From the NCBI GenBank assembly GCA_040393865.1, contig JBEBTF010000001.1:7729-71728 (forward strand): a stretch of 64,000 nucleotides of DNA, given 5' to 3'. Source of the DNA: Planctomicrobium piriforme. GTDB taxonomy: Bacteria > Planctomycetota > Planctomycetia > Planctomycetales > Planctomycetaceae. Of the stretch, positions 1-64,000 are shown piece after piece. The notes beneath the pieces were generated by a model. It was given only the letters and a program-made list of their open reading frames with translations, ran no database searches and was not told the origin of the DNA. The translations under genes and the position numbers were made by a program. Position 1 is the stretch's first letter. Each line of letters begins with the position of its first letter.

Positions 1-1
1 G

Positions 2-1684
2 AGTCTTCAGCTTTTCGAGAGCAGCCTGACTGAATCCCTGAATTCGCCGATGTGCCTGAGCAGCAAATCGTGAGAGGAAATGCTGGGCGATGGACGGAAT
101 ATCATCGGCGTGCTGGCGCAATGGAGGGACAGTGATTTCGATGACCTGTAGTCGGAAGAACAGGTCGCGACGGAATCGCTTCTCCCGGACAGCCTCTTCC
201 AAATCCCGATTGGTTGCAGTCACAACTCGCACGTCAACGGAGATTGGGTCACCTCCGCCGACACGTTCGAATGCCTGCCCTTCCAGCACTCGCAAAAACT
301 TTGCCTGAATCTCGGGACTCATTTCCCCGATTTCGTCGAGGAAGAGTGTGCCTCCGTTGGCCTGTTCAAACTTCCCTGCGCGACGTGAAGCCGCTCCGGT
401 GAAGGCACCTTTTTCATGCCCGAACAGCTCGCTCTCCAGCAGACTTTCTGTCAATGCGGCACAGTTCACGCAGATGAATGGCCCATCTTTTCGTTTGCTG
501 TTGAAGTGAACAGCACGCGCGACAAGCTCCTTGCCAACGCCACTTTCCCCGCGAATCAGCACCAGCGCATCGGTCGGGGAAACGCGGGCGATCGAGCGTC
601 GCAATTTCTCAAGGCTCGGGCTTTGGCCAACAAGTTCGGTTTCAACTCCGAGTTGTCCTTGCAGGTCATTGACCTGACGTAATGCACGATCTAACCCAAC
701 TTCAAGGTTGGTTCGTTCACGCAAATTGTACAACTGATCGCCGAGTTGGTCCGCAACAGCAAGCGTGAACTCAAGGTCGTCCTGAGTCATGTTCTTGCTG
801 TCTTGACGAAGCGAGTACAAATGCACAACTCCAATCACCGTTCCGTTGTGGCGGATTGGTGAACACATTGCACTGTGTGCCTGGAGTTCATGCAGGCTAT
901 TTTGATTCGACAGGGAAGCGTGACTGGAAATGTCGTACGCCAGAACTGCGTTTCGTTCGACAAGCACATTCTTTGTGAGGAACGATGAGAAGTCGGTTGT
1001 CGGGCGATTTCCGATGGTTGCAATCGGAATCAATTCGTCCTGAGTCCAGTGTTCACGGTCACCCGGCGCAAGAAGGATGCCTCCCAATTCTGCATTGGAA
1101 TGAGTAACCAGGGCTTCGAGAACCGTCTGGCAGAGTTCCTGTTCCGAGGCGCATGCTGACATCAGTCTGGCAATGCGAAACAGTGCAGTCGCGTGATCCG
1201 GTTTCCCTTTGCTGTGTTGCAGGCCGGAAGATTTGTCGTATTGAGTACCAGACTTGCGCTCGATGATCTCATAAGTCACTTCCGCGCGGTCGTCCGCAAT
1301 GACAGTGGCGTTATGAATCGAAGGAGCTGAAGCCGCAGGCGGAGCTGGAGTGGGCGAACTGGAAAGCAACAGAGTGCATGCTCCGATGCCAATTATGCTT
1401 CCGATGGACAGGGGACGATCCTCTGTGATCGGGACTCCATCCAATGTCACGCCATTGCGACTGTTCAAATCACGGAGCTGCCAGACTCCGTTGCGCAGAT
1501 AGAGTTCGCAGTGCTCACGACTGCACTTTGCGTCAGGGATCACAACACGGTTGGAACTGGAACGTCCGATCGTGACTGACCCGTGATTGGGAAGTTCAAT
1601 AACTTCAAGTAGAGCTGCTCCACGCTGGATAATGAGGAATGCAGGACGTGCTACTTGAGATGTGGTGTCTTGGTTCGATTCCAT
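2..1684 (-). CDS. sigma54-dependent transcriptional activator (bEBP) with N-terminal FHA and central GAF domains; 3' end runs off the window
   Basis: Missing from the ORF track because there is no stop in the window. Manual translation from the ATG at 1684 gives MESNQD...[23 protein letters not shown]...DLNSRNGV (FHA signature), Walker [16 protein letters not shown] and [15 protein letters not shown]. The FHA start and the GAFTGA motif were checked to be in the same frame. GAF is inferred from the intervening segment. Confidence 0.92.
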
Positions 1685-1915
1685 TTTGGCGAAGTCAATT
1701 CAGTTACAGCTGCAGCAGGAAATTCGAAGTGTGCCTTGGGAATCGAGTCAGGTGGCCGCTTGTGACCATCCTGATTGAATCGCAATCTGTTTGCATTCGT
1801 CAGGGTTTAGGGCAAATTGAAATTCACAGTCTGACGCCGAAAACACAGCAGATTGAGTGCCACTGCGTCTAAAAATGGCCTTTTGGTTAAGAATTTGATC
1901 CACAATTAAACGGGC

Positions 1916-1973
1916 TGTATTGAAATGAATCGCCTGTGTGATTGCTGTGTATTGAAATGCTTGTGTCGAAATG
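1916..1973 (+). promoter_or_regulatory. three direct repeats TGTRTYGAAATG, putative upstream activator sites of a sigma54 promoter
   Basis: TGTATTGAAATG at 1916-1927 and 1948-1959, TGTGTCGAAATG at 1962-1973. They lie ~135-195 bp upstream of the predicted start of the promoter at 2083. Confidence 0.5.
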
Positions 1974-2082
1974 GGACTGATTGCCGGGGTTTTTCGTGAT
2001 TCAGAGGTTTGACACTTTGGGCGGCCGCAATTTTTCCTGTGCGATCGGTGTCTATTTAAAATGTTGACTTTGTCTGTTGATT

Positions 2083-2098
2083 TGGCCTCAGATTTGCA
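2083..2098 (+). promoter_or_regulatory. sigma54 (-24/-12) promoter
   Basis: TGGCCTCAGATTTGCA has exact GG-N10-GC spacing and TTGCA at -12. An IHF-like site (1 mismatch to WATCAANNNNTTR, minus strand) lies at 2057-2069. Confidence 0.7.
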
Positions 2099-2108
2099 GA
2101 TAATATCT

Positions 2109-2240
2109 AACATTGTTCCCTTCGATCGTCGTGTCATTGAATTTCGGGAAATTCTTTTATTTTCACTGCCGGCTGAATTTGTAACCCCCGAGAGACACGT
2201 CGTGCCCGTCAGGTGCTTCACTTGACGGGCTGTTTTTTTG
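2109..2240 (+). ncRNA. candidate sigma54-dependent small RNA (~130 nt)
   Basis: Bounded by the -24/-12 promoter and an intrinsic terminator. Has a 5' hairpin, an AU-rich linker and a C-rich stretch; no SD-led ORF. Confidence 0.5.
2204..2240 (+). terminator. intrinsic terminator
   Basis: Stem GCCCGTCAG / TTGACGGGC followed by TGTTTTTTT. Confidence 0.75.
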
Positions 2241-2685
2241 TGAACTTTTGATGCACCTGATCGTAGGGGGGGCAAACCGACTTACTCCAAAATTTTGCTG
2301 ATCAGGAGTCTGACGTAGTGAGCCGATGAGGTCGGACGCGTGGTAGGAGAATGTCCGCCAAATCCCGCTGCGGCTCAGTTGTTGTTTCGTCGTTCGATTC
2401 GTATGAGTACGGATCAACAGGGTGGTAGATTCACGTGCGATCTGTTTCGGTGGTTCTCTTGCCGATTTGGTTTCGCCGCATTTCTTTTGACGCGGCGTGT
2501 TGAACCGCAACAGTGTGGAGAAGTGGGGATGTGCAGTTTTAATGCACCTTGTTCCCTTTCGTTCTTTACCAGCAGGCACGGTGTTGGCGTTTCATGACAA
2601 ATTCAAAGAAAACAGAATAAACATTCGTTGATGTGGATGGAAATAAATTTCGAAGGAAATGCCAGAGTCTGTCCGGTTCAGTTGC

Positions 2686-2714
2686 TTGACCCCACTCCGA
2701 ATCAAAGTTACATT
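2686..2714 (+). promoter_or_regulatory. sigma70-type promoter of the tRNA pair
   Basis: TTGACC-N17-TACATT, ~90 nt upstream of tRNA-Val. Confidence 0.6.
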
Positions 2715-2806
2715 TCTGCACGCAATCTACCCTCTGTTGAACACGGTGGGTATGGTGAGGTTTACGATCAATTTGATTTAGTTTACTCGCCGAAGTTGCG
2801 ACAAAT

Positions 2807-2880
2807 GCGCCCGTAGCTCAGTTGGTTAGAGTGCATGCTTGACATGCATGAGGTCACTGGTTCGAGTCCAGTCGGGCGCA
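2807..2880 (+). tRNA. tRNA-Val (anticodon GAC); CCA not encoded
   Basis: Acceptor GCGCCCG/CGGGCGC, D arm AGCTCAGTTGGTTAGAG, anticodon arm CATGC-TTGACAT-GCATG, T loop TTCGAGT. Confidence 0.96.
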
Positions 2881-2893
2881 CTTGCATAAACTT

Positions 2894-2938
2894 GGCCGGT
2901 GCGGAGTGTCTTACGAGATTCCGCACCGGTCTTTTCTT
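2894..2938 (+). terminator. terminator-like hairpin between the two tRNAs
   Basis: GGCCGGTGCGGAG / TTCCGCACCGGTC followed by TTTTCTT. Confidence 0.6.
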
Positions 2939-3011
2939 GCCACCGTAGCTCAGTTGGCAGAGCGACGCTTTCGTAAAGCGTAGGTCGTCAGTTCGAATCT
3001 GATCGGTGGCT
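2939..3011 (+). tRNA. tRNA-Thr (anticodon CGT); CCA not encoded
   Basis: Acceptor GCCACCG/CGGTGGC, anticodon arm ACGCT-TTCGTAA-AGCGT, T loop TTCGAAT. Confidence 0.96.
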
Positions 3012-3397
3012 CTCCTTCTGTTTGCTCTTGCTAGGGCATTTCAATAATCGTGCATTGTCTCTGGCGCGCGAGATCACTTTTCTCTTGAGAAGGCCGCTGC
3101 GCAGCCACTTGATACGAACCGATACGGTTTGGCTGTTTGCACATGTTGCTTGTGTGTGCATCTCTGCTACAGATTCTGCCGTGCTGTCTGCTTCTGGTTG
3201 GTCACATTCTTCGTGACACATGCTCAATCTCAAACACGCTCGAACAGGGTGTGACTCCCGCTGTATGATTTTGCATCGCGATCATTTTGCAGTCATCACT
3301 CTGGAACGTGAGACAGACTGATCTGTTTTCAGTTCTTCTCCTGCTGCCCGATTTCGCGGTGTTTCAAATGTGTCCTCAGCCATGAACAGATTGACAA

Positions 3398-4828
3398 ATG
3401 GACAACGAAAACGCTTCAGGTGATTCACTTGTCAACGACCTGCTTTCCATCTGGAAGGCAGGGGTCTCGGCTGTCGATTCGCGTCGCCTGGTTTCCAGCA
3501 ATATTGCAATTATGGGAAACACATTCCGAGTTGGAGATTCGGAGTGGGTGAAGAAAGAGGGAGCACGAATCTGCATCGTCGGGGCGGGGAAGGCCGGCGC
3601 CGGAATGGCGGCTGGTGTTGAAGATATGCTTCCACCTGATTGGTTGGAACTGACAACTGGTTGGGTGAACGTTCCTGATGATTGTGTGATTCCGTTGAAG
3701 ACGATTCATCTTCATGGGGCGCGTCCGGCAGGTGTCAATGAACCCACCGAACGAGGAGTTTTCGGGACTCGTGAAATCCTTCAACGAGTCGCAAATTTAA
3801 ATTCTGACGATCTCTGTCTGGTTTTGATTTCCGGAGGAGGAAGCGCGCTTTTGCCTGCTCCGTGCCTTGGCATCAGTCTCGAAGACAAACTGTCTGTCAC
3901 CAGATCGTTGATGCGTGGGGGAGCGACGATCTCGGAATTGAACTGTGTGCGTCGTGCGATTTCAGAAGTGAAAGGCGGAGGCTTACTGCGAGCGTGTCGC
4001 GCTGGAACGATGATTGTTCTGCTGATCTCCGATGTTATTGGTGATCCACTCGAAACCATTGCCTCAGGGCCAACTGTGAATATGACACCATCGGCAGCGG
4101 AGGCGTTGGTGGTCCTCGAACAATTTCAGGCGCGTTCAGGTGTTTCTGTTCCGCGATCCGTTCTGGAGTATCTGAAACAGCGACGAGATGCTGATTTGCT
4201 GCGAACGCCTCGGCAACATGAGAGGGTCTGTCGCTGTTCGCACCATGTCGTCGGAAATAATCGCACGGCAGTGGAGGCGGCTGCGCAAAGGGCGACAGAT
4301 TTGGGATATGACGTGGTCGACATCAAATGGGACCTTCCCGGCGATGCTGCCCAGACCGGAAGAGATTTCGCCGAACAACTGGTTGCGTTGGGAACTCAGG
4401 AGTCAGCTCCCTCTCTCGATTCGCCATCAGCGGGGCATGAGGTCGCCGCACAAAAGCTGTGTGTCATCGCCGGGGGAGAAACAACAGTCACTCTTGCAAA
4501 GACGCCACTTCCTCAGAAGGGAGGGCGAAATCAGGAATTGATTCTCTCGGCTCTGGTTGAACTCGCGTCGCGGAAAGACTTGCCGAAATTAGCGATGGTT
4601 TCTGGTGGAACAGATGGCGAAGACGGCCCGACAGATGCTGCCGGCGCCTGGCTGGATCGCTCACTGATTGAGACGACGCAGAATGGGGAGATTGATCCTG
4701 TGCCTTATTTGCAGATCAACAACTCCTATCCCTTCTTTGAATCGGAAGGAACGCTGTTGAAAACAGGGCCAACACACACCAATGTGATGGATCTTCGGGT
4801 GGGACTCATTGAGAAAAGCAGCTCGTAA
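3398..4828 (+). CDS. glycerate 2-kinase / hydroxypyruvate reductase (DUF4147 + MOFRL family)
   Basis: Motifs VGAGKAG, LISGGGSAL, SDVIGD..IASGPT, GGETTV, GGRNQE, GTDGEDGP, TGPTHTNVMD. Confidence 0.92.
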   Translation: MDNENASGDSLVNDLLSIWKAGVSAVDSRRLVSSNIAIMGNTFRVGDSEWVKKEGARICIVGAGKAGAGMAAGVEDMLPPDWLELTTGWVNVPDDCVIPLKTIHLHGARPAGVNEPTERGVFGTREILQRVANLNSDDLCLVLISGGGSALLPAPCLGISLEDKLSVTRSLMRGGATISELNCVRRAISEVKGGGLLRACRAGTMIVLLISDVIGDPLETIASGPTVNMTPSAAEALVVLEQFQARSGVSVPRSVLEYLKQRRDADLLRTPRQHERVCRCSHHVVGNNRTAVEAAAQRATDLGYDVVDIKWDLPGDAAQTGRDFAEQLVALGTQESAPSLDSPSAGHEVAAQKLCVIAGGETTVTLAKTPLPQKGGRNQELILSALVELASRKDLPKLAMVSGGTDGEDGPTDAAGAWLDRSLIETTQNGEIDPVPYLQINNSYPFFESEGTLLKTGPTHTNVMDLRVGLIEKSSS

Positions 4829-4894
4829 TGATGCTGGCTGCGATGGTCACCTTTTATTGCAGTGAGAGAAGCAGTGAGAGAACAAGTCGATCAA

Positions 4895-4951
4895 TAAAGA
4901 AACCCGCCGACCGACTCCAATTTGGAGTCATTGTCGGCGGGCGATTTTTTA
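4895..4951. terminator. bidirectional terminator between convergent genes
   Basis: Long stem CCCGCCGAC..GACTCCAA / TTGGAGTC..GTCGGCGGG with A-rich and T-rich flanks. Confidence 0.65.
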
Positions 4952-5065
4952 GATCGAATTTTCGTTCGAGCCCTTAATGAAAAGTGCTCTGTACCTGACA
5001 CCCGGCATTCAGCTTTTGTCGTATCGAGAAGGCTGCTGTGCGAACACAGGAGAGACCGAATCGGC

Positions 5066-6196
5066 CTAGCGTTCTGATCGCACACCGATGAGCAGGAAGT
5101 TGCCGCGGCGGTTGACGGTGAACCGATTTGCTTTTACGACCATTCCGAGTGCGAGTGCCGGTTCGATGTCAGTCAGCTCGCCTGAGAAATGGCCTGTGAT
5201 TGAGGAATCAACAACAATCTGAGATCCACTCTGCTCGCCGATCATTCGCAGGACTTCATGCAATGGAGCATTGTTGAATCGGAAGGTGAATTTCCCAGGC
5301 AGTCCACTCTGAACCACTTCGGATGTCAGCTGCGGTTTCGTTGTGACCGCAACCGATGGTTCGACCGTCATCTGAGATTGACCTCGACGAAACGGTGTCG
5401 GTTCAAACGGATTTGGTTCAATTGCTGATCGTGCCTGGACGCTTGCCCATTTCGGTTCCGCGACAGGCAAGTTTGGTGTCGCCTGAAGCATTGGATCTGG
5501 AACCATAATCTGGATTGGAGCGTCTACTCGCTTTTCAGTCACCGGCAAAGTCCATGGCTCAGGAAGTGCTACTGGTGCAGACTGAGTGGAAGCAATTGGT
5601 CCTGTCAGCAGTGGTGTGTCAACCTGTGGTGCAGGGAAAGGCAACACTGTGGTCGGGGCTTCCGGGACAACTGCTGGTTGAGCAGGTTGTGACTCTGCCA
5701 TCTGCGGCTGCGATGGAGCTGTCAGGCCAAGTGGAGCCGTTGTATTTGCCAGCGCAACTTTGACAGGGACCGGTGCATTCTGTGCAGCAGGTGCTGGGAC
5801 AGAGGCAACAGGCTCCGAGACGGTCGGCGCAGCAGGTGCGGCGACGACAGGCTCTGGAGTCGGCTTTGGCTCAGGTGCAGGTTCCTGTGTCATCACAGGA
5901 GCCGCCGCAATCATCTGCTCAGGTTGTGAAGCAGATTTTTGAGGAGCAGGTGCCGGAGTTGGTTCGGACTCTGCAACCTGAGGGGCGACTTCCTCTTCGT
6001 ATTCTTCTTCCTCTTCTTCGAGTTCCAGTTCGGCTCGAGCAAGGAGGTTTCGTTCGAAAGGAAGCAACGGTGGTGCGGTGCGTTGTGCGCGGAGGGCAGC
6101 TCGAATCTTGTTTGGATTCGGGAAGACAAGGACCGCGGTCATCAGACACGCGAGACTCATTGCCCAGAACGCAGCTCGGAAGGGAGTTGTCGACAT
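5066..6196 (-). CDS. membrane-anchored Pro/Ala-rich protein with C-terminal STN (secretin/TonB N-terminal)-like domain
   Basis: N-terminal hydrophobic helix, poly-Glu run, long P/A linker, C-terminal FTFRFNNAPLHEVLRMIGEQSGSQIVVDSSITGHFSGEL. Confidence 0.75.
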   Translation of the reverse strand: MSTTPFRAAFWAMSLACLMTAVLVFPNPNKIRAALRAQRTAPPLLPFERNLLARAELELEEEEEEYEEEVAPQVAESEPTPAPAPQKSASQPEQMIAAAPVMTQEPAPEPKPTPEPVVAAPAAPTVSEPVASVPAPAAQNAPVPVKVALANTTAPLGLTAPSQPQMAESQPAQPAVVPEAPTTVLPFPAPQVDTPLLTGPIASTQSAPVALPEPWTLPVTEKRVDAPIQIMVPDPMLQATPNLPVAEPKWASVQARSAIEPNPFEPTPFRRGQSQMTVEPSVAVTTKPQLTSEVVQSGLPGKFTFRFNNAPLHEVLRMIGEQSGSQIVVDSSITGHFSGELTDIEPALALGMVVKANRFTVNRRGNFLLIGVRSER

Positions 6197-6520
6197 GACG
6201 GTGCCAGGTGCGATCCTGCTCTCCTTCCTGTTAGAGCAATGTCTAAATAGATCACGCCAGTGTTCTCACGCAGAAACTGGACGGAATTTAGGACATCTCT
6301 GCGAGGCAGAATTGTCTATTGAAACTTGTGACGTCGTTGACACTGAATTCAAACAATCTGGTTACAGGCGGTGTTCAAGTCGCTTGCGAATGTTTGTGCC
6401 AGTGTCAGGCTGTGTCAGTGTTTATCGACGGCAGGAAGGCGGATCTTCCGCTAATTCAGCAATTTCCACGGTGCGCCAGCGGTTTCGTTCGCGGAGAAAA
6501 TTGGCGTCTTTGTGTAACTG

Positions 6521-6588
6521 AAAAAACAAGAAGACGCGGCAAGGTCCCCTCAAAGCTCCCAGCTTCTCCTTGCCGCGTCTCTTGTTTT
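6521..6588 (-). terminator. long-stem intrinsic terminator
   Basis: AAACAAGAAGACGCGGCAAGG / CCTTGCCGCGTCTCTTGTTT, with a T6 tract on the minus strand. Confidence 0.65.
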
Positions 6589-7121
6589 ATTTCGAAGAAA
6601 TCTCTTACTCGAAGTGAGAAATATCACGGGCCCGACTTCGGAGATCTTCCAAAAACTACGTCGCCGATCTGGAGAGTCAAGTAGAAAAAAGAAGCTGCGT
6701 AGAAATGGTGAATTCGGTAAACAAGGGTTCGTTTTAAAGAGCGGCTTTCGGAATAGAGTCCGATTGAGTATCCGGCTTGTTCGCGGAGCCCGCTGTTTTC
6801 AGAGAACAGCTTCCTCTGAAAAACTGCTTGTTGAATCTCTTTGCGTGAAGGATTCTCGTTTAAAACGGTGCACGCCTGAGGCAGTTAATGTGAAAAACTC
6901 CGCTTCATTTGAAACGGAGTTTTTGAAAACCGACGACCTGAAAGAGAATTGCAAACGCCAACTGACAGGCCTGCCAACTTTTGCAAGCAGGCCAGTGAAC
7001 TCGAAGAGGTGTTTGTGCTTCCTTCAGTGCAATGCATTGTCCCGGATGGAGTTGCGTTGCTTCTACCGGATTTGATCGGTCGAGACGTTTGCCCTGCGGT
7101 CAGCTGTGAGACCGAATCGGC

Positions 7122-7424
7122 TTAGAAGACGTCAAGTGTATAATGGTGTCCCCAGTGGTATGGCTTCTTTTCTGGATAGAAGTTGTACCAGTCCTTGTTG
7201 TACACCGGGATCTGTCGCTGTTGCGGATACCGGTAGTACAAGTGGTCGTAGCTCTGGTTCTGTGCCTGAAAGTTGTGTGGATAATACACATACGGGTAGT
7301 AGTAGAACCGCTGCCAGTTGGTTGGCTGGCCTGGCGGTGCCGCCTCGACATTGGAGGTTCCGACAACGGAAAGAGCCATGATGGCAGCCGCAAACAGACC
7401 GGCGGTCACGGTACGCCTGATCAT
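7122..7424 (-). CDS. small secreted Tyr/aromatic-rich protein of unknown function
   Basis: AGGAG SD 8 nt before the ATG at 7424; signal peptide ending VEA; mature part WQRFYYYPYVYYPHNF...GHHYTLDVF. Confidence 0.8.
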   Translation of the reverse strand: MIRRTVTAGLFAAAIMALSVVGTSNVEAAPPGQPTNWQRFYYYPYVYYPHNFQAQNQSYDHLYYRYPQQRQIPVYNKDWYNFYPEKKPYHWGHHYTLDVF

Positions 7425-7548
7425 AGATAGCACTCCTTTGCCTCAACGTATGCAATTGTCACGAAATCTCATCGTGATGTGGACATAGACACTGTTAGGG
7501 AAGATCGGCTAAAAGCGTCTTGCACAACAGGTAATTTCGGGAGATTCG

Positions 7549-8832
7549 ATGCAACCGTTACGATTCCAGTCCCGCCATGAACTGGCTTCCCTCATGAACC
7601 TCTGTCGATCTGTTTGTTTCCTGACGATGTCTCTTTTTTCGCTGATCCGTCAGGGAGAGGGGTTCCGCTGCGCCGCGGTGCCTGCGTTCCTGGTTTTGAT
7701 TCACTTGCTGCTTGCTGAGTCGAGTTTTGCTCAGGGAGTGATCGTTCAGGAGATTTCGGCAGACGATATTCGTCCGCACATCATGTTCCTTGCCGCGGAT
7801 GAGCAGCTCGGGCGTCGTAATGCCGGCAAGCAACGGGCGAGAGACTATATTGTCTCTCAGTTTGCCGAGGTGGGATTGAGTCCCCTGTTTGATGGCGATT
7901 GGCGGCAATCGGTCCCGATTCGAGTCTCCACAGGTCGGGGAGAAGAAGGACAAGAAGGCCAGAATCTGGGCGGTTTCATTGAGGGAACCGATCCGGTACT
8001 GAAGGACGAATGGATCGTGATCAACGCGCATTACGATCATTTGGGCGTTCAATGGGGCCGGATTTATCCCGGAGCTGATGACAACGCGTCAGGCGTTTCA
8101 ATGCTGATTGAGGTCGCCAGAAAGTTGAAACAGGCCCCGTTGAAACGGAGTGTTGCTTTCGTGGCTTTTGACTTTGAAGAATCGCTCTTATGGGGATCGC
8201 GATGGTTCGTCGGCCATACGCCAATGCCGTTGGATCAGATCAAGCTCAGCATCACTGCAGATATGATTGGTCGTTCACTGGGAGGGCTGGGGATTCCAAC
8301 GGTCTTCCTTCTCGGAGCCGAACATTCCGAGATCGTCAGAGATGCAATCTCTGGTGTCCGCGTTCCAACGGGATTGGAAATTGCTCAACTGGGAACGGAC
8401 ATGATTGGAACCCGAAGTGATTACGGGCCATTTCGTGACCAGCAGATTCCTTTCCTGTTTTTCTCGACCGGAGAGCATCCAGACTATCACACGCCATATG
8501 ACAAGCCGGAACGAATCGAGTACGACAAGGCAGCCAGAATTTGTACGGTGATTCAACGACTGGTTTCTGAAATCGGCAATGGGGAAAACTCACCGGTCTG
8601 GGAGCGTGCAGTCTATCAGAAACTTGAAGAGGCAATCGCCGTTCATCGCGTAACAGAACACCTCGTCGAAGCGGATCGAGTCGGGGACGTGGAGCTTTCT
8701 GGGATGCAACGGTTCTTTGTGACTCAGGTGAAAAACAAGACTGGCTATATGATCCGTGCAGGCCGAGTGTCAGACGAAGAGCGAAAATGGGTCTCTCGCA
8801 TGGCACTGATGCTCATTGCGACGGTGTTCTGA
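7549..8832 (+). CDS. M28 family metallopeptidase (secreted; start codon uncertain)
   Basis: Metal-ligand motifs NAHYDHLG, GADDNASG, FDFEE, ADMIG, HPDYHTP. Confidence 0.9.
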   Translation: MQPLRFQSRHELASLMNLCRSVCFLTMSLFSLIRQGEGFRCAAVPAFLVLIHLLLAESSFAQGVIVQEISADDIRPHIMFLAADEQLGRRNAGKQRARDYIVSQFAEVGLSPLFDGDWRQSVPIRVSTGRGEEGQEGQNLGGFIEGTDPVLKDEWIVINAHYDHLGVQWGRIYPGADDNASGVSMLIEVARKLKQAPLKRSVAFVAFDFEESLLWGSRWFVGHTPMPLDQIKLSITADMIGRSLGGLGIPTVFLLGAEHSEIVRDAISGVRVPTGLEIAQLGTDMIGTRSDYGPFRDQQIPFLFFSTGEHPDYHTPYDKPERIEYDKAARICTVIQRLVSEIGNGENSPVWERAVYQKLEEAIAVHRVTEHLVEADRVGDVELSGMQRFFVTQVKNKTGYMIRAGRVSDEERKWVSRMALMLIATVF

Positions 8833-9046
8833 TTTCGGCTATCAGAAGTCGAGACCGGTTCAGTTGCTCCTGATGTTGACGATGCCACTAAATGAGATGC
8901 TGTTTAGCTGGCTTTTTGTTAATAGTTTGAACTGAAATTTCTTAAGATTGATGGTGAAGCGACGCTTTGGTGTTTCGAGTCCGTCAGACTTCTGATAGCC
9001 AAGTTGTCAGGCATTTTCCTGCATTTTTCGCAGAGCGATGTCAGTG

Positions 9047-9991
9047 CTACGTCATCGGAATCCAGCGCCGAATCAGGATCGCTGGGCCGACAAGTGCCAG
9101 TGTTGCGATGGCGAAGTTAATGCCGTCGTCTCCTCTGTAGTAGTAAATGACCATGGCGTTAATGCTAATGAGCGACAGAAGCATTACGCCAACTGCTGCC
9201 TGAACCAGTCCTGGGGACGGGTTGAACATCGCGGCAACGGCGCGACGGTTGATCGTTGCTGCAATGACCGCCAGAAGAACAAAGATGGATTCCGGAGGGT
9301 TAACGAGTCCGGATGGAACAAGGATGCCCCAGTTCGGAAGCATGTTTGAAAACCACAGCCCCAGAAGGATGAGACCTGCATTCATCACCAGCAATCCGGG
9401 AAGTAATGCGGCCCCAGTCGTCTGTTTTGCTTCTTTTCTAGCAAAAAGTGTGACCCCGGTGATGTAAACACACATGGCGATTGCGTACCAGAGTTGCGGC
9501 CACCGGAAGAGGTCGGCGAACGATTCGGCGGCACAGCTTGCCCCCAGTAGAATGTTGAATAAGCGACACATTCCCATGGAAATTGGAGCGAGAAATGTCT
9601 TCTTCAAGATTCCATCGTAGAGAAAAATTGCGACGGCAGTGAAACAGGCAATGATCAAGCTGAATTGATTGACCATTGCTGCTGCGGCCAGTCCGATGAT
9701 CATCAGGATCGACCCGAAGAGGACGGCATTTCGAATGGAAACGGCACCGGATGGAATTGGTCTGTTGGGACGTTCTTGTCGGTCTATGTTCCGATCAAAG
9801 ATGTCGTTGAAAACCATTCCGGAAAGATAGAGACCGGCTGATGCCAGCAGGGTCAGAATGAATTCCTGGGGAGGCTCCCATGTCGATCGAACCAGTAAAT
9901 AACTTGCCGCAATATCTGCAAGTGCGGTGAAGATTGTCGGAATCCTGCACAGCCGTAAGTAAGGAATCAGGGATGTTGCCATTTGGTTCAC
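9047..9991 (-). CDS. UbiA family prenyltransferase (EboC-like)
   Basis: Asp-rich motif GMVFNDIFDRNIDRQERPNRPIPSG, YDGILKK, MGMCRLFNILLG; multiple TM helices. Confidence 0.88.
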   Translation of the reverse strand: MNQMATSLIPYLRLCRIPTIFTALADIAASYLLVRSTWEPPQEFILTLLASAGLYLSGMVFNDIFDRNIDRQERPNRPIPSGAVSIRNAVLFGSILMIIGLAAAAMVNQFSLIIACFTAVAIFLYDGILKKTFLAPISMGMCRLFNILLGASCAAESFADLFRWPQLWYAIAMCVYITGVTLFARKEAKQTTGAALLPGLLVMNAGLILLGLWFSNMLPNWGILVPSGLVNPPESIFVLLAVIAATINRRAVAAMFNPSPGLVQAAVGVMLLSLISINAMVIYYYRGDDGINFAIATLALVGPAILIRRWIPMT

Positions 9992-10538
9992 TTATGAGGA
10001 CCGGGTTGGTCGCTTACCGGGAAATGCGGATTCAACACGAAGGATCAGCACTGGTCGTTGTGTAGCTGAATTCTTTTGGAAACCGAATCTTGAAAGTTAG
10101 CAACGCAGAAGCAACTTTTGTTTCTGACTTTGCTGGGCGGGACAGAACAATCACCATGTTTTGTTCAACGTATTGAACTTGAGACAGTTCTTGTGAATTG
10201 TCTTTCCTGATCGCCTGCGTTGATTCTGCATCCACGAGGCGAAACATGAATCCAGGGAACGGATACATGGTAAGTCGGGACGTCTTTGTTTCCACTGATT
10301 GAAGAAAGAACAGTCGGAATTTCGGGAAGAGTACCGCCTGACAAGGAAGAGCACGCGGTCTAGGCCGGTTTGGTCTATTATGTGGCTGCGTTGCAGCCTT
10401 TCATTAGAGAAACGGCTCAATCACGGAGAGGCAGAGACCTCACATCGATTGAAGATTGACTCAAGATCGCTCTTTCTGGAATCGCTTCAGAGAAGTCGCG
10501 ATGTTTCTCTGTTTCATGTCAAAAGGATTTGACCAAAC

Positions 10539-10580
10539 GAAAAACGCCGGACTCAGTTAAGAGTCCGGCGTCGAAGTTTT
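10539..10580 (-). terminator. intrinsic terminator of the Cys-rich protein gene
   Basis: ACGCCGGACTC / GAGTCCGGCGT with an A5 run on the plus strand (T tract on minus). Confidence 0.7.
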
Positions 10581-10644
10581 CGATTCACGAAGCTGAGTAT
10601 CGGAGAACGTCAACTCAGCTTCAGTGTGATTCGATCATTTCAGA

Positions 10645-11142
10645 TTAGTTGCAAGCAGCTGGAGCACCGCAAGTTGGGGCACAAGCTGGAGCACAAGCTG
10701 GTGCACAGACGTCAGCTGTATCACAGCAGTGTGAGTGACGTGAGTGCAGTTTGTGCTTCAGGCCTTTGAACCAGCCAGCGAGACGGTGACGTGCTTTGCA
10801 GCAGCTAACTGGAGCACAGCAGTCGCTTGGAGCAGCGGCTGGAGCACAGCAGTTTGGAGCAACGGCTGGAGCACAGCAGTCTGGAGCAACAGCAGCTGGA
10901 GCAGCGGCTGGAGCACAGCAGTCTGGAGCAACAGCTGGAGCACAGCAGTCTGGAGCAACAGCAGCTGGAGCAGCAGCTGGAGCACAGCAGTCTGGAGCAA
11001 CAGCTGGAGCACAGCAGCTTGGAGCTGGTGCACAGCAGGTGGCAGCTGTCTTGTGGTGGTGCAGGCGGCTGAACAGACCAGCGTTTGCAACGTTAACAGT
11101 AGCAGCAATCAGAAGAGCAGCACAGAGTGTAGTCAATTTCAT
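10645..11142 (-). CDS. secreted Cys/Pro/Ala-rich tandem-repeat protein (CCAP repeats)
   Basis: GAGGAG SD before the ATG at 11142; signal peptide [21 protein letters not shown]; 8 CCAP units; very uniform codon use; own terminator. Confidence 0.85.
10810..11037 (-). repeat. intragenic tandem repeats encoding (A)VAPDCCAP units, including a duplicated 69-nt block
   Basis: Recurring GGAGCACAGCAG(T/C) on the plus strand; [23 protein letters not shown] occurs twice. Confidence 0.9.
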
Positions 11143-12064
11143 CTTGAAATCTCCTCGACAATTTCCCGGGGGTTGAATATGTGAGCTTCGTTTGGCGTTT
11201 GCTTTCGCGGGGTAAAACGCTTTCGAAGCTCTCCAGTCACCACGAATGTTTGGGTCCACCTGCCCAATGAATTCGGCGTTCTGCGAATTCCAGTCGAGTC
11301 TCTGTCATTCATTTTGCCCTCGCTCGAACCATTCGGTTCTGCTTGTTCCGTCTGTAGCGATCGTATTAGCTGTAGCACCCCCAGAAATGTCGAAATTGGC
11401 TCAATCACACCGCCAAACGCAAGACGTATGGCTGAATTTGAATGCGATGATGCGTTTACAGCCGGCGATTTCGCGTGATTTGCACACGTTTTTGAGCCGA
11501 TTCTTGATCGTTTTTCTTGCACCGTACAGCGATTTGCGAGTGTCTCACAGTGGTGCTGAGAAATCTTTTTGCAGCTTGCCAAAGTTCACAGTCATGCTTG
11601 TTGATTGGCGACATCATTGTGATTGTTGATGTGTTGTTTGCCTCGTCCGAGTCTGTTCGCCGGATGGAAACGCGGCACTGTTCAAAGCGACGCGCGGCGC
11701 AGCTTCGGTCTGCCGGGGCCGGCTGGAAACAGGAGCGAATGAATGCCACCCAGAGTTCAAGCGAGCGGTCAGCACGGAGCGAAGTCGCCGGCGCCAGGAT
11801 AGCGGGGACGCCGGAGTGGAGAGTTTCCCGGAATGAGGGGAAGTTCCCACCGCAGCCGTGATGCCAGCCGTGATGCCGCGTAGTGGAAGCTGAGCGATGC
11901 TGGGGACTCAATGCAAAAAGCCCCAAGGATTGCTCCTCAGGGCGATTTGGTTCGATCTCTGCTACGTTGCCAACTGTTGTCTCCGCCTGATTCCGCGGCC
12001 GAAGACGCCACCGCATTTTAGAACTGCTCTAAAAATGCGGGGCAGGTGGGGACAGCTGTGGCAT

Positions 12065-13483
12065 TCAGCCAGCCTTGGCCTGGTCGAGTGACTGTTGCTG
12101 GTTGAGCTTGTTGTACAGCGTTTTCAATGCGATTCCGAGTTCGTCGGCCGTTTTGGGTTTATCGCCTTTGAACTTGTCCATTGTCTGATTGATCACTTCC
12201 ATCTCGATTTCCCGGAGAGTCATCGGGAAGGAGAAGTTGGAAATATCAAATGGGCGATTGTTAGACGCCTGACGGCGAGTCACGCTGGTTGGAAGATCCT
12301 CAGGCTGGATGGTATTTCCACCTGACAGGATCACAGCGTGTTCGATTGCGTTCGCAAGTTCACGGACATTCCCTGACCACTCATGGGCTCGCAGGGCCTC
12401 GATTGCTTCAGGAGAAAGGAAGTTTTCAGGGACGTCCTTTCGCTTGAGATGTCGGCTGGCCAGGAATCGAGCGATGGCTGGAATGTCGTCTTTTCGTTCC
12501 CGCAGCGGTGGCAGACGAATCTCGAATGTATTCACCCGGAAGAATAAATCTTCGCGGAATCCACCTTCGGCAACCATGTCTTCCAGATTGCGGTTGGTCG
12601 CACAGACGACCCGAACATCGACGGTGAATGCGTCGTTTTCACCGACTCGACGGACCTCCCCGGATTCGAGGAACCGGAGCAGTTTTACCTGCATGGTTTT
12701 GTCGAGTTCGCCCAACTCGTCGAGGAACAACGTCCCTCCGTTGGCGACTTCGATAAGGCCTTTTCGTGGGGTGTCTGCCCCTGTGAAGGCGCCTTTTTTG
12801 TGGCCGAAGAGTTCGCTTTCCACGAGATTGTCAGGAAGTGCTCCGCAGTTCACTGCAACAAACGGCATTTTGGCGCGGTTGCTGTGCTCGTGAATGCTTC
12901 TGGCGACGACCTCTTTTCCGGTTCCGGTTTCGCCCAGAATCAGGACGCTGGAATCGGTTGGAGCGATACGTTCAACGAGTTTCTTTACACGGGCCATTGC
13001 CGGACTTTCGCCGACGAGATCCGTTTTCCCGCGAACAGTCTGCAACTCGCTTTCAAGAGCGGCAGCACGATTCACCAGGGTTCGCTTTTCAGCAACTCGT
13101 TTCAGGACACTGTCAATCTCGACGATCTTGTACGGTTTGCGAAGGAAGTCATACGCCCCCATGCGAATCGCACGAATAGCGTCATCGAATCCCCCGTGAC
13201 CGGTACTGATGATGATGTCGGTATCGACGCCTGATTTTTTCAGGTGTTCGATTACGGCCCAACCATCAACTTCCGGCATCCGCAAGTCGACAATGGCCGC
13301 GTCAAATGCGTTGTTTGACAACGCTTCCAATGCTGCCTTACCTCCGTCGACGATCGTGACATCATGTCCGATCCGCTGAAGCTCTTTTCCCATAACCATG
13401 CGAATGGGAGCTTCATCATCGACGAAAAGCAGCCGTAAACGACGAGCGCCCATGACGCCCGCGTCGTCCATCCTTGACGACAT
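12065..13483 (-). CDS. NtrC-family sigma54 response regulator (REC-AAA+-HTH)
   Basis: LLFVDDE, IVDLRMP, GETGTGKE, GAFTGA, LFLDELGE, WSGNVRELAN, Fis-type HTH. The ATG at 13483 is preferred over the longer ORF-track start. Confidence 0.95.
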   Translation of the reverse strand: MSSRMDDAGVMGARRLRLLFVDDEAPIRMVMGKELQRIGHDVTIVDGGKAALEALSNNAFDAAIVDLRMPEVDGWAVIEHLKKSGVDTDIIISTGHGGFDDAIRAIRMGAYDFLRKPYKIVEIDSVLKRVAEKRTLVNRAAALESELQTVRGKTDLVGESPAMARVKKLVERIAPTDSSVLILGETGTGKEVVARSIHEHSNRAKMPFVAVNCGALPDNLVESELFGHKKGAFTGADTPRKGLIEVANGGTLFLDELGELDKTMQVKLLRFLESGEVRRVGENDAFTVDVRVVCATNRNLEDMVAEGGFREDLFFRVNTFEIRLPPLRERKDDIPAIARFLASRHLKRKDVPENFLSPEAIEALRAHEWSGNVRELANAIEHAVILSGGNTIQPEDLPTSVTRRQASNNRPFDISNFSFPMTLREIEMEVINQTMDKFKGDKPKTADELGIALKTLYNKLNQQQSLDQAKAG

Positions 13484-13700
13484 ATTTACGATCCTATGGT
13501 TGAGAGACGATCCCGAATGGGGCGCCTGGATCTGGGTGGGTGGTGATTGCGTGAGGAGAGATACCAGAAAGCAAAAAGTGTGTAAATTCGAGTCTTCGCA
13601 AATGAGCAATTTTCTTCTCTAAAACATTATTTTACAGTTTCTTACGTCATCTCCTCTTGTGTTAAAACCGGTTGTTTGATCTTCGTCTGGACCCCCCTCA

Positions 13701-14435
13701 ATGTCGCTCCCGATTCGGCTGTTAGTCAGTGTCAGAAATACAGTTGAGGCAGAAATTGCCGCTTCAAACGGGGGAGACGTGGTTGATTTTAAGGAGCCAA
13801 ATCGGGGTTCTCTGGGGATGGTTCAGCCGGAAATTCTCGACGAGGCAATTCCCCTGATTTTGCAAAATCAGGCAAGACCGATCATCAGTGTTGCCTGTGG
13901 AGAGGTTGTGGACTGGTCTGTTCCGGGCCATTTTCAGCTTTCTGGACCCGACTATCTCAAAATTGGGCTCAGCGGCTTGCGCGGCGTTGAAAACTGGATA
14001 GACAGGTGGCTTTCTTGCCGCGAATGGCTTTCGCGATGGATAACGAAGGCTGATGGGCAGGCAGCAGGTTGGGTCGCGGTGGTCTATGCAGATGAGGAGC
14101 TTGCCCAGGCCCCGCCAGCAGAAGCAATTGTTGCGGCGGCTGGGAAAACCGGATGTGCAGGCGTTTTGGTTGATACCGCTACCAAGCAGGGGGGCGGGGT
14201 GTTTGATTATCTGACTCAGGAGAAGATTGAGTACTACCGGGACTTAACGCGTCGGCAAGGGATGTTTTTCGCATTGGCTGGAAAGCTGTCGCTCAACGAC
14301 ATCCCTCGACTTCGACAGGTGCGCAGCGATTTCGTGGCGATCCGATCCGCAGCGTGCCGTGACGGGAATCGGCGCGGTGAGATCTGCGGCCGGACACTCG
14401 CTGGTTTTCGCGAGCAGCTTTTTTCTGGAGAGTAA
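13701..14435 (+). CDS. mfnB: (5-formylfuran-3-yl)methyl phosphate synthase-like protein (MfnB/DUF556), methanofuran pathway
   Basis: LLVSVRNTVEA, DVVDFKEPNRGSLG, YLKIGL, VAVVYAD, LVDTATK, ALAGKL, AIRSAAC. Confidence 0.8.
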   Translation: MSLPIRLLVSVRNTVEAEIAASNGGDVVDFKEPNRGSLGMVQPEILDEAIPLILQNQARPIISVACGEVVDWSVPGHFQLSGPDYLKIGLSGLRGVENWIDRWLSCREWLSRWITKADGQAAGWVAVVYADEELAQAPPAEAIVAAAGKTGCAGVLVDTATKQGGGVFDYLTQEKIEYYRDLTRRQGMFFALAGKLSLNDIPRLRQVRSDFVAIRSAACRDGNRRGEICGRTLAGFREQLFSGE

Positions 14436-14485
14436 AGAGTCGACCGACCGTATCGATTCAAGCCGTCAGCAAGTTGCTGTCCCGG

Positions 14486-14533
14486 AAAAATAAAAGAGGC
14501 CTTGAGCGTTTCCACTCAAGGCCTCTTCTTTTA
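14486..14533. terminator. bidirectional terminator between mfnB and groEL
   Basis: AAGAGGCCTTGAG / CTCAAGGCCTCTT with A and T flanks. Confidence 0.8.
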
Positions 14534-14575
14534 ATAACGCATAGCTTCAGTCAAAGCTGGCGTGCGACATCATTC

Positions 14576-16195
<1,620 letters not shown>

Positions 16196-16326
16196 TAGAG
16201 AACTCCTGATGCAGTTATCAGATTGTGTTTGATGGAATTTCGTGTTGAGTCGCGATGCCCTGGGGGTCATCTGAACGAACTGGGGACCAATTCATTCAGG
16301 CCGGTGGCAATCCATTCTCTGAAGCA

Positions 16327-16635
16327 TTAGTAGGTGCAGAGAATGTCGCGTTCGCTGAGGAGCAAATACTCTTCGTCGCCGACTTTAATCTCGTCGCCAG
16401 CGTAGGAAACGAAGATCACGCGATCTCCTTCCTTCACAGTGAGAGGGATCTTGCTGCCATCCTGTTTGGTGTGACCGTCTCCGATTGCGATCACTTCACC
16501 ACGTTGCGGCCGGTCTTTGGCTGAGTCCGGCAGGACGATTCCGCCAGCAGTTGTGGATTCCGCAGCTTGACGCTTCAAGACAACCTTGTCCCCGAGCGGA
16601 ACAATCTTCGAACCGCCTTTGGCCTTTTTCGCCAT
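16327..16635 (-). CDS. groS: co-chaperonin GroES
   Basis: PLGDKVV, TAGGIVLPDSAKDRPQRGEV; directly upstream of groEL. Confidence 0.98.
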   Translation of the reverse strand: MAKKAKGGSKIVPLGDKVVLKRQAAESTTAGGIVLPDSAKDRPQRGEVIAIGDGHTKQDGSKIPLTVKEGDRVIFVSYAGDEIKVGDEEYLLLSERDILCTY

Positions 16636-16769
16636 GAATGACTACTCCTCAACCCCAATTATTTTTTGACTGCTCCGCCCGATCTTCGTGTCACGCGATA
16701 TTCATGCCATCGGGTCTGCTTGGTCGCAGAGGTGACGTTGGACGGAGAACGAATGCGAAGACCTACTCT

Positions 16770-16785
16770 AACAAACGCCGTGCCA
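16770..16785 (-). promoter_or_regulatory. near-consensus sigma54 promoter of groES-groEL
   Basis: Minus strand TGGCACGGCGTTTGTT: perfect -24 TGGCACG and correct spacing, but TTGT instead of TTGC at -12. Confidence 0.55.
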
Positions 16786-17041
16786 GATTTCTCCTGTGTC
16801 CTAAGTGGCAATTGCCATTTGTTTTGTGAAGATGGGAAGTCTTAACGATAAGGACTTTTTGGCCGATCGCAGGTCTTTCTGTCAATCTGGCCGGTCAAAC
16901 TGGCAGATGAGAGTGTGGACGGACGCCACTGCCAGAAGGCACAGCATTCACTCGTTTGTTGCTGTTTTTGATACCCTGCCTGCTGGCCGATTGCGAGTTT
17001 GTCTGCCGGATGATTGGGGAGGCAGGGACCTGCACGGGGAC

Positions 17042-17830
17042 TTACAGCGTGAGCGTCGTTTGGTCAGTGCCGAGTGTCGTGTTGGGAAAGATTGCCTGCA
17101 TTGCAGGAATGTCGACGGGATCAATCTCACGGGATGTCGCGTCGACATGTACCACCAGGAGTCTGCCAATGTTGGCAGACTTGGCAAATTCGGCGACCTG
17201 GCTCGCGTAGCTGTGGCCGGTCATGGCGGCGATATCAGCCTGCGAGTCCGGGAAGTTGCATTCGTGGATCAGCAGGTCAGAGTTGTTCGCAAAATCGGCA
17301 TACGAACCGTCGACTCGCGTGTCTGTGATGTAGGCAAGTGACTTCCGGTGTCCGCCTTTAGCCTGTGAGCTTTGTCTTTGAGGAGCGGTGTTGTCGACAT
17401 CGAGTCTGAAAGCAATTGATCCGCCGGGATGGCTATGGAGTGGTTGCCAGTGCAATGTGCAATCTGTTGCGACTGTCATTTCGCCCGACTGGTTGAGCGT
17501 TTTGTATTCAAAAGGGATTTCAGTCGGAAAAACCGGTGAAGCGAAGAGGTGGTGTCGAACCGAATTCAGAGTGGGTTCGTATCCATGAATAGTGATCTTT
17601 TTGACCTGATTTCGCAGTAGCGGAATCAGGAGGTATGGCAGCCCCACGATGTGATCGAGATGGGCGTGCGTCAAAAAGATGTTGAGCTCTGGGGTCGCGA
17701 TGTGGTCGGCGATGCGATAAAGACCAGACCCGCCGTCGAAGATCAGCCCAATCTCGGGAAGCATGATGCAGGCGGTCTGCCGGCGATCATTGGCGAAGTA
17801 GCCTCCGGTTCCCAGTAGCTCGACACGCAT
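17042..17830 (-). CDS. MBL-fold metallo-hydrolase (RNase Z/BN-like)
   Basis: LLGTGG, THAHLDH, HPGGS, YITDT, HECNF, GHS. Confidence 0.88.
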   Translation of the reverse strand: MRVELLGTGGYFANDRRQTACIMLPEIGLIFDGGSGLYRIADHIATPELNIFLTHAHLDHIVGLPYLLIPLLRNQVKKITIHGYEPTLNSVRHHLFASPVFPTEIPFEYKTLNQSGEMTVATDCTLHWQPLHSHPGGSIAFRLDVDNTAPQRQSSQAKGGHRKSLAYITDTRVDGSYADFANNSDLLIHECNFPDSQADIAAMTGHSYASQVAEFAKSANIGRLLVVHVDATSREIDPVDIPAMQAIFPNTTLGTDQTTLTL

Positions 17831-17868
17831 GGCGGCTCCGTCTGGTGTTCATGCCATGCCACGGACGC

Positions 17869-18705
17869 CTATGAATTCACCTTTGCGTCGTGAGCCAGAA
17901 TGCCTTTCACGAGGGTTCGCAGTTTTGGCTCGGCGTGATTGGCGATCTCGATGATTTCACTGACGACTGCAGGCTTCAGGGAGTCGGCAAGGCACAGATC
18001 CGTGACAATGGAAAGTCCGACGGTCCGTAAGCCAGCGTGAACAGCGACGATAACTTCCGGAATCGTGGACATTCCCACGATATCAGCGCCGATCTGTCGC
18101 AGGAATCGGTATTCTGCGCGAGTTTCCAGATTTGGCCCGGCGACGGCGACCATGACGCCGCGGTGGGCGACAAAATTCTCGCGGCGCGCGATTTCGAGGG
18201 CAACATTGCCGAGATCCCGGTCATATGGGGCGCACATGTCCGGGAAACGAGGGCCGAGATTGTCGTCGTTGATGCCAATAAGCGGGTTGTCGCCCATCAG
18301 GTTGATGTGATCGTCGATGACGACGATGTCTCCACACGCATAGTTTGGGTTCATTCCACCCGATGCGTTGGAGACAATCATTAACTTGGCTCCCAGTGCC
18401 TTAAAGACACGCACCGGAAGTGTAATGTCCTTGAGGGAGTACCCCTCGTACATGTGAAACCGGCCTTCCATTGCCACAACAGGAACACCATCCAGGGTTC
18501 CGCAAACAAGGCGTCCCCGATGGCTGGTGGCTGTTGATTTCAGGAAGTTCGGAATCGATTCGTAATCGAATTCGGCTTCGATCTTGATTTCGCTGGTGAA
18601 TCCGCCAAGGCCAGTGCCCAGAATAATTCCGGCGTGTGGGATTTTGTCCCATTTTGCACGGATGGCCTGGACTGCCTGAGAGATTTTTTCTGCAAGATCG
18701 AGCAT
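17869..18705 (-). CDS. punA: purine-nucleoside phosphorylase (trimeric type)
   Basis: GIILGTGLG, GRFHMYEG, SNASGG, DHINL, GPRFPDM, GPNLETRAE, VGMSTIPE. Confidence 0.95.
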   Translation of the reverse strand: MLDLAEKISQAVQAIRAKWDKIPHAGIILGTGLGGFTSEIKIEAEFDYESIPNFLKSTATSHRGRLVCGTLDGVPVVAMEGRFHMYEGYSLKDITLPVRVFKALGAKLMIVSNASGGMNPNYACGDIVVIDDHINLMGDNPLIGINDDNLGPRFPDMCAPYDRDLGNVALEIARRENFVAHRGVMVAVAGPNLETRAEYRFLRQIGADIVGMSTIPEVIVAVHAGLRTVGLSIVTDLCLADSLKPAVVSEIIEIANHAEPKLRTLVKGILAHDAKVNS

Positions 18706-19339
18706 TGGAATCTCAAATTACGAGTTGAAAACAGGGAGCCGCAGCGAGTTACGCAGCTGGCTTGGCGCATCGCTTACAGCGAACCCGTTTCCCTTTTTTC
18801 CCGATCATTCCGTTGCACTTTGTGCAGCGTTTGGTTCGTCGGGCAATCTTCGCCTTGGTACGTGGACGGTAAACCATTGTTCTAACTCCTGACCCTCTCG
18901 TGAGTTACTGGTAACCCACCGGGGCGATCATGATTTTGGAGTCGAACAAGTTATCCGGTCTACGGTTACGATTCAACTCCAGAGCCCCAATTCTACTTTG
19001 AATGACTGTTTTACTCTTTTATTCAAACCGTCTTTGCAGGCGGCTTCGAGTTTTGCGATAGTTCTTGTACAGAATGACTTAAGTTTCCTGAGAATTGTTT
19101 TGAATGGTTCAATCCAGGCCTGCATCCCGTACGAGGGACGCGGCATTTTCTGACGTGATGCATTGGTCACGGTTGAAGTGTTTTTGGGTTAACTGTCATT
19201 CTGCAGGGGCTTGATTACTGGAAGCTGGGGGAGCTGCCTGTTCTGGCAGGTTCGGCGTGATTGAGATGCTGGTTTGGGCGTGAGCGTGCTGTGCACTGTC
19301 GAATTTGTGTCGGATAACTTCGTTGCGGAGTAGCTGGGG

Positions 19340-20851
19340 ATGAGTTCCGGAAGCCAGTTTCAGTCAGAACCGAATTCATTGGATTCCAGTGTCTCCTCGT
19401 TGGGTTCTCGCGCTGTGGGAGTACAGCTTGGGGAATTCACCCTGCTGAGGCGGCTTGGGAAGGGGGGCATGGCAGAGGTTTGGCTGGCAGAGCAGACAAG
19501 CCTGAAACGCAACGTTGCCCTGAAGCTGCTGCGTTCAGATCTCATGGAAGATGAAAGCTATGTGAAGCGTTTTCAGGCCGAGGCCAAGGCGGCAGCCGGT
19601 TTGAATCATTCAAATATTGTGCAGGTGTACGCGGTTGGCTACGAGCGGGGGCAGCACTTTATTGTTCAGGAATACGTGCATGGTCAGACCTTAAAGGCCT
19701 TGTTGCAGAAACGAGGCCCGCTCGATCTCAATCTGGCTCTGATGATTATGCGTCAGGTTGCTGCGGCCCTGCAGGCTGCTGGCGAGCGAGGGATTGTTCA
19801 CAGGGACATCAAACCTGAAAATATCATGCTCACCAGAAAGGGCGAGGTGAAGGTTGCCGACTTTGGGCTGGCTCAGTTGCAGGGAGGGGAACGGCTTCAT
19901 CTGACTCAGGAAGGGGTCACGATGGGAACGCCGCTCTACATGAGTCCAGAACAGGTCAGTGGCCAGCCTGTCGATCAGCGTAGTGATATCTATTCGTTCG
20001 GGGTAACGTGCTATCACATGCTGGCGGGGGTTCCTCCGTTTCAAGGAGAGAATGCTGTCAGCATTGCTGTGAAGCATCTCCACGAACAGCCAAATCCAAT
20101 TGGAGAAGTGCGACCTGACTTACCGGCGGCGGTCTGTCAGATGATTGATCGAATGATTGCCAAGCAACCTGCCGATCGGTATCGCGATGCGGCGGCAATT
20201 GTGAATGATGTTCGCAAGCTGGCAAAAGCACTCAAGACAGGTGAATCGATTGATGACCTGATTGGGGATGGAACCCGTCCTGCCTCGGCATTCCCTGTGA
20301 GCCGACCGGTTCCGGTTCTTATTTCGATGTGTGTTGCAGTTCTTTTGTTGAGTGCTGTCGCTGGCTGGCTGGCACGTCCAAAGGTTCCTGAAACCAGTGA
20401 AAATCCTCTCGGGGATGTTCCTTCATTTAACACGGCCCGAGAACAGTACATCTATGCAATGTTCGCCAGTGATGATGAAGATGCATTCAAGGCGGTGATT
20501 GCGAGATTCGAAGATCCTAATGACAAAATCTGGCGGCGGCGTGCTCAAGAGCAGTTGGCGCTGCTGTATCTGAAAGATCGCCGTCGTGAGATGGAGGCTC
20601 GGGAACAGTTGCAGGTTCTGCGGAATAAAGTCGATCCTGGTGATCCAGAGCTGATTGCTGAAGCAAGAATCGGCGAGGCCTATCTCGATGCCGTTCACAA
20701 CAATGTGGATATGGCAAGGCGGAAGCTGCAGTCTGGGACCGATGATTTTGATCAATTGCTCACTGGAAGCTGGAAGCAGCTTGCTCAGGAAGTGCGGCAA
20801 CTGACAGCAGTTCCTCCGGCCCAGCCTCGTGGCACTCGCGATATGCCATAG
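19340..20851 (+). CDS. membrane-anchored Hanks-type Ser/Thr protein kinase
   Basis: LGKGGMAEV, VALK, HRDIKPEN, DFG, GTPLYMSPEQ, SDIYSFG; a TM helix followed by a helical extracytoplasmic domain. Confidence 0.95.
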   Translation: MSSGSQFQSEPNSLDSSVSSLGSRAVGVQLGEFTLLRRLGKGGMAEVWLAEQTSLKRNVALKLLRSDLMEDESYVKRFQAEAKAAAGLNHSNIVQVYAVGYERGQHFIVQEYVHGQTLKALLQKRGPLDLNLALMIMRQVAAALQAAGERGIVHRDIKPENIMLTRKGEVKVADFGLAQLQGGERLHLTQEGVTMGTPLYMSPEQVSGQPVDQRSDIYSFGVTCYHMLAGVPPFQGENAVSIAVKHLHEQPNPIGEVRPDLPAAVCQMIDRMIAKQPADRYRDAAAIVNDVRKLAKALKTGESIDDLIGDGTRPASAFPVSRPVPVLISMCVAVLLLSAVAGWLARPKVPETSENPLGDVPSFNTAREQYIYAMFASDDEDAFKAVIARFEDPNDKIWRRRAQEQLALLYLKDRRREMEAREQLQVLRNKVDPGDPELIAEARIGEAYLDAVHNNVDMARRKLQSGTDDFDQLLTGSWKQLAQEVRQLTAVPPAQPRGTRDMP

Positions 20852-20931
20852 GCCGGTTTAATTTCTCCTGCCCCTAAGAGTGCCGTTTTGATAAGAAAAA
20901 GGCTGCGAATCTCCGGATGTGGGGGCTTGGC

Positions 20932-21906
20932 TTAGAATTCTCCCAGGAGATTTCCGTCGTTGTGTAGACCCAGGTTCTGCCAGGTTGTCAGGCTGATATT
21001 ATCACCGATGAATCGAGCCGCACCGTCGCCGAGCAGAACTTGAACTCCGCCAGTGTGCATGCTGCGTGCACTGAAAATCATTCTGCGATTGTTAAAAGCT
21101 GTATATCGTCCAAAGCAGGCCGGCTGGCTGTTTGCATCGCAACATGACACACGTGTGTCATCCGGAACCGATGTGTTCGGGGAATAATCAACGTGGATAA
21201 ATGGTCCTTCAGGGTAATGCATAATTCCACGCATGTCGTTTGCATTTGGCCCCCCTTTTCTCAGTTCGCCGATGAGAATGGTGTTACTCATTCCGTCTGT
21301 GAAATCTTGGGATGCGACGCGGGAGTTGCATTCAAAGGGCCCAACCTTCGCACGGATAGTCGGGTTTGGTGACCACGGGGGGCTGGTGGTGTTGTCGAAG
21401 TTAAGTAATGGACCGATTCCATTGTTCGCTCCATAATTCCCGCGAGCGTATGTGCCGAATGCGAGGACATTGTTTGTGACGTCTGATGGGCAGGTCAGCG
21501 ATGTCACTGAGGTGCTGGTGACGATGAAGTTTGGGCTGCTGGTCGAAGTGCTACCGAAGTTCAGGTTCAGATTTGCTTTGTTGTATAACACCGCCTGATC
21601 AATATACGGAAAGAGTTGGAGAATCCAGGTCGATTGGTTGTGGGTAGTTGGAGGTGCCTGCACATACCCCGGCGGAAAGACTCGGTGCGTGTCCATGTAG
21701 TTATGCAGGGCCACTCCCAGTTGCTTCAAATTATTCTTGCATTGGCTGCGTCGAGCCGCTTCGCGTGCCTGCTGTACTGCGGGCAGCAGCAAGGCAATCA
21801 AGATCGCGATGATGGCAATGACGACCAGCAATTCAATGAGGGTGAAGCCGCTCCCTCTTGCTTCGCTTTTGGCACTATTTCTGAGAAGCCAGGTTCTTTG
21901 ATTCAT
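20932..21906 (-). CDS. DUF1559 domain protein with prepilin-type N-terminus and H-X9-DG motif
   Basis: [43 protein letters not shown] ... CPSD ... DGMSNT ... HTGGVQVLLGDG. Confidence 0.95.
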   Translation of the reverse strand: MNQRTWLLRNSAKSEARGSGFTLIELLVVIAIIAILIALLLPAVQQAREAARRSQCKNNLKQLGVALHNYMDTHRVFPPGYVQAPPTTHNQSTWILQLFPYIDQAVLYNKANLNLNFGSTSTSSPNFIVTSTSVTSLTCPSDVTNNVLAFGTYARGNYGANNGIGPLLNFDNTTSPPWSPNPTIRAKVGPFECNSRVASQDFTDGMSNTILIGELRKGGPNANDMRGIMHYPEGPFIHVDYSPNTSVPDDTRVSCCDANSQPACFGRYTAFNNRRMIFSARSMHTGGVQVLLGDGAARFIGDNISLTTWQNLGLHNDGNLLGEF

Positions 21907-22521
21907 GACGCATCCTTCTGTTTGGAAATGGATTGCGAAAATGTCGAATCGGCGAGCGATAGAGATGCTGAATTAAATAATTCAAGGCGCCATCAGAAGG
22001 CTGCCCCCGATATGAGCAAGATTCTTCTTCGAGACTTAATTGAATCGATGCTTGTTGATGTGTTTCTTTTGTGACTGTATCAACAGCGTTGGAGCTTTGA
22101 AAGGAAATTCCTCGAATTTAGCTGAATCTGTAACTGTGCTGCGTAGGGCGTGAAGGGAAGGCCTTTGACGCATTAACTCGTTGTAACGTTGTGTCTAACG
22201 TTCGTGATGGGTCTGAAGCGACGTTCCGTTTTGGAAGAATTGTGGAGCTTAGGAGAATGTAAATAAGCCGCTGCTACAGCGAGATGGTTTGCTCTTGTCA
22301 ATACGACAGAATTTCAGGTTGGAGTTGTGGGGAGATAGGGGAGTTGTAAGGAATGTTAATTGCATTTTGGGTAATGATCGCTTGCAGATTATTGCATCTG
22401 AAGGCTCGGGGATATGAAGCGATTGCCTGATAGGATGTTGATCAGTGTTTACTTATGGCAACGCTCTTGCTCTGCATCTTCTCTTGTTTTTCGTTCGTCC
22501 CTGGATGCGTATGAGGTCTTG

Positions 22522-23529
22522 ATGATGTCTTTAGATCTGCGTCGAAAGCACACTCAAGTGAGAGCCTTCCCCCGCTCTCACCGTCAGTCTCTGAAAATAA
22601 CGGGGTTCACACTGATCGAGTTGCTGGTGGTCATTGCGATCATCGCGATCTTGATTGCGTTGCTGCTGCCCGCGGTGCAGCAGGCCCGGGAAGCGGCCCG
22701 GCGCAGTCAGTGCAAGAACAACCTCAAACAATTGGGGCTGGCCTTGCACAATTACCATGACGCCCACGGACTTTTTCCGCCGGGAAGTGTTGGGTACGTC
22801 TATACTGATGGAGGAAATGTGCCGGTCCGAGCAACCTCTTTTGGCCCGCTGGCGCTATTGCTTCCTTACATGGATCAGGGGACTATCTACAATCTCATTG
22901 ACTTCACAAGAAATTTTTGCGATCCCGTTAACACACCCCAGATGAAGACCGTTTTGTCGACGTTGATTTGTCCGTCATACAGTGGACCACCAACCTCGAG
23001 TCAGGGGCAATGGTATCAGCTCTCGAGTCGCACACGTTTTGAAGCAGCGATCACGAACTATCTCGCTGTTATGGGATATAATACTTCTGGAGCAACTCAA
23101 ACGGCTGCAACAGCGCCGCCGCAAAGCATGAGAGGAACGTTCTGGGCGAATAGCAATACTCGGATGCGTGACTTCATTGACGGAAGCTCAAACACCCTCG
23201 TCTACGGTGAATATCGTCCGACAATTCTCGTCGATGTAGGTTGGGGGACGTGGGATTACGACAGTCGATGGGCGCCATGGGCTGGTGGCATCATGATTGA
23301 GGGAAGTATTGGTGTTCGGGGAATGAGATACGGCCCGAACCAGATTATCCCTAAAGGGGCATATGCAGTTAATGATGCCACGTTGCTGCCGTTCAGCTCT
23401 GGCCATACCGGCGGGGTCCACATGTTGCGAGGAGACGGTGGTACCGTTTTCGTTAACAACAATATCGACATCGGTATCTGGCGTGGATTGTCGACCGTCG
23501 CCGCAAATGAAGTGATTGGCGAGTTCTAA
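22522..23529 (+). CDS. DUF1559 domain protein with prepilin-type N-terminus and H-X9-DG motif
   Basis: Same N-terminal signature; DGSSNT; [12 protein letters not shown]. Start moved to the ATG at 22522, after GAGGT. Confidence 0.93.
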
Positions 23530-23785
23530 TCGAAAATCGGCCGAACTGGCTCCATTCAACGATGCGACTTCCTCGCGATGATTAAGCGGCTGCTTTGAGG
23601 AATCTGCTGAAGCATGGAGATGGTGTCGCTTGAGATGCCTCCATGTCGACATGCTCGATTGGGATGCGACGGACGCGGCGAATTCTTGTCGCGTCTGTCT
23701 TTATGAAATGCTTTTACAATAGCGATATGACTAGGCTGTCATTGATGAATTGATGACATTGCCTGTTTTGATGAGGAATTGATTG

Positions 23786-24238
23786 ATGAAGTGTCATGCA
23801 ATCTGGACCGGAATCAGTTCGATTTTATGTCTGTCTCTGCTGATTGTTTCCGGATGCAGTCGTGGACCAGAAGGGCCGGTGATTGTTCCAGTTAAGGGAG
23901 TCGTGATTTACAAAGGCAAACCACTGGAAGGTGGTCAGGTTTCTTTTATCCCAGATCGAAAGAAAGGGACCACCGGGCCGATGGCGATGGGGAACATCAA
24001 TGAAAAAGGAGAATTTGTTCTACGAACAACGAATCCTGACGATGGGGCGATTGTTGGAGCTCATAAAGTCGTCATTAGCTATTACAAATCGACTCCATTT
24101 GATCCCAATAATCCAAGTCCGCCGTTAAAGGATATTTCGCTCATTCCTGCTGTCTACGCAGATGAAACCACAACGACACTGACTGCAGACGTCACTACGA
24201 ACAAAGACAACAATGTCTTTACATTCGAGCTGAAATAG
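23786..24238 (+). CDS. small lipoprotein (carboxypeptidase regulatory-like / transthyretin-like fold), the usual DUF1559 partner
   Basis: Lipobox VSGC; VPVKGVVIYKGKPL, DGAIVGAHKVVI, IPAVYAD..TTTLTADV...FTFELK. Confidence 0.85.
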   Translation: MKCHAIWTGISSILCLSLLIVSGCSRGPEGPVIVPVKGVVIYKGKPLEGGQVSFIPDRKKGTTGPMAMGNINEKGEFVLRTTNPDDGAIVGAHKVVISYYKSTPFDPNNPSPPLKDISLIPAVYADETTTTLTADVTTNKDNNVFTFELK

Positions 24239-24347
24239 TCTGTTGGGGTCAGAACAGACGCAACGGTTGCATATGTTTTAACTCAGGTAGGGAAGTATTC
24301 CCGCGGGAAGAAAGATGCTGCACGGTGTCAGAGTTGGTCAACTCGAT

Positions 24348-25832
24348 TTACGAGACGGTGCCACTCTCTGGCTCACCGTCCGTGTGCGAATCCACTGACA
24401 GATTGAGCCCGCGAAGTTTGCTTCTGAGCGTCATCCTGGCGATGCCGAGTTTTTTGCAGGCCTGTACCTGATTGCCATCAACATTCTGCATTACTTCCTC
24501 AAGGATAATGCGATCTACGATATCACTGACTTTGTGATAGATGTTGGGGACATCGTCCTTCAGGAGTTGCTGCACAAACGACCTGACGTTGAATTCGCCT
24601 TCAGGTTCGTCTGGGATGGCGGTGGATTTTGAGTTGACTCCCGTTGGTTCAGCTTTGACTTTACTGATTGCGTTTGGAAGACAGTCAATCGTGATGATGT
24701 CGCCTGTTGAACGCGCCATGGCAAAGCGGATCGCACTCTCCAGTTCGCGGACATTGCCTGGCCAGTGATATGCCTGGAGTACGTTCATCGTTTTCGGAGT
24801 GATCGTATGAACTGGACGATCAAGGCGGTGATTGAACTTCTTGATGAAGTATTTCACCAGAGCCGGGATATCTTCCAGACGTTCCCGGAGCGGCGGAACC
24901 TGTAGCAGGAACACGTTCAGGCGATAGTAAAGGTCCAGACGAAACGCCCCGGAGTTAATCAGCTTGGGGAGATCCTTGTTCGTTGCCGCGATAATTCGGA
25001 CGTTCGTTTTGACGGTCTGTGTGCCCCCAAGTCGCTGGAAAGACTGGTCCTGCAATAACCGTAACGCCTTGGCTTGAGTCGCGAGGCTCATGTCGCCAAT
25101 TTCGTCGAGGAAGATCGTTCCCTCATGGACTTGTTCAAACTTCCCGATGCGTCGTTGATCCGCCCCGGTGAATGCTCCGGCTTCATGCCCGAACAATTCG
25201 CTTTCAAGAAGTGTTTCAGGCAAGGCCGCACAATTGATTGCGAGAAATGGTTTCTGACTGCGCCGGCTATAGTGGTGGATGGCTCTGGCAACGAGTTCTT
25301 TTCCGGTCCCGCTTTCCCCCAGAATCAGCGCCGGGCCATCTTGAGGAGCGATTCGTCCAATGGTCTTATAGACCTCCTGCATCGGAGGTGACTGACCGAT
25401 AATTCGATCTGTCTCTCGGTCAACATCGTCAGTGTCTTTATCGACAACGACCGGGACATGGCTGAGGTGGCTGACAGTGATGGCCTTTGTGACGACGGAC
25501 TCTAACCTTAATACGTCGACAGGTTTGAGCAGGTATTCAAACGCACCGCGCCGCATGGCTTCAATGGCCGTCTCTGTGGATGCGTAGGCTGTTACGATGA
25601 TGACCGGCAGTCGGGGATCGATCTTTGCGATACGGTCATAGGCATCGAGCCCTGACAGGTCCGGAAGTCGGACGTCAAGAATGACGACGTCTGGGTGGGC
25701 AGACGCGACCAGATGAATGCCTTCCTTTGCTGTCGGTGCGGAGATGACTTCCAGTGTGTCACTCTGCAAACATTCTTTGATCGAGAAAGCAATGTTGGGT
25801 TCATCATCGATGACAAGAAGTTTTGCTTTCAC
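24348..25832 (-). CDS. NtrC-family sigma54 response regulator
   Basis: LLVIDDE, ILDVRLP, GESGTGKE, GAFTGA, IFLDEIGD, WPGNVRELE, C-terminal HTH; GTGA overlap with the kinase stop. Confidence 0.95.
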   Translation of the reverse strand: MKAKLLVIDDEPNIAFSIKECLQSDTLEVISAPTAKEGIHLVASAHPDVVILDVRLPDLSGLDAYDRIAKIDPRLPVIIVTAYASTETAIEAMRRGAFEYLLKPVDVLRLESVVTKAITVSHLSHVPVVVDKDTDDVDRETDRIIGQSPPMQEVYKTIGRIAPQDGPALILGESGTGKELVARAIHHYSRRSQKPFLAINCAALPETLLESELFGHEAGAFTGADQRRIGKFEQVHEGTIFLDEIGDMSLATQAKALRLLQDQSFQRLGGTQTVKTNVRIIAATNKDLPKLINSGAFRLDLYYRLNVFLLQVPPLRERLEDIPALVKYFIKKFNHRLDRPVHTITPKTMNVLQAYHWPGNVRELESAIRFAMARSTGDIITIDCLPNAISKVKAEPTGVNSKSTAIPDEPEGEFNVRSFVQQLLKDDVPNIYHKVSDIVDRIILEEVMQNVDGNQVQACKKLGIARMTLRSKLRGLNLSVDSHTDGEPESGTVS

Positions 25833-27514
25833 GTGGACATCTCTGCGTGAGGAGGGATCTGCGGTGTAAGTGGAGATTCGGAGACGCGTGGCAAGCGGAT
25901 CTGAAAGGACGCGCCGCCTTCCGGGCGATTGAATGCGTCAACCGTTCCGCCGTGGTCATGGACGATTCGCTGGCTGATGGGAAGCCCAAGACCGGTGCCT
26001 GTTTCTTTGGTACTGACAAATGGTTCGAAGATACGTGGGTGCAGATCGGCTGAAATACCTGTGCCGCGGTCCAACACTTCAATCGTCACCCAGCGTTGTG
26101 AATCCCCTTTTGTAGAGCTGACGGATTCTCTCAGGGTCACTTCGATTTCTCCGCCATCAGCTTGTGCATCGAGACTGTTGATAAACAGGTTTAACAGGAC
26201 CTGTCGTAGCCTTGTTGGATCTGCGCTCACTTCGATTTGATAGTCAGGTGGATGGAAGGTGAGCGTCACATCCTGCAATGATGCTCTGGCAGAGATGAGA
26301 TCGAGAGCCTGCTTGATCACCGAGGAGACACTGACCGGTTTTCTCTCAAGAGGTTGAGGGCGAGCAAAATCAAGAATCTCCTGAATCAGGCCTTCCATGC
26401 GGCGAATCTCTTCGTCCATGACCTCAAGCTGGCGCGGTGTCATGCTGGGAGAATCTGGTCGCGAAAGAGCCTTCTGGACCAACATTTTCATAGGCATCAA
26501 TGGGTTTCGCAGTTCATGAGCCAAGCCCGCTGCGAGTTGTCCGATTGCTGCAAGTTTCTGGTTTCTCAGACTCTCTTTCTCGCGTTGCTGCAGTCGCTCG
26601 ACAATGACGGCGACCTGGCTTTCGACTTCCTTCAAACCGATCTCGAGTCCACCTAATCCACCGGTTGTTGAGACTCTGACCGGGCCGACGACCTCTTGCA
26701 GTTTGTCGGCAGTACCACGAACCGAAATATCCAGATTGAGAATCTTTCGGCGAAGTCCACGAGTGATTCCGATACCGGCGACCAGCCCTGCGAGCCCTCC
26801 ACAGACTCCCAGAAGGAGGAACGCCTCGGTCATCTGTGTGGAGGTCTGCAGGTTTGCTAAATGTGCCCGATCTGCCGCGAGTTCATTTGTCTGGACATAG
26901 GCGCGAATGGGAAGGCGGACCTGTTCGTTAAGAATTTCATCAAGTTCCATCGCTGCTTTACGTTGCGATGCATCTGATTCGATATCGCGAACATTGGCCA
27001 GAACTTCAAAGAAATGGTGACAGCTTTTGTCGAGTTCGGTCCAGATTTCCTTCGCGCTGCGAGGATTTCCAATCTGGTTTTGAGACGTTTTGGCGTTGGC
27101 ATATTCGCCAAGATTGTGAAGGTGTTCGTTCACCTGCGAATGTAGGAGCTCGATTTCATCGAGATAGTCATTATCCCGCTTCATAAGATACTGGCGCAGG
27201 CATTGCCTGACGTCGCTGACAACAAGCAGAAGCCGTTGCGCTTCGAGTGAATTATGAAATTCGTGATTCACCAAATCGGAGACGGACGCCTGATGCTGCT
27301 GAACATTCCAGGCCGCCAGACTTCCCAAACCAACCAGCAGCAGACTGATCAGCAGCATCGGGGCAAAAATATGCAACAGAAAACGACTATCCATGAACAT
27401 TCCTGAGCGGGAATGTCCTTTGGTTTCGTGAAGATCTGTTTCAGGAACAGATGTGGATGGGGCTGCCTGCGACTCGCGCGTCTGCATCCCGTCTGCCTCC
27501 GTCGGAATGTTCAA
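25829..27514 (-). CDS. membrane sensor histidine kinase with helical periplasmic domain (start uncertain)
   Basis: Two TM helices; LAAGLAHELRNPL; NLFINSLDA; DRGTGI; FEPFVSTKETGTGLGL. Confidence 0.93.
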   Translation of the reverse strand: MNIPTEADGMQTRESQAAPSTSVPETDLHETKGHSRSGMFMDSRFLLHIFAPMLLISLLLVGLGSLAAWNVQQHQASVSDLVNHEFHNSLEAQRLLLVVSDVRQCLRQYLMKRDNDYLDEIELLHSQVNEHLHNLGEYANAKTSQNQIGNPRSAKEIWTELDKSCHHFFEVLANVRDIESDASQRKAAMELDEILNEQVRLPIRAYVQTNELAADRAHLANLQTSTQMTEAFLLLGVCGGLAGLVAGIGITRGLRRKILNLDISVRGTADKLQEVVGPVRVSTTGGLGGLEIGLKEVESQVAVIVERLQQREKESLRNQKLAAIGQLAAGLAHELRNPLMPMKMLVQKALSRPDSPSMTPRQLEVMDEEIRRMEGLIQEILDFARPQPLERKPVSVSSVIKQALDLISARASLQDVTLTFHPPDYQIEVSADPTRLRQVLLNLFINSLDAQADGGEIEVTLRESVSSTKGDSQRWVTIEVLDRGTGISADLHPRIFEPFVSTKETGTGLGLPISQRIVHDHGGTVDAFNRPEGGASFQIRLPRVSESPLTPQIPPHAEMST

Positions 27515-27815
27515 TGTCGTCTTAATGAACGGAGGGTGAAGTAACCCCGGTCATTAAGCGGGACGAGAATAGCAACCGCCTGTGAAGATGTGATCACAGA
27601 CAATCGATATCAACGTTCTGTTCAATGTCCAAATTCTAGCCGTTGAATCAGAGAGTGTCTGGAGATTTTCGTGTCTACGTTTGTCGTTTTTCGATTTCCT
27701 CGATGATGCGTGGACGAAAATGCTTTGTCTAAGTGATTCTGGAGAAAACCATTGCAGGAAGCTTACAGGAAGATGACATCGTGGCGGAGGTGAAAAAAGA
27801 AATGGACAAGTGATT

Positions 27816-27831
27816 TGGTATGTTCTCTGCA
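27816..27831 (+). promoter_or_regulatory. sigma54 promoter upstream of the SbtA-family gene
   Basis: TGGTATGTTCTCTGCA has GG-N10-GC spacing and lies ~120 nt before the ATG; divergent from the kinase/bEBP operon. Confidence 0.6.
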
Positions 27832-27953
27832 ACAAGCGAATCTCATCAGACTTGTTGCAACGCAAAACGACGAACCTGTCGTTTTTGTAATAGAACTTCC
27901 TGCCTCATGCTTTGTCAGACTCATAAGTCTGATCCCGCCTGTGGAGTCGATCA

Positions 27954-29366
27954 ATGGTTGAGAGTCTTCTGAGTCACTGCTTCTTACTCGCAAGTGGAGG
28001 GGGCGACCCGGTCGCAACGGCAGGATTTCCTGTTCCTTCCGGACATCAGCTTTCTCTCTTCCAGGAGTTCGGGCACAACTTCATTCACAATCTTTTCAAG
28101 CCCTTGCTGCTGTTCTTCTATGCAGGCTTTCTAATTCCAATCCTGCGGGTGAAGTTCGAGTTTCCGAAGGTGCTCTATCAGTCGATTACAATTTATCTGC
28201 TCGTTGCTATCGGCTGGCACGGCGGGGAAGAACTGGCGAAGTTGAGCTCCGGGAGTTTGATGCAGGCTCTTGGATTTGTGTTGATCGGGATCGTGACCAA
28301 TTTCACAATTGGCTTCGTTGCCTATCTGTTGCTGCGATCGCTCACGAAACTCCGTCGCGTCGATGCTGCAACCGTGGCAGGATATTATGGCTCCGATTCG
28401 GCTGGGACGTTTGTAACGTGCATCGGTGTGTTGACGGCATCGAAGATTGCGTTTGCTCCTTACATGCCCGTTATGTTGGCAGCGATGGAGATTCCTGGAT
28501 GCCTGGTGGCATTGCTGATCGTGTCCCGATTACGCCAGAAAGGAATGGACACTTATGGCAACATGCCAGATGAATCAGGATATGTGCGTCGTGCAGCAAG
28601 CGGTCTCAAACTTGAAACTGTAAGGCAGACCGTCGTCGCCCGTGAACGAAATTTGACCTATGCCCGATCAAGCAAAACGACAGTCGCTGTCGGTTCAGGT
28701 TCCGGTCTCTCGGATGAAGAGATTGAGCATCATGCCGAAGCCGAACAGTTTGAGGATGACATGGCCCTTCAGGAGCCTGGTCACGATGCTCTGGTTCCTT
28801 CGAAGAGGGGCTTCAATGCAGAGCTGCTGCATGAAGTTTTCTTCAACCCTGGGATTTACTTGTTGTTCGCTGGGATCGTGATTGGTTTCATCAGTCAGTT
28901 GCAGGGAAGTGCAGTCACAAAGCCAGACGACCGCTTGTTTGTGGACCTGTTCCCACCGATTCTGTGTCTGTTCCTGCTGGAGATGGGAATGACCGCATCC
29001 AATAAGTTGAAAGACCTTGCTGTTGCAGGTTGGAAGTTCGTCGCCTTCGCACTGGTCGCACCGAATCTCTTTGCAACTCTTGGAATTTTGATTGCTCACG
29101 CATATTCCATGATTCTGAACCAGCCCTTTGAAATTGGAACGTATGCATTGTTCGCTGTGTTGTGTGGATCGGCGTCATACATCGCCTTACCTGCTGTTCA
29201 GCGAATGGCGATTCCGGAAGCAAGTCCAACACTTCCGCTCGCTGCGTCACTGGGATGTACATTCAGTTACAATGTTACGGTCGGAATTCCGGTTTATATT
29301 CTGATCGCTAAGCTTGTGGTGTCAGCTTATCCTGTCGCTGGCCCTCTCTTGCAGGCGAGGATGTAG
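27954..29366 (+). CDS. sbtA: sodium-dependent bicarbonate transporter, SbtA family
   Basis: IYLLVAIGWHGG, AATVAGYYGSDSAGTF, AAMEIPG, LFLLEMGMTA, GSASYIALPA, SLGCTFSYNVTVGIP; two repeated membrane halves. Confidence 0.85.
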   Translation: MVESLLSHCFLLASGGGDPVATAGFPVPSGHQLSLFQEFGHNFIHNLFKPLLLFFYAGFLIPILRVKFEFPKVLYQSITIYLLVAIGWHGGEELAKLSSGSLMQALGFVLIGIVTNFTIGFVAYLLLRSLTKLRRVDAATVAGYYGSDSAGTFVTCIGVLTASKIAFAPYMPVMLAAMEIPGCLVALLIVSRLRQKGMDTYGNMPDESGYVRRAASGLKLETVRQTVVARERNLTYARSSKTTVAVGSGSGLSDEEIEHHAEAEQFEDDMALQEPGHDALVPSKRGFNAELLHEVFFNPGIYLLFAGIVIGFISQLQGSAVTKPDDRLFVDLFPPILCLFLLEMGMTASNKLKDLAVAGWKFVAFALVAPNLFATLGILIAHAYSMILNQPFEIGTYALFAVLCGSASYIALPAVQRMAIPEASPTLPLAASLGCTFSYNVTVGIPVYILIAKLVVSAYPVAGPLLQARM

Positions 29367-29397
29367 AGTAAAATCGCTTACAGTCATTGAGGTTTTC

Positions 29398-29440
29398 AGG
29401 AGTTGCTTTTCGATGAGGAAAGCAACTCCTGCTTTTTTTT
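29398..29440 (+). terminator. intrinsic terminator after sbtA
   Basis: AGGAGTTGCTTT / AAAGCAACTCCT followed by T8. Confidence 0.85.
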
Positions 29441-29478
29441 CGGAGAAGAGTCTTCAGGAATAGTCAGGCCGAAACGGT

Positions 29479-32400
29479 CTACGAACTGGACTGAGCACTC
29501 TGAGCAATGTCGTTACGAGCCCCTGTCGATTCTTGCATGATAAGTTGGTAAAGCATATTAGTGCTTACCGGTTTAATGAGATGGCAATTGAATCCGGCTT
29601 TGGCTGACAAGGAGCGGTCTGATTCTTGACCATATCCGGTGAGTGCCACCAGTTGAATGTGATCCAAGTCTGGATTGGAACGGACCATCTCTGCAAACTG
29701 ATAGCCGTCGATATGAGGCATTCCGATGTCAGAGATGATGATGTCCGGTCGGAATTTTTGGGCGAGTTCCAAACCGGTCATGGCATTGTCTGCGGTATAG
29801 ACTGTTTGTCCCAGTTTCTCCAGAAGCTTGCTGACCATATATCGTGCAGCACTGGTATCATCGACGACAAGCACACGCCGCGCTGGCAATGCTTCAGGTT
29901 CAAGTCTCTGGGGGGCAGCCTGTCGAATTGTCTGCGGCTGGATGCGGGGGAGGAGAACACTGAATGTTGATCCTGTCCCAGAGGCAGCTGGACGCACAGC
30001 GACTTCTCCCTGGTGGAGTTCAACCAGTCGCTTTACAAGTGTCAGGCCGATTCCAAGTCCTCCTTGAGAACGATTGATTGAGCGGTCAACCTGCGTAAAT
30101 GGTTCGAAGATCAGTTTGCGCATGGATTCCGGAATCCCGATACCGCTGTCCGTGACTTCAACCGTGACATGATTTTCCTCCAAGAGAATGTGAAGGCTGA
30201 TTTCCCTGTGGGGATCGCTGTATTTTGCTGCGTTGTTCAGCAGGTTGGAGAAGACCTGAGAAAGCCGCGTCTGATCCGCATCCAGCCAGATCGGAGTTTC
30301 CGGCGGAGTGTAATTGACACGATGTTTGTTGGCTGCGATGACGAACTCGCTGGTTTCCAGAGCACTTTTGAGCACGGTGGTCAGTTCAATTTGATCGCGG
30401 CGGAGTTCAATTTTTCCCCGAGTGATTCGAGAGACGTCGAGGAGATCATCAACGAGCCGGACGAGTTGTTGAACTTGTCTTTGAATGACATTCTGCAGTT
30501 CCGTGCATGTCTCTGGGGAGTTTTTCCCGAGTTGCAGGACCTCGATCGCGTTGTGGATGGGAGCGAGAGGATTGCGCAGCTCATGAGCGAGCGTTGCCAG
30601 AAACTCGTCTTTGCGGCGATCTGCATCCTGCAATGCGGCCACGGCTCTTTTCTGTTGATCAATATCAATGACGACACCGATCATTTTTCTCGGGCAACTG
30701 ACGCTGTCATAAAGAATCATTGCCTGACACTTGAGCCAGCGTGTCTGACCGTCTGAGTGTGTGCACTCATATTCAATATTGAGTTCTGAATCCCCTTCTG
30801 CCAGGCATTGCTCAATTTGTTGCCGGAGCCGATTCGCTGATTCTGGGGGACTGCGGTTAATCCAGTCCTCCAGTGTGCCGGAAAACTCTTCGAGGCTGAT
30901 GCCGTACAACAGGCAGAGTTCTTCCGTCCAGATTAACTGGCCCTCTGTGATTCGCCATTCAAAACTTCCGATTCGACCAGCCTGTTGTGCCAGTCGCAAG
31001 CGATATTCGTTCTGGCGTAACTCTCTGGAGATTCTGGCTCGTTCAATCGATTCCCAGCATCGCAGTGCGACGTGTTGAACGAGTTCAATTTCCTCAGGTT
31101 GCCAGACTCGGGGACGCATCTGATTCACGCCGAGTGAGGCAATCAGACGCCCTGACTTGTGTAAGGGAACACAAATCAGCGAGGCGATTTTTAAGCTGCG
31201 ATATTGTGCGAGTTCTTTAGCGGACCGATTCCCGCTTTCGACATCATTGCAGACGAACGTTTTTCCGGCCATGACCGAATCGGCGAGGTCTTCGCTGATG
31301 TCGGTCAGACGATACCGTCCAACGATACTGCTGACCCCTTCGTTGTAGTCGCCTGTCAGATTGAAGGTGTTCTCGTCTCGTTCAAACTCGGCATATGCAC
31401 AGCGATTCACTTCCAGATATTGGGCCAGCAGTCTTGCTGCTGTCTGCGTGATTTCCTGGGGAGAAACTTCACCTTGAACCGCGTCATCCAATTGAACAAG
31501 GAAGCGATTTCTGGCCTCTGAAATGGATTGCTGGTGAATGTCATCGCAGAACCCGACCCATTCGGTGATGACACCTTGTGCATCAATGACAGGAGTACTT
31601 CTCGAACAGACATGGCGATATTCGCCAAATCGGTTTCTCAAACGATACTTGGCCGAGTACGAGAGGCTCTGGTCAATACTTGTCTTCCATGTTTCGAAAA
31701 CACCTTCCCGGTCATCAGGGTGAATTGCTTGTAACCAGCCCAATCCACGGAACTCCTCCCATGGCTGGCCTGTGTAGTTTGACCAGGATTGGTTGTCGGG
31801 AACCATTTCGCCTTTGGAATCTGTTCTCCAGATTGCGATAGGGATTGTGGTCAGAACCGTTCGGTAACGACTTTCGTTTTCCTTTAATTCCTGTAAAGCG
31901 CGCGCCTTCTCAATGTGAATCGAGGCTTTGTCCGCAATCTGCGTCATTAGCCGGATTTCGTCGAGAGTCCAGTTACGAGGTTTCTGCTGTTGGACTCCCA
32001 GCAAGCCGATGGTCTCGTCACCTTTCCGGAGAGGACAGACAAGACAAGGGAATGGACCGGTCATCTTCGTTGTCGACGACTTGATTTCGTCGGCGGATTC
32101 CGGCTCTGAACTCCATTCAAAGTAGTCTGGTGTTTTTTTCTCCGGAGTGATTGGCTTGGGAGTATTAATTGCCAGCGTCATTCCATTGCGGAGAATTTCG
32201 ATCTGCGACTCATTGATGTGCTTGAGGTCCCTCGGAGGCAGGTTTTGGGCGGGATATTTGAACCACTCCTGTTTGATTCCGATCGATTGTGGGGCAGGGT
32301 AAAGTTCCGCATAAAAACAGTGATCGCCGTCCAGTGATTCTCCCAGGTATTTCGTTGCTGTCGCCATGACGACGTCAGGATCATCCTGATTTCGTGTTGC

Positions 32401-32913
32401 TTCGCTGAATTCGTACAAGGTTCGTAACTGTTGTTCGCTACGGAGTGCACTGCTTGCGATGCGGCTGGCTTCGATCGTGTGGACTGCTTGCTGAGCGTAA
32501 AGATCCAGCATTCGTAATTGAATCTGGTCGGGGCGGTGTGGACTACGGAAATGAGTCGAGAGGATTCCGACAAGTTTTCCGTTGCGGTTAATTAACGGCG
32601 TTGCCTGCACTCCGCGGTAGCCTGCTGCAATCGCGGCATCGCGGAATGGCATATAGGACTCATCTTGCAGGATGTCAGGCACGATCACTCTTTGGCGATG
32701 CTTCAGTGCGCGACCACAAGCAGACCCGTCAAACTCTGTGATTCCATGAAAGTGTTCGAGCATGCTGTCGTCGAAACCACGATGCGCTGCGACAACGAGA
32801 GTCTGCGTCTCGGGATTGAGCATTTGAATATTGCCCATCGACGCGTCCAGCATCTCAATCGCCGCACTCAGGATCGCATCCAGTTCAAGATTGATTTCGA
32901 CGAGTTTTTTCAA
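29479..32913 (-). CDS. cytoplasmic hybrid histidine kinase (GAF-GAF-PAS-GAF-PAS-HisKA-HATPase-REC)
   Basis: GAF motif GSACGRAL; PAS WLQAIHPDD; FLATLAHELRNPLAPI; NNAAKYS; GGLGIGL; REC VLVVDD..SDIGMP. Confidence 0.93.
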   Translation of the reverse strand: MKKLVEINLELDAILSAAIEMLDASMGNIQMLNPETQTLVVAAHRGFDDSMLEHFHGITEFDGSACGRALKHRQRVIVPDILQDESYMPFRDAAIAAGYRGVQATPLINRNGKLVGILSTHFRSPHRPDQIQLRMLDLYAQQAVHTIEASRIASSALRSEQQLRTLYEFSEATRNQDDPDVVMATATKYLGESLDGDHCFYAELYPAPQSIGIKQEWFKYPAQNLPPRDLKHINESQIEILRNGMTLAINTPKPITPEKKTPDYFEWSSEPESADEIKSSTTKMTGPFPCLVCPLRKGDETIGLLGVQQQKPRNWTLDEIRLMTQIADKASIHIEKARALQELKENESRYRTVLTTIPIAIWRTDSKGEMVPDNQSWSNYTGQPWEEFRGLGWLQAIHPDDREGVFETWKTSIDQSLSYSAKYRLRNRFGEYRHVCSRSTPVIDAQGVITEWVGFCDDIHQQSISEARNRFLVQLDDAVQGEVSPQEITQTAARLLAQYLEVNRCAYAEFERDENTFNLTGDYNEGVSSIVGRYRLTDISEDLADSVMAGKTFVCNDVESGNRSAKELAQYRSLKIASLICVPLHKSGRLIASLGVNQMRPRVWQPEEIELVQHVALRCWESIERARISRELRQNEYRLRLAQQAGRIGSFEWRITEGQLIWTEELCLLYGISLEEFSGTLEDWINRSPPESANRLRQQIEQCLAEGDSELNIEYECTHSDGQTRWLKCQAMILYDSVSCPRKMIGVVIDIDQQKRAVAALQDADRRKDEFLATLAHELRNPLAPIHNAIEVLQLGKNSPETCTELQNVIQRQVQQLVRLVDDLLDVSRITRGKIELRRDQIELTTVLKSALETSEFVIAANKHRVNYTPPETPIWLDADQTRLSQVFSNLLNNAAKYSDPHREISLHILLEENHVTVEVTDSGIGIPESMRKLIFEPFTQVDRSINRSQGGLGIGLTLVKRLVELHQGEVAVRPAASGTGSTFSVLLPRIQPQTIRQAAPQRLEPEALPARRVLVVDDTSAARYMVSKLLEKLGQTVYTADNAMTGLELAQKFRPDIIISDIGMPHIDGYQFAEMVRSNPDLDHIQLVALTGYGQESDRSLSAKAGFNCHLIKPVSTNMLYQLIMQESTGARNDIAQSAQSSS

Positions 32914-33494
32914 TGTTGACCTACAGATCTGTGGAAAGCGGATGTAGTCGAAGATCTCAGCTGAGATGAAGCATCATCTATGATGACTCAATTTTGAGCG
33001 GTTTATGAATCAGAAAATGCGACTGAACAGGAATTTCCAGGTGGAAATCGGAGCTTGGTCGGTGAATCTCCCGTGAATCGCAGCTTGGCCGACTTCTCAA
33101 TCGTTCGCTGAATTCTTCTCCGCGAAGATATCTCTGATTGATGCCTCGACAAGACTTTGTTCCTTGCTCAAATCCAGAATGTGCTGGAAGGCAAACAAAA
33201 ACGGAAAGCCAATTTTTGACCGTTATGTAGAGCGAAATCAATTTGCGAGCCCTTCCAGGCAAGTTGGCATGGCTTGAATCCAATGTTCCGATCCGGTGCA
33301 AAGACCTGCGGAAATTGCTCTAATGGCTCATGTAACAGAAGTGGTGGAGTCCAAAGACAGGCGTTGGACTCTTGGGAAGACTGGCTTTCATTTTGTTGAA
33401 AGCCTTTGTGTTCGGCCTGCGTCTGCGAGTTCCAGATCACTCGGTGCAGAGTGACTGGGTCGTGTAAGTGCTTATTTAGTAAAGTGTTGTTGAG

Positions 33495-34547
33495 ATGGCG
33501 ATTTCGTACAAAGATGCTGGCGTGGACCTCGATTCGTACGAAGAGGCGATGGCTCGCCTGCCTGCTCTGATGCAGCGCACCCAGACCCCGCGAGTCCTTC
33601 CTTTGATGGGAGGATTTGCTGGATTATTTGGATTAAACGGAGATGGTCGGAAGTACCAGGATCCTGTGCTGGTCTCGGGGACTGACGGCGTCGGTACGAA
33701 AATCAAAGTTGCGATGCTCGCCCAGCGGTACGACACCATCGGGATTGACCTCGTCGGGATGTGTGTCAATGACTGTCTGTGTCTGGGAGCGGAGCCGCTC
33801 TTTTTCCTCGATTATGTCGCTTTGGGACAGGATAATCCTGACCTGACCACCGCCCTGGTTAAAGGGGTCTCCGATGGCTGTTTGCTGGCGAAATCCGCAC
33901 TGATTGGCGGTGAAACTGCGATTATGCCAGACCTGTATGCGCCTGGCGATTTTGATATGGCAGGCTTTTGCGTCGGGGTCGTTGAGCGGGATCAGATTCT
34001 AGACGGCAAGAAGATCCAGAAGGGCAACGTTCTTGTCGGAATCGAGTCATCCGGATTGCATTCCAACGGGTTCAGCCTTGTTCGTAAAATTGTGTTTGGC
34101 GCGGCAGGGCTTGATGTTTCGGCCTTCGTTGAAGAACTCGGAATGACGGTAGGTGACGCCCTGCTGATTCCAACCCGAATTTATGCAGATGTTGTTCAAA
34201 AGTTGCTGGCATTGAAGAACGGCTCTGAGGCTGTTGTGGCAGGGCTGGCTCATATCACCGGCGGCGGCATCGCAGAAAACACTGGTCGTATTATTCCACA
34301 GGGATTGCAGGCCGCAGTCCGTCGCTCAAGCTGGACTGTCCCACCTGTCTTCCAGTGGCTTCAGAAACTCGGAAGTGTCGACCGCGATGAAATGTCTCGT
34401 GTGTTCAACATGGGAATTGGAATGGTTGTGAGCGTCCATCCTGATCACGTGAGTGCAGTTCAGGATGTGGTTCGCGAATGTGGATTTGGTTCTCACATCG
34501 TTGGTGAAGTCGTAGAGGGCACGGAATCCGCAGTGTATGTCGATTAA
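33495..34547 (+). CDS. purM: phosphoribosylformylglycinamidine cyclo-ligase (AIR synthase)
   Basis: SYKDAGVD, GTDGVGTK, GGETAIMP, SSGLHSNGFSL, HITGGG, FNMGIGM. Confidence 0.98.
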   Translation: MAISYKDAGVDLDSYEEAMARLPALMQRTQTPRVLPLMGGFAGLFGLNGDGRKYQDPVLVSGTDGVGTKIKVAMLAQRYDTIGIDLVGMCVNDCLCLGAEPLFFLDYVALGQDNPDLTTALVKGVSDGCLLAKSALIGGETAIMPDLYAPGDFDMAGFCVGVVERDQILDGKKIQKGNVLVGIESSGLHSNGFSLVRKIVFGAAGLDVSAFVEELGMTVGDALLIPTRIYADVVQKLLALKNGSEAVVAGLAHITGGGIAENTGRIIPQGLQAAVRRSSWTVPPVFQWLQKLGSVDRDEMSRVFNMGIGMVVSVHPDHVSAVQDVVRECGFGSHIVGEVVEGTESAVYVD

Positions 34548-35126
34548 TGTCGAAAACATCTGAGTAAGAGAATCAGCGTGTCAGACTCGTTCCGCGAGAT
34601 GGCACGCTGATTCCTTGAAACACTCTCTGTGGTATCCTGATTTCTCCGGTCTCCACGATTATTTTCTTTGCGTCATAGATTGACGCCATCTGAACCGCAG
34701 GAGCGTTTGTATCCGGCGTAACGGTATAAATCCGTCTGATACCGGGAATTCGGTTCAATTCTGTCAGATTGCCCACTTCTCAATCATTCCGCTGTGGATT
34801 ATTGTTTCAGCAGCGAGGAATGTTGTCAGCACAGCAGTTTACTCGCTGTGACTTGATCGTGAGGTAGAGCAAATTGCTCTGGTGTTGCGTCAATCTTTCG
34901 TCTTCAGGTTGGATAATCAAAACAGTAGCGGCCAACGAGTCGCGGAAGATGTCAGACAACCCGAAGGTCAAAGCCTGACAAGGCTCTGGAGCGATTTTCG
35001 GAAAGATATGGCGTTTTCTGGCACGCGGCATTCTGTCTTTCTCCAGTCGAGAAGACCGTTACGCGGCCACATGATAGACCTCTCCGGTCTAGAAAAGACA
35101 GTTAATCTGTTTTGTGGGAGCGAAAT

Positions 35127-35693
35127 ATGGCAATGGGCAATGAAGAAATTCTGCTGGATGCTGAAGAGCGAATGGAGAAGGCTGTCGAAGTCTTCCGAAG
35201 TTCACTTCAGGGCTTGCGGACTGGTCGGGCATCACCGGGGTTGGTTGACTCCGTTCGAGTGAATTACTTTGGTTCACCGACGCCATTGAAACAGGTTGCA
35301 AATATCAGTTGTCCTGAGCCGCAGCAGATTGTGATTCGCCCGTTTGATCAGGGGAATCTTAATGAAATCATTAAGGCGATTCAGGCGAGTGATGCTGGTC
35401 TTGCGCCAAACTCTGACGGCCGATTGATTCGTATTAACGTTCCACCGTTGTCGACAGAGCGTCGTCGTGAGCTGACGACTCGCGTAAATAAATTTGCAGA
35501 AGAAGCGCGGGTTGCAATTCGTAACGTCCGTCGCGATGCAAATAAGCATGCCGAAACAGCCGAGAAAGAGAAGATCCTGTCCGAGGACGATCTTGCCGGG
35601 GTGAAAGACGAAATCCAGGAATTGACCAAGAAATTTGAAGGTCAGGTCAACGATTTCGCCAAGGAAAAAGAGAAAGACATCATGGAAGGCTAA
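35127..35693 (+). CDS. frr: ribosome recycling factor
   Basis: LRTGRASP, YFGSPTPL, PPLSTERR, ARVAIRNVRRD; start at ATG 35127 or 35133. Confidence 0.97.
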   Translation: MAMGNEEILLDAEERMEKAVEVFRSSLQGLRTGRASPGLVDSVRVNYFGSPTPLKQVANISCPEPQQIVIRPFDQGNLNEIIKAIQASDAGLAPNSDGRLIRINVPPLSTERRRELTTRVNKFAEEARVAIRNVRRDANKHAETAEKEKILSEDDLAGVKDEIQELTKKFEGQVNDFAKEKEKDIMEG

Positions 35694-35731
35694 CACCTTC
35701 AGTGGTTTGTTAACTCGCGTCTGTTGAAATG

Positions 35732-35779
35732 AAAAGAGGTCTGCGTTCCATGTCTAGGACGCAGACCTCTTTGTGTTTT
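35732..35779. terminator. terminator after frr (bidirectional)
   Basis: AAAGAGGTCTGCGT / ACGCAGACCTCTTT. Confidence 0.8.
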
Positions 35780-35974
35780 GTAGAGCCTCTGGGAAGAGAG
35801 AGCAGAGGCTTGAAAATTACGCCAAGCGAAATTGGTTGCAACGAAATGTCGCTATCTTGCATCTTATGCTAAATCCGTCTTGCGCTGTAGCAGTAACCGC
35901 TCTTGTGTTGTAGGTGTACAGGGTTTAATTCCCTGTTGTAAGTGTGTGTTAAGTGCTTAGTGCTGTGGTTGGTT

Positions 35975-36667
35975 TTATGGCATGTCGAATGGGTGTGGCC
36001 ACCAGGCCTCCATTCGCAAGTCGCAAGTAATATGGACTGCCGCAGCGATTGCGAGCCACCATAACGCACATTCACATTCGCGGCGTACTCCCTTGGTCCA
36101 GATCGGGGTCGCCTGCAGTCGTTTTAGGCTGAGTGAGGTGGGGAACCATCGGGACGTTGATTTGCAGTAAGAGTCAAAGGCGTGTCCGTGGATGCTTCGC
36201 AGCACCTTTTCCTCTGCGGGAACGACTCCGAAGATATAGAGCAGAATGATTGGCAGTGTCAGTGTTGCCATGGTCAAATTCTGGACGAGGCAAAGAAAAC
36301 CGAACGAAATCAGCAAGGTTCCAATATAAAGTGGGTTTCGGCAGAGTGAGTAAGGTCCATTTGTGACCAGTTGTACCGATTTGCGAGAGGCGATAGTCGA
36401 GATCGACCACAGGCGGATTCCGATGCCAGAAACGATAAGCAGGTATCCGGCAATATCAATGAATTGTTCTAAGGTTCCGTTGATGGTGATGCGGGGGCGA
36501 GAGCACAGGGCAATTGAAAATCCCAGGATCAGGCAGAATGCCGTGATTGGGAGTCTCATCTTGTAAGACGGGTATTGTTTGATCCCAGATGGTGACGGCC
36601 TTTCGAGATCCAGGTTGACCTGTGATTGTGGGATGGGCTGGATTGTCGCTGCGGCCGGGTGGTTCAT
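35975..36667 (-). CDS. isoprenylcysteine carboxylmethyltransferase / PEMT-family membrane methyltransferase
   Basis: LVTNGPYSLCRNPLYIG, EEKVL...HGHAFDSYC. Confidence 0.85.
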   Translation of the reverse strand: MNHPAAATIQPIPQSQVNLDLERPSPSGIKQYPSYKMRLPITAFCLILGFSIALCSRPRITINGTLEQFIDIAGYLLIVSGIGIRLWSISTIASRKSVQLVTNGPYSLCRNPLYIGTLLISFGFLCLVQNLTMATLTLPIILLYIFGVVPAEEKVLRSIHGHAFDSYCKSTSRWFPTSLSLKRLQATPIWTKGVRRECECALWWLAIAAAVHITCDLRMEAWWPHPFDMP

Positions 36668-37117
36668 CTGGCAGTCCGTAGTGTAGGAACGTTTATATCG
36701 TTGTGTCGGAAGTGATTGCAGTTGAGGATCTTTGCTGAGTGGGTAAGTTCTCAGTTAAAAATTTCTCTTGCCTGTGTTCGAGGTCGCAAGGTTTCATGTG
36801 CTTTTGTTAGAACTGGCTACCGGAACAAGTTGAAGTCCCTGTCAATCCTCAATTCAGTTTGATTCTGGTGTGAGGTATGGATCAGATCGCAATGGATTTG
36901 ATGCAAGCCTTGAAAAAGCCAGAACTGAGGCCAACCCTACGCTGGACCGGCAAAATTCGTCAATATCGAGTTGTTCAACGAAAACGGCAAAAAATGCGTC
37001 TGTCGGGTGGGAACCCCTGCACGTCAATCGGTTTGGGGTGACCTGTGTGTTCATGTGTGCAGGTCTCAATTTGAGAAGTCTCCCCGGAAAGTCTGAGAAA
37101 GTGGGAGGCGAAGACGT

Positions 37118-37146
37118 TTGACAAAAGAAGAAATGAGAATTAGTAT
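37118..37146 (+). promoter_or_regulatory. sigma70 promoter of the S10-spc operon
   Basis: TTGACA-N17-TAGTAT, 81 nt before rpsJ; leader hairpin GCACCGGGG/CTCTCGGTGC. Confidence 0.8.
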
Positions 37147-37227
37147 CTCGCGTTTCCCGCACCGGGGCATGGCTCTCGGTGCCGAGATTGTTGAGATGTA
37201 GGCGTTTACGCAAAAGGAAGTTCGCAC

Positions 37228-37545
37228 GTGGCTGCAAACGAACGTATCCGTATCCGGATGGAGGCATTTGACCATACCATCCTCGATCAGTCGGCAACTG
37301 ATATTGTCGATACTGCCAAGCGAACGGGTGCTGTGGTGCACGGGCCGATTCCATTGCCGACTCGTATTGAGCGGTATACCGTTCTTCGAAGTCCTCACAT
37401 TGATAAGAAGTCTCGTGAGCAGTTCGAGATTCGAACTCACAAGCGAGTGATTGATATTGTTCAGCCAACTGGTAAGACGATTGATGCTTTGAATAAGCTC
37501 TCGTTGCCAGCTGGTGTGGATATCAAAATTAAAGCCTCGACATAG
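37228..37545 (+). CDS. rpsJ: 30S ribosomal protein S10
   Basis: [32 protein letters not shown]. Confidence 0.99.
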
Positions 37546-37671
37546 TTCAGTGGCGTTGCTGCTGCGTGTTTGAGATTGTAGGTGCCGGGCAAGTGTCGAT
37601 TTTGTCTGGTGTCTTGATTGTTTTGTAAAAATCGTGTGTGTTTCACGCGTCTGTATTTGAGGGGTCGAGCC

Positions 37672-38409
37672 ATGCCCGTCGGGCTACTCGGAAGAAAAGT
37701 TGGAATGACGCAGGTCTATAGTGAGTCAGGTGCCATGGTGCCTGTCACTGTGATCGAAGCAGGCCCTTGTGCGGTTCTGCAGGTCAAGACTGCTGATCGG
37801 GATGGCTATGAGGCTGTTCAGTTGGGCTTTGATGATAAGCTCAGCCAGAAAGACTTGGCCCGCGATTCAGAGCAGCGAAACCGTAGTCGTGCGAATCGTG
37901 CAGAGCGTGGTCACGTTGCGGTTTTGAAGAGCAAGCGTCAAAAGCGGTTGGCTGAGGCGGGTGTTGAATCTCGCGTAAAGGCTAACTGTGAACCAAAACG
38001 ATTTGTTCGTGAGTTTCGCATCGATGGCGAGGCTGCCGGTGTTGAGGTTGGCCAGGTGTTGAATGCTGGTCTTTTTGATGGCGTCGCTTATGTTGACGTT
38101 GTTGGAACGAGCAAAGGCCGTGGTACAACTGGGGCGATGAAGCGTCACAACTTCTCCGGTCAGGGAAGTGCACACGGTACAAAGAAGGTTCATCGTCGCG
38201 TCGGGGCTATCGGTGCCAATGCGATGAATCGCGGTACCAGCGGTATGATCAAGAAGGGGATGCGGATGGCTGGGCAGTATGGTAATGCTCGCTCAACTGT
38301 TCGTAATCTCAAAGTTGTTAAGATTGACGTTGAAAATAATATGCTGTTGGTGAATGGAGCGATTCCAGGTCCAAATGGCGGTTATGTGGTAATTCGGGTA
38401 GCAAAATAG
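37672..38409 (+). CDS. rplC: 50S ribosomal protein L3
   Basis: GLLGRKVGMTQ, DGYEAVQLG, SKGRG; ATG at 37672. Confidence 0.98.
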   Translation: MPVGLLGRKVGMTQVYSESGAMVPVTVIEAGPCAVLQVKTADRDGYEAVQLGFDDKLSQKDLARDSEQRNRSRANRAERGHVAVLKSKRQKRLAEAGVESRVKANCEPKRFVREFRIDGEAAGVEVGQVLNAGLFDGVAYVDVVGTSKGRGTTGAMKRHNFSGQGSAHGTKKVHRRVGAIGANAMNRGTSGMIKKGMRMAGQYGNARSTVRNLKVVKIDVENNMLLVNGAIPGPNGGYVVIRVAK

Positions 38410-38489
38410 CGGTGATGTGTGTTCTGGTGTTCCCGGTATGTGGAATTGTCGGGATTAAATTCGAGATCGCACAGCTGAGAGATTGAGTA

Positions 38490-39149
38490 ATGGTAGACAG
38501 CACAAAAATCTCCGCACCGGTTCGCGGAATGGACGGCAAGAACGTCGGCTCCTATGAGTTTGACGGAAACGAGCTGGCTGACCGGATTAGCAAGCAGCTT
38601 CTGCATGATGTTGTAGTCATGTACGAGACCAACGTTCGTCAGGGGTCGGTTAAGACCAAGACTCGTGGTGAAGTTGCTGGAAGTACAAAGAAACTGTTCC
38701 GTCAAAAGGGAACAGGGAACGCTCGTGTTGGTACGAAGCGTTCTCCAATCCGTCGTGGGGGTGGACATACCTTTGCGAAGCAGCCAAAAGATTGGAGCTA
38801 TCGTCTCCCGAAAAAGGCTGTTCGCTTGGCTACTCGTATGGCGTTGTTGAGTAAGTTTCAGGATCAAGAGGCGACTGTTTTGGATTCTTTCTCTTTGAAA
38901 GAAGCTAAGACAAAGCCTGTTGTTGATATGCTCAAGGCGTTGGGTGTTGCTTCTGAGTCAGTGTTGCTGGTGATTCCGGATTATGATCTGACTGTTTGGA
39001 AGTCAGGTCGCAATATTGAGAATCTCTGGATTTCTCCGGTTAAAGAATTGAATGCGTATCAGCTGCTGCATCAAAAGCGATTGCTGATTACCCGGGAAGC
39101 CATTGATCAGGCACGTCAGGGGAACCCGGAAGCTGTGACCGTCGGCTAA
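38490..39149 (+). CDS. rplD: 50S ribosomal protein L4
   Basis: RQGSVKTKTRGEV, RQKGTGNAR. Confidence 0.98.
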   Translation: MVDSTKISAPVRGMDGKNVGSYEFDGNELADRISKQLLHDVVVMYETNVRQGSVKTKTRGEVAGSTKKLFRQKGTGNARVGTKRSPIRRGGGHTFAKQPKDWSYRLPKKAVRLATRMALLSKFQDQEATVLDSFSLKEAKTKPVVDMLKALGVASESVLLVIPDYDLTVWKSGRNIENLWISPVKELNAYQLLHQKRLLITREAIDQARQGNPEAVTVG

Positions 39150-39177
39150 TGCCGATTTGATCGCGAGGAGCAATACA

Positions 39178-39525
39178 ATGTCAGCAGAAAAAAACGAAGT
39201 TCAAGTTGAAACAGAGTCAGCAGAGTGTCGCGAAGGCGGCCTGAAGCTTGAAGCTCATCAGGTGATTTTGCGTCCGTTGGTGACTGAAAAAGGTGTGCAT
39301 CAGTCTACAAAGCTGAACGCTTATACCTTCCAGGTTCATCCGCAGGCAAACAAAACAGACGTCCGTTCAGCTGTTGAAAAGCTGTGGAACGTTCGGGTTG
39401 TTGAGGTGCGTACTCAGACCCGTAAGGGGAAGCCACGTCGCAGTCGCCTTCAGCTTGGCAGAACTGCTGATTGGAAGAAGGCGGTTGTCCAATTGCACGA
39501 AGAAGACCGAATTTCGTTCTTCTAA
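39178..39525 (+). CDS. rplW: 50S ribosomal protein L23
   Basis: RPLVTEK, ANKTDVRSAVE, WKKAVV; GAGGAG SD before the ATG at 39178. Confidence 0.97.
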   Translation: MSAEKNEVQVETESAECREGGLKLEAHQVILRPLVTEKGVHQSTKLNAYTFQVHPQANKTDVRSAVEKLWNVRVVEVRTQTRKGKPRRSRLQLGRTADWKKAVVQLHEEDRISFF

Positions 39526-39665
39526 ATTGCGATTTTGGCCGTTTGATCTTACAGTGTGCCGCTTAACGACACTGGTGTGGTCATCACTTGGTTTGCCTAC
39601 GCTGGCCGTTTCATTGGCGATGTCGCCGATTCGACAACGATTGAGAATATTGTCAGGACAGTACG

Positions 39666-40538
39666 ATGGGGATTCGTTTTTACAAACCGGTCACGCCAGG
39701 ACGTCGCGGTGCGACGGTTAGTGATTTTGCAGAAATCACGGACCGTAAGAAACGACCCGAAAAGAGCCTGACGGTTCGCGTTAAAAAACACGGTGGTCGT
39801 AACTTTCAAGGAAAGATTACATCACGTCATCGTGGCGGCGGATATCGTAAGATGTACCGCATTATCGACTTCAAGCGGCGAGTTGATAATGTTGCGATGA
39901 CAGTAACGCACATTGAATACGATCCAAACCGATCGGCTCGTATTGCGTTGATTGAGTATGTTTGCCCAGAGTCAGGCGCAACCGTAAAATCCTACATCTT
40001 GGCACCGAATGGCCTGAAGGCTGGCGATGTCGTGATGAACGGTTCTGCGGCAGAGCCTAAAAACGGGAACTGTTTGCCGTTGGAGAACATTCCAGCTGGT
40101 ACTCAGATTCATAACGTCGAGATGCAGCCCGGTCGCGGTGGGCAGCTGGTACGTAGTGCCGGTAACAGCGCCGTGATGAACGCGACAGATAAAGGTTGGG
40201 CGCAGATTACTTTGCCATCTGGCGAAGTTCGTCGTCTTCCTGCAAAATGTCGTGCGACGATCGGAGTCGTTGGAAACTCTGATCATCAGAATATTGTGTT
40301 GGGTAAAGCTGGCCGCAAGCGTTGGAAGGGGCGTCGTCCTCACGTTCGTGGTACCGCGATGAACCCAGTTGCTCACCCGATGGGTGGGGGCGAAGGCCGC
40401 ACAGCTGGGGGGCGTCATCCTTGTAGTCCAACTGGTAAGTTGGCGAAGGGTGGAAATACCCGTAAGCGTCGTAAGTCGTCATCACGGGCGATCATCCGTA
40501 GACGTCGTTCACGACGCAACGGGTTGAAGAAAATCTAG
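39666..40538 (+). CDS. rplB: 50S ribosomal protein L2
   Basis: [39 protein letters not shown]. Confidence 0.99.
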
Positions 40539-40627
40539 TGGTTGCGATCGTCTAGATCGCTCTTTGAGTCAGCAGTAGAACATTTATTGGTCCGCAGTTT
40601 GTCGGAATCGTGGGAAAGGTCTAAGTC

Positions 40628-40897
40628 ATGGGTCGTTCGCTGAAAAAAGGCCCCTTTGTCGATGAGAACCTGTTGAAGAAAATTTCACGGTTGGATTTGA
40701 CCGGGGCGAAGCAGCAGATCAAGACCTGGGCACGCCGGTCGACAATTTCACCTGAGTTCATTGGGCATACATTCTTGGTGCACAATGGCAAGGCACATAT
40801 CCAAGTCTATGTGACTGAAGATATGGTTGGTCATAAACTGGGCGAATTTGCTCCTACTCGGACATTCCGAGGTCACGGTGCAAAAGGTAATCGCTAG
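40628..40897 (+). CDS. rpsS: 30S ribosomal protein S19
   Basis: [23 protein letters not shown]. Confidence 0.99.
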
Positions 40898-40979
40898 TAG
40901 GTTTCTTTGGTTGATAGTTGCTGGGTTGCGACACGGTGCCCTTGATGTGGCACACGGTGGGTTGGGATAGAGGAAGACA

Positions 40980-41324
40980 ATGTCACAGGTCAAAGCTACA
41001 CATCGTTTCGCACGGATATCAGCGACGAAGGTACGGCCATTCGCGGATCTGATCCGGGGAATGTCTGTCGTTGAAGGCTTGAACGCATTGAAATACATTC
41101 CAAATCGTGGTGCACGATTTTTGGAAAAGGTTCTGAAAAGTGCTGCTGCGAACGCAGAAGATCGTGGTGCACGAAACGTTGATAACTTGCCAATCGTCGA
41201 CGCAAGAGTCGATGGTGGTCCGATGTTTAAGCGTATTCGTCCACGTGCTCGCGGCCAGGCTTTCATGATTCGTCGAAGATTCGCCCATATCCTGGTAGCT
41301 ATTGACGCTCCAGAAGTGGAGTAA
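40980..41324 (+). CDS. rplV: 50S ribosomal protein L22
   Basis: ISATKVRPFADLIRG, SAAANAE, RPRARG. Confidence 0.98.
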   Translation: MSQVKATHRFARISATKVRPFADLIRGMSVVEGLNALKYIPNRGARFLEKVLKSAAANAEDRGARNVDNLPIVDARVDGGPMFKRIRPRARGQAFMIRRRFAHILVAIDAPEVE

Positions 41325-41384
41325 TTAAAGATTGGGTTTGCCAGGACCAAGCGTTAGGCATCCATTTAAACTAACGAGTGAGCT

Positions 41385-42086
41385 ATGGGACAGAAGACAC
41401 ATCCGCTTGGCTTTCGTATTGGAATCACGGAAGACTGGCGTAGCCGCTGGTATGCCAGCAAAAAAGAATTCGGCGACCTGCTGGTTGAAGACCAGAAGAT
41501 CCGCCTGTTCATTGGCACTGAATACAAATCAGCTGCGATTGAGAAGGTCGAAATCGAACGAACCCGTGATCAGGTTGTAGTTTATCTGCACTCTGCTCGA
41601 CCTGGTATTATTATCGGGAAGAAGGGGCAGGAAATCGATCGTCTCAAGGCACAGTTGGAAGACCGTTTCGGGCGGCGAATGGAAGTGAAGATCGTTGAGA
41701 TCAACAATCCGTTCCGTCGTGCTCAGTTGGTTGCTGAAGATATTTGTCAGCAGCTTACGAAGCGAGGAAGTTTCCGTCGAGCTATTAAGCGTACGCTTGA
41801 TCAAGTGATGGAAGCTGGCGTTAACGGTGTTAAGGTTCAACTTTCTGGCCGCTTGGGCGGTGCAGAAATGTCTCGTTGCGAAAAGGCAAGCCGCGGATCA
41901 ATTCCGTTGTCAACTTTGCAGCGACGAGTGGATTACGGATTTGCCATCGCCAAAACGGCACAGGGTGTGATTGGCGTTAAAGTTTGGGTCGATTTGGGCG
42001 ATTACGCAGACGAGGAGAATACCGATGGCGCTTATGCCGAAACGGGTCAAGCATCGAAAAAACCAAAGAGGTCGCATAAGAGGTAA
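41385..42086 (+). CDS. rpsC: 30S ribosomal protein S3
   Basis: MGQKTHPLGFRIG, RPGIIIGKKG, SGRLGGAEMSR. Confidence 0.99.
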   Translation: MGQKTHPLGFRIGITEDWRSRWYASKKEFGDLLVEDQKIRLFIGTEYKSAAIEKVEIERTRDQVVVYLHSARPGIIIGKKGQEIDRLKAQLEDRFGRRMEVKIVEINNPFRRAQLVAEDICQQLTKRGSFRRAIKRTLDQVMEAGVNGVKVQLSGRLGGAEMSRCEKASRGSIPLSTLQRRVDYGFAIAKTAQGVIGVKVWVDLGDYADEENTDGAYAETGQASKKPKRSHKR

Positions 42087-42447
42087 TGCCACTCGTGGCA
42101 ATACCGTCGTCTTCGGTGAATATGGCTTGCAGTCTGTCCAGCCTGGACACGTAAACGCCACAACAATCGAAGCATGTCGTATTGCTGCGTCGCAGTACAT
42201 TCGCGGCTCGGGCGGTAAGCTTTACATTCGAATTTTCCCGGATAAGCCTGTAACCGCTCGTCCGTTGGAAACACGAATGGGTAAAGGTAAAGGGGATCCT
42301 GATCGCTGGGTAGCAGTTGTGAAACCTGGTACAGTCCTTTTTGAAATTGCTGGTGCGTCAAAAGAGGCGGCACGTGACTGCTTCAATCGCGTCGCGCACA
42401 AGCTTCCAGTACGAGTTCGTCTGGTTGAGCGAACACCAGGTTCGTAA
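42025..42447 (+). CDS. rplP: 50S ribosomal protein L16
   Basis: MALMPKRVKHRK, RMGKGKG; its GAGGAG SD lies inside rpsC. Confidence 0.98.
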   Translation: MALMPKRVKHRKNQRGRIRGNATRGNTVVFGEYGLQSVQPGHVNATTIEACRIAASQYIRGSGGKLYIRIFPDKPVTARPLETRMGKGKGDPDRWVAVVKPGTVLFEIAGASKEAARDCFNRVAHKLPVRVRLVERTPGS

Positions 42448-42643
42448 AGTTCGTCCTTCGGTCCACGAAGTAAGTTGGATCAGTGAAGGAACTGTGTGGT
42501 CCTTTCAGGAATTCTTGTTGAAGAATGCCTGAGTGACTGGAAAGTCAAAAAAGGCAAGCTACACTGCGACGCTCCCGATTTCATTTTATTGAAGTCGGGA
42601 TTGCTAATTGATAGCGAACAGTTGTTTGAATTGAGTAATAAGC

Positions 42644-42844
42644 ATGTCCAAGGCCAAAGCGTTGCGAGAGTTGAGTGACGATCAACTGGCATCTGAGTTA
42701 AATCAGACTCAGCTTGAGTTGTTCCAGTTGCGCATTCGTGCATCAACCGAAAAATTGGATGCTCCAAGCAATCTACGAAAGCTTCGTCGTTCGATTGCAC
42801 GGATGAAGACCGTTCAACGTCAGCGTGAGTTGTCGAATCAGTAA
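42644..42844 (+). CDS. rpmC: 50S ribosomal protein L29
   Basis: LRELSDDQL..ELFQLR..LRRSIARMKT. Confidence 0.95.
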   Translation: MSKAKALRELSDDQLASELNQTQLELFQLRIRASTEKLDAPSNLRKLRRSIARMKTVQRQRELSNQ

Positions 42845-42907
42845 TCATAGTCGGTTGATTGGCCTCCAGGTGACTGAGGCTGGTCTTTCCAGTCAGGTGT
42901 CAGATAG

Positions 42908-43228
42908 ATGCGTAAAACATTGGTCGGTACCGTTGTTAGCGATCGCAATGCGAAGACTCGGCGGGTTGATGTGAGCCGTGTGTATCAGCACACGAAGTAT
43001 AAGAAGATTGTTCGTGGGCGTACTGTTTGTTATGTCCATGATGAAACTAATCAGTCGAAGGTTGGTGATACCGTTGAGATTGCGGAATGTCGACCTCGCT
43101 CTGCAACAAAACGGTGGGAACTGGTTCGTGTTGTGAGCGCCTCAGGTGAGGTGGAGAGTCAGTTGGCTCGTGAATCGCTGGCGACCGGTAAGGGCCGAAG
43201 CGATGTTGGTGTTGCTGACGCTGAGTAG
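42908..43228 (+). CDS. rpsQ: 30S ribosomal protein S17
   Basis: LVGTVVSD, HTKYKKIV, HDE, ECRPRSATKRW. Confidence 0.97.
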   Translation: MRKTLVGTVVSDRNAKTRRVDVSRVYQHTKYKKIVRGRTVCYVHDETNQSKVGDTVEIAECRPRSATKRWELVRVVSASGEVESQLARESLATGKGRSDVGVADAE

Positions 43229-43282
43229 TGGTTGGTTGTTTGCGTTCTTGTTGCGGTTTATTGATTTGAGAATGGTGTCATC

Positions 43283-43657
43283 ATGATTCAGATGCAGACC
43301 ATAATGGATGTTGCGGATAACACCGGTGCGAAAACGGTCCGCTGCATCAGGGTCTTGGGTGGAACAAAGCGGCGTACAGCTGGTTTGGGTGACATCGTTG
43401 TTGTGAGTATTCAGAAGTCGATTGCTGGTGCTCCAGATGCGTATAAATCTGGGCGTGTGACCAGGGGTGTGATCGTGCGGGTTCGTAAAGGGACTCGTCG
43501 TGAAGATGGCAGCTACATTCGGTTTGATAGCAATGCCATCGTGCTGGTCGATAATGATGGGAATCCTCGCGGTACACGTATTTTCGGTGCCGTGGCGCGT
43601 GAGCTGCGAGATCGACGGTTCATGAAGATTATCAGCCTTGCAGCTGAGGTGGTGTAA
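43283..43657 (+). CDS. rplN: 50S ribosomal protein L14
   Basis: [23 protein letters not shown]. Confidence 0.99.
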
Positions 43658-43659
43658 CT

Positions 43660-44013
43660 ATGAAGATTAGACGGGGCGATCTGGTTGTAGTGATCTCCGG
43701 TGACGATAAAAGTTCATCACCTCGCTTGGTTCAGCAAGTCATCAAGGGCGGCGAAAAGGTCCTTGTTGAAGGCGTGAATTTGGTCTTCAAGCATGTGAAG
43801 CGAGGGCATCCTAAGAGTCCACAGGGTGGGCGTCTTCGGATGGAGAAGCCTATTCATGCTTCAAACGTAATGTATTATTGCGGTGCTTGTAGCAGCCCTG
43901 TTCGTTTGGGGTATCGCTACTTGGCTGATGGCTCGAAGGAGCGTTTCTGCCGTAAGTGTAATACGACTGTTGGACAGGTGAGTCCGGGTCGTGCCGCTTA
44001 TGTTGTGAAATAG
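43660..44013 (+). CDS. rplX: 50S ribosomal protein L24
   Basis: KIRRGDLVVVISGDDK, VEGVNL, EKPIHASNV; two CxxC pairs. Confidence 0.97.
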   Translation: MKIRRGDLVVVISGDDKSSSPRLVQQVIKGGEKVLVEGVNLVFKHVKRGHPKSPQGGRLRMEKPIHASNVMYYCGACSSPVRLGYRYLADGSKERFCRKCNTTVGQVSPGRAAYVVK

Positions 44014-44137
44014 CGGTGAAATGTGTTCGGCAGTCGGTCGTGATGGGGCTGTCGGTTCGTTGGTGAGTTGGACCGTCTGTGAGTTATCTGGCTGTTCACT
44101 TTGTGGGCGGCAAGTAGCGTAAAAAGGTTGGCTGGTC

Positions 44138-44689
44138 ATGGCCCGTCTGCAAGATAAATATCGTAGTGAGATTGTTCCAAAGCTCTCTCAAGAGCTCGGG
44201 CGAACGAATCCACATAGCTTGCCACGAATTGAAAAGATTGTGGTAAGCATGGGAGTTGGTCGTGCGATGCAGGATCAAAAGATTCTGGATGAAGCACTGG
44301 AGCATCTTGGGCAGATTACTGGCCAGAAGCCGTCTCCAAGGGTTGCTCGCAAGTCTGTCGCAAACTTTAAGTTGCGTGAAGGCGTCCGTATCGGTGGGTG
44401 TGTAACTCTTCGTCGTAAGATGATGTACGAGTTTCTTGACCGCCTGATCAACTTGGTGTTGCCTCGTGTTCGCGACTTTCGTGGGATCAACCCGAAGGCG
44501 TTTGACGGGCGTGGTAACTACAGCTTAGGTCTTGGGGAACAGGTTGTGTTTCCTGAGATTAACGCCGATAAAGTGAAGAATATTCAGGGGATGAATATCG
44601 CTATCGTCACGACAGCTGAGACTGACGATGAAGCGAGATTGCTTCTTAAAGAGTTTGGGATGCCATTTCGGGAATCAAAGGGACGCTAG
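44138..44689 (+). CDS. rplE: 50S ribosomal protein L5
   Basis: [34 protein letters not shown]. Confidence 0.99.
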
Positions 44690-44746
44690 TAATCGGACGG
44701 TTCAATCGCCGAGAAGTTTAAAAGCGTAAACACAGGAAATTGAGAT

Positions 44747-44932
44747 ATGGCTACTCAAGCACAAGTTGCAAAGTCCAAAAAGAAACCAAAGTTCAGTTCA
44801 CGGATCGTTCGTCGCTGTTCGTTGTGTGGGCGGCCTCGCGCTGTTTATCAAAAGTTTAAGATCTGCCGCATCTGCTTCCGGAATTTGTGCCTGAATGGGC
44901 TTGTTCCTGGTGCGAAGAAGGCTAGCTGGTAG
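44747..44932 (+). CDS. rpsZ: 30S ribosomal protein S14, Zn-binding (type Z) form
   Basis: 61 aa; [20 protein letters not shown]. Confidence 0.97.
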
Positions 44933-44976
44933 TAGATATAGCCCTCAGGTTGAGGTGCGGACAGAGGTATAAAGCC

Positions 44977-45372
44977 ATGATGACAGACCCTATTTCCGAC
45001 ATGCTGACTCGTATGCGAAATGCGCTTTTGATCGAGCGTCCTTATGTGGACGTGCCGCTCTCAAAGGTGAAAGCGGGCATCGCGGAAGTGTTGCAGCGTG
45101 AAGGTTATATCTGGGACTTCGAGATTCTCGAAACTGCACCAGCGCAAACTTTGCGTATTAACCTGAAGTACAGCGCCACTGGTGAACGTGTGATTCAACG
45201 TCTGACACGAGTTAGTAAGCCTGGCCGTCGGATTTATTGTGAGTCTCGAAAGTTGCCAGAGGTCATGCAGGGCATGGGGATCTGCGTCCTGTCGACGAAT
45301 CAGGGAATGTTGAGCAGCCGTGAAGCTAAGGCCAAGCATGTCGGCGGCGAAATCGTTTGTGAAGTCTGGTAA
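44977..45372 (+). CDS. rpsH: 30S ribosomal protein S8
   Basis: TDPISDMLTRMRNA, SKPGRRIY, GGEIVCEVW. Confidence 0.98.
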   Translation: MMTDPISDMLTRMRNALLIERPYVDVPLSKVKAGIAEVLQREGYIWDFEILETAPAQTLRINLKYSATGERVIQRLTRVSKPGRRIYCESRKLPEVMQGMGICVLSTNQGMLSSREAKAKHVGGEIVCEVW

Positions 45373-45466
45373 TTTTTGTCGCCAGGGCTGTTGGCGCTGT
45401 ATCGGTACAAAGTGGCGATTTCGACTAACTGATTTACGTCGAGGTCAAAGCAAGGTGAGTTGAGCG

Positions 45467-46012
45467 ATGTCAAGAATTGGTAAAAAGCCGATTGCAGTTA
45501 ACGCCGGCGTCGATGTGGCGGTTGACGGTAGCTTGGTTAAGGTCAAGGGCAAGAATGGTGAGTTGGCTTTGACCTGCCATCAGAATATTTCGGTGAACTG
45601 GGATGCTGCTGCTAGAGTCATCACTGTTGAACGTCCAAATGATCAACGCGAGAGTCGCGCTCTTCACGGACTGACTCGTGCACTGATTGCGAACATGGTG
45701 CAGGGCGTACAGGTTCTGTTTGAAGAGAAACTTGAGATTCAAGGTGTCGGTTATCAGGCGACTCTCTCAGGTAATGTTCTCTCGCTACAGGTGGGTTTTG
45801 CAAACGTCATTAAGTTGACTGCACCTGCTGGTGTTCTAGTTGAAGTCCCGTCTCCGACTAGTGTGATTGTTCGTGGTGCTGATAAGCATGCTGTTGGACA
45901 GTTCGCAGCGAACGTTCGTCGGGTACGCCCACCTGAGCCATACAAAGGTAAGGGGATTCGATACGTCGGAGAAGTGGTACGTAGAAAATCCGGTAAGGCG
46001 TTCGGTAGTTGA
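45467..46012 (+). CDS. rplF: 50S ribosomal protein L6
   Basis: MSRIGKKPI, GVGYQA, RPPEPYKGKGIRY. Confidence 0.99.
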   Translation: MSRIGKKPIAVNAGVDVAVDGSLVKVKGKNGELALTCHQNISVNWDAAARVITVERPNDQRESRALHGLTRALIANMVQGVQVLFEEKLEIQGVGYQATLSGNVLSLQVGFANVIKLTAPAGVLVEVPSPTSVIVRGADKHAVGQFAANVRRVRPPEPYKGKGIRYVGEVVRRKSGKAFGS

Positions 46013-46083
46013 TTTTGGTTGGTTTTTGAACTACTGTTTTCACCAGATACGTACATAATTTCGGTTTGAGGCAGGCGATTGAC

Positions 46084-46449
46084 ATGGGGATTCAACAACA
46101 GATAGCGACTCGTCGTGTTCGTCGACGCCATCATGTTCGTAATAAAGTTCGTGCGGCAGGGCGGCTTCGGCTGTCAGTTTTTCGAAGCAATAACCATATT
46201 TCCGCACAGTTGATCGACGATGCTCAAGGCCGAACTGTTGTTGCTGCCAGCACGACAGAAAAGGGTTTGGGTGGAGTGGGCAAGCCACACGGCAATGTCG
46301 AAGCGGCGAAGCTGGTTGGCAAAACACTTGCTGAGCGTGCCGTGGCTGCTGGGATTAAAGAAGTTGCGTTTGATCGTGGGGCATATTCGTATCACGGTCG
46401 TGTCGCTGCTCTCGCTGAAGCAGCACGTGAAGGCGGCTTGGCGTTCTAA
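46084..46449 (+). CDS. rplR: 50S ribosomal protein L18
   Basis: [30 protein letters not shown]. Confidence 0.98.
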
Positions 46450-46531
46450 TTGGTGTTTTGTTTCGTGCTGATCGGCAGTTGGCTGGCATGTCGCGAGAAC
46501 TGTGAAATATTTGAGTTGGGAGTCTCCTAAA

Positions 46532-47017
46532 GTGGCAGCTGAAAGCAGTCAAGGCACAAAGAACCCTGAGCGCGTAGTACAGATCCGTCGCTGTGCGTGC
46601 GTTGTTAAAGGTGGTCGCAGATTCAGCTTCGCAGCACTTGTTGTTGTGGGAGATGAGAATGGCCGCGTCGGATACGGCTATGGTAAAGGGACTGAAGTTC
46701 CGATTGCCGTTGAGAAGGCCACTAAGCAGGCGAATCGACGTTTGCAGCGTGTTTCCCTACAGAACACTTCTATCCCACATCAGGTAGAAGGTCGCTTTGG
46801 GGCTTCTAAGGTGCTTTTGATGCCAGCCGCTCCTGGTACCGGTGTCATTGCTGGTGCAACAGTTCGGTCTGTTGTTGAACTGGCGGGGATTAAAGATATT
46901 CTGTCTAAGAGTCGCGGTTCAGCCAATCCGGTGAACTTGGTAAAGGCGACATTTGACGCACTGGCAAAGCTTCGAAGTCGGGAAGATATTGCGCGGTTGC
47001 GGGGCGTTGAAATCTAG
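46532..47017 (+). CDS. rpsE: 30S ribosomal protein S5
   Basis: [29 protein letters not shown]; GTG start at 46532 inferred. Confidence 0.97.
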
Positions 47018-47136
47018 TCGTCTCCTCTGGGGGCGATCTTCGAAGTGCAGTCTGTCAGTCTTAATTAAATCTTGTCGGCTTCCGTGCTGAGCGAGTATAG
47101 GGTTGCAGTTTTTATCTGCTGCCATTGGTGAGTTAT

Positions 47137-47589
47137 ATGATTATCGACGATGTACATCATGGTATTACCAAGCGTAAAAAGCGTAAACGTTTGGGGCGCG
47201 GTCCTGGATCGGGACATGGTAAGACATCCGGTCGAGGTCATAAGGGTGCTGGTAGCCGTCGCGGTAATTCTGCCCGTATTGGGTTCGCTGGCGGACAGAT
47301 GCCACTGTTCCGGCTCGTAGCGAAGCGTGGGTTTAATAACGCTGCGTTCGCTGACAAGGTGCTGGCAATCAATGTTGCTACTTTGGAGAAACACTTTGCT
47401 GCTGGCGAAGAAGTGAATCCAGAGACATTGGCTGCTCGCGGCCTTGCAAAGGCAAAGCATGACTTCATCAAGATTCTTGGTGATGGCGAGTTGACTGTGA
47501 AACTTGCAGTCAAAGGCGTCAAGGTCTCTAAGGGTGCCGCTGAGAAGATTCAGGCTGCTGGTGGATCTGTTGAAGTTGTGTCTGAGTAG
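47137..47589 (+). CDS. rplO: 50S ribosomal protein L15
   Basis: RLGRGPGSGHGKTSGRGHKG, GGQMPLFR, KILGDGEL. Confidence 0.98.
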   Translation: MIIDDVHHGITKRKKRKRLGRGPGSGHGKTSGRGHKGAGSRRGNSARIGFAGGQMPLFRLVAKRGFNNAAFADKVLAINVATLEKHFAAGEEVNPETLAARGLAKAKHDFIKILGDGELTVKLAVKGVKVSKGAAEKIQAAGGSVEVVSE

Positions 47590-47740
47590 ACGTGATTTTC
47601 ACGTACGAGAGTGCGGAGGCCAGTTTAGTTGGGCTTGCCAACATTTGAGGTGATCCTTTATCTCGTGCGTGCATTGCAGGCTTCTTCGAGTAAATCGCTT
47701 GCGTAGCGGTTTTGTGACGAAGTAGGATAAAGGATTACCG

Positions 47741-49108
47741 ATGTTGTCTCGGCTGCGGATGATTTTTACGATCCCCGAACTTCGTCAAAAGTTTGTGGTG
47801 ACGCTCATTCTGTTGGCCGTCTATCGGATGGGGTTCTCTATCCCCCTTCCGTTTATTGACCAGGAAGCTGTCAGCCAGACCTTCAAAAACTTGAAGGAAC
47901 AGCAGGGCATCGGTCAAGTTATGCAGGCAGTTGCTCTTTTGTCTGCTTCCAGTTTGGGTAATGCTTCGATCTTCGGCCTCGGCATTATGCCGTATATTTC
48001 GGCCTCCATTATCTTCCAGTTGTTGGGGCAGGTCTATCCTCCTTTGGAGCAACTGCAGAAGGAAGGAGAGGCCGGGCGAAAGAAGATTAACGAGTACACT
48101 CGCTATGCTACGGTGTTTATCTGCCTTGGTCAGAGTTATGTCTGGGTGAATGTTCTCAGCTCCGGGGCTGGCCCATTTGGTGGCGGCTCAATGGTGATTC
48201 GCGATTTCAATCATTTGCACTATCAGTTGATTGCAACAATCACGATGACTGCCGGTACCATGTTGTTGATGTGGATTGGCGAGCAGATTGACGAGTACGG
48301 TGTTGGTAACGGAATCTCCCTCCTTATCATGGCTGGTATTTTGGCTCAGATGCCTGGTGCGGGACTTGAAGTTCTGCGACCGGCGTTCGAGAAGGGGATC
48401 GGACTTGGTACTGCTGCCGGTATTGATAAGTTGATGCCGTTGGCTGTTTTGTTTGTTGCCGTGGTGTTAGGCGTGATCGCCATGACCCAGGCTCAACGTC
48501 GTATTCCGGTGCAGAGTGCGAAGCACGTTCGTGGTCGCAGAGTTCTAGGGGGGCAGATGCAGTTCCTCCCGTTGCGTGTGAATCAGGCGGGTGTGATGCC
48601 GATTATCTTTGCATCCAGTCTTTTGATGATTCCGGCCGTTCTCATCTCTTGGCTGCGTCCAATGCTGCCGAACTATTCGTTTCTGGTGGCGCTCGAGTCT
48701 GCAATGCAGAGCGGAAGCGGTCTGTTGTATAATCTCGCGTACATCGCCTTGATTTACTTCTTCTGCTACTTCTGGACAAGCATTACGTTCAGTCCAAAGG
48801 ATATGGCTTCGAATTTGAAGGATTACGGTAGCTTTGTTCCGGGGTATCGACCTGGGGCACACACCGAAAAGTATTTAGATCAGGTGATGGTTCGAATCAC
48901 TTTTGTTGGGGCTGGCTTCCTTGCAGTGATCGCGATCATTCCGACGGTTGTTGCGACAAGTATGGATATCTCTCCTATCGTCGCGAGTTTCTACGGTGGA
49001 ACAGGTTTGCTGATCGTTGTTTCTGTTGCATTGGATCTTGTTCAGAAGATCGACAGCCACCTCGTCATGAGGAACAAGCCGGGCCTTCTGGATTCAGAAG
49101 ACGTTTAG
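47741..49108 (+). CDS. secY: preprotein translocase subunit SecY
   Basis: LGIMPYISASII, GNGISLLI, AGVMPIIFA, VPGYRPG, GGTGLLIVV. Confidence 0.99.
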   Translation: MLSRLRMIFTIPELRQKFVVTLILLAVYRMGFSIPLPFIDQEAVSQTFKNLKEQQGIGQVMQAVALLSASSLGNASIFGLGIMPYISASIIFQLLGQVYPPLEQLQKEGEAGRKKINEYTRYATVFICLGQSYVWVNVLSSGAGPFGGGSMVIRDFNHLHYQLIATITMTAGTMLLMWIGEQIDEYGVGNGISLLIMAGILAQMPGAGLEVLRPAFEKGIGLGTAAGIDKLMPLAVLFVAVVLGVIAMTQAQRRIPVQSAKHVRGRRVLGGQMQFLPLRVNQAGVMPIIFASSLLMIPAVLISWLRPMLPNYSFLVALESAMQSGSGLLYNLAYIALIYFFCYFWTSITFSPKDMASNLKDYGSFVPGYRPGAHTEKYLDQVMVRITFVGAGFLAVIAIIPTVVATSMDISPIVASFYGGTGLLIVVSVALDLVQKIDSHLVMRNKPGLLDSEDV

Positions 49109-49235
49109 TCAGATTCGATTTTGAAAAGTGAACACAAGCCTTCTCCATTTAAGAACGCTCTAAAATCACTTTGCCCAATTTTCATATTTCAATTTCGGTT
49201 GATTTTGAGTGGTTGGGGTTTTGAGTATAACAGGA

Positions 49236-49271
49236 GACGCGACCCGATCGTTTGACGGGTCGCGTCTTTTT
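49236..49271 (+). terminator. intrinsic terminator ending the S10-spc-secY transcript
   Basis: GACGCGACCCG / CGGGTCGCGTC followed by TTTTT. Confidence 0.85.
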
Positions 49272-49409
49272 GTTGGTAGTGCTGTCTGGTGTTCGCGTTT
49301 GGTTTTGAGTGTTTTTAACGCTGTTTTAGTCGAGTCTGTTTCCATTGTTCACCTTGAGGCTCTGGGGTGATACATAGGGAGTGGATTTGTTTTGTAAGGA
49401 GGGGCGGCG

Positions 49410-50195
49410 ATGTTGCAGTTAAAGAGTGCTCGCGAAATCGAGGCGATGCGCCAAGCTGGGAAGGTGGTTGCTTCTGCACATGCTCTGGTTCGCGGAATGG
49501 TTCGCCCTGGAGTGCGCACTGCTGAGATCGACGCCGCAGTGGAGAATCTGTTTGCGGAAGCTGGTGCAGTTCCTCTGTTCAAAAACTTTCCGGGGAAGGT
49601 TCCGTTTCCTGCTGTCACCTGTATGAGCGTGAATGAGGTTGTTGTTCACGGTATTCCAGGAGATCGTGTTTTGAATGAAGGCGATATTGTCAGTGTTGAT
49701 ACGGGCTGCAAGGTCAATGGATGGTGTGGTGATTCCGCTTGGACTTACGCTGTTGGAGAGATTGATGAGGAAAGTCAGCGTCTGATGGACTGCGGTCGGA
49801 AGACGTTGAAGATCGCAATCGAAAGTCTGCGTTCTTGTACCAGATGGTCACAAGTTGCAAAGAAGATGGAATTGGCTGTGAAGGAGGCTGGTTTTTCGGT
49901 TGTTGATCAGTTTGTCGGGCATGGTATCGGTCGGAAAATGCACGAGGAGCCTCAGGTTCCCAACTACTGGCGATCTGGGATGCAGGCTGAGGATTTCCGC
50001 ATTCAACCGGGGCTAGTTTTGGCGATTGAGCCGATGATCAACGCTGGTAAGCCTGGGGTGCGGATTCTGAAGGATCATTGGACGGCGGTGACAGTGGACG
50101 GGAAGCGGAGTGTGCATTTCGAACACACAGTTGCGGTCACTGCGGAGGGACCTGTTTTGTTGACGGAAGTTGAAGGAGATTCTCTTTTGGGCTGA
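49410..50195 (+). CDS. map: methionine aminopeptidase type I
   Basis: [41 protein letters not shown]. Confidence 0.97.
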
Positions 50196-50689
50196 GTGGA
50201 TCTGTTCATCTTTCGTGATTGGTGGGTTAAGGCGTTGTCTGGCTGTGATGTGTGGGTGATAAGGAATCTTGACGCCTGGGTGGCAAGTTGTTTTGAATGG
50301 TGTTCAGGTTCTGATTGACTCGTTCGACTGCGACATTTTTCTTTGAAATATTTGTTGCAGAAATACCTCGTCAGGTAGTCTTAATGTTGGTTGTCAGAAC
50401 CGTACTTCGGGGGTTGGTGTGCCATTTGCTTATGGTTGCTGTTTGCCTTTCTGCATAGAGAAGACGTGGCCGGTTGAGGCCTTCGCTTGGCGCTGCTGAA
50501 GGTCTTCGGTGTGGAAAGGCTCAAAGTCGTGATTCGGCGCCATCGCTGCTTTTTGACGTCATTCTTCGTGGTAGTGAGGCGGTGGGCATTGGTGGATCAA
50601 CGGCGACGGAGCCGTTTGGTTGCTGATGGTTGGTCGTGGGTTTTACTGCTGGCGGTGTCGGTTCCCCAGCGGTGTTGACGGACGTGATT

Positions 50690-51109
50690 ATGGATTTGCA
50701 GCCAAAATGGCTTGAGGAGTTTGTGGAAACAGCATGCGGGGCTCTGCATGCTGTCAATGATCTTGCTCCGATTGGGTGTCACTATGCTTGCATTGAGGGA
50801 GTGTGGGAAGTCTCCCTGTTTTTCTCGCCGACAGAGATCGTTGGCGGAGAAAAAAGCGGCGTCAGAAACTCCTGTTTATTTGTGCTCGATGTGATGCGGC
50901 TCCTGCACGTATTTGATGTAGTTGAGTCAGCTTCCTGGCAGCCGTTTCAGATCGATGATAGTGATGACCTGAAGTGCCACTTCGCCGTAGCTGGCACCTA
51001 TCAGGATTCCCAGATCTGGCTTCGGGTTCTTGCTGAAATGCCGTCTGAAATTGAACCTGGCCGATTTCTTGACGCGAGCCAAGGTGTAATTCACGAGGTT
51101 TGGGAATAG
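50690..51109 (+). CDS. acidic hypothetical protein
   Basis: Globular-looking ORF (WEVSLFFSPTEIVGG); ATG at 50690 chosen; no family recognised. Confidence 0.65.
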   Translation: MDLQPKWLEEFVETACGALHAVNDLAPIGCHYACIEGVWEVSLFFSPTEIVGGEKSGVRNSCLFVLDVMRLLHVFDVVESASWQPFQIDDSDDLKCHFAVAGTYQDSQIWLRVLAEMPSEIEPGRFLDASQGVIHEVWE

Positions 51110-51856
51110 CTGCGTGCAGCTTTGATTGATCCAGTCAATTGTCGAGTTGCTATGCAGCAGTCGGAGGACGGCTGGATCTCGCGTTCCTGAAACTCTGCAT
51201 TGTTTCTGAGTTTGCTCCAGGCAGTGGAGCTTTTGACCATATTCTCGTGATCGCCGTGCATCTGCTTTTTTGCGTGTTGAGGCCGTCTTGGTTGGTTGTC
51301 TAGCCGGACAGCGGCTTCCTCGGTAGAAGAAAATCCGAATACTGCGTGTTAAGCACGCCAAGTTATTTCGCGAACCGCTCTGTTAGAAGATGCGGCACGG
51401 GCGAGTTTCGCTTCGATGGCGTCTGGTGTTCCCTCACAACCTCGTATTCTGTGCGACACGGATGTGGAGCCGGGAGCAGCTGAAGTCAGCAGTTTCTTTC
51501 GGATTTCTGTTGCGATTTCTCAAAAAAGAACGCATTCCTAACGTTGAGAACGCTGGGTGGGAGCCTTTATTGGTCGTGTGGGAAGTTAGCACGAAAATGC
51601 AAGTCACCCTGCAGGAATCTTCGATGGTGAGACAGGTTGCGTATTTTCCTGCTTCTGCTGGGTGAGTGTTGCGGGTGAAGATATCGATATTTTCGTAGCT
51701 TTGAATCGGGGTGAAATAGCGGAATATGCAAACTCACCTTTGAGAATTCGTAATTCGTTTGATAGACTCTGGCAGATCGTCCGAGCTGCGCCGCAAAGAG
51801 GAATCGCCCTCCCGGCAGACAAGGACGACGCTACAAGCAAGTCAGGTTAGAGAGCA

Positions 51857-52222
51857 ATGGAATCGAAATTGTATGTGGGCAACCTGTCCTACAACACATC
51901 TGAAGACGATCTGCGAGATCTCTTCAGCCAGGCAGGCAACGTAAAAAGTGTCGCTTTGATTAAAGACCGTGAAACAGGCCGGTCAAAAGGGTTTGCCTTC
52001 GTCGAAATGAACTCCGACGATGACGCACAGAAAGCAATCGACCAGTTCCATGGTCAGCAGTTCCAGACTCGTACTCTGACTGTCAACATTGCTCGTCCAC
52101 GTGAAGAGCGTCCACGCGGCAGCTTCGGCGGCGGCGGTGGGGGCGGCGGCGGTGGACGCGGCGGTCGTGATGGCGGCGGGCGTGGTGGACGCGATGGCGG
52201 CCGACCAGGTCGTGATTGGTAA
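51857..52222 (+). CDS. RRM-domain RNA-binding protein with Gly/Arg-rich tail
   Basis: RNP2 LYVGNL, RNP1 KGFAFVEM, LTVNIAR, RGG repeats. Confidence 0.96.
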   Translation: MESKLYVGNLSYNTSEDDLRDLFSQAGNVKSVALIKDRETGRSKGFAFVEMNSDDDAQKAIDQFHGQQFQTRTLTVNIARPREERPRGSFGGGGGGGGGGRGGRDGGGRGGRDGGRPGRDW

Positions 52223-52632
52223 TTTTCGCCCAGCGTACAATTTGTGATTCTGAAGGCTGCGGGCAGTTTGTACATTAGTTACTGCTGATCGCAGCCAGCT
52301 CTTCCCCGCCTGAGTTGTGGCTCCGCATTTTTTGTGTGGTTCCTCTGGGGTGGTGGGTGTCAGTGTTGCAGTTGAGATGACGAATGGGCCGTTCGTCGTT
52401 GTTCGCAATGTGTTTGGTGAATTGATAGACGTGGATTTGTTTAGATGAATCCATGTCATCGTTCTTGGTTTCCCTTGCGTTTCGTGTGGAACTAAATGCT
52501 CCACGGGGGCGTTGGGGAGATTGTAGGTTGAAAGTGCACCGCTGTCGGAATTTCTATTTGTGTCCGCTATGTCCCTTTGAGGAATAACGCGGTCAACGGT
52601 CGCGGTGTTTTCTACTTTCTGGTTTTCGCTCG

Positions 52633-53367
52633 ATGATCCTCCTCGGTTCTCAATCCCCACGCCGGATGGAACTCCTCTCCAGGATCGTTTCTGCTGAGCG
52701 AGTTTATGTGATTCCTTCTGAATCTGAGCTTGAGTCCGGTTTCGACGGGCTCCGTTGTACTGAAGAAATCTCTTCGCAAATTCTCTCAATTGCCGCAACA
52801 AAAAGAGATAACGTTTTAGGTCAGCTTGGTCTCTCTCTGGCCCCTGTAACTCCCGGTTGCCACCATGCGGAAAGACTGACGTTAGTGTCGGATGGTGGTG
52901 GGGTGATCACCGATTCTCCATCACTGAGTCGTCGCTCGCGGGAATGGCAGGCCTTGGTTACTGCTGATACCGTTGTCGTTGCGAGTGATTCGGAGCAAAA
53001 CGCTGTCGTCTTAGGGAAGCCTGACGGTCCTGAATGGGAAGAAACGGTTCGTCGGTGGTTTATGGAGTACTACTCAGGCCGCGAACATCAGGTGATGACT
53101 GGTGTTTGTATGCTGGCCAGAGATGGTCGGTTTCGTGCCTTCTGCGTGCACACAAACATCCGATTTCGAACGATTTCTTTGCCACTACTGCGTTGGTACA
53201 TCGAAACACGCGAACCACTTGGCAAAGCTGGCGGATATGGTTTGCAAGGGGCGGGGGAACTGTTTGTTGAGTCAATTCACGGAAGTTCCAGCAACGTGAT
53301 CGGCCTTCCACTGGAACCTGTATGGCAGACTCTTTTTGACTGGAACTTGCTAGATACGATCAAATGA
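52633..53367 (+). CDS. maf: Maf-family nucleoside triphosphate pyrophosphatase
   Basis: LGSQSPRRMELL, TADTVV, LGKP, GKAGGYGLQG, GSSSNVIGLP. Confidence 0.9.
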   Translation: MILLGSQSPRRMELLSRIVSAERVYVIPSESELESGFDGLRCTEEISSQILSIAATKRDNVLGQLGLSLAPVTPGCHHAERLTLVSDGGGVITDSPSLSRRSREWQALVTADTVVVASDSEQNAVVLGKPDGPEWEETVRRWFMEYYSGREHQVMTGVCMLARDGRFRAFCVHTNIRFRTISLPLLRWYIETREPLGKAGGYGLQGAGELFVESIHGSSSNVIGLPLEPVWQTLFDWNLLDTIK

Positions 53368-53783
53368 GTATCGAACAGAGGGGAATGCTTACCAGCGGTC
53401 TATGTTTGGTCGATTCCCGTGATGGGGACGATCTCGTAATCCTGGATTGAATTTTAGGGTCGGGTGAGAGCAGCTCCTGGAAAAATAAAACATGTCTGCC
53501 ATGTGGTATTCCGTTTTTTCTTCTGTCGACATAGCTGCGAGGTCGGATAGCAGACGGAGACGGTCTGGTCACTGGTTGTGGCGTGCTGACATTCGCTAAA
53601 TTGAACCGGCACTGTTCAGAGGCTTTCCAAGTTCAGTCTCGTCAGTGGTTTCAGGCCTGTGATGACACATTCTGCACTGGTGGTGACTTGGAGTTTGGGG
53701 CTTGCTGGTCCCAAAGCCGCCGTAGGTTCCGATCAGGCAAGCTGAATTTTGATTTTGGATTTGTTCACGTCATTGAGAGAAGC

Positions 53784-54656
53784 ATGACAGCAAAATTGAT
53801 CGACGGAAAAGCGACTGCAGCAAATTTGAACGCTCAGCTTGCGGAGAAGGTTGCAGAGTTTGAAGCTAGAACTGGCGTCAAACCTCATCTGGCGGCAATT
53901 CTTGTTGGCGATGATCCTGCCAGTGCTGTCTATGTGCGAAACAAACAACGTGCCTGTGCAACTGCTGGCATGCAGAGCACTTTACACCGCCTGAGTGGAG
54001 AGACGACTCAAGTCGAACTGCTCGGACTCATTGCCCAATTGAACGCAGATCCAACCGTTCACGGCATTCTTGTGCAACTTCCGTTGCCGTCTGGAATCGA
54101 TGAGACCACCGTGCTCGATTCCGTTACTCCACTAAAAGATGTCGACTGCTTCCATCCGGAGAACGTCGGGCTGATGGTGCAGGGACGCCCCCGTTTTCTT
54201 CCGTGTACTCCAGCGGGATGTCAGTATCTGATTACGAATTCTGGTTTCGATACTCGCGGAAAGCATGCGGTCGTCATTGGTCGAAGTGAGATTGTCGGAA
54301 AACCGATGGGGATGATGCTTGTTCAGAAGGGGATGGGGGCTGATGCAACGGTGACGATTGCACACAGTCGCACAGCAAATCTGGCGGAAATCACCAGACA
54401 GGCGGATCTGTTGATCGCAGCGGTTGGCCGTCCGATGACCGTGACAGCTGATATGGTCAAACCGGGCGCATGTGTCATCGATGTTGGCACCAATCGAGTC
54501 GACAATAAACTTGTTGGTGATGTCGATTTTGATGCGGTCAAAGAAGTTGCTGGCTGGATTACACCAGTTCCAGGGGGCGTTGGCCCGATGACCATTGCAA
54601 TGCTGATGGAAAATACATTGACAGCTGCCCGACACCAGACGGGTGAGTTGTCGTAA
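53784..54656 (+). CDS. folD: bifunctional methylenetetrahydrofolate dehydrogenase/cyclohydrolase
   Basis: MTAKLIDGK, YVRNK, GILVQLPLP, KDVDCFHP, PCTPAG, TPVPGGVGPMT. Confidence 0.98.
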   Translation: MTAKLIDGKATAANLNAQLAEKVAEFEARTGVKPHLAAILVGDDPASAVYVRNKQRACATAGMQSTLHRLSGETTQVELLGLIAQLNADPTVHGILVQLPLPSGIDETTVLDSVTPLKDVDCFHPENVGLMVQGRPRFLPCTPAGCQYLITNSGFDTRGKHAVVIGRSEIVGKPMGMMLVQKGMGADATVTIAHSRTANLAEITRQADLLIAAVGRPMTVTADMVKPGACVIDVGTNRVDNKLVGDVDFDAVKEVAGWITPVPGGVGPMTIAMLMENTLTAARHQTGELS

Positions 54657-54707
54657 TTTCAAATGGACTTTTGCAGGGGCGGCATCGTGGTGGTGTTGTC
54701 CCTGTTT

Positions 54708-55823
54708 TTATTTCGCCCAGGCTGGGACGTCACTGGCAACTTGCGGCATGCCCGTTGGTCGTTTGCTTTTTTTCTCGTCCGACGGAAGTGCCCAGTCATC
54801 GCTTTCAGAGGAATTGACGAGTTGGATCGTAGCTGCTTTGGCGGTCTCTTTAGAAAGTGATTCTGCAATTGGATTTGCTGGAAGTCCTTTGACCATTCCT
54901 CGAAGCTGACCCGAATTTTGTCGCGCTAACTGGCCGATATCGACGACCGGGCCGTGATTGGGAAGTTGCCAGATCGCTGTGTTATTCGCCAATGAAGGGG
55001 AATTGATCTCTGGATTGCGGATGTCCATTGTCATCTGCATCCGAGCGTCGGGCCATTCCAGCCGGATCGACATTGGCAAATGGGTGCCGTCGGGCAGAGT
55101 CGTGTACCGGTCCATTTTTGCTCTGGCGAGGACTTTCCCCCCGGGCAATCGCAGTTGATGCTCTTGAACACAACCAGTTTGAATGCTGACTCGAACGATT
55201 CGTTCAACGTCGTTTCCGAGTGTTGAGGCCTCAGTCGAAACAAGATCGATGGTGCCACTTTGAAGATTGGCTGGTTGAATCTCGAAGTCGCTTTCATTCA
55301 GCGGCATCACTCCGAAAACTTCCATCAGCCAGAGAGGGTGGATGTGAACCGGCATCTGAAGTTCCTGCAATGCCAGCCCGATATCATCGTGTGATGATGT
55401 CATCACTTGCGGCATTTCCTTGGACCAGATCCAGAAGCGTTCGTGATTCGATCCGATATCGACTTCCTGTCCGCCAGAAAGAGGATTGGAGACAAGAAGA
55501 CGGAAGTTGCTAGGGGCCTCGACGGCAATTGAGGCCGGCAATGCAATCGGGACACCTTCGACGTGAAGTTTTACGTTACCTGATCGCCATGATTTCAGTG
55601 CAGAATGTTCTGAGGTCGAAACCAGATTACGGTTCAGATGGGCAATGACTTCAGGTTTAGATGATGTGACGGTGAGGACTGGTGCTGGTTTTTTGCTTGT
55701 CAGGTTGGCCCCCCAGCGGTGGGTTGCACATCCATTCAACAGGGAGACCGTGAGCAGGAACATTCCTGCTGCAACGGCGATGCCGTGAAGTGACTGGCTG
55801 GTTTTCATATTGCGAGTCCTCAC
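54708..55823 (-). CDS. hypothetical lipoprotein
   Basis: Lipobox LLNGC; beta-rich body (EVDIGSNHERFWIW); GTGA overlap with the upstream gene. Confidence 0.75.
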   Translation of the reverse strand: MRTRNMKTSQSLHGIAVAAGMFLLTVSLLNGCATHRWGANLTSKKPAPVLTVTSSKPEVIAHLNRNLVSTSEHSALKSWRSGNVKLHVEGVPIALPASIAVEAPSNFRLLVSNPLSGGQEVDIGSNHERFWIWSKEMPQVMTSSHDDIGLALQELQMPVHIHPLWLMEVFGVMPLNESDFEIQPANLQSGTIDLVSTEASTLGNDVERIVRVSIQTGCVQEHQLRLPGGKVLARAKMDRYTTLPDGTHLPMSIRLEWPDARMQMTMDIRNPEINSPSLANNTAIWQLPNHGPVVDIGQLARQNSGQLRGMVKGLPANPIAESLSKETAKAATIQLVNSSESDDWALPSDEKKSKRPTGMPQVASDVPAWAK

Positions 55824-56314
55824 GCAGCTTCCCAGCCACTGTTGATTTGGTGAGTGAGTGCCCGGCGCAGTTCTGAAATTTCGGACTCAGACAGTTGCTG
55901 GTCGCGGATTAAAAAGGGGCCCTCACCGCGCGATCCAGATAGCTCCAGGAATTCCACGTCGTCTACATTCTGAGTGCCGTCAAGACGCAGGCGTCGTTTC
56001 TGCAGCAGTGATAATGCAATCACATAACACAATTTTTCCTGAGCTGGATTGGGCGATTCCACCAGTTGCTCAAGAGTTTTCAGCAGAACTTCAGGATCGG
56101 TAACGGATGCTGTTTGGGCCTCTGGAAAAGGAACCTGGCATCGCCAGTGTCCCAAGGCACCTTCGGGAACTCCCTGCCAGCCTTCTTCGCTGAAGTCGAG
56201 ACGTTCCTGCTGGCCTTCTTTTTCAATCAGCACGGAATAGCAGATCGCCCCGGGAACCAGAGGTTTTCCGGTTCCGGCACAGGTTTTCGTAATTGGGCGA
56301 AATCGATAGTCCAT
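55820..56314 (-). CDS. hypothetical protein
   Basis: Globular ORF (CAGTGKPL..YSVL..RLDFSEEGW..LLQKRRLRL), translationally coupled to the lipoprotein. Confidence 0.75.
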   Translation of the reverse strand: MDYRFRPITKTCAGTGKPLVPGAICYSVLIEKEGQQERLDFSEEGWQGVPEGALGHWRCQVPFPEAQTASVTDPEVLLKTLEQLVESPNPAQEKLCYVIALSLLQKRRLRLDGTQNVDDVEFLELSGSRGEGPFLIRDQQLSESEISELRRALTHQINSGWEAA

Positions 56315-56728
56315 GCGACTCGTGAAGCGCGAGCTAATCTATGTCTTTGGCTTTCAAAGATGACCGTCACTCAAAACCGTGGGTAAACAACAGTTCGGAG
56401 ACATCCTAAATCGAATTTCGACTTTGCCTCAAGATGAATTTTGTGTCAGGCGTGCGTTTCGATGTGTTTGTAAGTGCCTTTTAATTCGAGAGATAGGGCA
56501 TTGTGTTGCGTCACTGGAAGTTGGTGAAGCAAATTTGAGTGGATTGCAGGCGAAGAAGGAACCTCTTTGGGGTTACGCAACTCCCCTAGTTTGACTTGAA
56601 GGTGAATTCACTTTCCGGAACTCCGGTGTTCTCTCAAGTAAGAGGAAGGTGAAGTTCGAAACCGGGTTTTCGCGTTCGAAATCGGACTCGTCAGTTCGAA
56701 AGACGGGTCTACAATTCGGCAAGAGGAA

Positions 56729-57502
56729 ATGGAGGGAGCAATGCGAATCCAATGGCCCGGCTTCGAATTGAAAGATCCACCATCAGCAAAGGGCACTGTT
56801 GTCCTGTTGCACGGTCTCGGGGCGTCAAGCTGGCTGTTGGCCTTGCTTGCCCGACGGTTGAGACAGCAGGGATACCGCGTCGAAAACTGGGGATATTACA
56901 GCGTACGTCAGTCCTTAGAACTGTTGATCCCACAGTTCCAGTCGCGATTCGAAGTGTTGCATAAGTCGATTGGGAATAGCGAAGGGGGGCTGTATATCGT
57001 AGCCCATAGCTTGGGATCGATTATTACCAGAGCGGTACTGGCAGAAGTCGAAATGCCACGGTTGCAACGTGTGGTCATGCTGTCGCCACCAAATCGTGGA
57101 TCACATTTCGCAACGAAAGTGGGGCCTTACCTGAAGTGGTGGACCCCGCTTGTCGACGAACTGTCAGATCGCGAAGACAGTTTTGTGAATCGACTCCAAG
57201 GGAAGATGCCAGCGAATCTGGAGCTGGGGATTATCGCAGCAGAGTGGGATTATGTCCTCACGGAGATGACGACGCATCTCGAATGCGAAGTTGATCACAT
57301 TACGGTCCCAAGCCGACATACCGGCTTGGTTCTTCGCCAGAGTGCTGCCCAGCAGATTCTCCACTTCCTCGAACATGGAAGGTTTCATCACAGTCCATGT
57401 CTGATCTGCGAGTCCGGTTCAATCGCAGAGTCTGAACTGGTCGCGAACCTTGCGACGGAACTGGGATCTGATGGGCACAACGAGATCCGCGCTGTCGAGT
57501 GA
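56729..57502 (+). CDS. alpha/beta hydrolase (lipase/esterase-like)
   Basis: VLLHGLG, nucleophile elbow AHSLG, LSPPNRGS. Confidence 0.88.
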   Translation: MEGAMRIQWPGFELKDPPSAKGTVVLLHGLGASSWLLALLARRLRQQGYRVENWGYYSVRQSLELLIPQFQSRFEVLHKSIGNSEGGLYIVAHSLGSIITRAVLAEVEMPRLQRVVMLSPPNRGSHFATKVGPYLKWWTPLVDELSDREDSFVNRLQGKMPANLELGIIAAEWDYVLTEMTTHLECEVDHITVPSRHTGLVLRQSAAQQILHFLEHGRFHHSPCLICESGSIAESELVANLATELGSDGHNEIRAVE

Positions 57503-57535
57503 TGCCGATCCGACTTGCCAAAGAGACAGATCGGT

Positions 57536-58486
57536 CTAATTCACTTTGGACTCAGTTTCGGCTTGTGCAACAACGGTCGTGCAGAAGTTGTGTCGACGGA
57601 GAAAATCCACTGCTTTAGGGAAGACTTCAACGCAGTCTGTATGGCCGCCGGAAAGTGAAATTAATTCTGATGACGGGTTGGCGCTGTGGAGTTGCTCCGC
57701 ATGGAAGTAAGGAAGCAACTCGTCACGGTCTCCATGCAGGATCAGCATGGGGACATTCAGGTTTGGAACAACTTCGAGGTTGTTGAACGTATTCGTGATG
57801 AAGTAGGAGAACGGACCAAATCGTGGTTTGGCCGCATTGGTGATGGAACTGAAAGTCGATTCCAGCACAATCGCATTGAACTTGCGCTCGCGAGCCAACG
57901 CACAGATCGCGCCTCCACCGAGTGCGCGACCGTAACCAATCACGCGACTGGCATCGATCCCTGGTTGTTGAATCGCCCAATCGTATGCAGCAACTTGTGA
58001 TTGCTGAATGGCTTTCTCTGAAGCGACGCCGACAGAACGACCGTATCCGGGATATTCCGCCAACAGAACGGCAACACCGTTGCTGCGGAAATCGTCAAAC
58101 TGGTCGACGACAAGATCAATGGCTTTCTTATTGCCGTGGCAATACACCATCAACGGAGCATTCGCGGACGTTGAGTGATTTGTTGGCCGCAGCAAGATCA
58201 CTTCAATCTGTCCTCCCGGCGTGTCGAGTTTCACGAACTCTGCGCGCGGATCAAGAGCCGGAGGAACTGCCGGAACGGGAGGAGCCGGAAAAACAATGGT
58301 TTGTTCAACCGCCGAAATCACCAAAGGTGCGGTGTAAGAGTTCACTGCCAGAAAGCCACCCAGACACAATGCCCAATTCCCGATTCGACGTGAGCCGGTG
58401 GATGTGCGATGTGAGGATGCGTGATCTGCAACTTGCATGGGCACCAATACCATTGAATGATCTTGAATCAAAGCGCCATATGGCAT
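57536..58486 (-). CDS. alpha/beta hydrolase fold protein (ABHD13/Bem46-like) with Ala in place of the catalytic Ser; start uncertain
   Basis: YCHGN, EYPGYGRS, GYGRALGGG, LESTFSS, ILHGDRDELL, GGHTD. Confidence 0.85.
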   Translation of the reverse strand: MPYGALIQDHSMVLVPMQVADHASSHRTSTGSRRIGNWALCLGGFLAVNSYTAPLVISAVEQTIVFPAPPVPAVPPALDPRAEFVKLDTPGGQIEVILLRPTNHSTSANAPLMVYCHGNKKAIDLVVDQFDDFRSNGVAVLLAEYPGYGRSVGVASEKAIQQSQVAAYDWAIQQPGIDASRVIGYGRALGGGAICALARERKFNAIVLESTFSSITNAAKPRFGPFSYFITNTFNNLEVVPNLNVPMLILHGDRDELLPYFHAEQLHSANPSSELISLSGGHTDCVEVFPKAVDFLRRHNFCTTVVAQAETESKVN

Positions 58487-58705
58487 CCCTGCGCCGGTTC
58501 TGCGGCGTCAGTCAGCCTTTGACTTTCCTTGAGAGGAAGCCTCTTTGATTAGTGCCGGGGAGTCGCAAGAGGTGGGATGAACAGCAAGGAAATCTCTTCT
58601 GGAAACCCATTCCTGCTGTGAATCGCACCGGCGGCAACATCAGTCCCTGATGAGGATTGATGGCTGTGGAGAAGGTCGACCCGGTGCATGCGATGAGATC
58701 AATTG

Positions 58706-58750
58706 AAAAAGCAAAAGAGCATGTCTCGCTTACGAAACATGCTCTTTTGG
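58706..58750 (-). terminator. intrinsic terminator after sufD
   Basis: CAAAAGAGCATGT / ACATGCTCTTTTG with an upstream A5 run. Confidence 0.75.
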
Positions 58751-58851
58751 AAGTAGTACTCGTGCTATCGGAAAAGTTTTCCTAGCCGGTTTGTGACACA
58801 AATCTGTTCAGATCGAGTTCTTCGGCAGGGAAACGCTGAGAAAGTGCAGAC

Positions 58852-60168
58852 TTATTCTCCAATTCCGAGCTTGCGTTCGACAGCCTGACTCAGGGTTTCG
58901 CGAACCAGTTCAACTGGAATGCGATCGTAAACCTGTGCGAAAAAGCCTTCCACGATCATGTGCATTGCTTCATATCGGGAGAGCCCGCGACACATGGCGT
59001 AGAAAACCTGTTCTTCGTCGACGCGGCCGGCTGTTGCCCCGTGCGTGCAGCGGACGTCATCGGCTTCGATTTCCAGGCCGGGAATGGCGTCGGATCGAGC
59101 ATCAGCACTCAGCATAAGAGAATCGTTACGCTGATAGCCATCGGTTTTCTGGGCATCAGGATCGACTTTAATCATCCCTCGCCAGACAACACGTGATTTG
59201 TCGCGGCAAACTTCCTTGTACAGCAGATCCGACTTGGTGTCAGGCTGGTGGTGAGTCTGCTGGGTATAGTACGAAAGCAACTGCTTATCGGTGGCGAATG
59301 TCACACCATTGACCTGAGCAGATGCTCCGCGTCCATCGAGGTGGACATCCTGATGGATGTGAGCAAAGCGGCTTCCGAGGGCAGAGACGGTCCACTGCAA
59401 TGTGGAATCGCGACCAACTCGTCCTGACTGATGAGCAAAGTGGCGAACATTCATGTTCCAGTTTTGCAACTGCACATAGCGAAGGTTGGCACCAGCACCG
59501 ATGATCAGTTCCACTGCTCCAACGTGAAGCCCTTCGGTTTCAGTTGACGTTGAAGCCGTTTCTTCCAGCAGCGTGGCTGAAGCTCCATCTTCCAGAATGA
59601 CCAGTGTGTGGCTCAGATCGGTCATCCCGTTCTGCTGCAGCGTGATCAGACTATAGAGTGGAACTTTGACTTCGACATTTCGCGGGACGAAGAGGACGGT
59701 TCCGCCTGTCCAGAATGCGGCGTGCCAAGCTGAGAATCGGTCGGTTGAAGGATCAACAGCGCGAGTGAGGAAGTATGGTTCGAGTTTTTCACGGTGCTCA
59801 ACGAGCAGCTTCGAGAGACTACCGAACAGAACACCCTTCTGTTTCAACTCATCACTCAGCGATTCGGCGACGCAATGGCCATCGACGTGAGTGACGGCGC
59901 CTCCGAATTCTGCGCGGCCTTTCATCAGCGTCGAAACAGCTTCGGCCTGTTCCGGCCGCGGTGCTGTCTGGTACTTCTCCGGGCGGAAAGTCCGCAATTC
60001 CAGTCGGCGGTATTCCTCTGGATCGAGTTCGGTCTTCAGCCGTTCCTGATACAGCGAATAAGCCTGGCGGCGAGCTTCCTGAATCCAGTCCGGTTCCTGT
60101 CTGGTTGCCAGGAAGGCGTCAAAGGCGGCTTGTTGAAAGCCGGAATGTGAAACTGCCATGGAAGCCAT
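58852..60168 (-). CDS. sufD: Fe-S cluster assembly protein SufD
   Basis: SufBD beta-helix; VWRGMIKV, QKTDGYQRNDSLMLS, PGLEIEADDVRCTHGAT, FYAMCRGL. Confidence 0.92.
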   Translation of the reverse strand: MASMAVSHSGFQQAAFDAFLATRQEPDWIQEARRQAYSLYQERLKTELDPEEYRRLELRTFRPEKYQTAPRPEQAEAVSTLMKGRAEFGGAVTHVDGHCVAESLSDELKQKGVLFGSLSKLLVEHREKLEPYFLTRAVDPSTDRFSAWHAAFWTGGTVLFVPRNVEVKVPLYSLITLQQNGMTDLSHTLVILEDGASATLLEETASTSTETEGLHVGAVELIIGAGANLRYVQLQNWNMNVRHFAHQSGRVGRDSTLQWTVSALGSRFAHIHQDVHLDGRGASAQVNGVTFATDKQLLSYYTQQTHHQPDTKSDLLYKEVCRDKSRVVWRGMIKVDPDAQKTDGYQRNDSLMLSADARSDAIPGLEIEADDVRCTHGATAGRVDEEQVFYAMCRGLSRYEAMHMIVEGFFAQVYDRIPVELVRETLSQAVERKLGIGE

Positions 60169-60417
60169 AATTCACTGCCGCAAAATTCGAAGGTCAAAAT
60201 TTGATATCCCTGATGCGGTGCCGACGGACGGAATGAATGGTGTGATTCCAATTCGTCGGCACTGGATCTCAGGGCCTCATCACGCAGTCGGACTCACTGA
60301 GTCGACTGCAATCATCATCCTGAAATTGTACTCGATTGCGACGGGCAAATATTCAATATCTGCAGTGACGCAATGCGGATTCAGGAGATGACTCCGGAAC
60401 TGTCGCGCCTGTTGCGG

Positions 60418-61308
60418 TTAGCTCAGTAATCCGTAGTTCTGCAATGTTACTTTCAGTTTGCCCATGTCAGCAGCGGACAGCTGTGTCAGTGGCAAACGGA
60501 CTTCCCCTGTGTCTCGGCCGAGAAGTTGCATCGCGGCCTTGAGTGGGATTGGATTGGTTGCCAGTCCGAGCATGTCCCGACAAAGCGGAAACAGCTTGTG
60601 ATGGGCTTTCTGGGCAGCTGCGATGTCGCCGCTGTTCCATGCGGAAATCAATGCCATCATGTCTTTCGGGATGATGTTTCCGGCGACAGAAACCACGCCG
60701 CTTCCTCCGATGGAGAGCAGTGGCAATGTCAGCGAATCATCTCCGGAAAGCAGAGTGAGATCGCTTCCGTTCAGGATCTGTGATGCCTGATCGAGTGAGC
60801 CTGTCGCTTCTTTGATCGCGACAATGGTCGGCAGCTCTGCAAGTTTGCAGATCGTGTCCGGTTCCATATTTTTTGCGGTACGACCAGGAATGTTGTACAG
60901 GATGATAGGCAGGTCAACAGATTCGGCAACCGCTTTGAAGTGCTGGTAAAAACCGTCCTGCATTGGCTTGTTGTAGTACGGGGTCACCATCAGGGCGCCG
61001 TCTACTCCGGCATCCTTGGCCCGTTTTGTCAGACGGATCGCTTCGGCGGTCGAGTTTGATCCTGTGCCAGCCATGACCTTGATTCGTCCAGCGGTATGTT
61101 CCGCGACGATTGCGATGACGCGTTCGTGCTCGTCATGGCTCAAAGTCGGGCTTTCGCCTGTGGTTCCGCATGGGCAGATGCAGTGTGTTCCCTGCTCGAC
61201 ATGCCAATCGACCAGTTTACGGAGTGCGTTCTCGTCGACCTGGCCATCTTTGAAGGGCGTGATCAGAGCAACTGTCAAACCAGCGAATTGTTCTCCCTTA
61301 CGGGCCAT
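60418..61308 (-). CDS. dapA: 4-hydroxy-tetrahydrodipicolinate synthase
   Basis: [47 protein letters not shown]. Confidence 0.97.
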
Positions 61309-61779
61309 GACCTTCTCCAGCGCCGCTTCCAGCGGTCAGATTGTCTCGACGAGTGTTTTGATTGTCACAAAAGTGATCTGCAATCAATCTGCAGTGTAGT
61401 GCAGAGATATATTAAGAATGGATTCTAGACGGACTGAATCGGATTCGAAAGTCCTGACAAGGCTGGAACCTGTGAGACGGCAGGTTTCCGAGCGTCTGGC
61501 GGGAGGATAGAATGGAATGCGTTGATGTTTGTTGATTTCCGGAGACAAACTGGGGTGGGGCAAAGAATTCCTTCCAACCAGTCTGGCAAACTGGAAGCAA
61601 CTTTCATTACGCTGGGAGACTGCGCCCGATTTCGGGGCGGAGGTGGTATTCCTGATGTCTTTTGATGCAGTCTCTGTAGATAAAGTGTCATTGATCTGCC
61701 GAGCCCAGGGCGCCCTGCGCGGTTCATGGTTGTATTCATGCCGGCTGATGAATGTAGGTGACTTGCAGGGAGGCATGTG

Positions 61780-64000
61780 GTGTCTCTGACACAACTGCTT
61801 GAAAGTAAATTCCGAGGTGATATCCGCTTTCGCGGACAGGCTTATCTTCAGGCAGACCGCGTATCGATTGTACGAGTTACTGCAGATGATTTGCACGCTG
61901 TTGTTCGGGATGGAGTTGAATATCAAACGCACTTGAGTCGCCTGGAAGGTGACTTGAGGATGTATTGCTCGTGCGTTGGGGAAGGTCAAACTCGTGACCC
62001 CGCCTGCAAGCATCTTTGGGCAACAATTCTGGCTGTTGATGCTGGCTCCTATCTAACCGCGCCTGCGAAGCCGGGAGCTGTTCCGCCGTTTGTCTCGGAT
62101 ACTCGTTATACACCGCTGGATCTGTCTTCCTGGGATGAGGACGATTTTGAAGGGGGAGATGTTTTCATCCCTTCTGATCCAAAATCGTCAGCGGTCGCGA
62201 GAGCAACCGCGTCTGCAGCAGCAGCCGTTCGTCCGCAGCCACGCGAGTGGGAAACAAAACTCCGGGATTTGCGAAATCAGATGCCAGCTTCGGCCAAGCC
62301 GGGGGTGTCGTCCGAGTCTCGTGAACGCGAAATCTTCTACGAAGTTGATATTCCGGAAAGTCGGAAGTCCCAGCAGCTTGTCATCCAGACATCACAGCGG
62401 CAGCGCCGCAGTAATGGTCAATGGGGCAAACTGAAGCCATTGAAGATCCGCCCAGGACGACTTGAGGAAGTCGATCACGCCGATGATCGCCGGATTCTTG
62501 CGTTCCTCGCAGGGGGGACACCGGAGCGAACCGGTTGGATGGCGCAACAGGCCGAGTTCCAGACTTCGGTCTATCGCTATCGTGTTCCATTTGAACTATG
62601 CACTTTGATTCTGCCACTTATGGCAGGGTCCAAGCGTCTTCGATTTCTTGATGAATCAGAAGCGGAACAGCCGCCGCTTGTCTGGGATGAAAATCAAGTT
62701 TGGCAGCTTTGTTTATGCCTTGAGCAGATGGAAGACGAGAGCTGGGAATTGCATGGCGAAGTTCGTTCTGGCGATAAGAAACTGCGGATCGAGAAGTGTG
62801 ATTTGCTTCTTCCCGGCGGTCTCGTTATTCACCAGAATATGATTGCCAAACTGGAAGACTTCGGAGCCTTTGACTGGATTCCGATGCTTCTGGGCGATCA
62901 GAAGTTCACCGCCAAAAAGAACGAAGAGCAGGATCTCGTTGACTGGTTGCTGGATATGCCAGCGCTGCCCCAGCTCGATCTGCCGAAGACGCTGCAACTG
63001 GAAGAGGTACGACCTGTTCCAGAGCCTCGGCTTCTGTTCCGCTCGCCTTCAAAACGTGGCTGGAAACACGAGCGAATTCACGCCAACGTCGAATTCGAAT
63101 ACGACGGCACGCGTGTACGCGGCTCGAACGTCCAGTGGGCGGTTGTGCAACGCGACCAAGGACGCTGCCTGTTGAGAGATCAACAACGGGAACCAGCGTT
63201 TTGGGCTCAGCTGGATAGCCTTGGGTTCCGCAGACTTGTTGATCATCGGCAGGCAGCACACGATGTCGATATCGGCGTCGGTGAACTGGGACGTGCTGTG
63301 CGAACACTGGTGAACAGTGGATGGCAGGTTCATGCCGACGGTAAAGAAGTCCGCCAGCCTGCTGCGATGAAGTTCAATGTCCGCTCAGATATCGACTGGT
63401 TCGAACTGACCGCCGACGTCGATTTCGATGGACAGAAGGCAAACTTCCCTGAGTTGCTGGCCGCTCTGTCCCGTGGTGATTCCACGATCCGTCTGGACGA
63501 TGGATCCTTGGGAATTTTGCCAGAAGAGTGGTTGCAGCAGTATGGCATTCTCGCCGGACTGGGGAATGTCAGTGAAGACGGCGTCAAGTTCTCGACCGCT
63601 CAGCTCGGTCTGGTTGATGCCCTGCTGTCCAATCAGGAACATGTCGACTTTGACGAACGCTACATCGAAGTTCGCACCAAACTGGAATCGTTCGACGGTG
63701 TCACACCTCGTGCGGAACCAGTGAACTTCAAAGGGCAATTGCGGCCTTATCAGCGTGAAGGTCTCGGGTGGCTGCACTTCCTCCAGGATTACGGCTTCGG
63801 CGGCTGTCTTGCGGACGACATGGGTCTGGGTAAAACCGTTCAAATGCTTGCACTTCTGCAGGAACGCAAGCAGTCGCGCGGGTATCATTTGCCGTCACTC
63901 GTGATCGTTCCAAAGTCCTTGATGTTCAACTGGATTCAGGAAATCATCAAGTTTGCTCCGGAACTCACCCACATGGAATACACCGGACCAGAGCGTGTTG
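61780..64000 (+). CDS. SNF2-family helicase with N-terminal SWIM zinc finger; 3' end runs off the window
   Basis: Missing from the ORF track because there is no stop in the window. GGGAGG SD then GTG at 61780 (or 61777). YCSC...ACKHLWA (SWIM) and LRPYQREGLGWL...CLADDMGLGKTVQ..SLVIVPKSL are in the same frame. Confidence 0.93.
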   Translation, partial: MSLTQLLESKFRGDIRFRGQAYLQADRVSIVRVTADDLHAVVRDGVEYQTHLSRLEGDLRMYCSCVGEGQTRDPACKHLWATILAVDAGSYLTAPAKPGAVPPFVSDTRYTPLDLSSWDEDDFEGGDVFIPSDPKSSAVARATASAAAAVRPQPREWETKLRDLRNQMPASAKPGVSSESREREIFYEVDIPESRKSQQLVIQTSQRQRRSNGQWGKLKPLKIRPGRLEEVDHADDRRILAFLAGGTPERTGWMAQQAEFQTSVYRYRVPFELCTLILPLMAGSKRLRFLDESEAEQPPLVWDENQVWQLCLCLEQMEDESWELHGEVRSGDKKLRIEKCDLLLPGGLVIHQNMIAKLEDFGAFDWIPMLLGDQKFTAKKNEEQDLVDWLLDMPALPQLDLPKTLQLEEVRPVPEPRLLFRSPSKRGWKHERIHANVEFEYDGTRVRGSNVQWAVVQRDQGRCLLRDQQREPAFWAQLDSLGFRRLVDHRQAAHDVDIGVGELGRAVRTLVNSGWQVHADGKEVRQPAAMKFNVRSDIDWFELTADVDFDGQKANFPELLAALSRGDSTIRLDDGSLGILPEEWLQQYGILAGLGNVSEDGVKFSTAQLGLVDALLSNQEHVDFDERYIEVRTKLESFDGVTPRAEPVNFKGQLRPYQREGLGWLHFLQDYGFGGCLADDMGLGKTVQMLALLQERKQSRGYHLPSLVIVPKSLMFNWIQEIIKFAPELTHMEYTGPERV

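Follow-up and report, generated by a model that had tools for sequence, protein, structure and literature searches.

In Vibrio, the sRNA gene qrr1 adjoins luxO and is divergent from it. The Qrr sRNAs of this genus are activated by LuxO together with sigma-54 (PMC3130561). A comparable neighborhood exists in myxobacteria, where the gene of the Pxr sRNA adjoins nla19, a gene for a sigma-54 response regulator (PMC5568312), and in Proteobacteria the sigma-54 sRNA NrsZ is encoded beside a two-component sigma-54 activator (bEBP), NtrC (PMC4253122). NrsZ/NtrC, CrcZ/CbrB and GlmY/GlrR, all from Proteobacteria, have in common that a sigma-54 promoter and a neighboring cognate bEBP give rise to a non-coding RNA; each of them receives its input from a His-Asp phosphorelay, and CrcZ and GlmY are protein decoys. 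To our knowledge, all sigma-54-driven sRNAs known are under the control of two-component response regulators. FHA-domain bEBPs were reportedly described in Myxococcus xanthus by Jelsbak, Givskov and Kaiser in 2005, and these are tied to developmental protein-coding operons.

The window analyzed here is a 64-kb stretch of DNA from a 4.18-Mb assembly (G000) of a wastewater planctomycete. Near one end of it, a gene for an RNA of about 130 nt (2109–2240, plus strand) lies divergently beside the gene of an FHA-GAF-AAA+-HTH sigma-54 activator. We consider it probable that 2109–2240 is the gene of a structured trans-acting sRNA, which would be driven by sigma-54 and the FHA-GAF bEBP and would pair with mRNAs through its 5' tail independently of Hfq. 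The core of an earlier note on this DNA, namely a short, self-terminated, non-coding sigma-54 RNA tied to the divergent FHA-GAF bEBP, is supported by comparative evidence: the loci are conserved, the helices covary, the short open reading frame (ORF) within the RNA is not conserved, and the RNA coincides with one activator orthogroup. The same note regarded the circuit as unprecedented as far as known, a view that does not hold for the design, which is matched by Qrr/LuxO and Pxr/Nla19. The RNA family is new; the arrangement of a bEBP gene beside a sigma-54 sRNA gene is already known from other bacteria.

As with Qrr and LuxO, the main direct output of the bEBP would be a short self-terminated sRNA with a sigma-54 promoter; the genes of sRNA and activator are neighbors with a common control region, and feedback on activator expression is predicted. 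However, LuxO belongs to the two-component response regulators, whereas the protein encoded here lacks a receiver and instead possesses FHA and GAF domains. The luxO gene is repressed by its product, in contrast to the self-activation predicted here from a sigma-54 box; the Qrr sRNAs depend on Hfq and target luxO mRNA by pairing, whereas Hfq was not found here and cognate pairing was no better than non-cognate; and the RNA has no sequence or Rfam relation to Qrr. The likeness to Pxr concerns size (about 100–130 nt), the presence of stem-loops, the prediction of a sigma-54 promoter and a location next to a bEBP gene that is maintained across genera. Both RNAs are lineage-restricted, and the targets of Pxr were long unknown. 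Unlike the divergent gene pair described here, pxr lies 3' of nla19 in the same direction; moreover, Nla19 is a response regulator, and the RNA family and the phylum differ. The sequences of CrcZ, NrsZ and GlmY are likewise unrelated to the RNA. With the myxococcal FHA-bEBPs, the activator shares an N-terminal FHA input on a sigma-54 activator. If gating by FHA and GAF is true, it would extend the sigma-54 sRNA design to Ser/Thr-phosphorylation signaling. Planctomycetes have hardly been explored for riboregulation, and Hfq was not found; an RNA family for which a working covariance model is available, along with a promoter and a cognate regulator that are both predicted, offers an entry point, and the same locus is present in cultured relatives with complete genomes. 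The signals and regulons of FHA-domain sigma-54 activators are poorly known, and the RNA would serve as a simple, single-promoter read-out.

The plus-strand RNA displayed the following structural features: a free 5' tail (2109–2126) with a conserved UUCCC at 2116–2120; helix P1, a long-range pairing of 2127–2135 with 2194–2202; helix P2 (2142–2148 with 2187–2193); an apical region (2149–2186) containing GCCGGCU at 2168–2174; and an intrinsic terminator, for which the earlier reading of an end near 2240 was borne out by a stem at 2204–2230 followed by the U-run TGTTTTTTTG. Folding of 2109–2240 gave a minimum free energy of -41.5 kcal/mol (z -3.3), and the homologues, folded one by one, each produced the unpaired 5' tail, P1, P2 and the terminator. 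In a cmalign alignment, which is biased towards the model structure, 94.1% of the cells were paired versus 69.2% after shuffling, and 21 of 22 pairs had changed on both sides; 0 of 500 shuffles reached the observed values, and slid controls gave 28–48%. Covariation was strong in P1 and the terminator and weaker in P2 (82% paired); compensation within P1 was already visible in an alignment made with MAFFT only. The P1 variants among the homologues included CGCTGTATC/GATACAGCG and CGCCATATT/AATATGGCG, and P2 was strand-flipped in one homologue (G001) to CCGAGA/TCTCGG. A 5' hairpin had been proposed earlier, but its columns were 66.5% paired versus 66.4% in shuffled columns, a value reached by 261 of 500 shuffles. 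This hairpin was unsupported; the fold has a free UUCCC tail, with a long-range P1 and P2.

The 5' tail, with a consensus of approximately UUAUUCCCGUUGAU, is the best-conserved unpaired stretch of the RNA. We propose that the RNA would most likely base-pair with mRNAs through this tail, located ahead of the P1–P2 stem domain, and would do so independently of Hfq; a search for Hfq (PF17209) came up empty both for G000 (80% complete) and for five relatives with genomes 99% complete. A genome-wide duplex scan of the tail against positions -70 to +30 of about 3,200 crude ORFs revealed no outlier, the best energies of -30 kcal/mol (self-antisense aside) lying inside the tail of the distribution. 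Complements of the 16-mer seed with two mismatches or fewer were found at 10 sites in G000 versus 3.1 ± 2.6 in shuffled controls, a marginal excess reached by 7 of 300 shuffles, and these sites represented no coherent gene class. For the seed complement AACGGGAATRAT, five other genomes contained 8 extra sites versus 2 in the control, most of them within unrelated coding regions, and the sites were not orthologous between genera. A Qrr-like pairing with the activator leader was also tried and rejected, as the mean energy over 28 loci was -17.8 kcal/mol for cognate and -18.3 kcal/mol for non-cognate combinations.

That the pairing scans gave no target, that Hfq was not found in G000 and the five complete relatives, and that the apical nucleotides are partly conserved, including the palindromic GCCGGC, would all be in keeping with a real sigma-54-driven RNA that binds or sequesters a protein (or RNA polymerase), with the apical GCCGGCU...GAUUUCAUU and the P1–P2 scaffold forming the surface. 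We consider this explanation unlikely, because the best conservation among unpaired nucleotides falls on the 5' tail, a trait of seed-bearing sRNAs, because the RNA has neither repeated GGA-type motifs nor other known signatures of protein sponges, and because each genome has one copy with one short stem domain.

The proposed regulator is encoded on the minus strand, with the 5' part of its gene at 1–1684 (1683 nt in the window) and the whole gene at G000:C1:7250–9412. The product of 720 amino acids had been read as a divergent FHA-GAF-AAA+ activator, and the Pfam matches agreed: FHA at residues 37–101, GAF at 179–316 and Sigma54_activat at 351–517, plus an AAA lid and HTH_8 in the full ORF. 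As is typical of a bEBP, the protein matched PF00158 at 4e-71, AAA_lid_14 and HTH_8, its GAFTGA loop and Walker A/B motifs are intact, and LFLDEIGE can be read in the translation. The FHA domain (PF00498 at 5e-18) carries the contact residues GR / SREH / NG, seen in the translation as TIGRSS, CSREHC and SRNGV. Since the protein has no receiver domain, its FHA domain has the canonical residues for phosphothreonine contact and a GAF domain comes next, the signal is most likely a Thr-phosphorylated partner (Ser/Thr-kinase signaling), a small ligand, or both. No Ser/Thr kinase gene was found next to the locus.

The -24/-12 box TGGCCTCAGATTTGCA of the RNA gene (2083–2098, plus strand), reported earlier, was verified in the sequence at that position: it has GG at -24 and GC at -12 exactly 10 nt apart, with TGGCAC-N5-TTGCW-like flanks, and its predicted +1 is near 2109. 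The pattern occurs three times in the window versus 1.5 expected, which is not above chance; the weight of this box comes from conservation. A GG-N10-GC box was located 18–35 nt (48–49 nt in two) ahead of the RNA-model start in approximately 34 of 40 homologues, against a background of about one box per 9.4 kb of strand, with the N5 spacer free to vary. A second sigma-54 box, TGGCACTCAATCTGCT (1862–1847, minus strand), which the earlier note had overlooked, points at the activator gene and has a predicted transcription start near 1836, corresponding to an activator 5'UTR of about 150 nt. All 10 close orthologous loci possessed this opposed box, as did the majority of linked loci from other genera. 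In the orthologous loci of all 10 genomes, two sigma-54 boxes facing opposite ways preceded a conserved RNA-like segment with a terminator after it. The rpoN gene is present in G000 (Sigma54_DBD at G000:C163, 209 bits) and in all five complete relatives.

Three direct repeats TGTRTYGAAATG (starting at 1916, 1948 and 1962; 1916–1973, plus strand) lie between the two divergent promoters and are a candidate enhancer (UAS); the first two read TGTATTGAAATG and the third TGTGTCGAAATG. These repeats had been listed earlier, and their place and rarity were upheld: the motif has only these three matches in the window versus 0.07 expected. There is no other cluster of it in the 4.18-Mb assembly, which fits a dedicated enhancer. 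The positions are kept in the closest relative (G007, a complete genome with a 94%-identical activator), whereas no enhancer motif shared across genera was definable, GAAATG and TGCAGC being weakly enriched at inconsistent positions. The step from repeats to UAS is therefore based on two close genomes. In genomes in which the two genes are unlinked, the regions upstream of the sRNA and of the activator had no motif in common. An IHF-like site, AGTCAACATTTTA (2057–2069, minus strand), had also been pointed out; it has one mismatch to WATCAANNNNTTR, and matches of this quality occur at chance frequency (45 versus 45.7 expected), so that it is given no weight here. Some genera have a recurrent GTTGAC hexamer near the -24 box.

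In the sRNA circuit that we favor, sigma-54 RNA polymerase would read the RNA from the box at 2083–2098 and the intrinsic terminator of the RNA itself would end the transcript. Open-complex formation would be driven by the divergently encoded FHA-GAF-AAA+-HTH_8 protein, bound to an intergenic enhancer, most likely the three repeats at 1916–1973. Through the opposed box at 1862–1847, the same enhancer would also serve the activator's own gene, resulting in positive autoregulation coupled to RNA output. More tentatively, the RNA might be the sole direct output of an activator gated by phosphothreonine (FHA) and by a ligand (GAF), such that eukaryote-like Ser/Thr-kinase signaling would lead to Hfq-independent post-transcriptional control by one dedicated riboregulator; much of the Planctomycetaceae might have inherited this circuit from a common ancestor, with a parallel invention in Acidobacteria.

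The activator gene divergently adjoins the RNA gene in most genera. A quick maximum-likelihood tree placed the activators of 16 RNA-positive genomes, together with that of G002 (RNA status not known), on one side of a branch with an SH-aLRT of 100; on the other were 18 RNA-negative genomes, each represented by its best FHA-GAF bEBP. The RNA-positive side included both genera (g63 and g65) in which the genes of RNA and activator are not linked; the RNA and this activator orthogroup are co-inherited. The activator genes of g63 and g65 are without a sigma-54 box, so autoregulation is not universal. It is improbable that a different sigma-54 activator drives the RNA and that the adjacency of the FHA-GAF bEBP is merely historical. 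Such a reading could draw on the two unlinked genera, on the lack of a cross-genus enhancer motif and on the presence in G000 of at least eight bEBP paralogues, which in principle could serve the RNA promoter. However, the presence of the RNA corresponds to one activator clade among the 34 genomes of known RNA status, unlinked cases included, the paired sigma-54 boxes flank one enhancer region in most genera, and the genome has no second cluster of the repeats.

A start from an overlapping sigma-70-like promoter, TTGATT-16-GATAAT (2077–2104), with the sigma-54 match being incidental or secondary, is very improbable. This element agrees with the consensus at 9 of 12 positions and overlaps the sigma-54 box, and several genera have TTGAC-like hexamers directly 5' of their -24 box; however, a sigma-70-like pair was found at that place in only 5 of 36 homologues, whereas the sigma-54 GG and TGC are present in nearly all.

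A scan of 1600–2800 on both strands against Rfam 15, to E = 10, a check that the earlier note had suggested, returned no match of the RNA to any described family (Qrr, GlmY/Z, CrcZ and 6S included); the scan reported only two tRNAs and chance matches on them. A literature search found no description of this RNA, and by sequence comparison it is a new family. A first covariance model (R1) had hits in 32 of 151 genomes of the same taxonomic family, one in each, and a second (R2) a single hit each in 50 of the 151, representing 22 of 51 genera, with matches in all seven other genomes searched from the window's own genus. Outside the family, R2 gave nothing convincing (weak matches of 28–31 bits only), and no homologue was found near the fetched acidobacterial FHA-GAF bEBPs, the best hit (E 0.24) not being adjacent. 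Promoter, RNA and terminator, whose joint conservation the earlier note had proposed to check, are kept beside orthologous activators in many genera.

The genes downstream of the RNA vary by genus and occur on either strand, and a tRNA-Val/Thr pair about 570 nt downstream is confined to the window's own genus. The RNA gene has, as would be expected for a trans-acting sRNA, its own predicted promoter and a Rho-independent terminator with no fixed downstream gene. A structured domain followed by a terminator would also suit a cis-acting leader, attenuator or riboswitch, and genus g63 has a same-strand gene start 100–250 nt downstream. We regard this explanation as scarcely credible, given the differing downstream genes and strands, the distance of the tRNA pair, the strong terminator and U-run in all homologues, and the lack of a conserved antiterminator alternative. 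Least probable of all, and close to dismissal, is a small-protein gene: the 23-codon ORF raised as an alternative in the earlier note (TTG 2113–TAA 2184) is present here and in the relative G007 (94% identical), but it has no Shine-Dalgarno sequence, is absent or in other frames in all other homologues with no conserved peptide and with indels that are not multiples of three, and the substitutions are helix-compensatory rather than codon-like.

Contigs, the only data used from four RNA-library runs (metatranscriptomes of sludge and seawater), were compared with 1–3100; cover of 2081–2288 was zero, which is uninformative for an RNA of 130 nt in contig data and lends the RNA no support. The tRNAs attracted matches from other organisms, and sparse contigs of 151 nt were found in the activator gene. 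One contig spanned 1667–1823, beside the minus-strand sigma-54 box, and provides a weak hint only.

In the orthologous loci, the outward-pointing sigma-54 box is followed by a conserved segment closed by an intrinsic terminator. From the 10 sequences of this segment, a first covariance model (R1) gave exactly one match per genome in 32 of the 151 genomes of the bacterial family, and its refined version (R2) was positive in 50 of the 151, representing 22 of 51 genera and including all seven other searched genomes of the window's own genus. The only R2 matches beyond the family scored 28–31 bits and resembled bare terminators. Between 1600 and 2800, neither strand matched any Rfam family at a cut-off as loose as E = 10, and no earlier description of this RNA was found in the literature.

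The window RNA (2109–2240, plus strand) folds at -41.5 kcal/mol (z = -3.3), with the following features on the plus strand: (i) a free 5' tail of ~18 nt, (ii) a long-range helix, P1, pairing 2127–2135 with 2194–2202, (iii) beyond an internal loop, helix P2, pairing 2142–2148 with 2187–2193 and leading into a U-rich apical region, and (iv) a terminator at 2204–2230, whose 12-bp stem is followed by TGTTTTTTTG. Each homologue folded singly gave the same layout as the model. Compensatory changes in P1 were already present in a plain MAFFT alignment (CGCTGTATC/GATACAGCG in genome G008 and CGCCATATT/AATATGGCG in G001), and the strands of P2 are exchanged in G001 (CCGAGA/TCTCGG versus UUUCGGG/CCCGAGA). 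In a 40-sequence model alignment, which leans towards structure because it was fitted to the model, 94.1% of cells were paired as opposed to 69.2% in shuffles, both-sided changes occurred in 21 of 22 pairs, and 0 of 500 shuffles equalled the observed values; sliding the partner columns by 1–3 left 28–48% of cells paired. In P1, 98% of cells were paired and each of the six core pairs showed double changes; P2 was weaker (82%). A 5' hairpin (UUCCC..UUCGAU/AUUGAA..GGGAA) claimed in the earlier note found no such backing: it was 66.5% paired versus 66.4% in shuffled columns, and 261 of 500 shuffles equalled it. UUCCC therefore belongs to the conserved unpaired tail, the consensus of which is about UUAUUCCCGUUGAU; in pairing to the GGG strand, the CCC of this tail may compete with P2's own 3' CCC strand.

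The -24/-12 box of the RNA, TGGCCTCAGATTTGCA, is located at 2083–2098 (plus) with GG-N10-GC spacing. Such boxes occur genome-wide at ~1 per 9.4 kb of strand, and by itself the one in the window is no more than chance would supply; the promoter is convincing because the box is conserved, not because of the single window match. Requiring 8 or more of 11 consensus matches, the search found a GG-N10-GC box 18–35 nt (48–49 nt in two) before the RNA-model start in about 34 of 40 homologues, among which the five spacer bases vary freely. In G001 (loci L007/L150), the sole box lies ~117 nt further upstream, which would give a primary transcript of ~250 nt, perhaps with later processing. A second box, TGGCACTCAATCTGCT, overlooked in the earlier note, points at the activator gene (1862..1847, minus). 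Two sigma-54-type boxes, one outward and one towards the activator, stand in the intergenic region of all orthologous loci, and neither was found at the loci of homologues of 41–48% identity. A motif search located three TGTRTYGAAATG repeats (1916, 1948 and 1962, plus), versus 0.07 matches expected in the window. The 4.18-Mb assembly, G000, in which the window is C1:7729-71728, has no other cluster of this motif. Repeats, box and terminator all lie where the earlier note had placed them. Conservation beside orthologous activators held for promoter and terminator; the repeats are kept in G007, the closest relative, and no enhancer motif common to several genera could be derived. The IHF-like site listed in the note carries one mismatch, and such matches are about as frequent as chance predicts.

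The activator ORF (2..1684, minus) is truncated by the left edge and covers residues 1–561 of a protein of 720 aa. Domain searches placed FHA at 37–101, GAF at 179–316 and the sigma-54 interaction AAA+ domain at 351–517, followed by an AAA lid and a Fis-type HTH_8. The translation contains a complete GAFTGA loop, Walker A (GESGVGKE) and Walker B (LFLDEIGE), together with the canonical FHA contact residues (TIGRSS, CSREHC, SRNGV), and the gene does encode the FHA-GAF-AAA+ sigma-54 activator proposed in the note. A protein search of 40 relatives identified orthologues of 52–94% identity in 10 genomes; the others had FHA-GAF bEBPs at merely 41–48%. Just beyond the left edge of the window (G000:C1:6487-6939, minus), a 150-aa helical ORF without a Pfam match follows the activator gene at a distance of 310 nt; it is kept at the same place in G007 (92%), G001 (52%) and G013 (49%), and not in ~30 other loci searched.

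The activator divergently adjoins the RNA in most genera. A quick ML tree was computed from 35 full-length FHA-GAF bEBPs; it is not a finished careful search, and relatives share labels in it. With an SH-aLRT of 100, it split 17 proteins labelled RNA-positive from the best matches of 18 RNA-negative genomes. The RNA was found in 16 of the 17 genomes; the other, G002, was counted as positive though its contig breaks inside the gene, and it falls within the genus clade and leaves the split unaffected. Genera g63 and g65 had no activator within 5 kb of the RNA, and a full-length orthologue (48–58% identity) is found elsewhere in the genome, for instance 0.63 Mb off in G145. In these genomes the RNA retains its sigma-54 box and the relocated activator gene has none, which amounts to a natural experiment on the enhancer. 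RNA loci L048, L149, L052 and L060 and activator loci L178–L182 are unlinked yet both retained.

The locus would constitute a divergent sigma-54 promoter pair around one enhancer, with 221 bp between the two -24 boxes. The repeats, which hold their positions in G007, lie upstream of both promoters, 110–167 bp from the RNA -24 box and ~80–137 bp from the TSS predicted for the activator, distances that suit a looping bEBP. Since no cross-genus motif could be derived, we only infer that the repeats are the activator binding site. Positive autoregulation is predicted from the minus-strand box, which is kept in all close orthologous loci. The gene rpoN is present in G000 and five complete relatives. 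No match to Hfq (PF17209) was obtained in G000, an assembly 80% complete, or in five genomes 99% complete (G003, G004, G006, G007 and G013); any base pairing would hence be Hfq-independent, with sRNA action requiring no chaperone or a different one. These genomes represent this genus and a neighbouring one, and possess rpoN and many bEBP paralogues. Target searches returned nothing convincing and Qrr-like pairing with the activator leader tested negative, so the RNA might instead act by binding a protein, a role we regard as rather unlikely.

A cis-acting leader is very unlikely: the downstream genes are conserved only inside genera and on either strand, and the tRNA pair behind the RNA occurs only in the window's own genus; the conserved unit is promoter, RNA and terminator. 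A coding role is likewise very unlikely: the 23-codon ORF is kept in the 94%-identical relative alone, with ORFs in other frames or none elsewhere and no common peptide. A sigma-70-like pair overlapping the box (TTGATT-16-GATAAT) is retained in just 5 of 36 homologues. Several genera have a TTGAC(T/A) hexamer (window 2064–2069) 0–14 nt ahead of the -24 box, and GTTGACTT recurs among them; it is neither a conserved sigma-70 promoter nor a convincing IHF site.

CrcZ with CbrB and GlmY with GlrR are sigma-54 sRNA/bEBP pairs, FHA-bEBPs are known from Myxococcus, and we know of no FHA-bEBP with an sRNA output. Likewise, LuxO is paired with Qrr1-5, with feedback on luxO (PMC3130561), NtrC with NrsZ (PMC4253122), and pxr, with a predicted sigma-54 promoter, adjoins nla19 (PMC5568312). 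A sigma-54 sRNA beside its own bEBP is a known design. LuxO, Nla19, NtrC, CbrB and GlrR are response regulators, whereas the input of the window activator is FHA plus GAF. We conclude that the RNA is a new family and the locus an FHA/GAF-gated form of this design; its standing as a gene is well supported, and its physiological role is a prediction. Among the acidobacterial FHA-GAF bEBP loci examined, no homologue of the family was found. In one Acidobacteriota MAG (L065:1900-2100, minus), a TGGCAC-N5-TTGAA box ~400 nt upstream of such a gene is followed by CUUCCCGUAA and long-range GCGGAACGGU/ACCGUUCCGC pairing, a superficially similar tail-plus-closing-helix layout without homology by covariance model.

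Metagenomes of several studies (wastewater, sludge, bioreactor, soil and insect) contain the locus at 80–91% of sampled words. In four RNA-labelled libraries, sparse 151-nt contigs with perfect matches fell within the activator gene, and a 157-nt contig (1667–1823) crosses its start codon, stopping 13 nt before it would reach the TSS that the minus-strand box predicts. The RNA had no contig in the four libraries, these being contig data in which small RNAs are usually lost and DNA carry-over is possible. Another perfectly matching RNA-library contig covers 2604–2754, within ~570 nt lacking a credible gene (2241–2806) between the terminator and tRNA-Val(GAC) (2807–2881); a sigma-70-like site there (TTGACC-17-TACATT, 2686–2714) is probably the tRNA promoter. 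Behind tRNA-Thr(CGU) (2939–3012) lies an ordinary-looking gene (3398–4828, plus) for a 476-aa glycerate-kinase-type protein with DUF4147 and MOFRL domains.

Follow-up and report, generated by a model that had tools for sequence, protein, structure and literature searches.

What switches on a transporter gene of the SbtA family in a planctomycete, and which signal would call for its product? The question is raised by a locus in a 64,000-nucleotide stretch of Planctomicrobium piriforme DNA (hereafter the window), where a histidine kinase and an NtrC-type sigma-54 activator are encoded as a translationally coupled pair on the minus strand, divergently from a monocistronic SbtA-family gene. Inorganic-carbon sensing and the control of carbon supply are poorly known in non-photosynthetic bacteria, and for SbtA and BicA the regulators characterised so far come from cyanobacteria, namely LysR-type proteins and SbtB/cAMP. 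A full-text literature search returned no description of SbtA or SulP genes under sigma-54 or two-component control and no demonstration of bicarbonate sensing by a histidine kinase; we, too, know of no such kinase. The explanation that we favour, with moderate confidence, is that a transporter switch of the DctB/DctD-dctA type has here been applied to inorganic-carbon uptake.

The regulator (494 aa; 24348-25832, minus strand) combines the REC, Sigma54_activat, AAA_lid and HTH_8 domains of Pfam (E-values of 1.8e-27 for Response_reg, 6.8e-70 for Sigma54_activat and 4e-8 for HTH_8), and its translation shows the GAFTGA motif together with a Walker A sequence, GESGTGKE. A receiver, an AAA+ domain with GAFTGA and a Fis-type helix-turn-helix make it an NtrC-type enhancer-binding response regulator; since it scores under all NCBIfam equivalog cut-offs (NtrC, AtoC, ZraR and others), it is none of these named proteins. 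The membrane kinase, encoded by an ORF of 561 aa (25829-27514, minus strand), matches HisKA (7.7e-14) and HATPase_c (1.6e-26) and has the H-box, the two transmembrane segments and the helical periplasmic domain of a HisKA-type transmembrane kinase. All gene calls are simple longest-ORF calls, and the real start of the kinase is likely an ATG at position 27400, for a product of about 523 aa, because orthologue alignments start from M39. Its stop and the start of the regulator share 4 nt, and the two genes are therefore translationally coupled. Reading frames, domains and overlap thus bear out the coupled minus-strand operon of a preliminary description of this DNA, whose monocistronic SbtA-family gene with a strong terminator was likewise confirmed: the gene (470 aa, long form; 27954-29366, plus strand) is followed by an intrinsic terminator (29397-29441, plus strand) with a 15-bp stem (29397-29431), a 5-nt loop and a T-run, and then by a convergent gene. 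An Rfam scan of positions 20000-34000 at E <= 1 returned zero RNA families.

The transporter is the sole match in the genome to Sbt_1 (PF05982, TC 2.A.83), with an E-value of 9.9e-95 and 317.8 bits over profile positions 1-307 of 308; the match is interrupted mid-protein by an insertion, an acidic cytoplasmic loop of roughly 100 aa. Synechocystis SbtA (7CYE) is matched by phmmer at E 3.8e-20, in two aligned halves and at low identity. In that protein the docked HCO3- ligands are S114, Y140, S324 and S327, and S322 belongs to the Na+ site (PMC8352866). Upon alignment to 7CYE, the equivalents of S114, S324 and S322 are seen to be retained, Y140 is replaced by Leu and S327 by Ala, so that only half of the docked HCO3- ligands are present; bicarbonate is the presumed cargo. 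No PII-like sbtB lies downstream of the gene, and none was detected beside the other kinase-linked sbtA copies. Short-form sbtA genes across the phylum are followed by a PII-like sbtB, and orthologous SbtA proteins, 59-61% identical, carry sbtB in a Gimesia-like genus. In the kinase-linked loci examined, transcriptional control appears to stand in place of the SbtB found beside other planctomycete sbtA genes. The preliminary description had reported no sbtB, carbonic anhydrase or RuBisCO gene in the window and had presumed a heterotrophic host, and both statements are supported. P-II, beta-carbonic anhydrase and RuBisCO matches are absent from the window's contig; elsewhere in the genome, which is 80% complete, there are four P-II genes, all canonical, two beta-carbonic anhydrase genes and rpoN. 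As no RuBisCO large subunit was found in this 80% complete genome, the host is probably heterotrophic.

Upstream of sbtA, a motif scan located a sigma-54 -24/-12 promoter, TGGTATGTTCTCTGCA (27816-27831, plus strand), which ends 123 nt before the ATG (138 nt from its first base) and which corresponds to a GG-N10-GC box already noticed at 27816. Its GG and GC are spaced as in TGGCAC-N5-TTGCW, it stands upstream of a gene, and the genome encodes the cognate sigma factor. The strict pattern TGGYAY-N5-YTGCW has only two matches on both strands of the window, the second being at 1862 (minus strand), and a MAFFT footprint of five upstream regions shows the -24/-12 GG and GC to be constant with diverged flanks. 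Across genomes, a sigma-54 motif precedes 12 of the 13 kinase-linked sbtA genes, where about 0.1 would be expected per region (background, 0.115 per kb per strand), and among 80 long-form sbtA loci from public genomes, 25 have a -24/-12 element upstream, about 2 being expected. The footprint also brings out a conserved block, TGTCCAAATTCTAGCC (27626-27661, minus strand), shared by four Planctomicrobium genomes; it overlaps a putative sigma-70-like promoter (-35 CAGACA, -10 TAGAAT; promoter scan) directed into the kinase operon.

Several TGTC/GACA half-sites had been noted ahead of the promoter. Their enrichment is real, with seven in 183 nt (27626-27808, no strand assigned) against a window mean of 1.7 and only 0.28% of equal-size windows reaching seven, but no clear conservation is seen in the closest relatives, whose regions of 587 and 618 nt contain 9 and 7, respectively, against an expectation of about 5.5. 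The cluster is a candidate activator-binding region. Enumeration of k-mers and dyads over 15 promoter regions yielded no common activator palindrome. In genera other than Planctomicrobium, several SbtA and SulP promoters are preceded by two to four copies of TGGCCA; since Planctomicrobium and many additional loci lack these repeats, and with a background of 0.48 per kb, TGGCCA was set aside as an activator site and kept as a lead only. Between promoter and start codon lies a leader of roughly 110 nt with hairpins (27832-27953, plus strand; fold z-score -1.97), of which one stem (27914-27933), just 5' of the ribosome-binding site, is kept with a different loop in strain SH527, as seen in a pairwise alignment.

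Gene content and promoter are conserved, and they co-vary, across related genomes. The arrangement is kept in five of five SbtA-bearing Planctomicrobium genomes searched, and a sample of 200 genomes from the order yielded about 47 long-form sbtA genes, of which 13, from four genera, lie within about 5 kb of a member of the kinase family, counts that come from related genomes and hence from non-independent samples. The 13 linked loci show three layouts, in which sbtA is divergent, placed between kinase and regulator, or 4 kb apart; in Kolteria, sbtA, kinase and regulator follow one another on a single strand. In a quick tree, one clade of 29 rows (SH-aLRT 97) holds all SbtA- and SulP-linked kinases. 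Given these frequencies and the promoter motif at 12 of the 13 upstream regions, we judge from comparative genomics that the link between kinase and sbtA is more than local chance, and the module of kinase, regulator and sigma-54-promoted SbtA that was originally put forward recurs as a conserved unit. Neighbours such as SUF, ABC-transporter and sulfatase genes look like lineage-specific synteny and were rejected as members of it.

It could still be argued that the adjacency of the pair to sbtA is itself inherited synteny without regulation, the pair controlling other genes and a different activator serving the sbtA promoter. Planctomycetes have many sigma-54 activators, the sbtA-sbtB genes of Gimesia have a sigma-54-like promoter and yet a different kinase 3.5 kb away, and no transporter occurs within 8 kb of roughly one in two kinase relatives, whose neighbours are heterogeneous. 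We consider this account very improbable, because the linkage outlasts rearrangement across genera despite changing flanking genes and because the divergent layouts place the kinase operon and sbtA on one shared intergenic region. The manner of decay points the same way: the kinase and the neighbouring sbtA both appear broken in one genome (G167), and in another (G146) the kinase/regulator pair is kept beside a 39-aa remnant of sbtA.

If the pair does control sbtA, the company that its relatives keep offers a clue to the cargo. The gene-neighbourhood survey that the preliminary description had proposed ties the kinase family to further transporters. A SulP gene is divergent from a family member in at least eight loci, a SulP-beta-carbonic anhydrase fusion lies immediately upstream of kinase and regulator on the same strand in two more loci (G003 and G004), and one locus has a SulP-STAS-PII fusion. 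The kinase-linked SulP that was tested has as its best solved-structure match 6KI1, which we take to be BicA. A second kinase group, weakly similar in its sensor (22-25% identity) and set on a separate long branch of the quick tree, is represented between DabB-DabA and two SulP genes. On this genomic evidence, the kinase family is repeatedly wired to SbtA, SulP/BicA-like and SulP-carbonic anhydrase fusion genes, and since related planctomycetes pair the sensor family with these other inorganic-carbon uptake genes, the P. piriforme locus is probably a carbon-uptake switch. The strict sigma-54 motif is absent from the organism's own beta-carbonic anhydrase/SulP pair, which is located on another contig.

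The same neighbourhoods bear on a reading in which the switch is real and serves a different anion, sulfate being the most plausible, both as cargo and as signal, with sulfur limitation turning on SbtA-like and SulP permeases. SulP (PF00916) is a sulfate-permease family that accepts multiple anions, an APS kinase gene adjoins two distant kinase relatives, and the transporter lacks Y140 and S327 among the ligands of docked HCO3-; moreover QseE, a weak fold match of the sensor, is reported to respond to sulfate and phosphate. Set against these points, no cys or sulfate-assimilation genes adjoin the close orthologues, and orthologues of this SbtA pair with PII-like SbtB or, in MAGs of the Nitrospirales (presumed autotrophs; 58-60% identity), adjoin SulP-STAS. 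The BicA-like match of the linked SulP argues in the same direction, and the SulP-beta-carbonic anhydrase and SulP-PII fusions beside the kinase family, with DabAB beside the second group, speak for inorganic carbon rather than sulfate as the common thread. The sulfate reading is therefore unlikely.

The signal has to be sought in the periplasmic part of the kinase (26822-27310, minus strand), which an AF2 model folds as a four-helix bundle between TM1 and TM2 (helices 4-74, 77-103, 116-137 and 143-228; core pLDDT 85-93). R65 (P0004 numbering), located towards the distal end of the first helix, is invariant in an alignment of 35 relatives. No Pfam sensor family matches the domain, no anion-binding or P-box-like motif is recognisable in it, Foldseek gave weak generic matches only (QseE 9m08 and 8jwd, Adeh_2942, Tar/Tsr), with E-values of 1e-2 and identities of 13-14%, and Atlas features weakly fit the 4HB_MCP/CHASE3/TarH classes. 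Thus, of the periplasmic helical sensor of HCO3-, CO2 or pH suggested earlier, the helical domain stands in the model and the named stimuli do not follow from it: the bundle is generic, and the sequence does not discriminate among HCO3-, CO2, pH, Na+ and other anions as its ligand. That the bundle might be a direct receptor of bicarbonate (or CO2/carbonate), which would make the kinase the first of the two-component sensors to be devoted to inorganic carbon, is a tentative and somewhat doubtful proposal.

Such a generic bundle would also suit a kinase that controls sbtA in response to some general cue, ionic or from the envelope (pH, Na+ or membrane stress), SbtA then serving Na+/HCO3--linked pH homeostasis and not carbon supply. 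The habitats of Planctomicrobium and related bacteria are wetlands and wastewater of variable pH, and the sensor has no recognisable anion-binding motif. SbtA and BicA are, furthermore, Na+-coupled (PMC8352866). We nevertheless regard a general cue as fairly unlikely, because the kinase family is wired to SbtA, SulP and SulP-carbonic anhydrase systems, and a weakly similar kinase group to DAB, which differ in mechanism; a carbon-related signal explains this spread more easily than pH alone.

According to the carbon-uptake switch that we favour, a dimeric membrane kinase would read a periplasmic signal via its four-helix bundle and phosphorylate its NtrC-type partner. The activator would then bind upstream of the divergent promoter and, by ATP-driven opening of the sigma-54 holoenzyme at TGGTAT-N5-CTGCA, switch on the monocistronic gene of an SbtA-type Na+/HCO3- symporter. 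The signal, we infer, is a shortage of inorganic carbon outside the cell or some proxy for it (pH, Na+), and the need thereby met would likely be the supply of HCO3- to the carboxylases of a heterotroph. Were the bundle a direct bicarbonate receptor as well, heterotrophic planctomycetes would switch SbtA, SulP, SulP-carbonic anhydrase and possibly DAB systems through sigma-54, and in this lineage the kinase family would take over the role played in cyanobacteria by SbtB and LysR regulators. Were the signal an ordinary one such as pH, the locus would still represent a tidy but unsurprising Dct-type transporter switch. In either case, a kinase family found at SbtA, SulP and SulP-carbonic anhydrase fusion genes, with a weakly similar group at DAB, provides a concrete candidate sensor, and cultured strains exist (Planctomicrobium piriforme, SH527 and SH661).

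Among known systems, cyanobacterial SbtA-SbtB is regulated by the LysR-type proteins CcmR/NdhR and CmpR. It is a Na+/HCO3- uptake system of known structure (PDB 7CYE/7EGK; PMC8352866). The planctomycete transporter belongs to the same family, keeps S114, S322 and S324 and has other planctomycete orthologues with sbtB downstream; it differs in the lack of sbtB, the long loop, the loss of Y140 and S327, a sigma-54 and two-component activator instead of LysR repressors and activators, and a probably heterotrophic host. On the sensory side, in QseE/QseF (GlrK/GlrR), too, the kinase has a four-helix bundle in the periplasm and is partnered with a sigma-54 activator, and QseE is among the best fold matches, weak as these are at the E-value and identities given above. 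NarX/NarQ exemplify bundles of this kind with a small planar oxyanion as ligand; in the present kinase, no P-box-like motif was identified, and the invariant R65 has the distal position on helix 1 given above. The closest resemblance in design is to DctB/DctD-dctA of rhizobia (compare AauSR and MifSR), where a periplasmic-sensor kinase and an NtrC-type activator are encoded divergently from a transporter gene that they activate at a sigma-54 promoter and the sensor reports the availability of the transporter's own substrate. The P. piriforme locus has the same components in the same divergent order. DctB, however, senses through a double PDC/Cache-type domain and its cargo is C4-dicarboxylates, whereas the kinase of P. 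piriforme has a four-helix bundle instead and its target is an anion transporter of the SbtA/SulP type. By this analogy, the design copies that of DctB/DctD-dctA, and what is new is its use on SbtA/SulP.

The preliminary description had placed a coupled kinase-regulator operon divergent from an SbtA-family gene, and the ORF listing and Pfam assignments bear out all three genes. On the minus strand lie a HisKA/HATPase_c histidine kinase (25829-27514) and an NtrC-type regulator whose 494-aa translation has REC, AAA+ and HTH_8 domains and a GAFTGA motif (24348-25832), the kinase stop and regulator start overlapping by 4 nt; alignments of kinase orthologues start at the ATG at 27400. The plus-strand gene (27954-29366) encodes a 470-aa Sbt_1 protein (PF05982, E 1e-94), the sole member found in the genome (80% complete, 311 contigs), where rpoN was also found. 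No named NCBIfam equivalog, NtrC, AtoC, ZraR and GlrR among them, reaches its cut-off with the regulator, which is therefore an unnamed NtrC-type activator. The closest named relatives of the kinase, all 'sensor histidine kinase', are from Planctomicrobium sp. SH527 (93%), P. piriforme (59%) and SH661 (55%). The strong terminator described after the monocistronic sbtA consists of a 15-bp stem and a T-run, 3' of the gene on the plus strand. The reported lack of sbtB, carbonic anhydrase and RuBisCO genes in the window holds across its contig for P-II, beta-carbonic anhydrase and RuBisCO, and no RuBisCO was found in the whole 80% complete genome. A 1144-aa GAF-PAS-GAF-PAS hybrid histidine kinase (29479-32913, minus strand), convergent with sbtA, is kept only in strain SH527 and therefore probably lies outside the sbtA unit.

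That the kinase/regulator pair regulates sbtA appears quite probable from the sequence, because the promoter is conserved and the linkage survives rearrangement. The GG-N10-GC box proposed at 27816 was recovered upstream of sbtA as a strict -24/-12 match, TGGTATGTTCTCTGCA (27816-27831, plus strand). Only one other strict sigma-54 match occurs in the 64-kb window, TGGCACTCAATCTGCT (1847-1862, minus strand), and both have CTGC, not TTGC, as the -12 element. The TGTC/GACA cluster described near the box is likewise enriched (7 half-sites against a mean of 1.7; 0.28% of windows reach 7). A relaxed pattern built on TGGYAY-N5-CTGCW, with a background of 0.115 per kb per strand and about 0.1 expected per region, lies upstream of 12 of the 13 sbtA genes found near a member of the window's kinase family (kinase-linked). 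It also occurs at -30 to -250 in 25 of 80 public loci of long-form SbtA, the window's type with an inserted loop of about 100 aa, where about 2 were expected. Within Planctomicrobium the GG and GC of the box are invariant and the flanking sequence varies.

Two further intergenic elements were seen. A hairpin, GTCAGACT-CATA-AGTCTGAT, stands at 27914-27933 directly 5' of the sbtA ribosome-binding site, and SH527 has identical stems with a different loop; the fold of the whole leader has a z-score of only -1.97. In genera other than Planctomicrobium, the palindromic hexamer TGGCCA is present in two to four copies, some 10-13 nt apart, 5' of the sigma-54 boxes of SbtA and SulP genes (loci L049, L059, L060, L062, L064), a possible candidate activator site in that clade.

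The gene-neighbourhood survey of kinase orthologues that had been suggested was run with the kinase's sensor portion (P0004) as query against 200 genomes of the same order, giving matches in 61 of 201 genomes, its own included. Regions of +/-8 kb were fetched around 40 matches and their ORFs clustered, gene calls in related loci being longest-ORF. The linkage recurs in four genera and three layouts: divergent, as in the window; with sbtA between kinase and regulator (L059, L064, L065); or with sbtA 4 kb from the kinase (L053). Long-form SbtA adjoins the kinase in 12 fetched loci, the window not counted, and sbtA is next to the kinase family in all five SbtA-bearing Planctomicrobium genomes of the sample; by hand count the family lies within about 5 kb of 13 of some 47 long-form sbtA genes, related genomes in these counts not being independent samples. 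At another kinase locus (L052) sbtA is reduced to a 39-aa remnant. In one genome (G167:C47:33086-35895) the kinase match is split in two open frames and the neighbouring sbtA match has an internal TAA, which may mean either that sensor and target decayed together or that this 540-contig genome is misassembled there. Among the 80 long-form loci obtained by a wider scan of public genomes, the kinase family is present at 15, some of them in MAGs under the names Pirellulales, Pirellula and Schlesneria, and a sigma-54 activator lies within 6 kb at about 23; in Kolteria novifilia, sbtA, kinase and regulator follow one another on one strand.

SulP, carbonic anhydrase and DabAB had also been named as neighbours to look for, and the first two occur beside the kinase family itself. 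SulP (PF00916; ORF cluster c3) is its recurrent second neighbour; at eight loci or more the SulP and kinase genes diverge, and several of these loci also have SbtA. The best solved-structure match of one kinase-linked SulP is 6KI1, which we take to be BicA. In two genomes, G003 (L071:8997-11291) and G004 (L073), a 764-aa SulP-beta-carbonic-anhydrase fusion (Sulfate_transp 13-381, Pro_CA 579-740) lies directly upstream of kinase-regulator on the same strand, with a sigma-54-like box, GGGCATGGAGTTTGCT, 226 nt upstream of it. A 664-aa SulP protein with STAS and a C-terminal PII-like domain (P-II 558-646) adjoins the family's regulator gene in G078 (L062:3538-5532), as if an SbtB-like regulator had been fused to a SulP transporter. 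In two genera, kinase-linked SulP is followed by a conserved protein of 185-190 aa that is predicted to span the membrane twice and is unmatched in Pfam (L059:5219-5791, L060:11111-11665).

DabAB, by comparison, was found beside a second kinase group, whose sensors resemble the window's weakly (22-25% identity). One such kinase/regulator pair, in G077 (L184:156-17333, contig C70), stands between two DabB-like genes with DabA and Metallophos and two divergent SulP genes; in G100 the kinase is divergent from a SulP gene. DabA itself occurs in 165 of the order's 201 genomes, with three matches in the window's own. A quick maximum-likelihood tree places every SbtA- and SulP-linked kinase in one 29-row clade (SH-aLRT 97), the SulP-carbonic-anhydrase-linked kinases in a second clade and the DAB-linked kinases on a long branch of their own. 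A weak second kinase match in the window's own genome, at the end of contig C53, groups with the second clade and not with the G077 and G100 kinases. Around kinase loci that lack a transporter the gene content is varied, and no other target recurred among the fetched loci. On contig C30 of the own genome (L101:5300-8535), a beta-carbonic anhydrase gene (5300-6067) precedes a 707-aa SulP-STAS gene (6412-8535) on the same strand, probably a second inorganic-carbon unit; it has no strict sigma-54 motif.

Our best guess for the cargo, with fair confidence, is inorganic carbon. It is favoured, and sulfate disfavoured, by the carbonic-anhydrase fusion and DAB neighbours, by the orthologues that bear SbtB, and by the copies in Nitrospirales, which are presumed autotrophs. 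The window's SbtA matches Synechocystis SbtA (E 3.8e-20) and, at residues taken from PMC8352866, keeps S114, S322 and S324 but has Leu for Y140 and Ala for S327 (Synechocystis numbering), so its own substrate evidence is mixed. Long-form proteins 58-61% identical to the planctomycete one occur in Nitrospirales MAGs (L144, L166, L167, L169, L179), in Mycobacterium sp. SMC-14 and SMC-11 (L174, L181) and on Singulisphaera plasmid pPOT-2 (L152), which suggests horizontal spread of the subfamily. Identity is 58-60% for the Nitrospirales copies, one of which has as neighbours SulP-STAS together with porin-like and REC-AAA+ proteins.

The usual SbtA of the phylum is short (about 330 aa), with a gene of some 100 aa behind it; all four such genes tested match Pfam P-II. 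Long-form SbtA of g4, a Gimesia-like genus, is 59-61% identical to the window's and has sbtB. Beside kinase-linked sbtA no PII-like gene was detected, the downstream ORFs tested having no Pfam match, and tblastn with three PII queries found none downstream of the kinase-linked copies in the public loci; transcriptional control therefore seems to occupy SbtB's position. The rule is not strict: in Gimesia, sbtA-sbtB combines a sigma-54-like promoter with another kinase/activator pair, which lies 3.5 kb downstream.

In the AF2 model the sensor is a four-helix bundle with a TM helix on either side. Foldseek matches are weak (QseE, Adeh_2942, Tar/Tsr; E about 1e-2), language-model neighbours are 4HB_MCP, CHASE3 and TarH, and R65 (P0004 numbering) is invariant among 35 relatives. 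Direct sensing of bicarbonate by the kinase is a possible but unsupported reading, of low probability. All functional claims here are inferred from sequence and context. In the literature searched, neither sigma-54 nor a two-component system was described as controlling SbtA or SulP; besides DAB/SulP, the present analysis adds SbtA, the SulP-carbonic-anhydrase fusion and a possible replacement of SbtB to what may be under sigma-54 two-component control. In design, the kinase/regulator pair and sbtA follow DctB/DctD and dctA.
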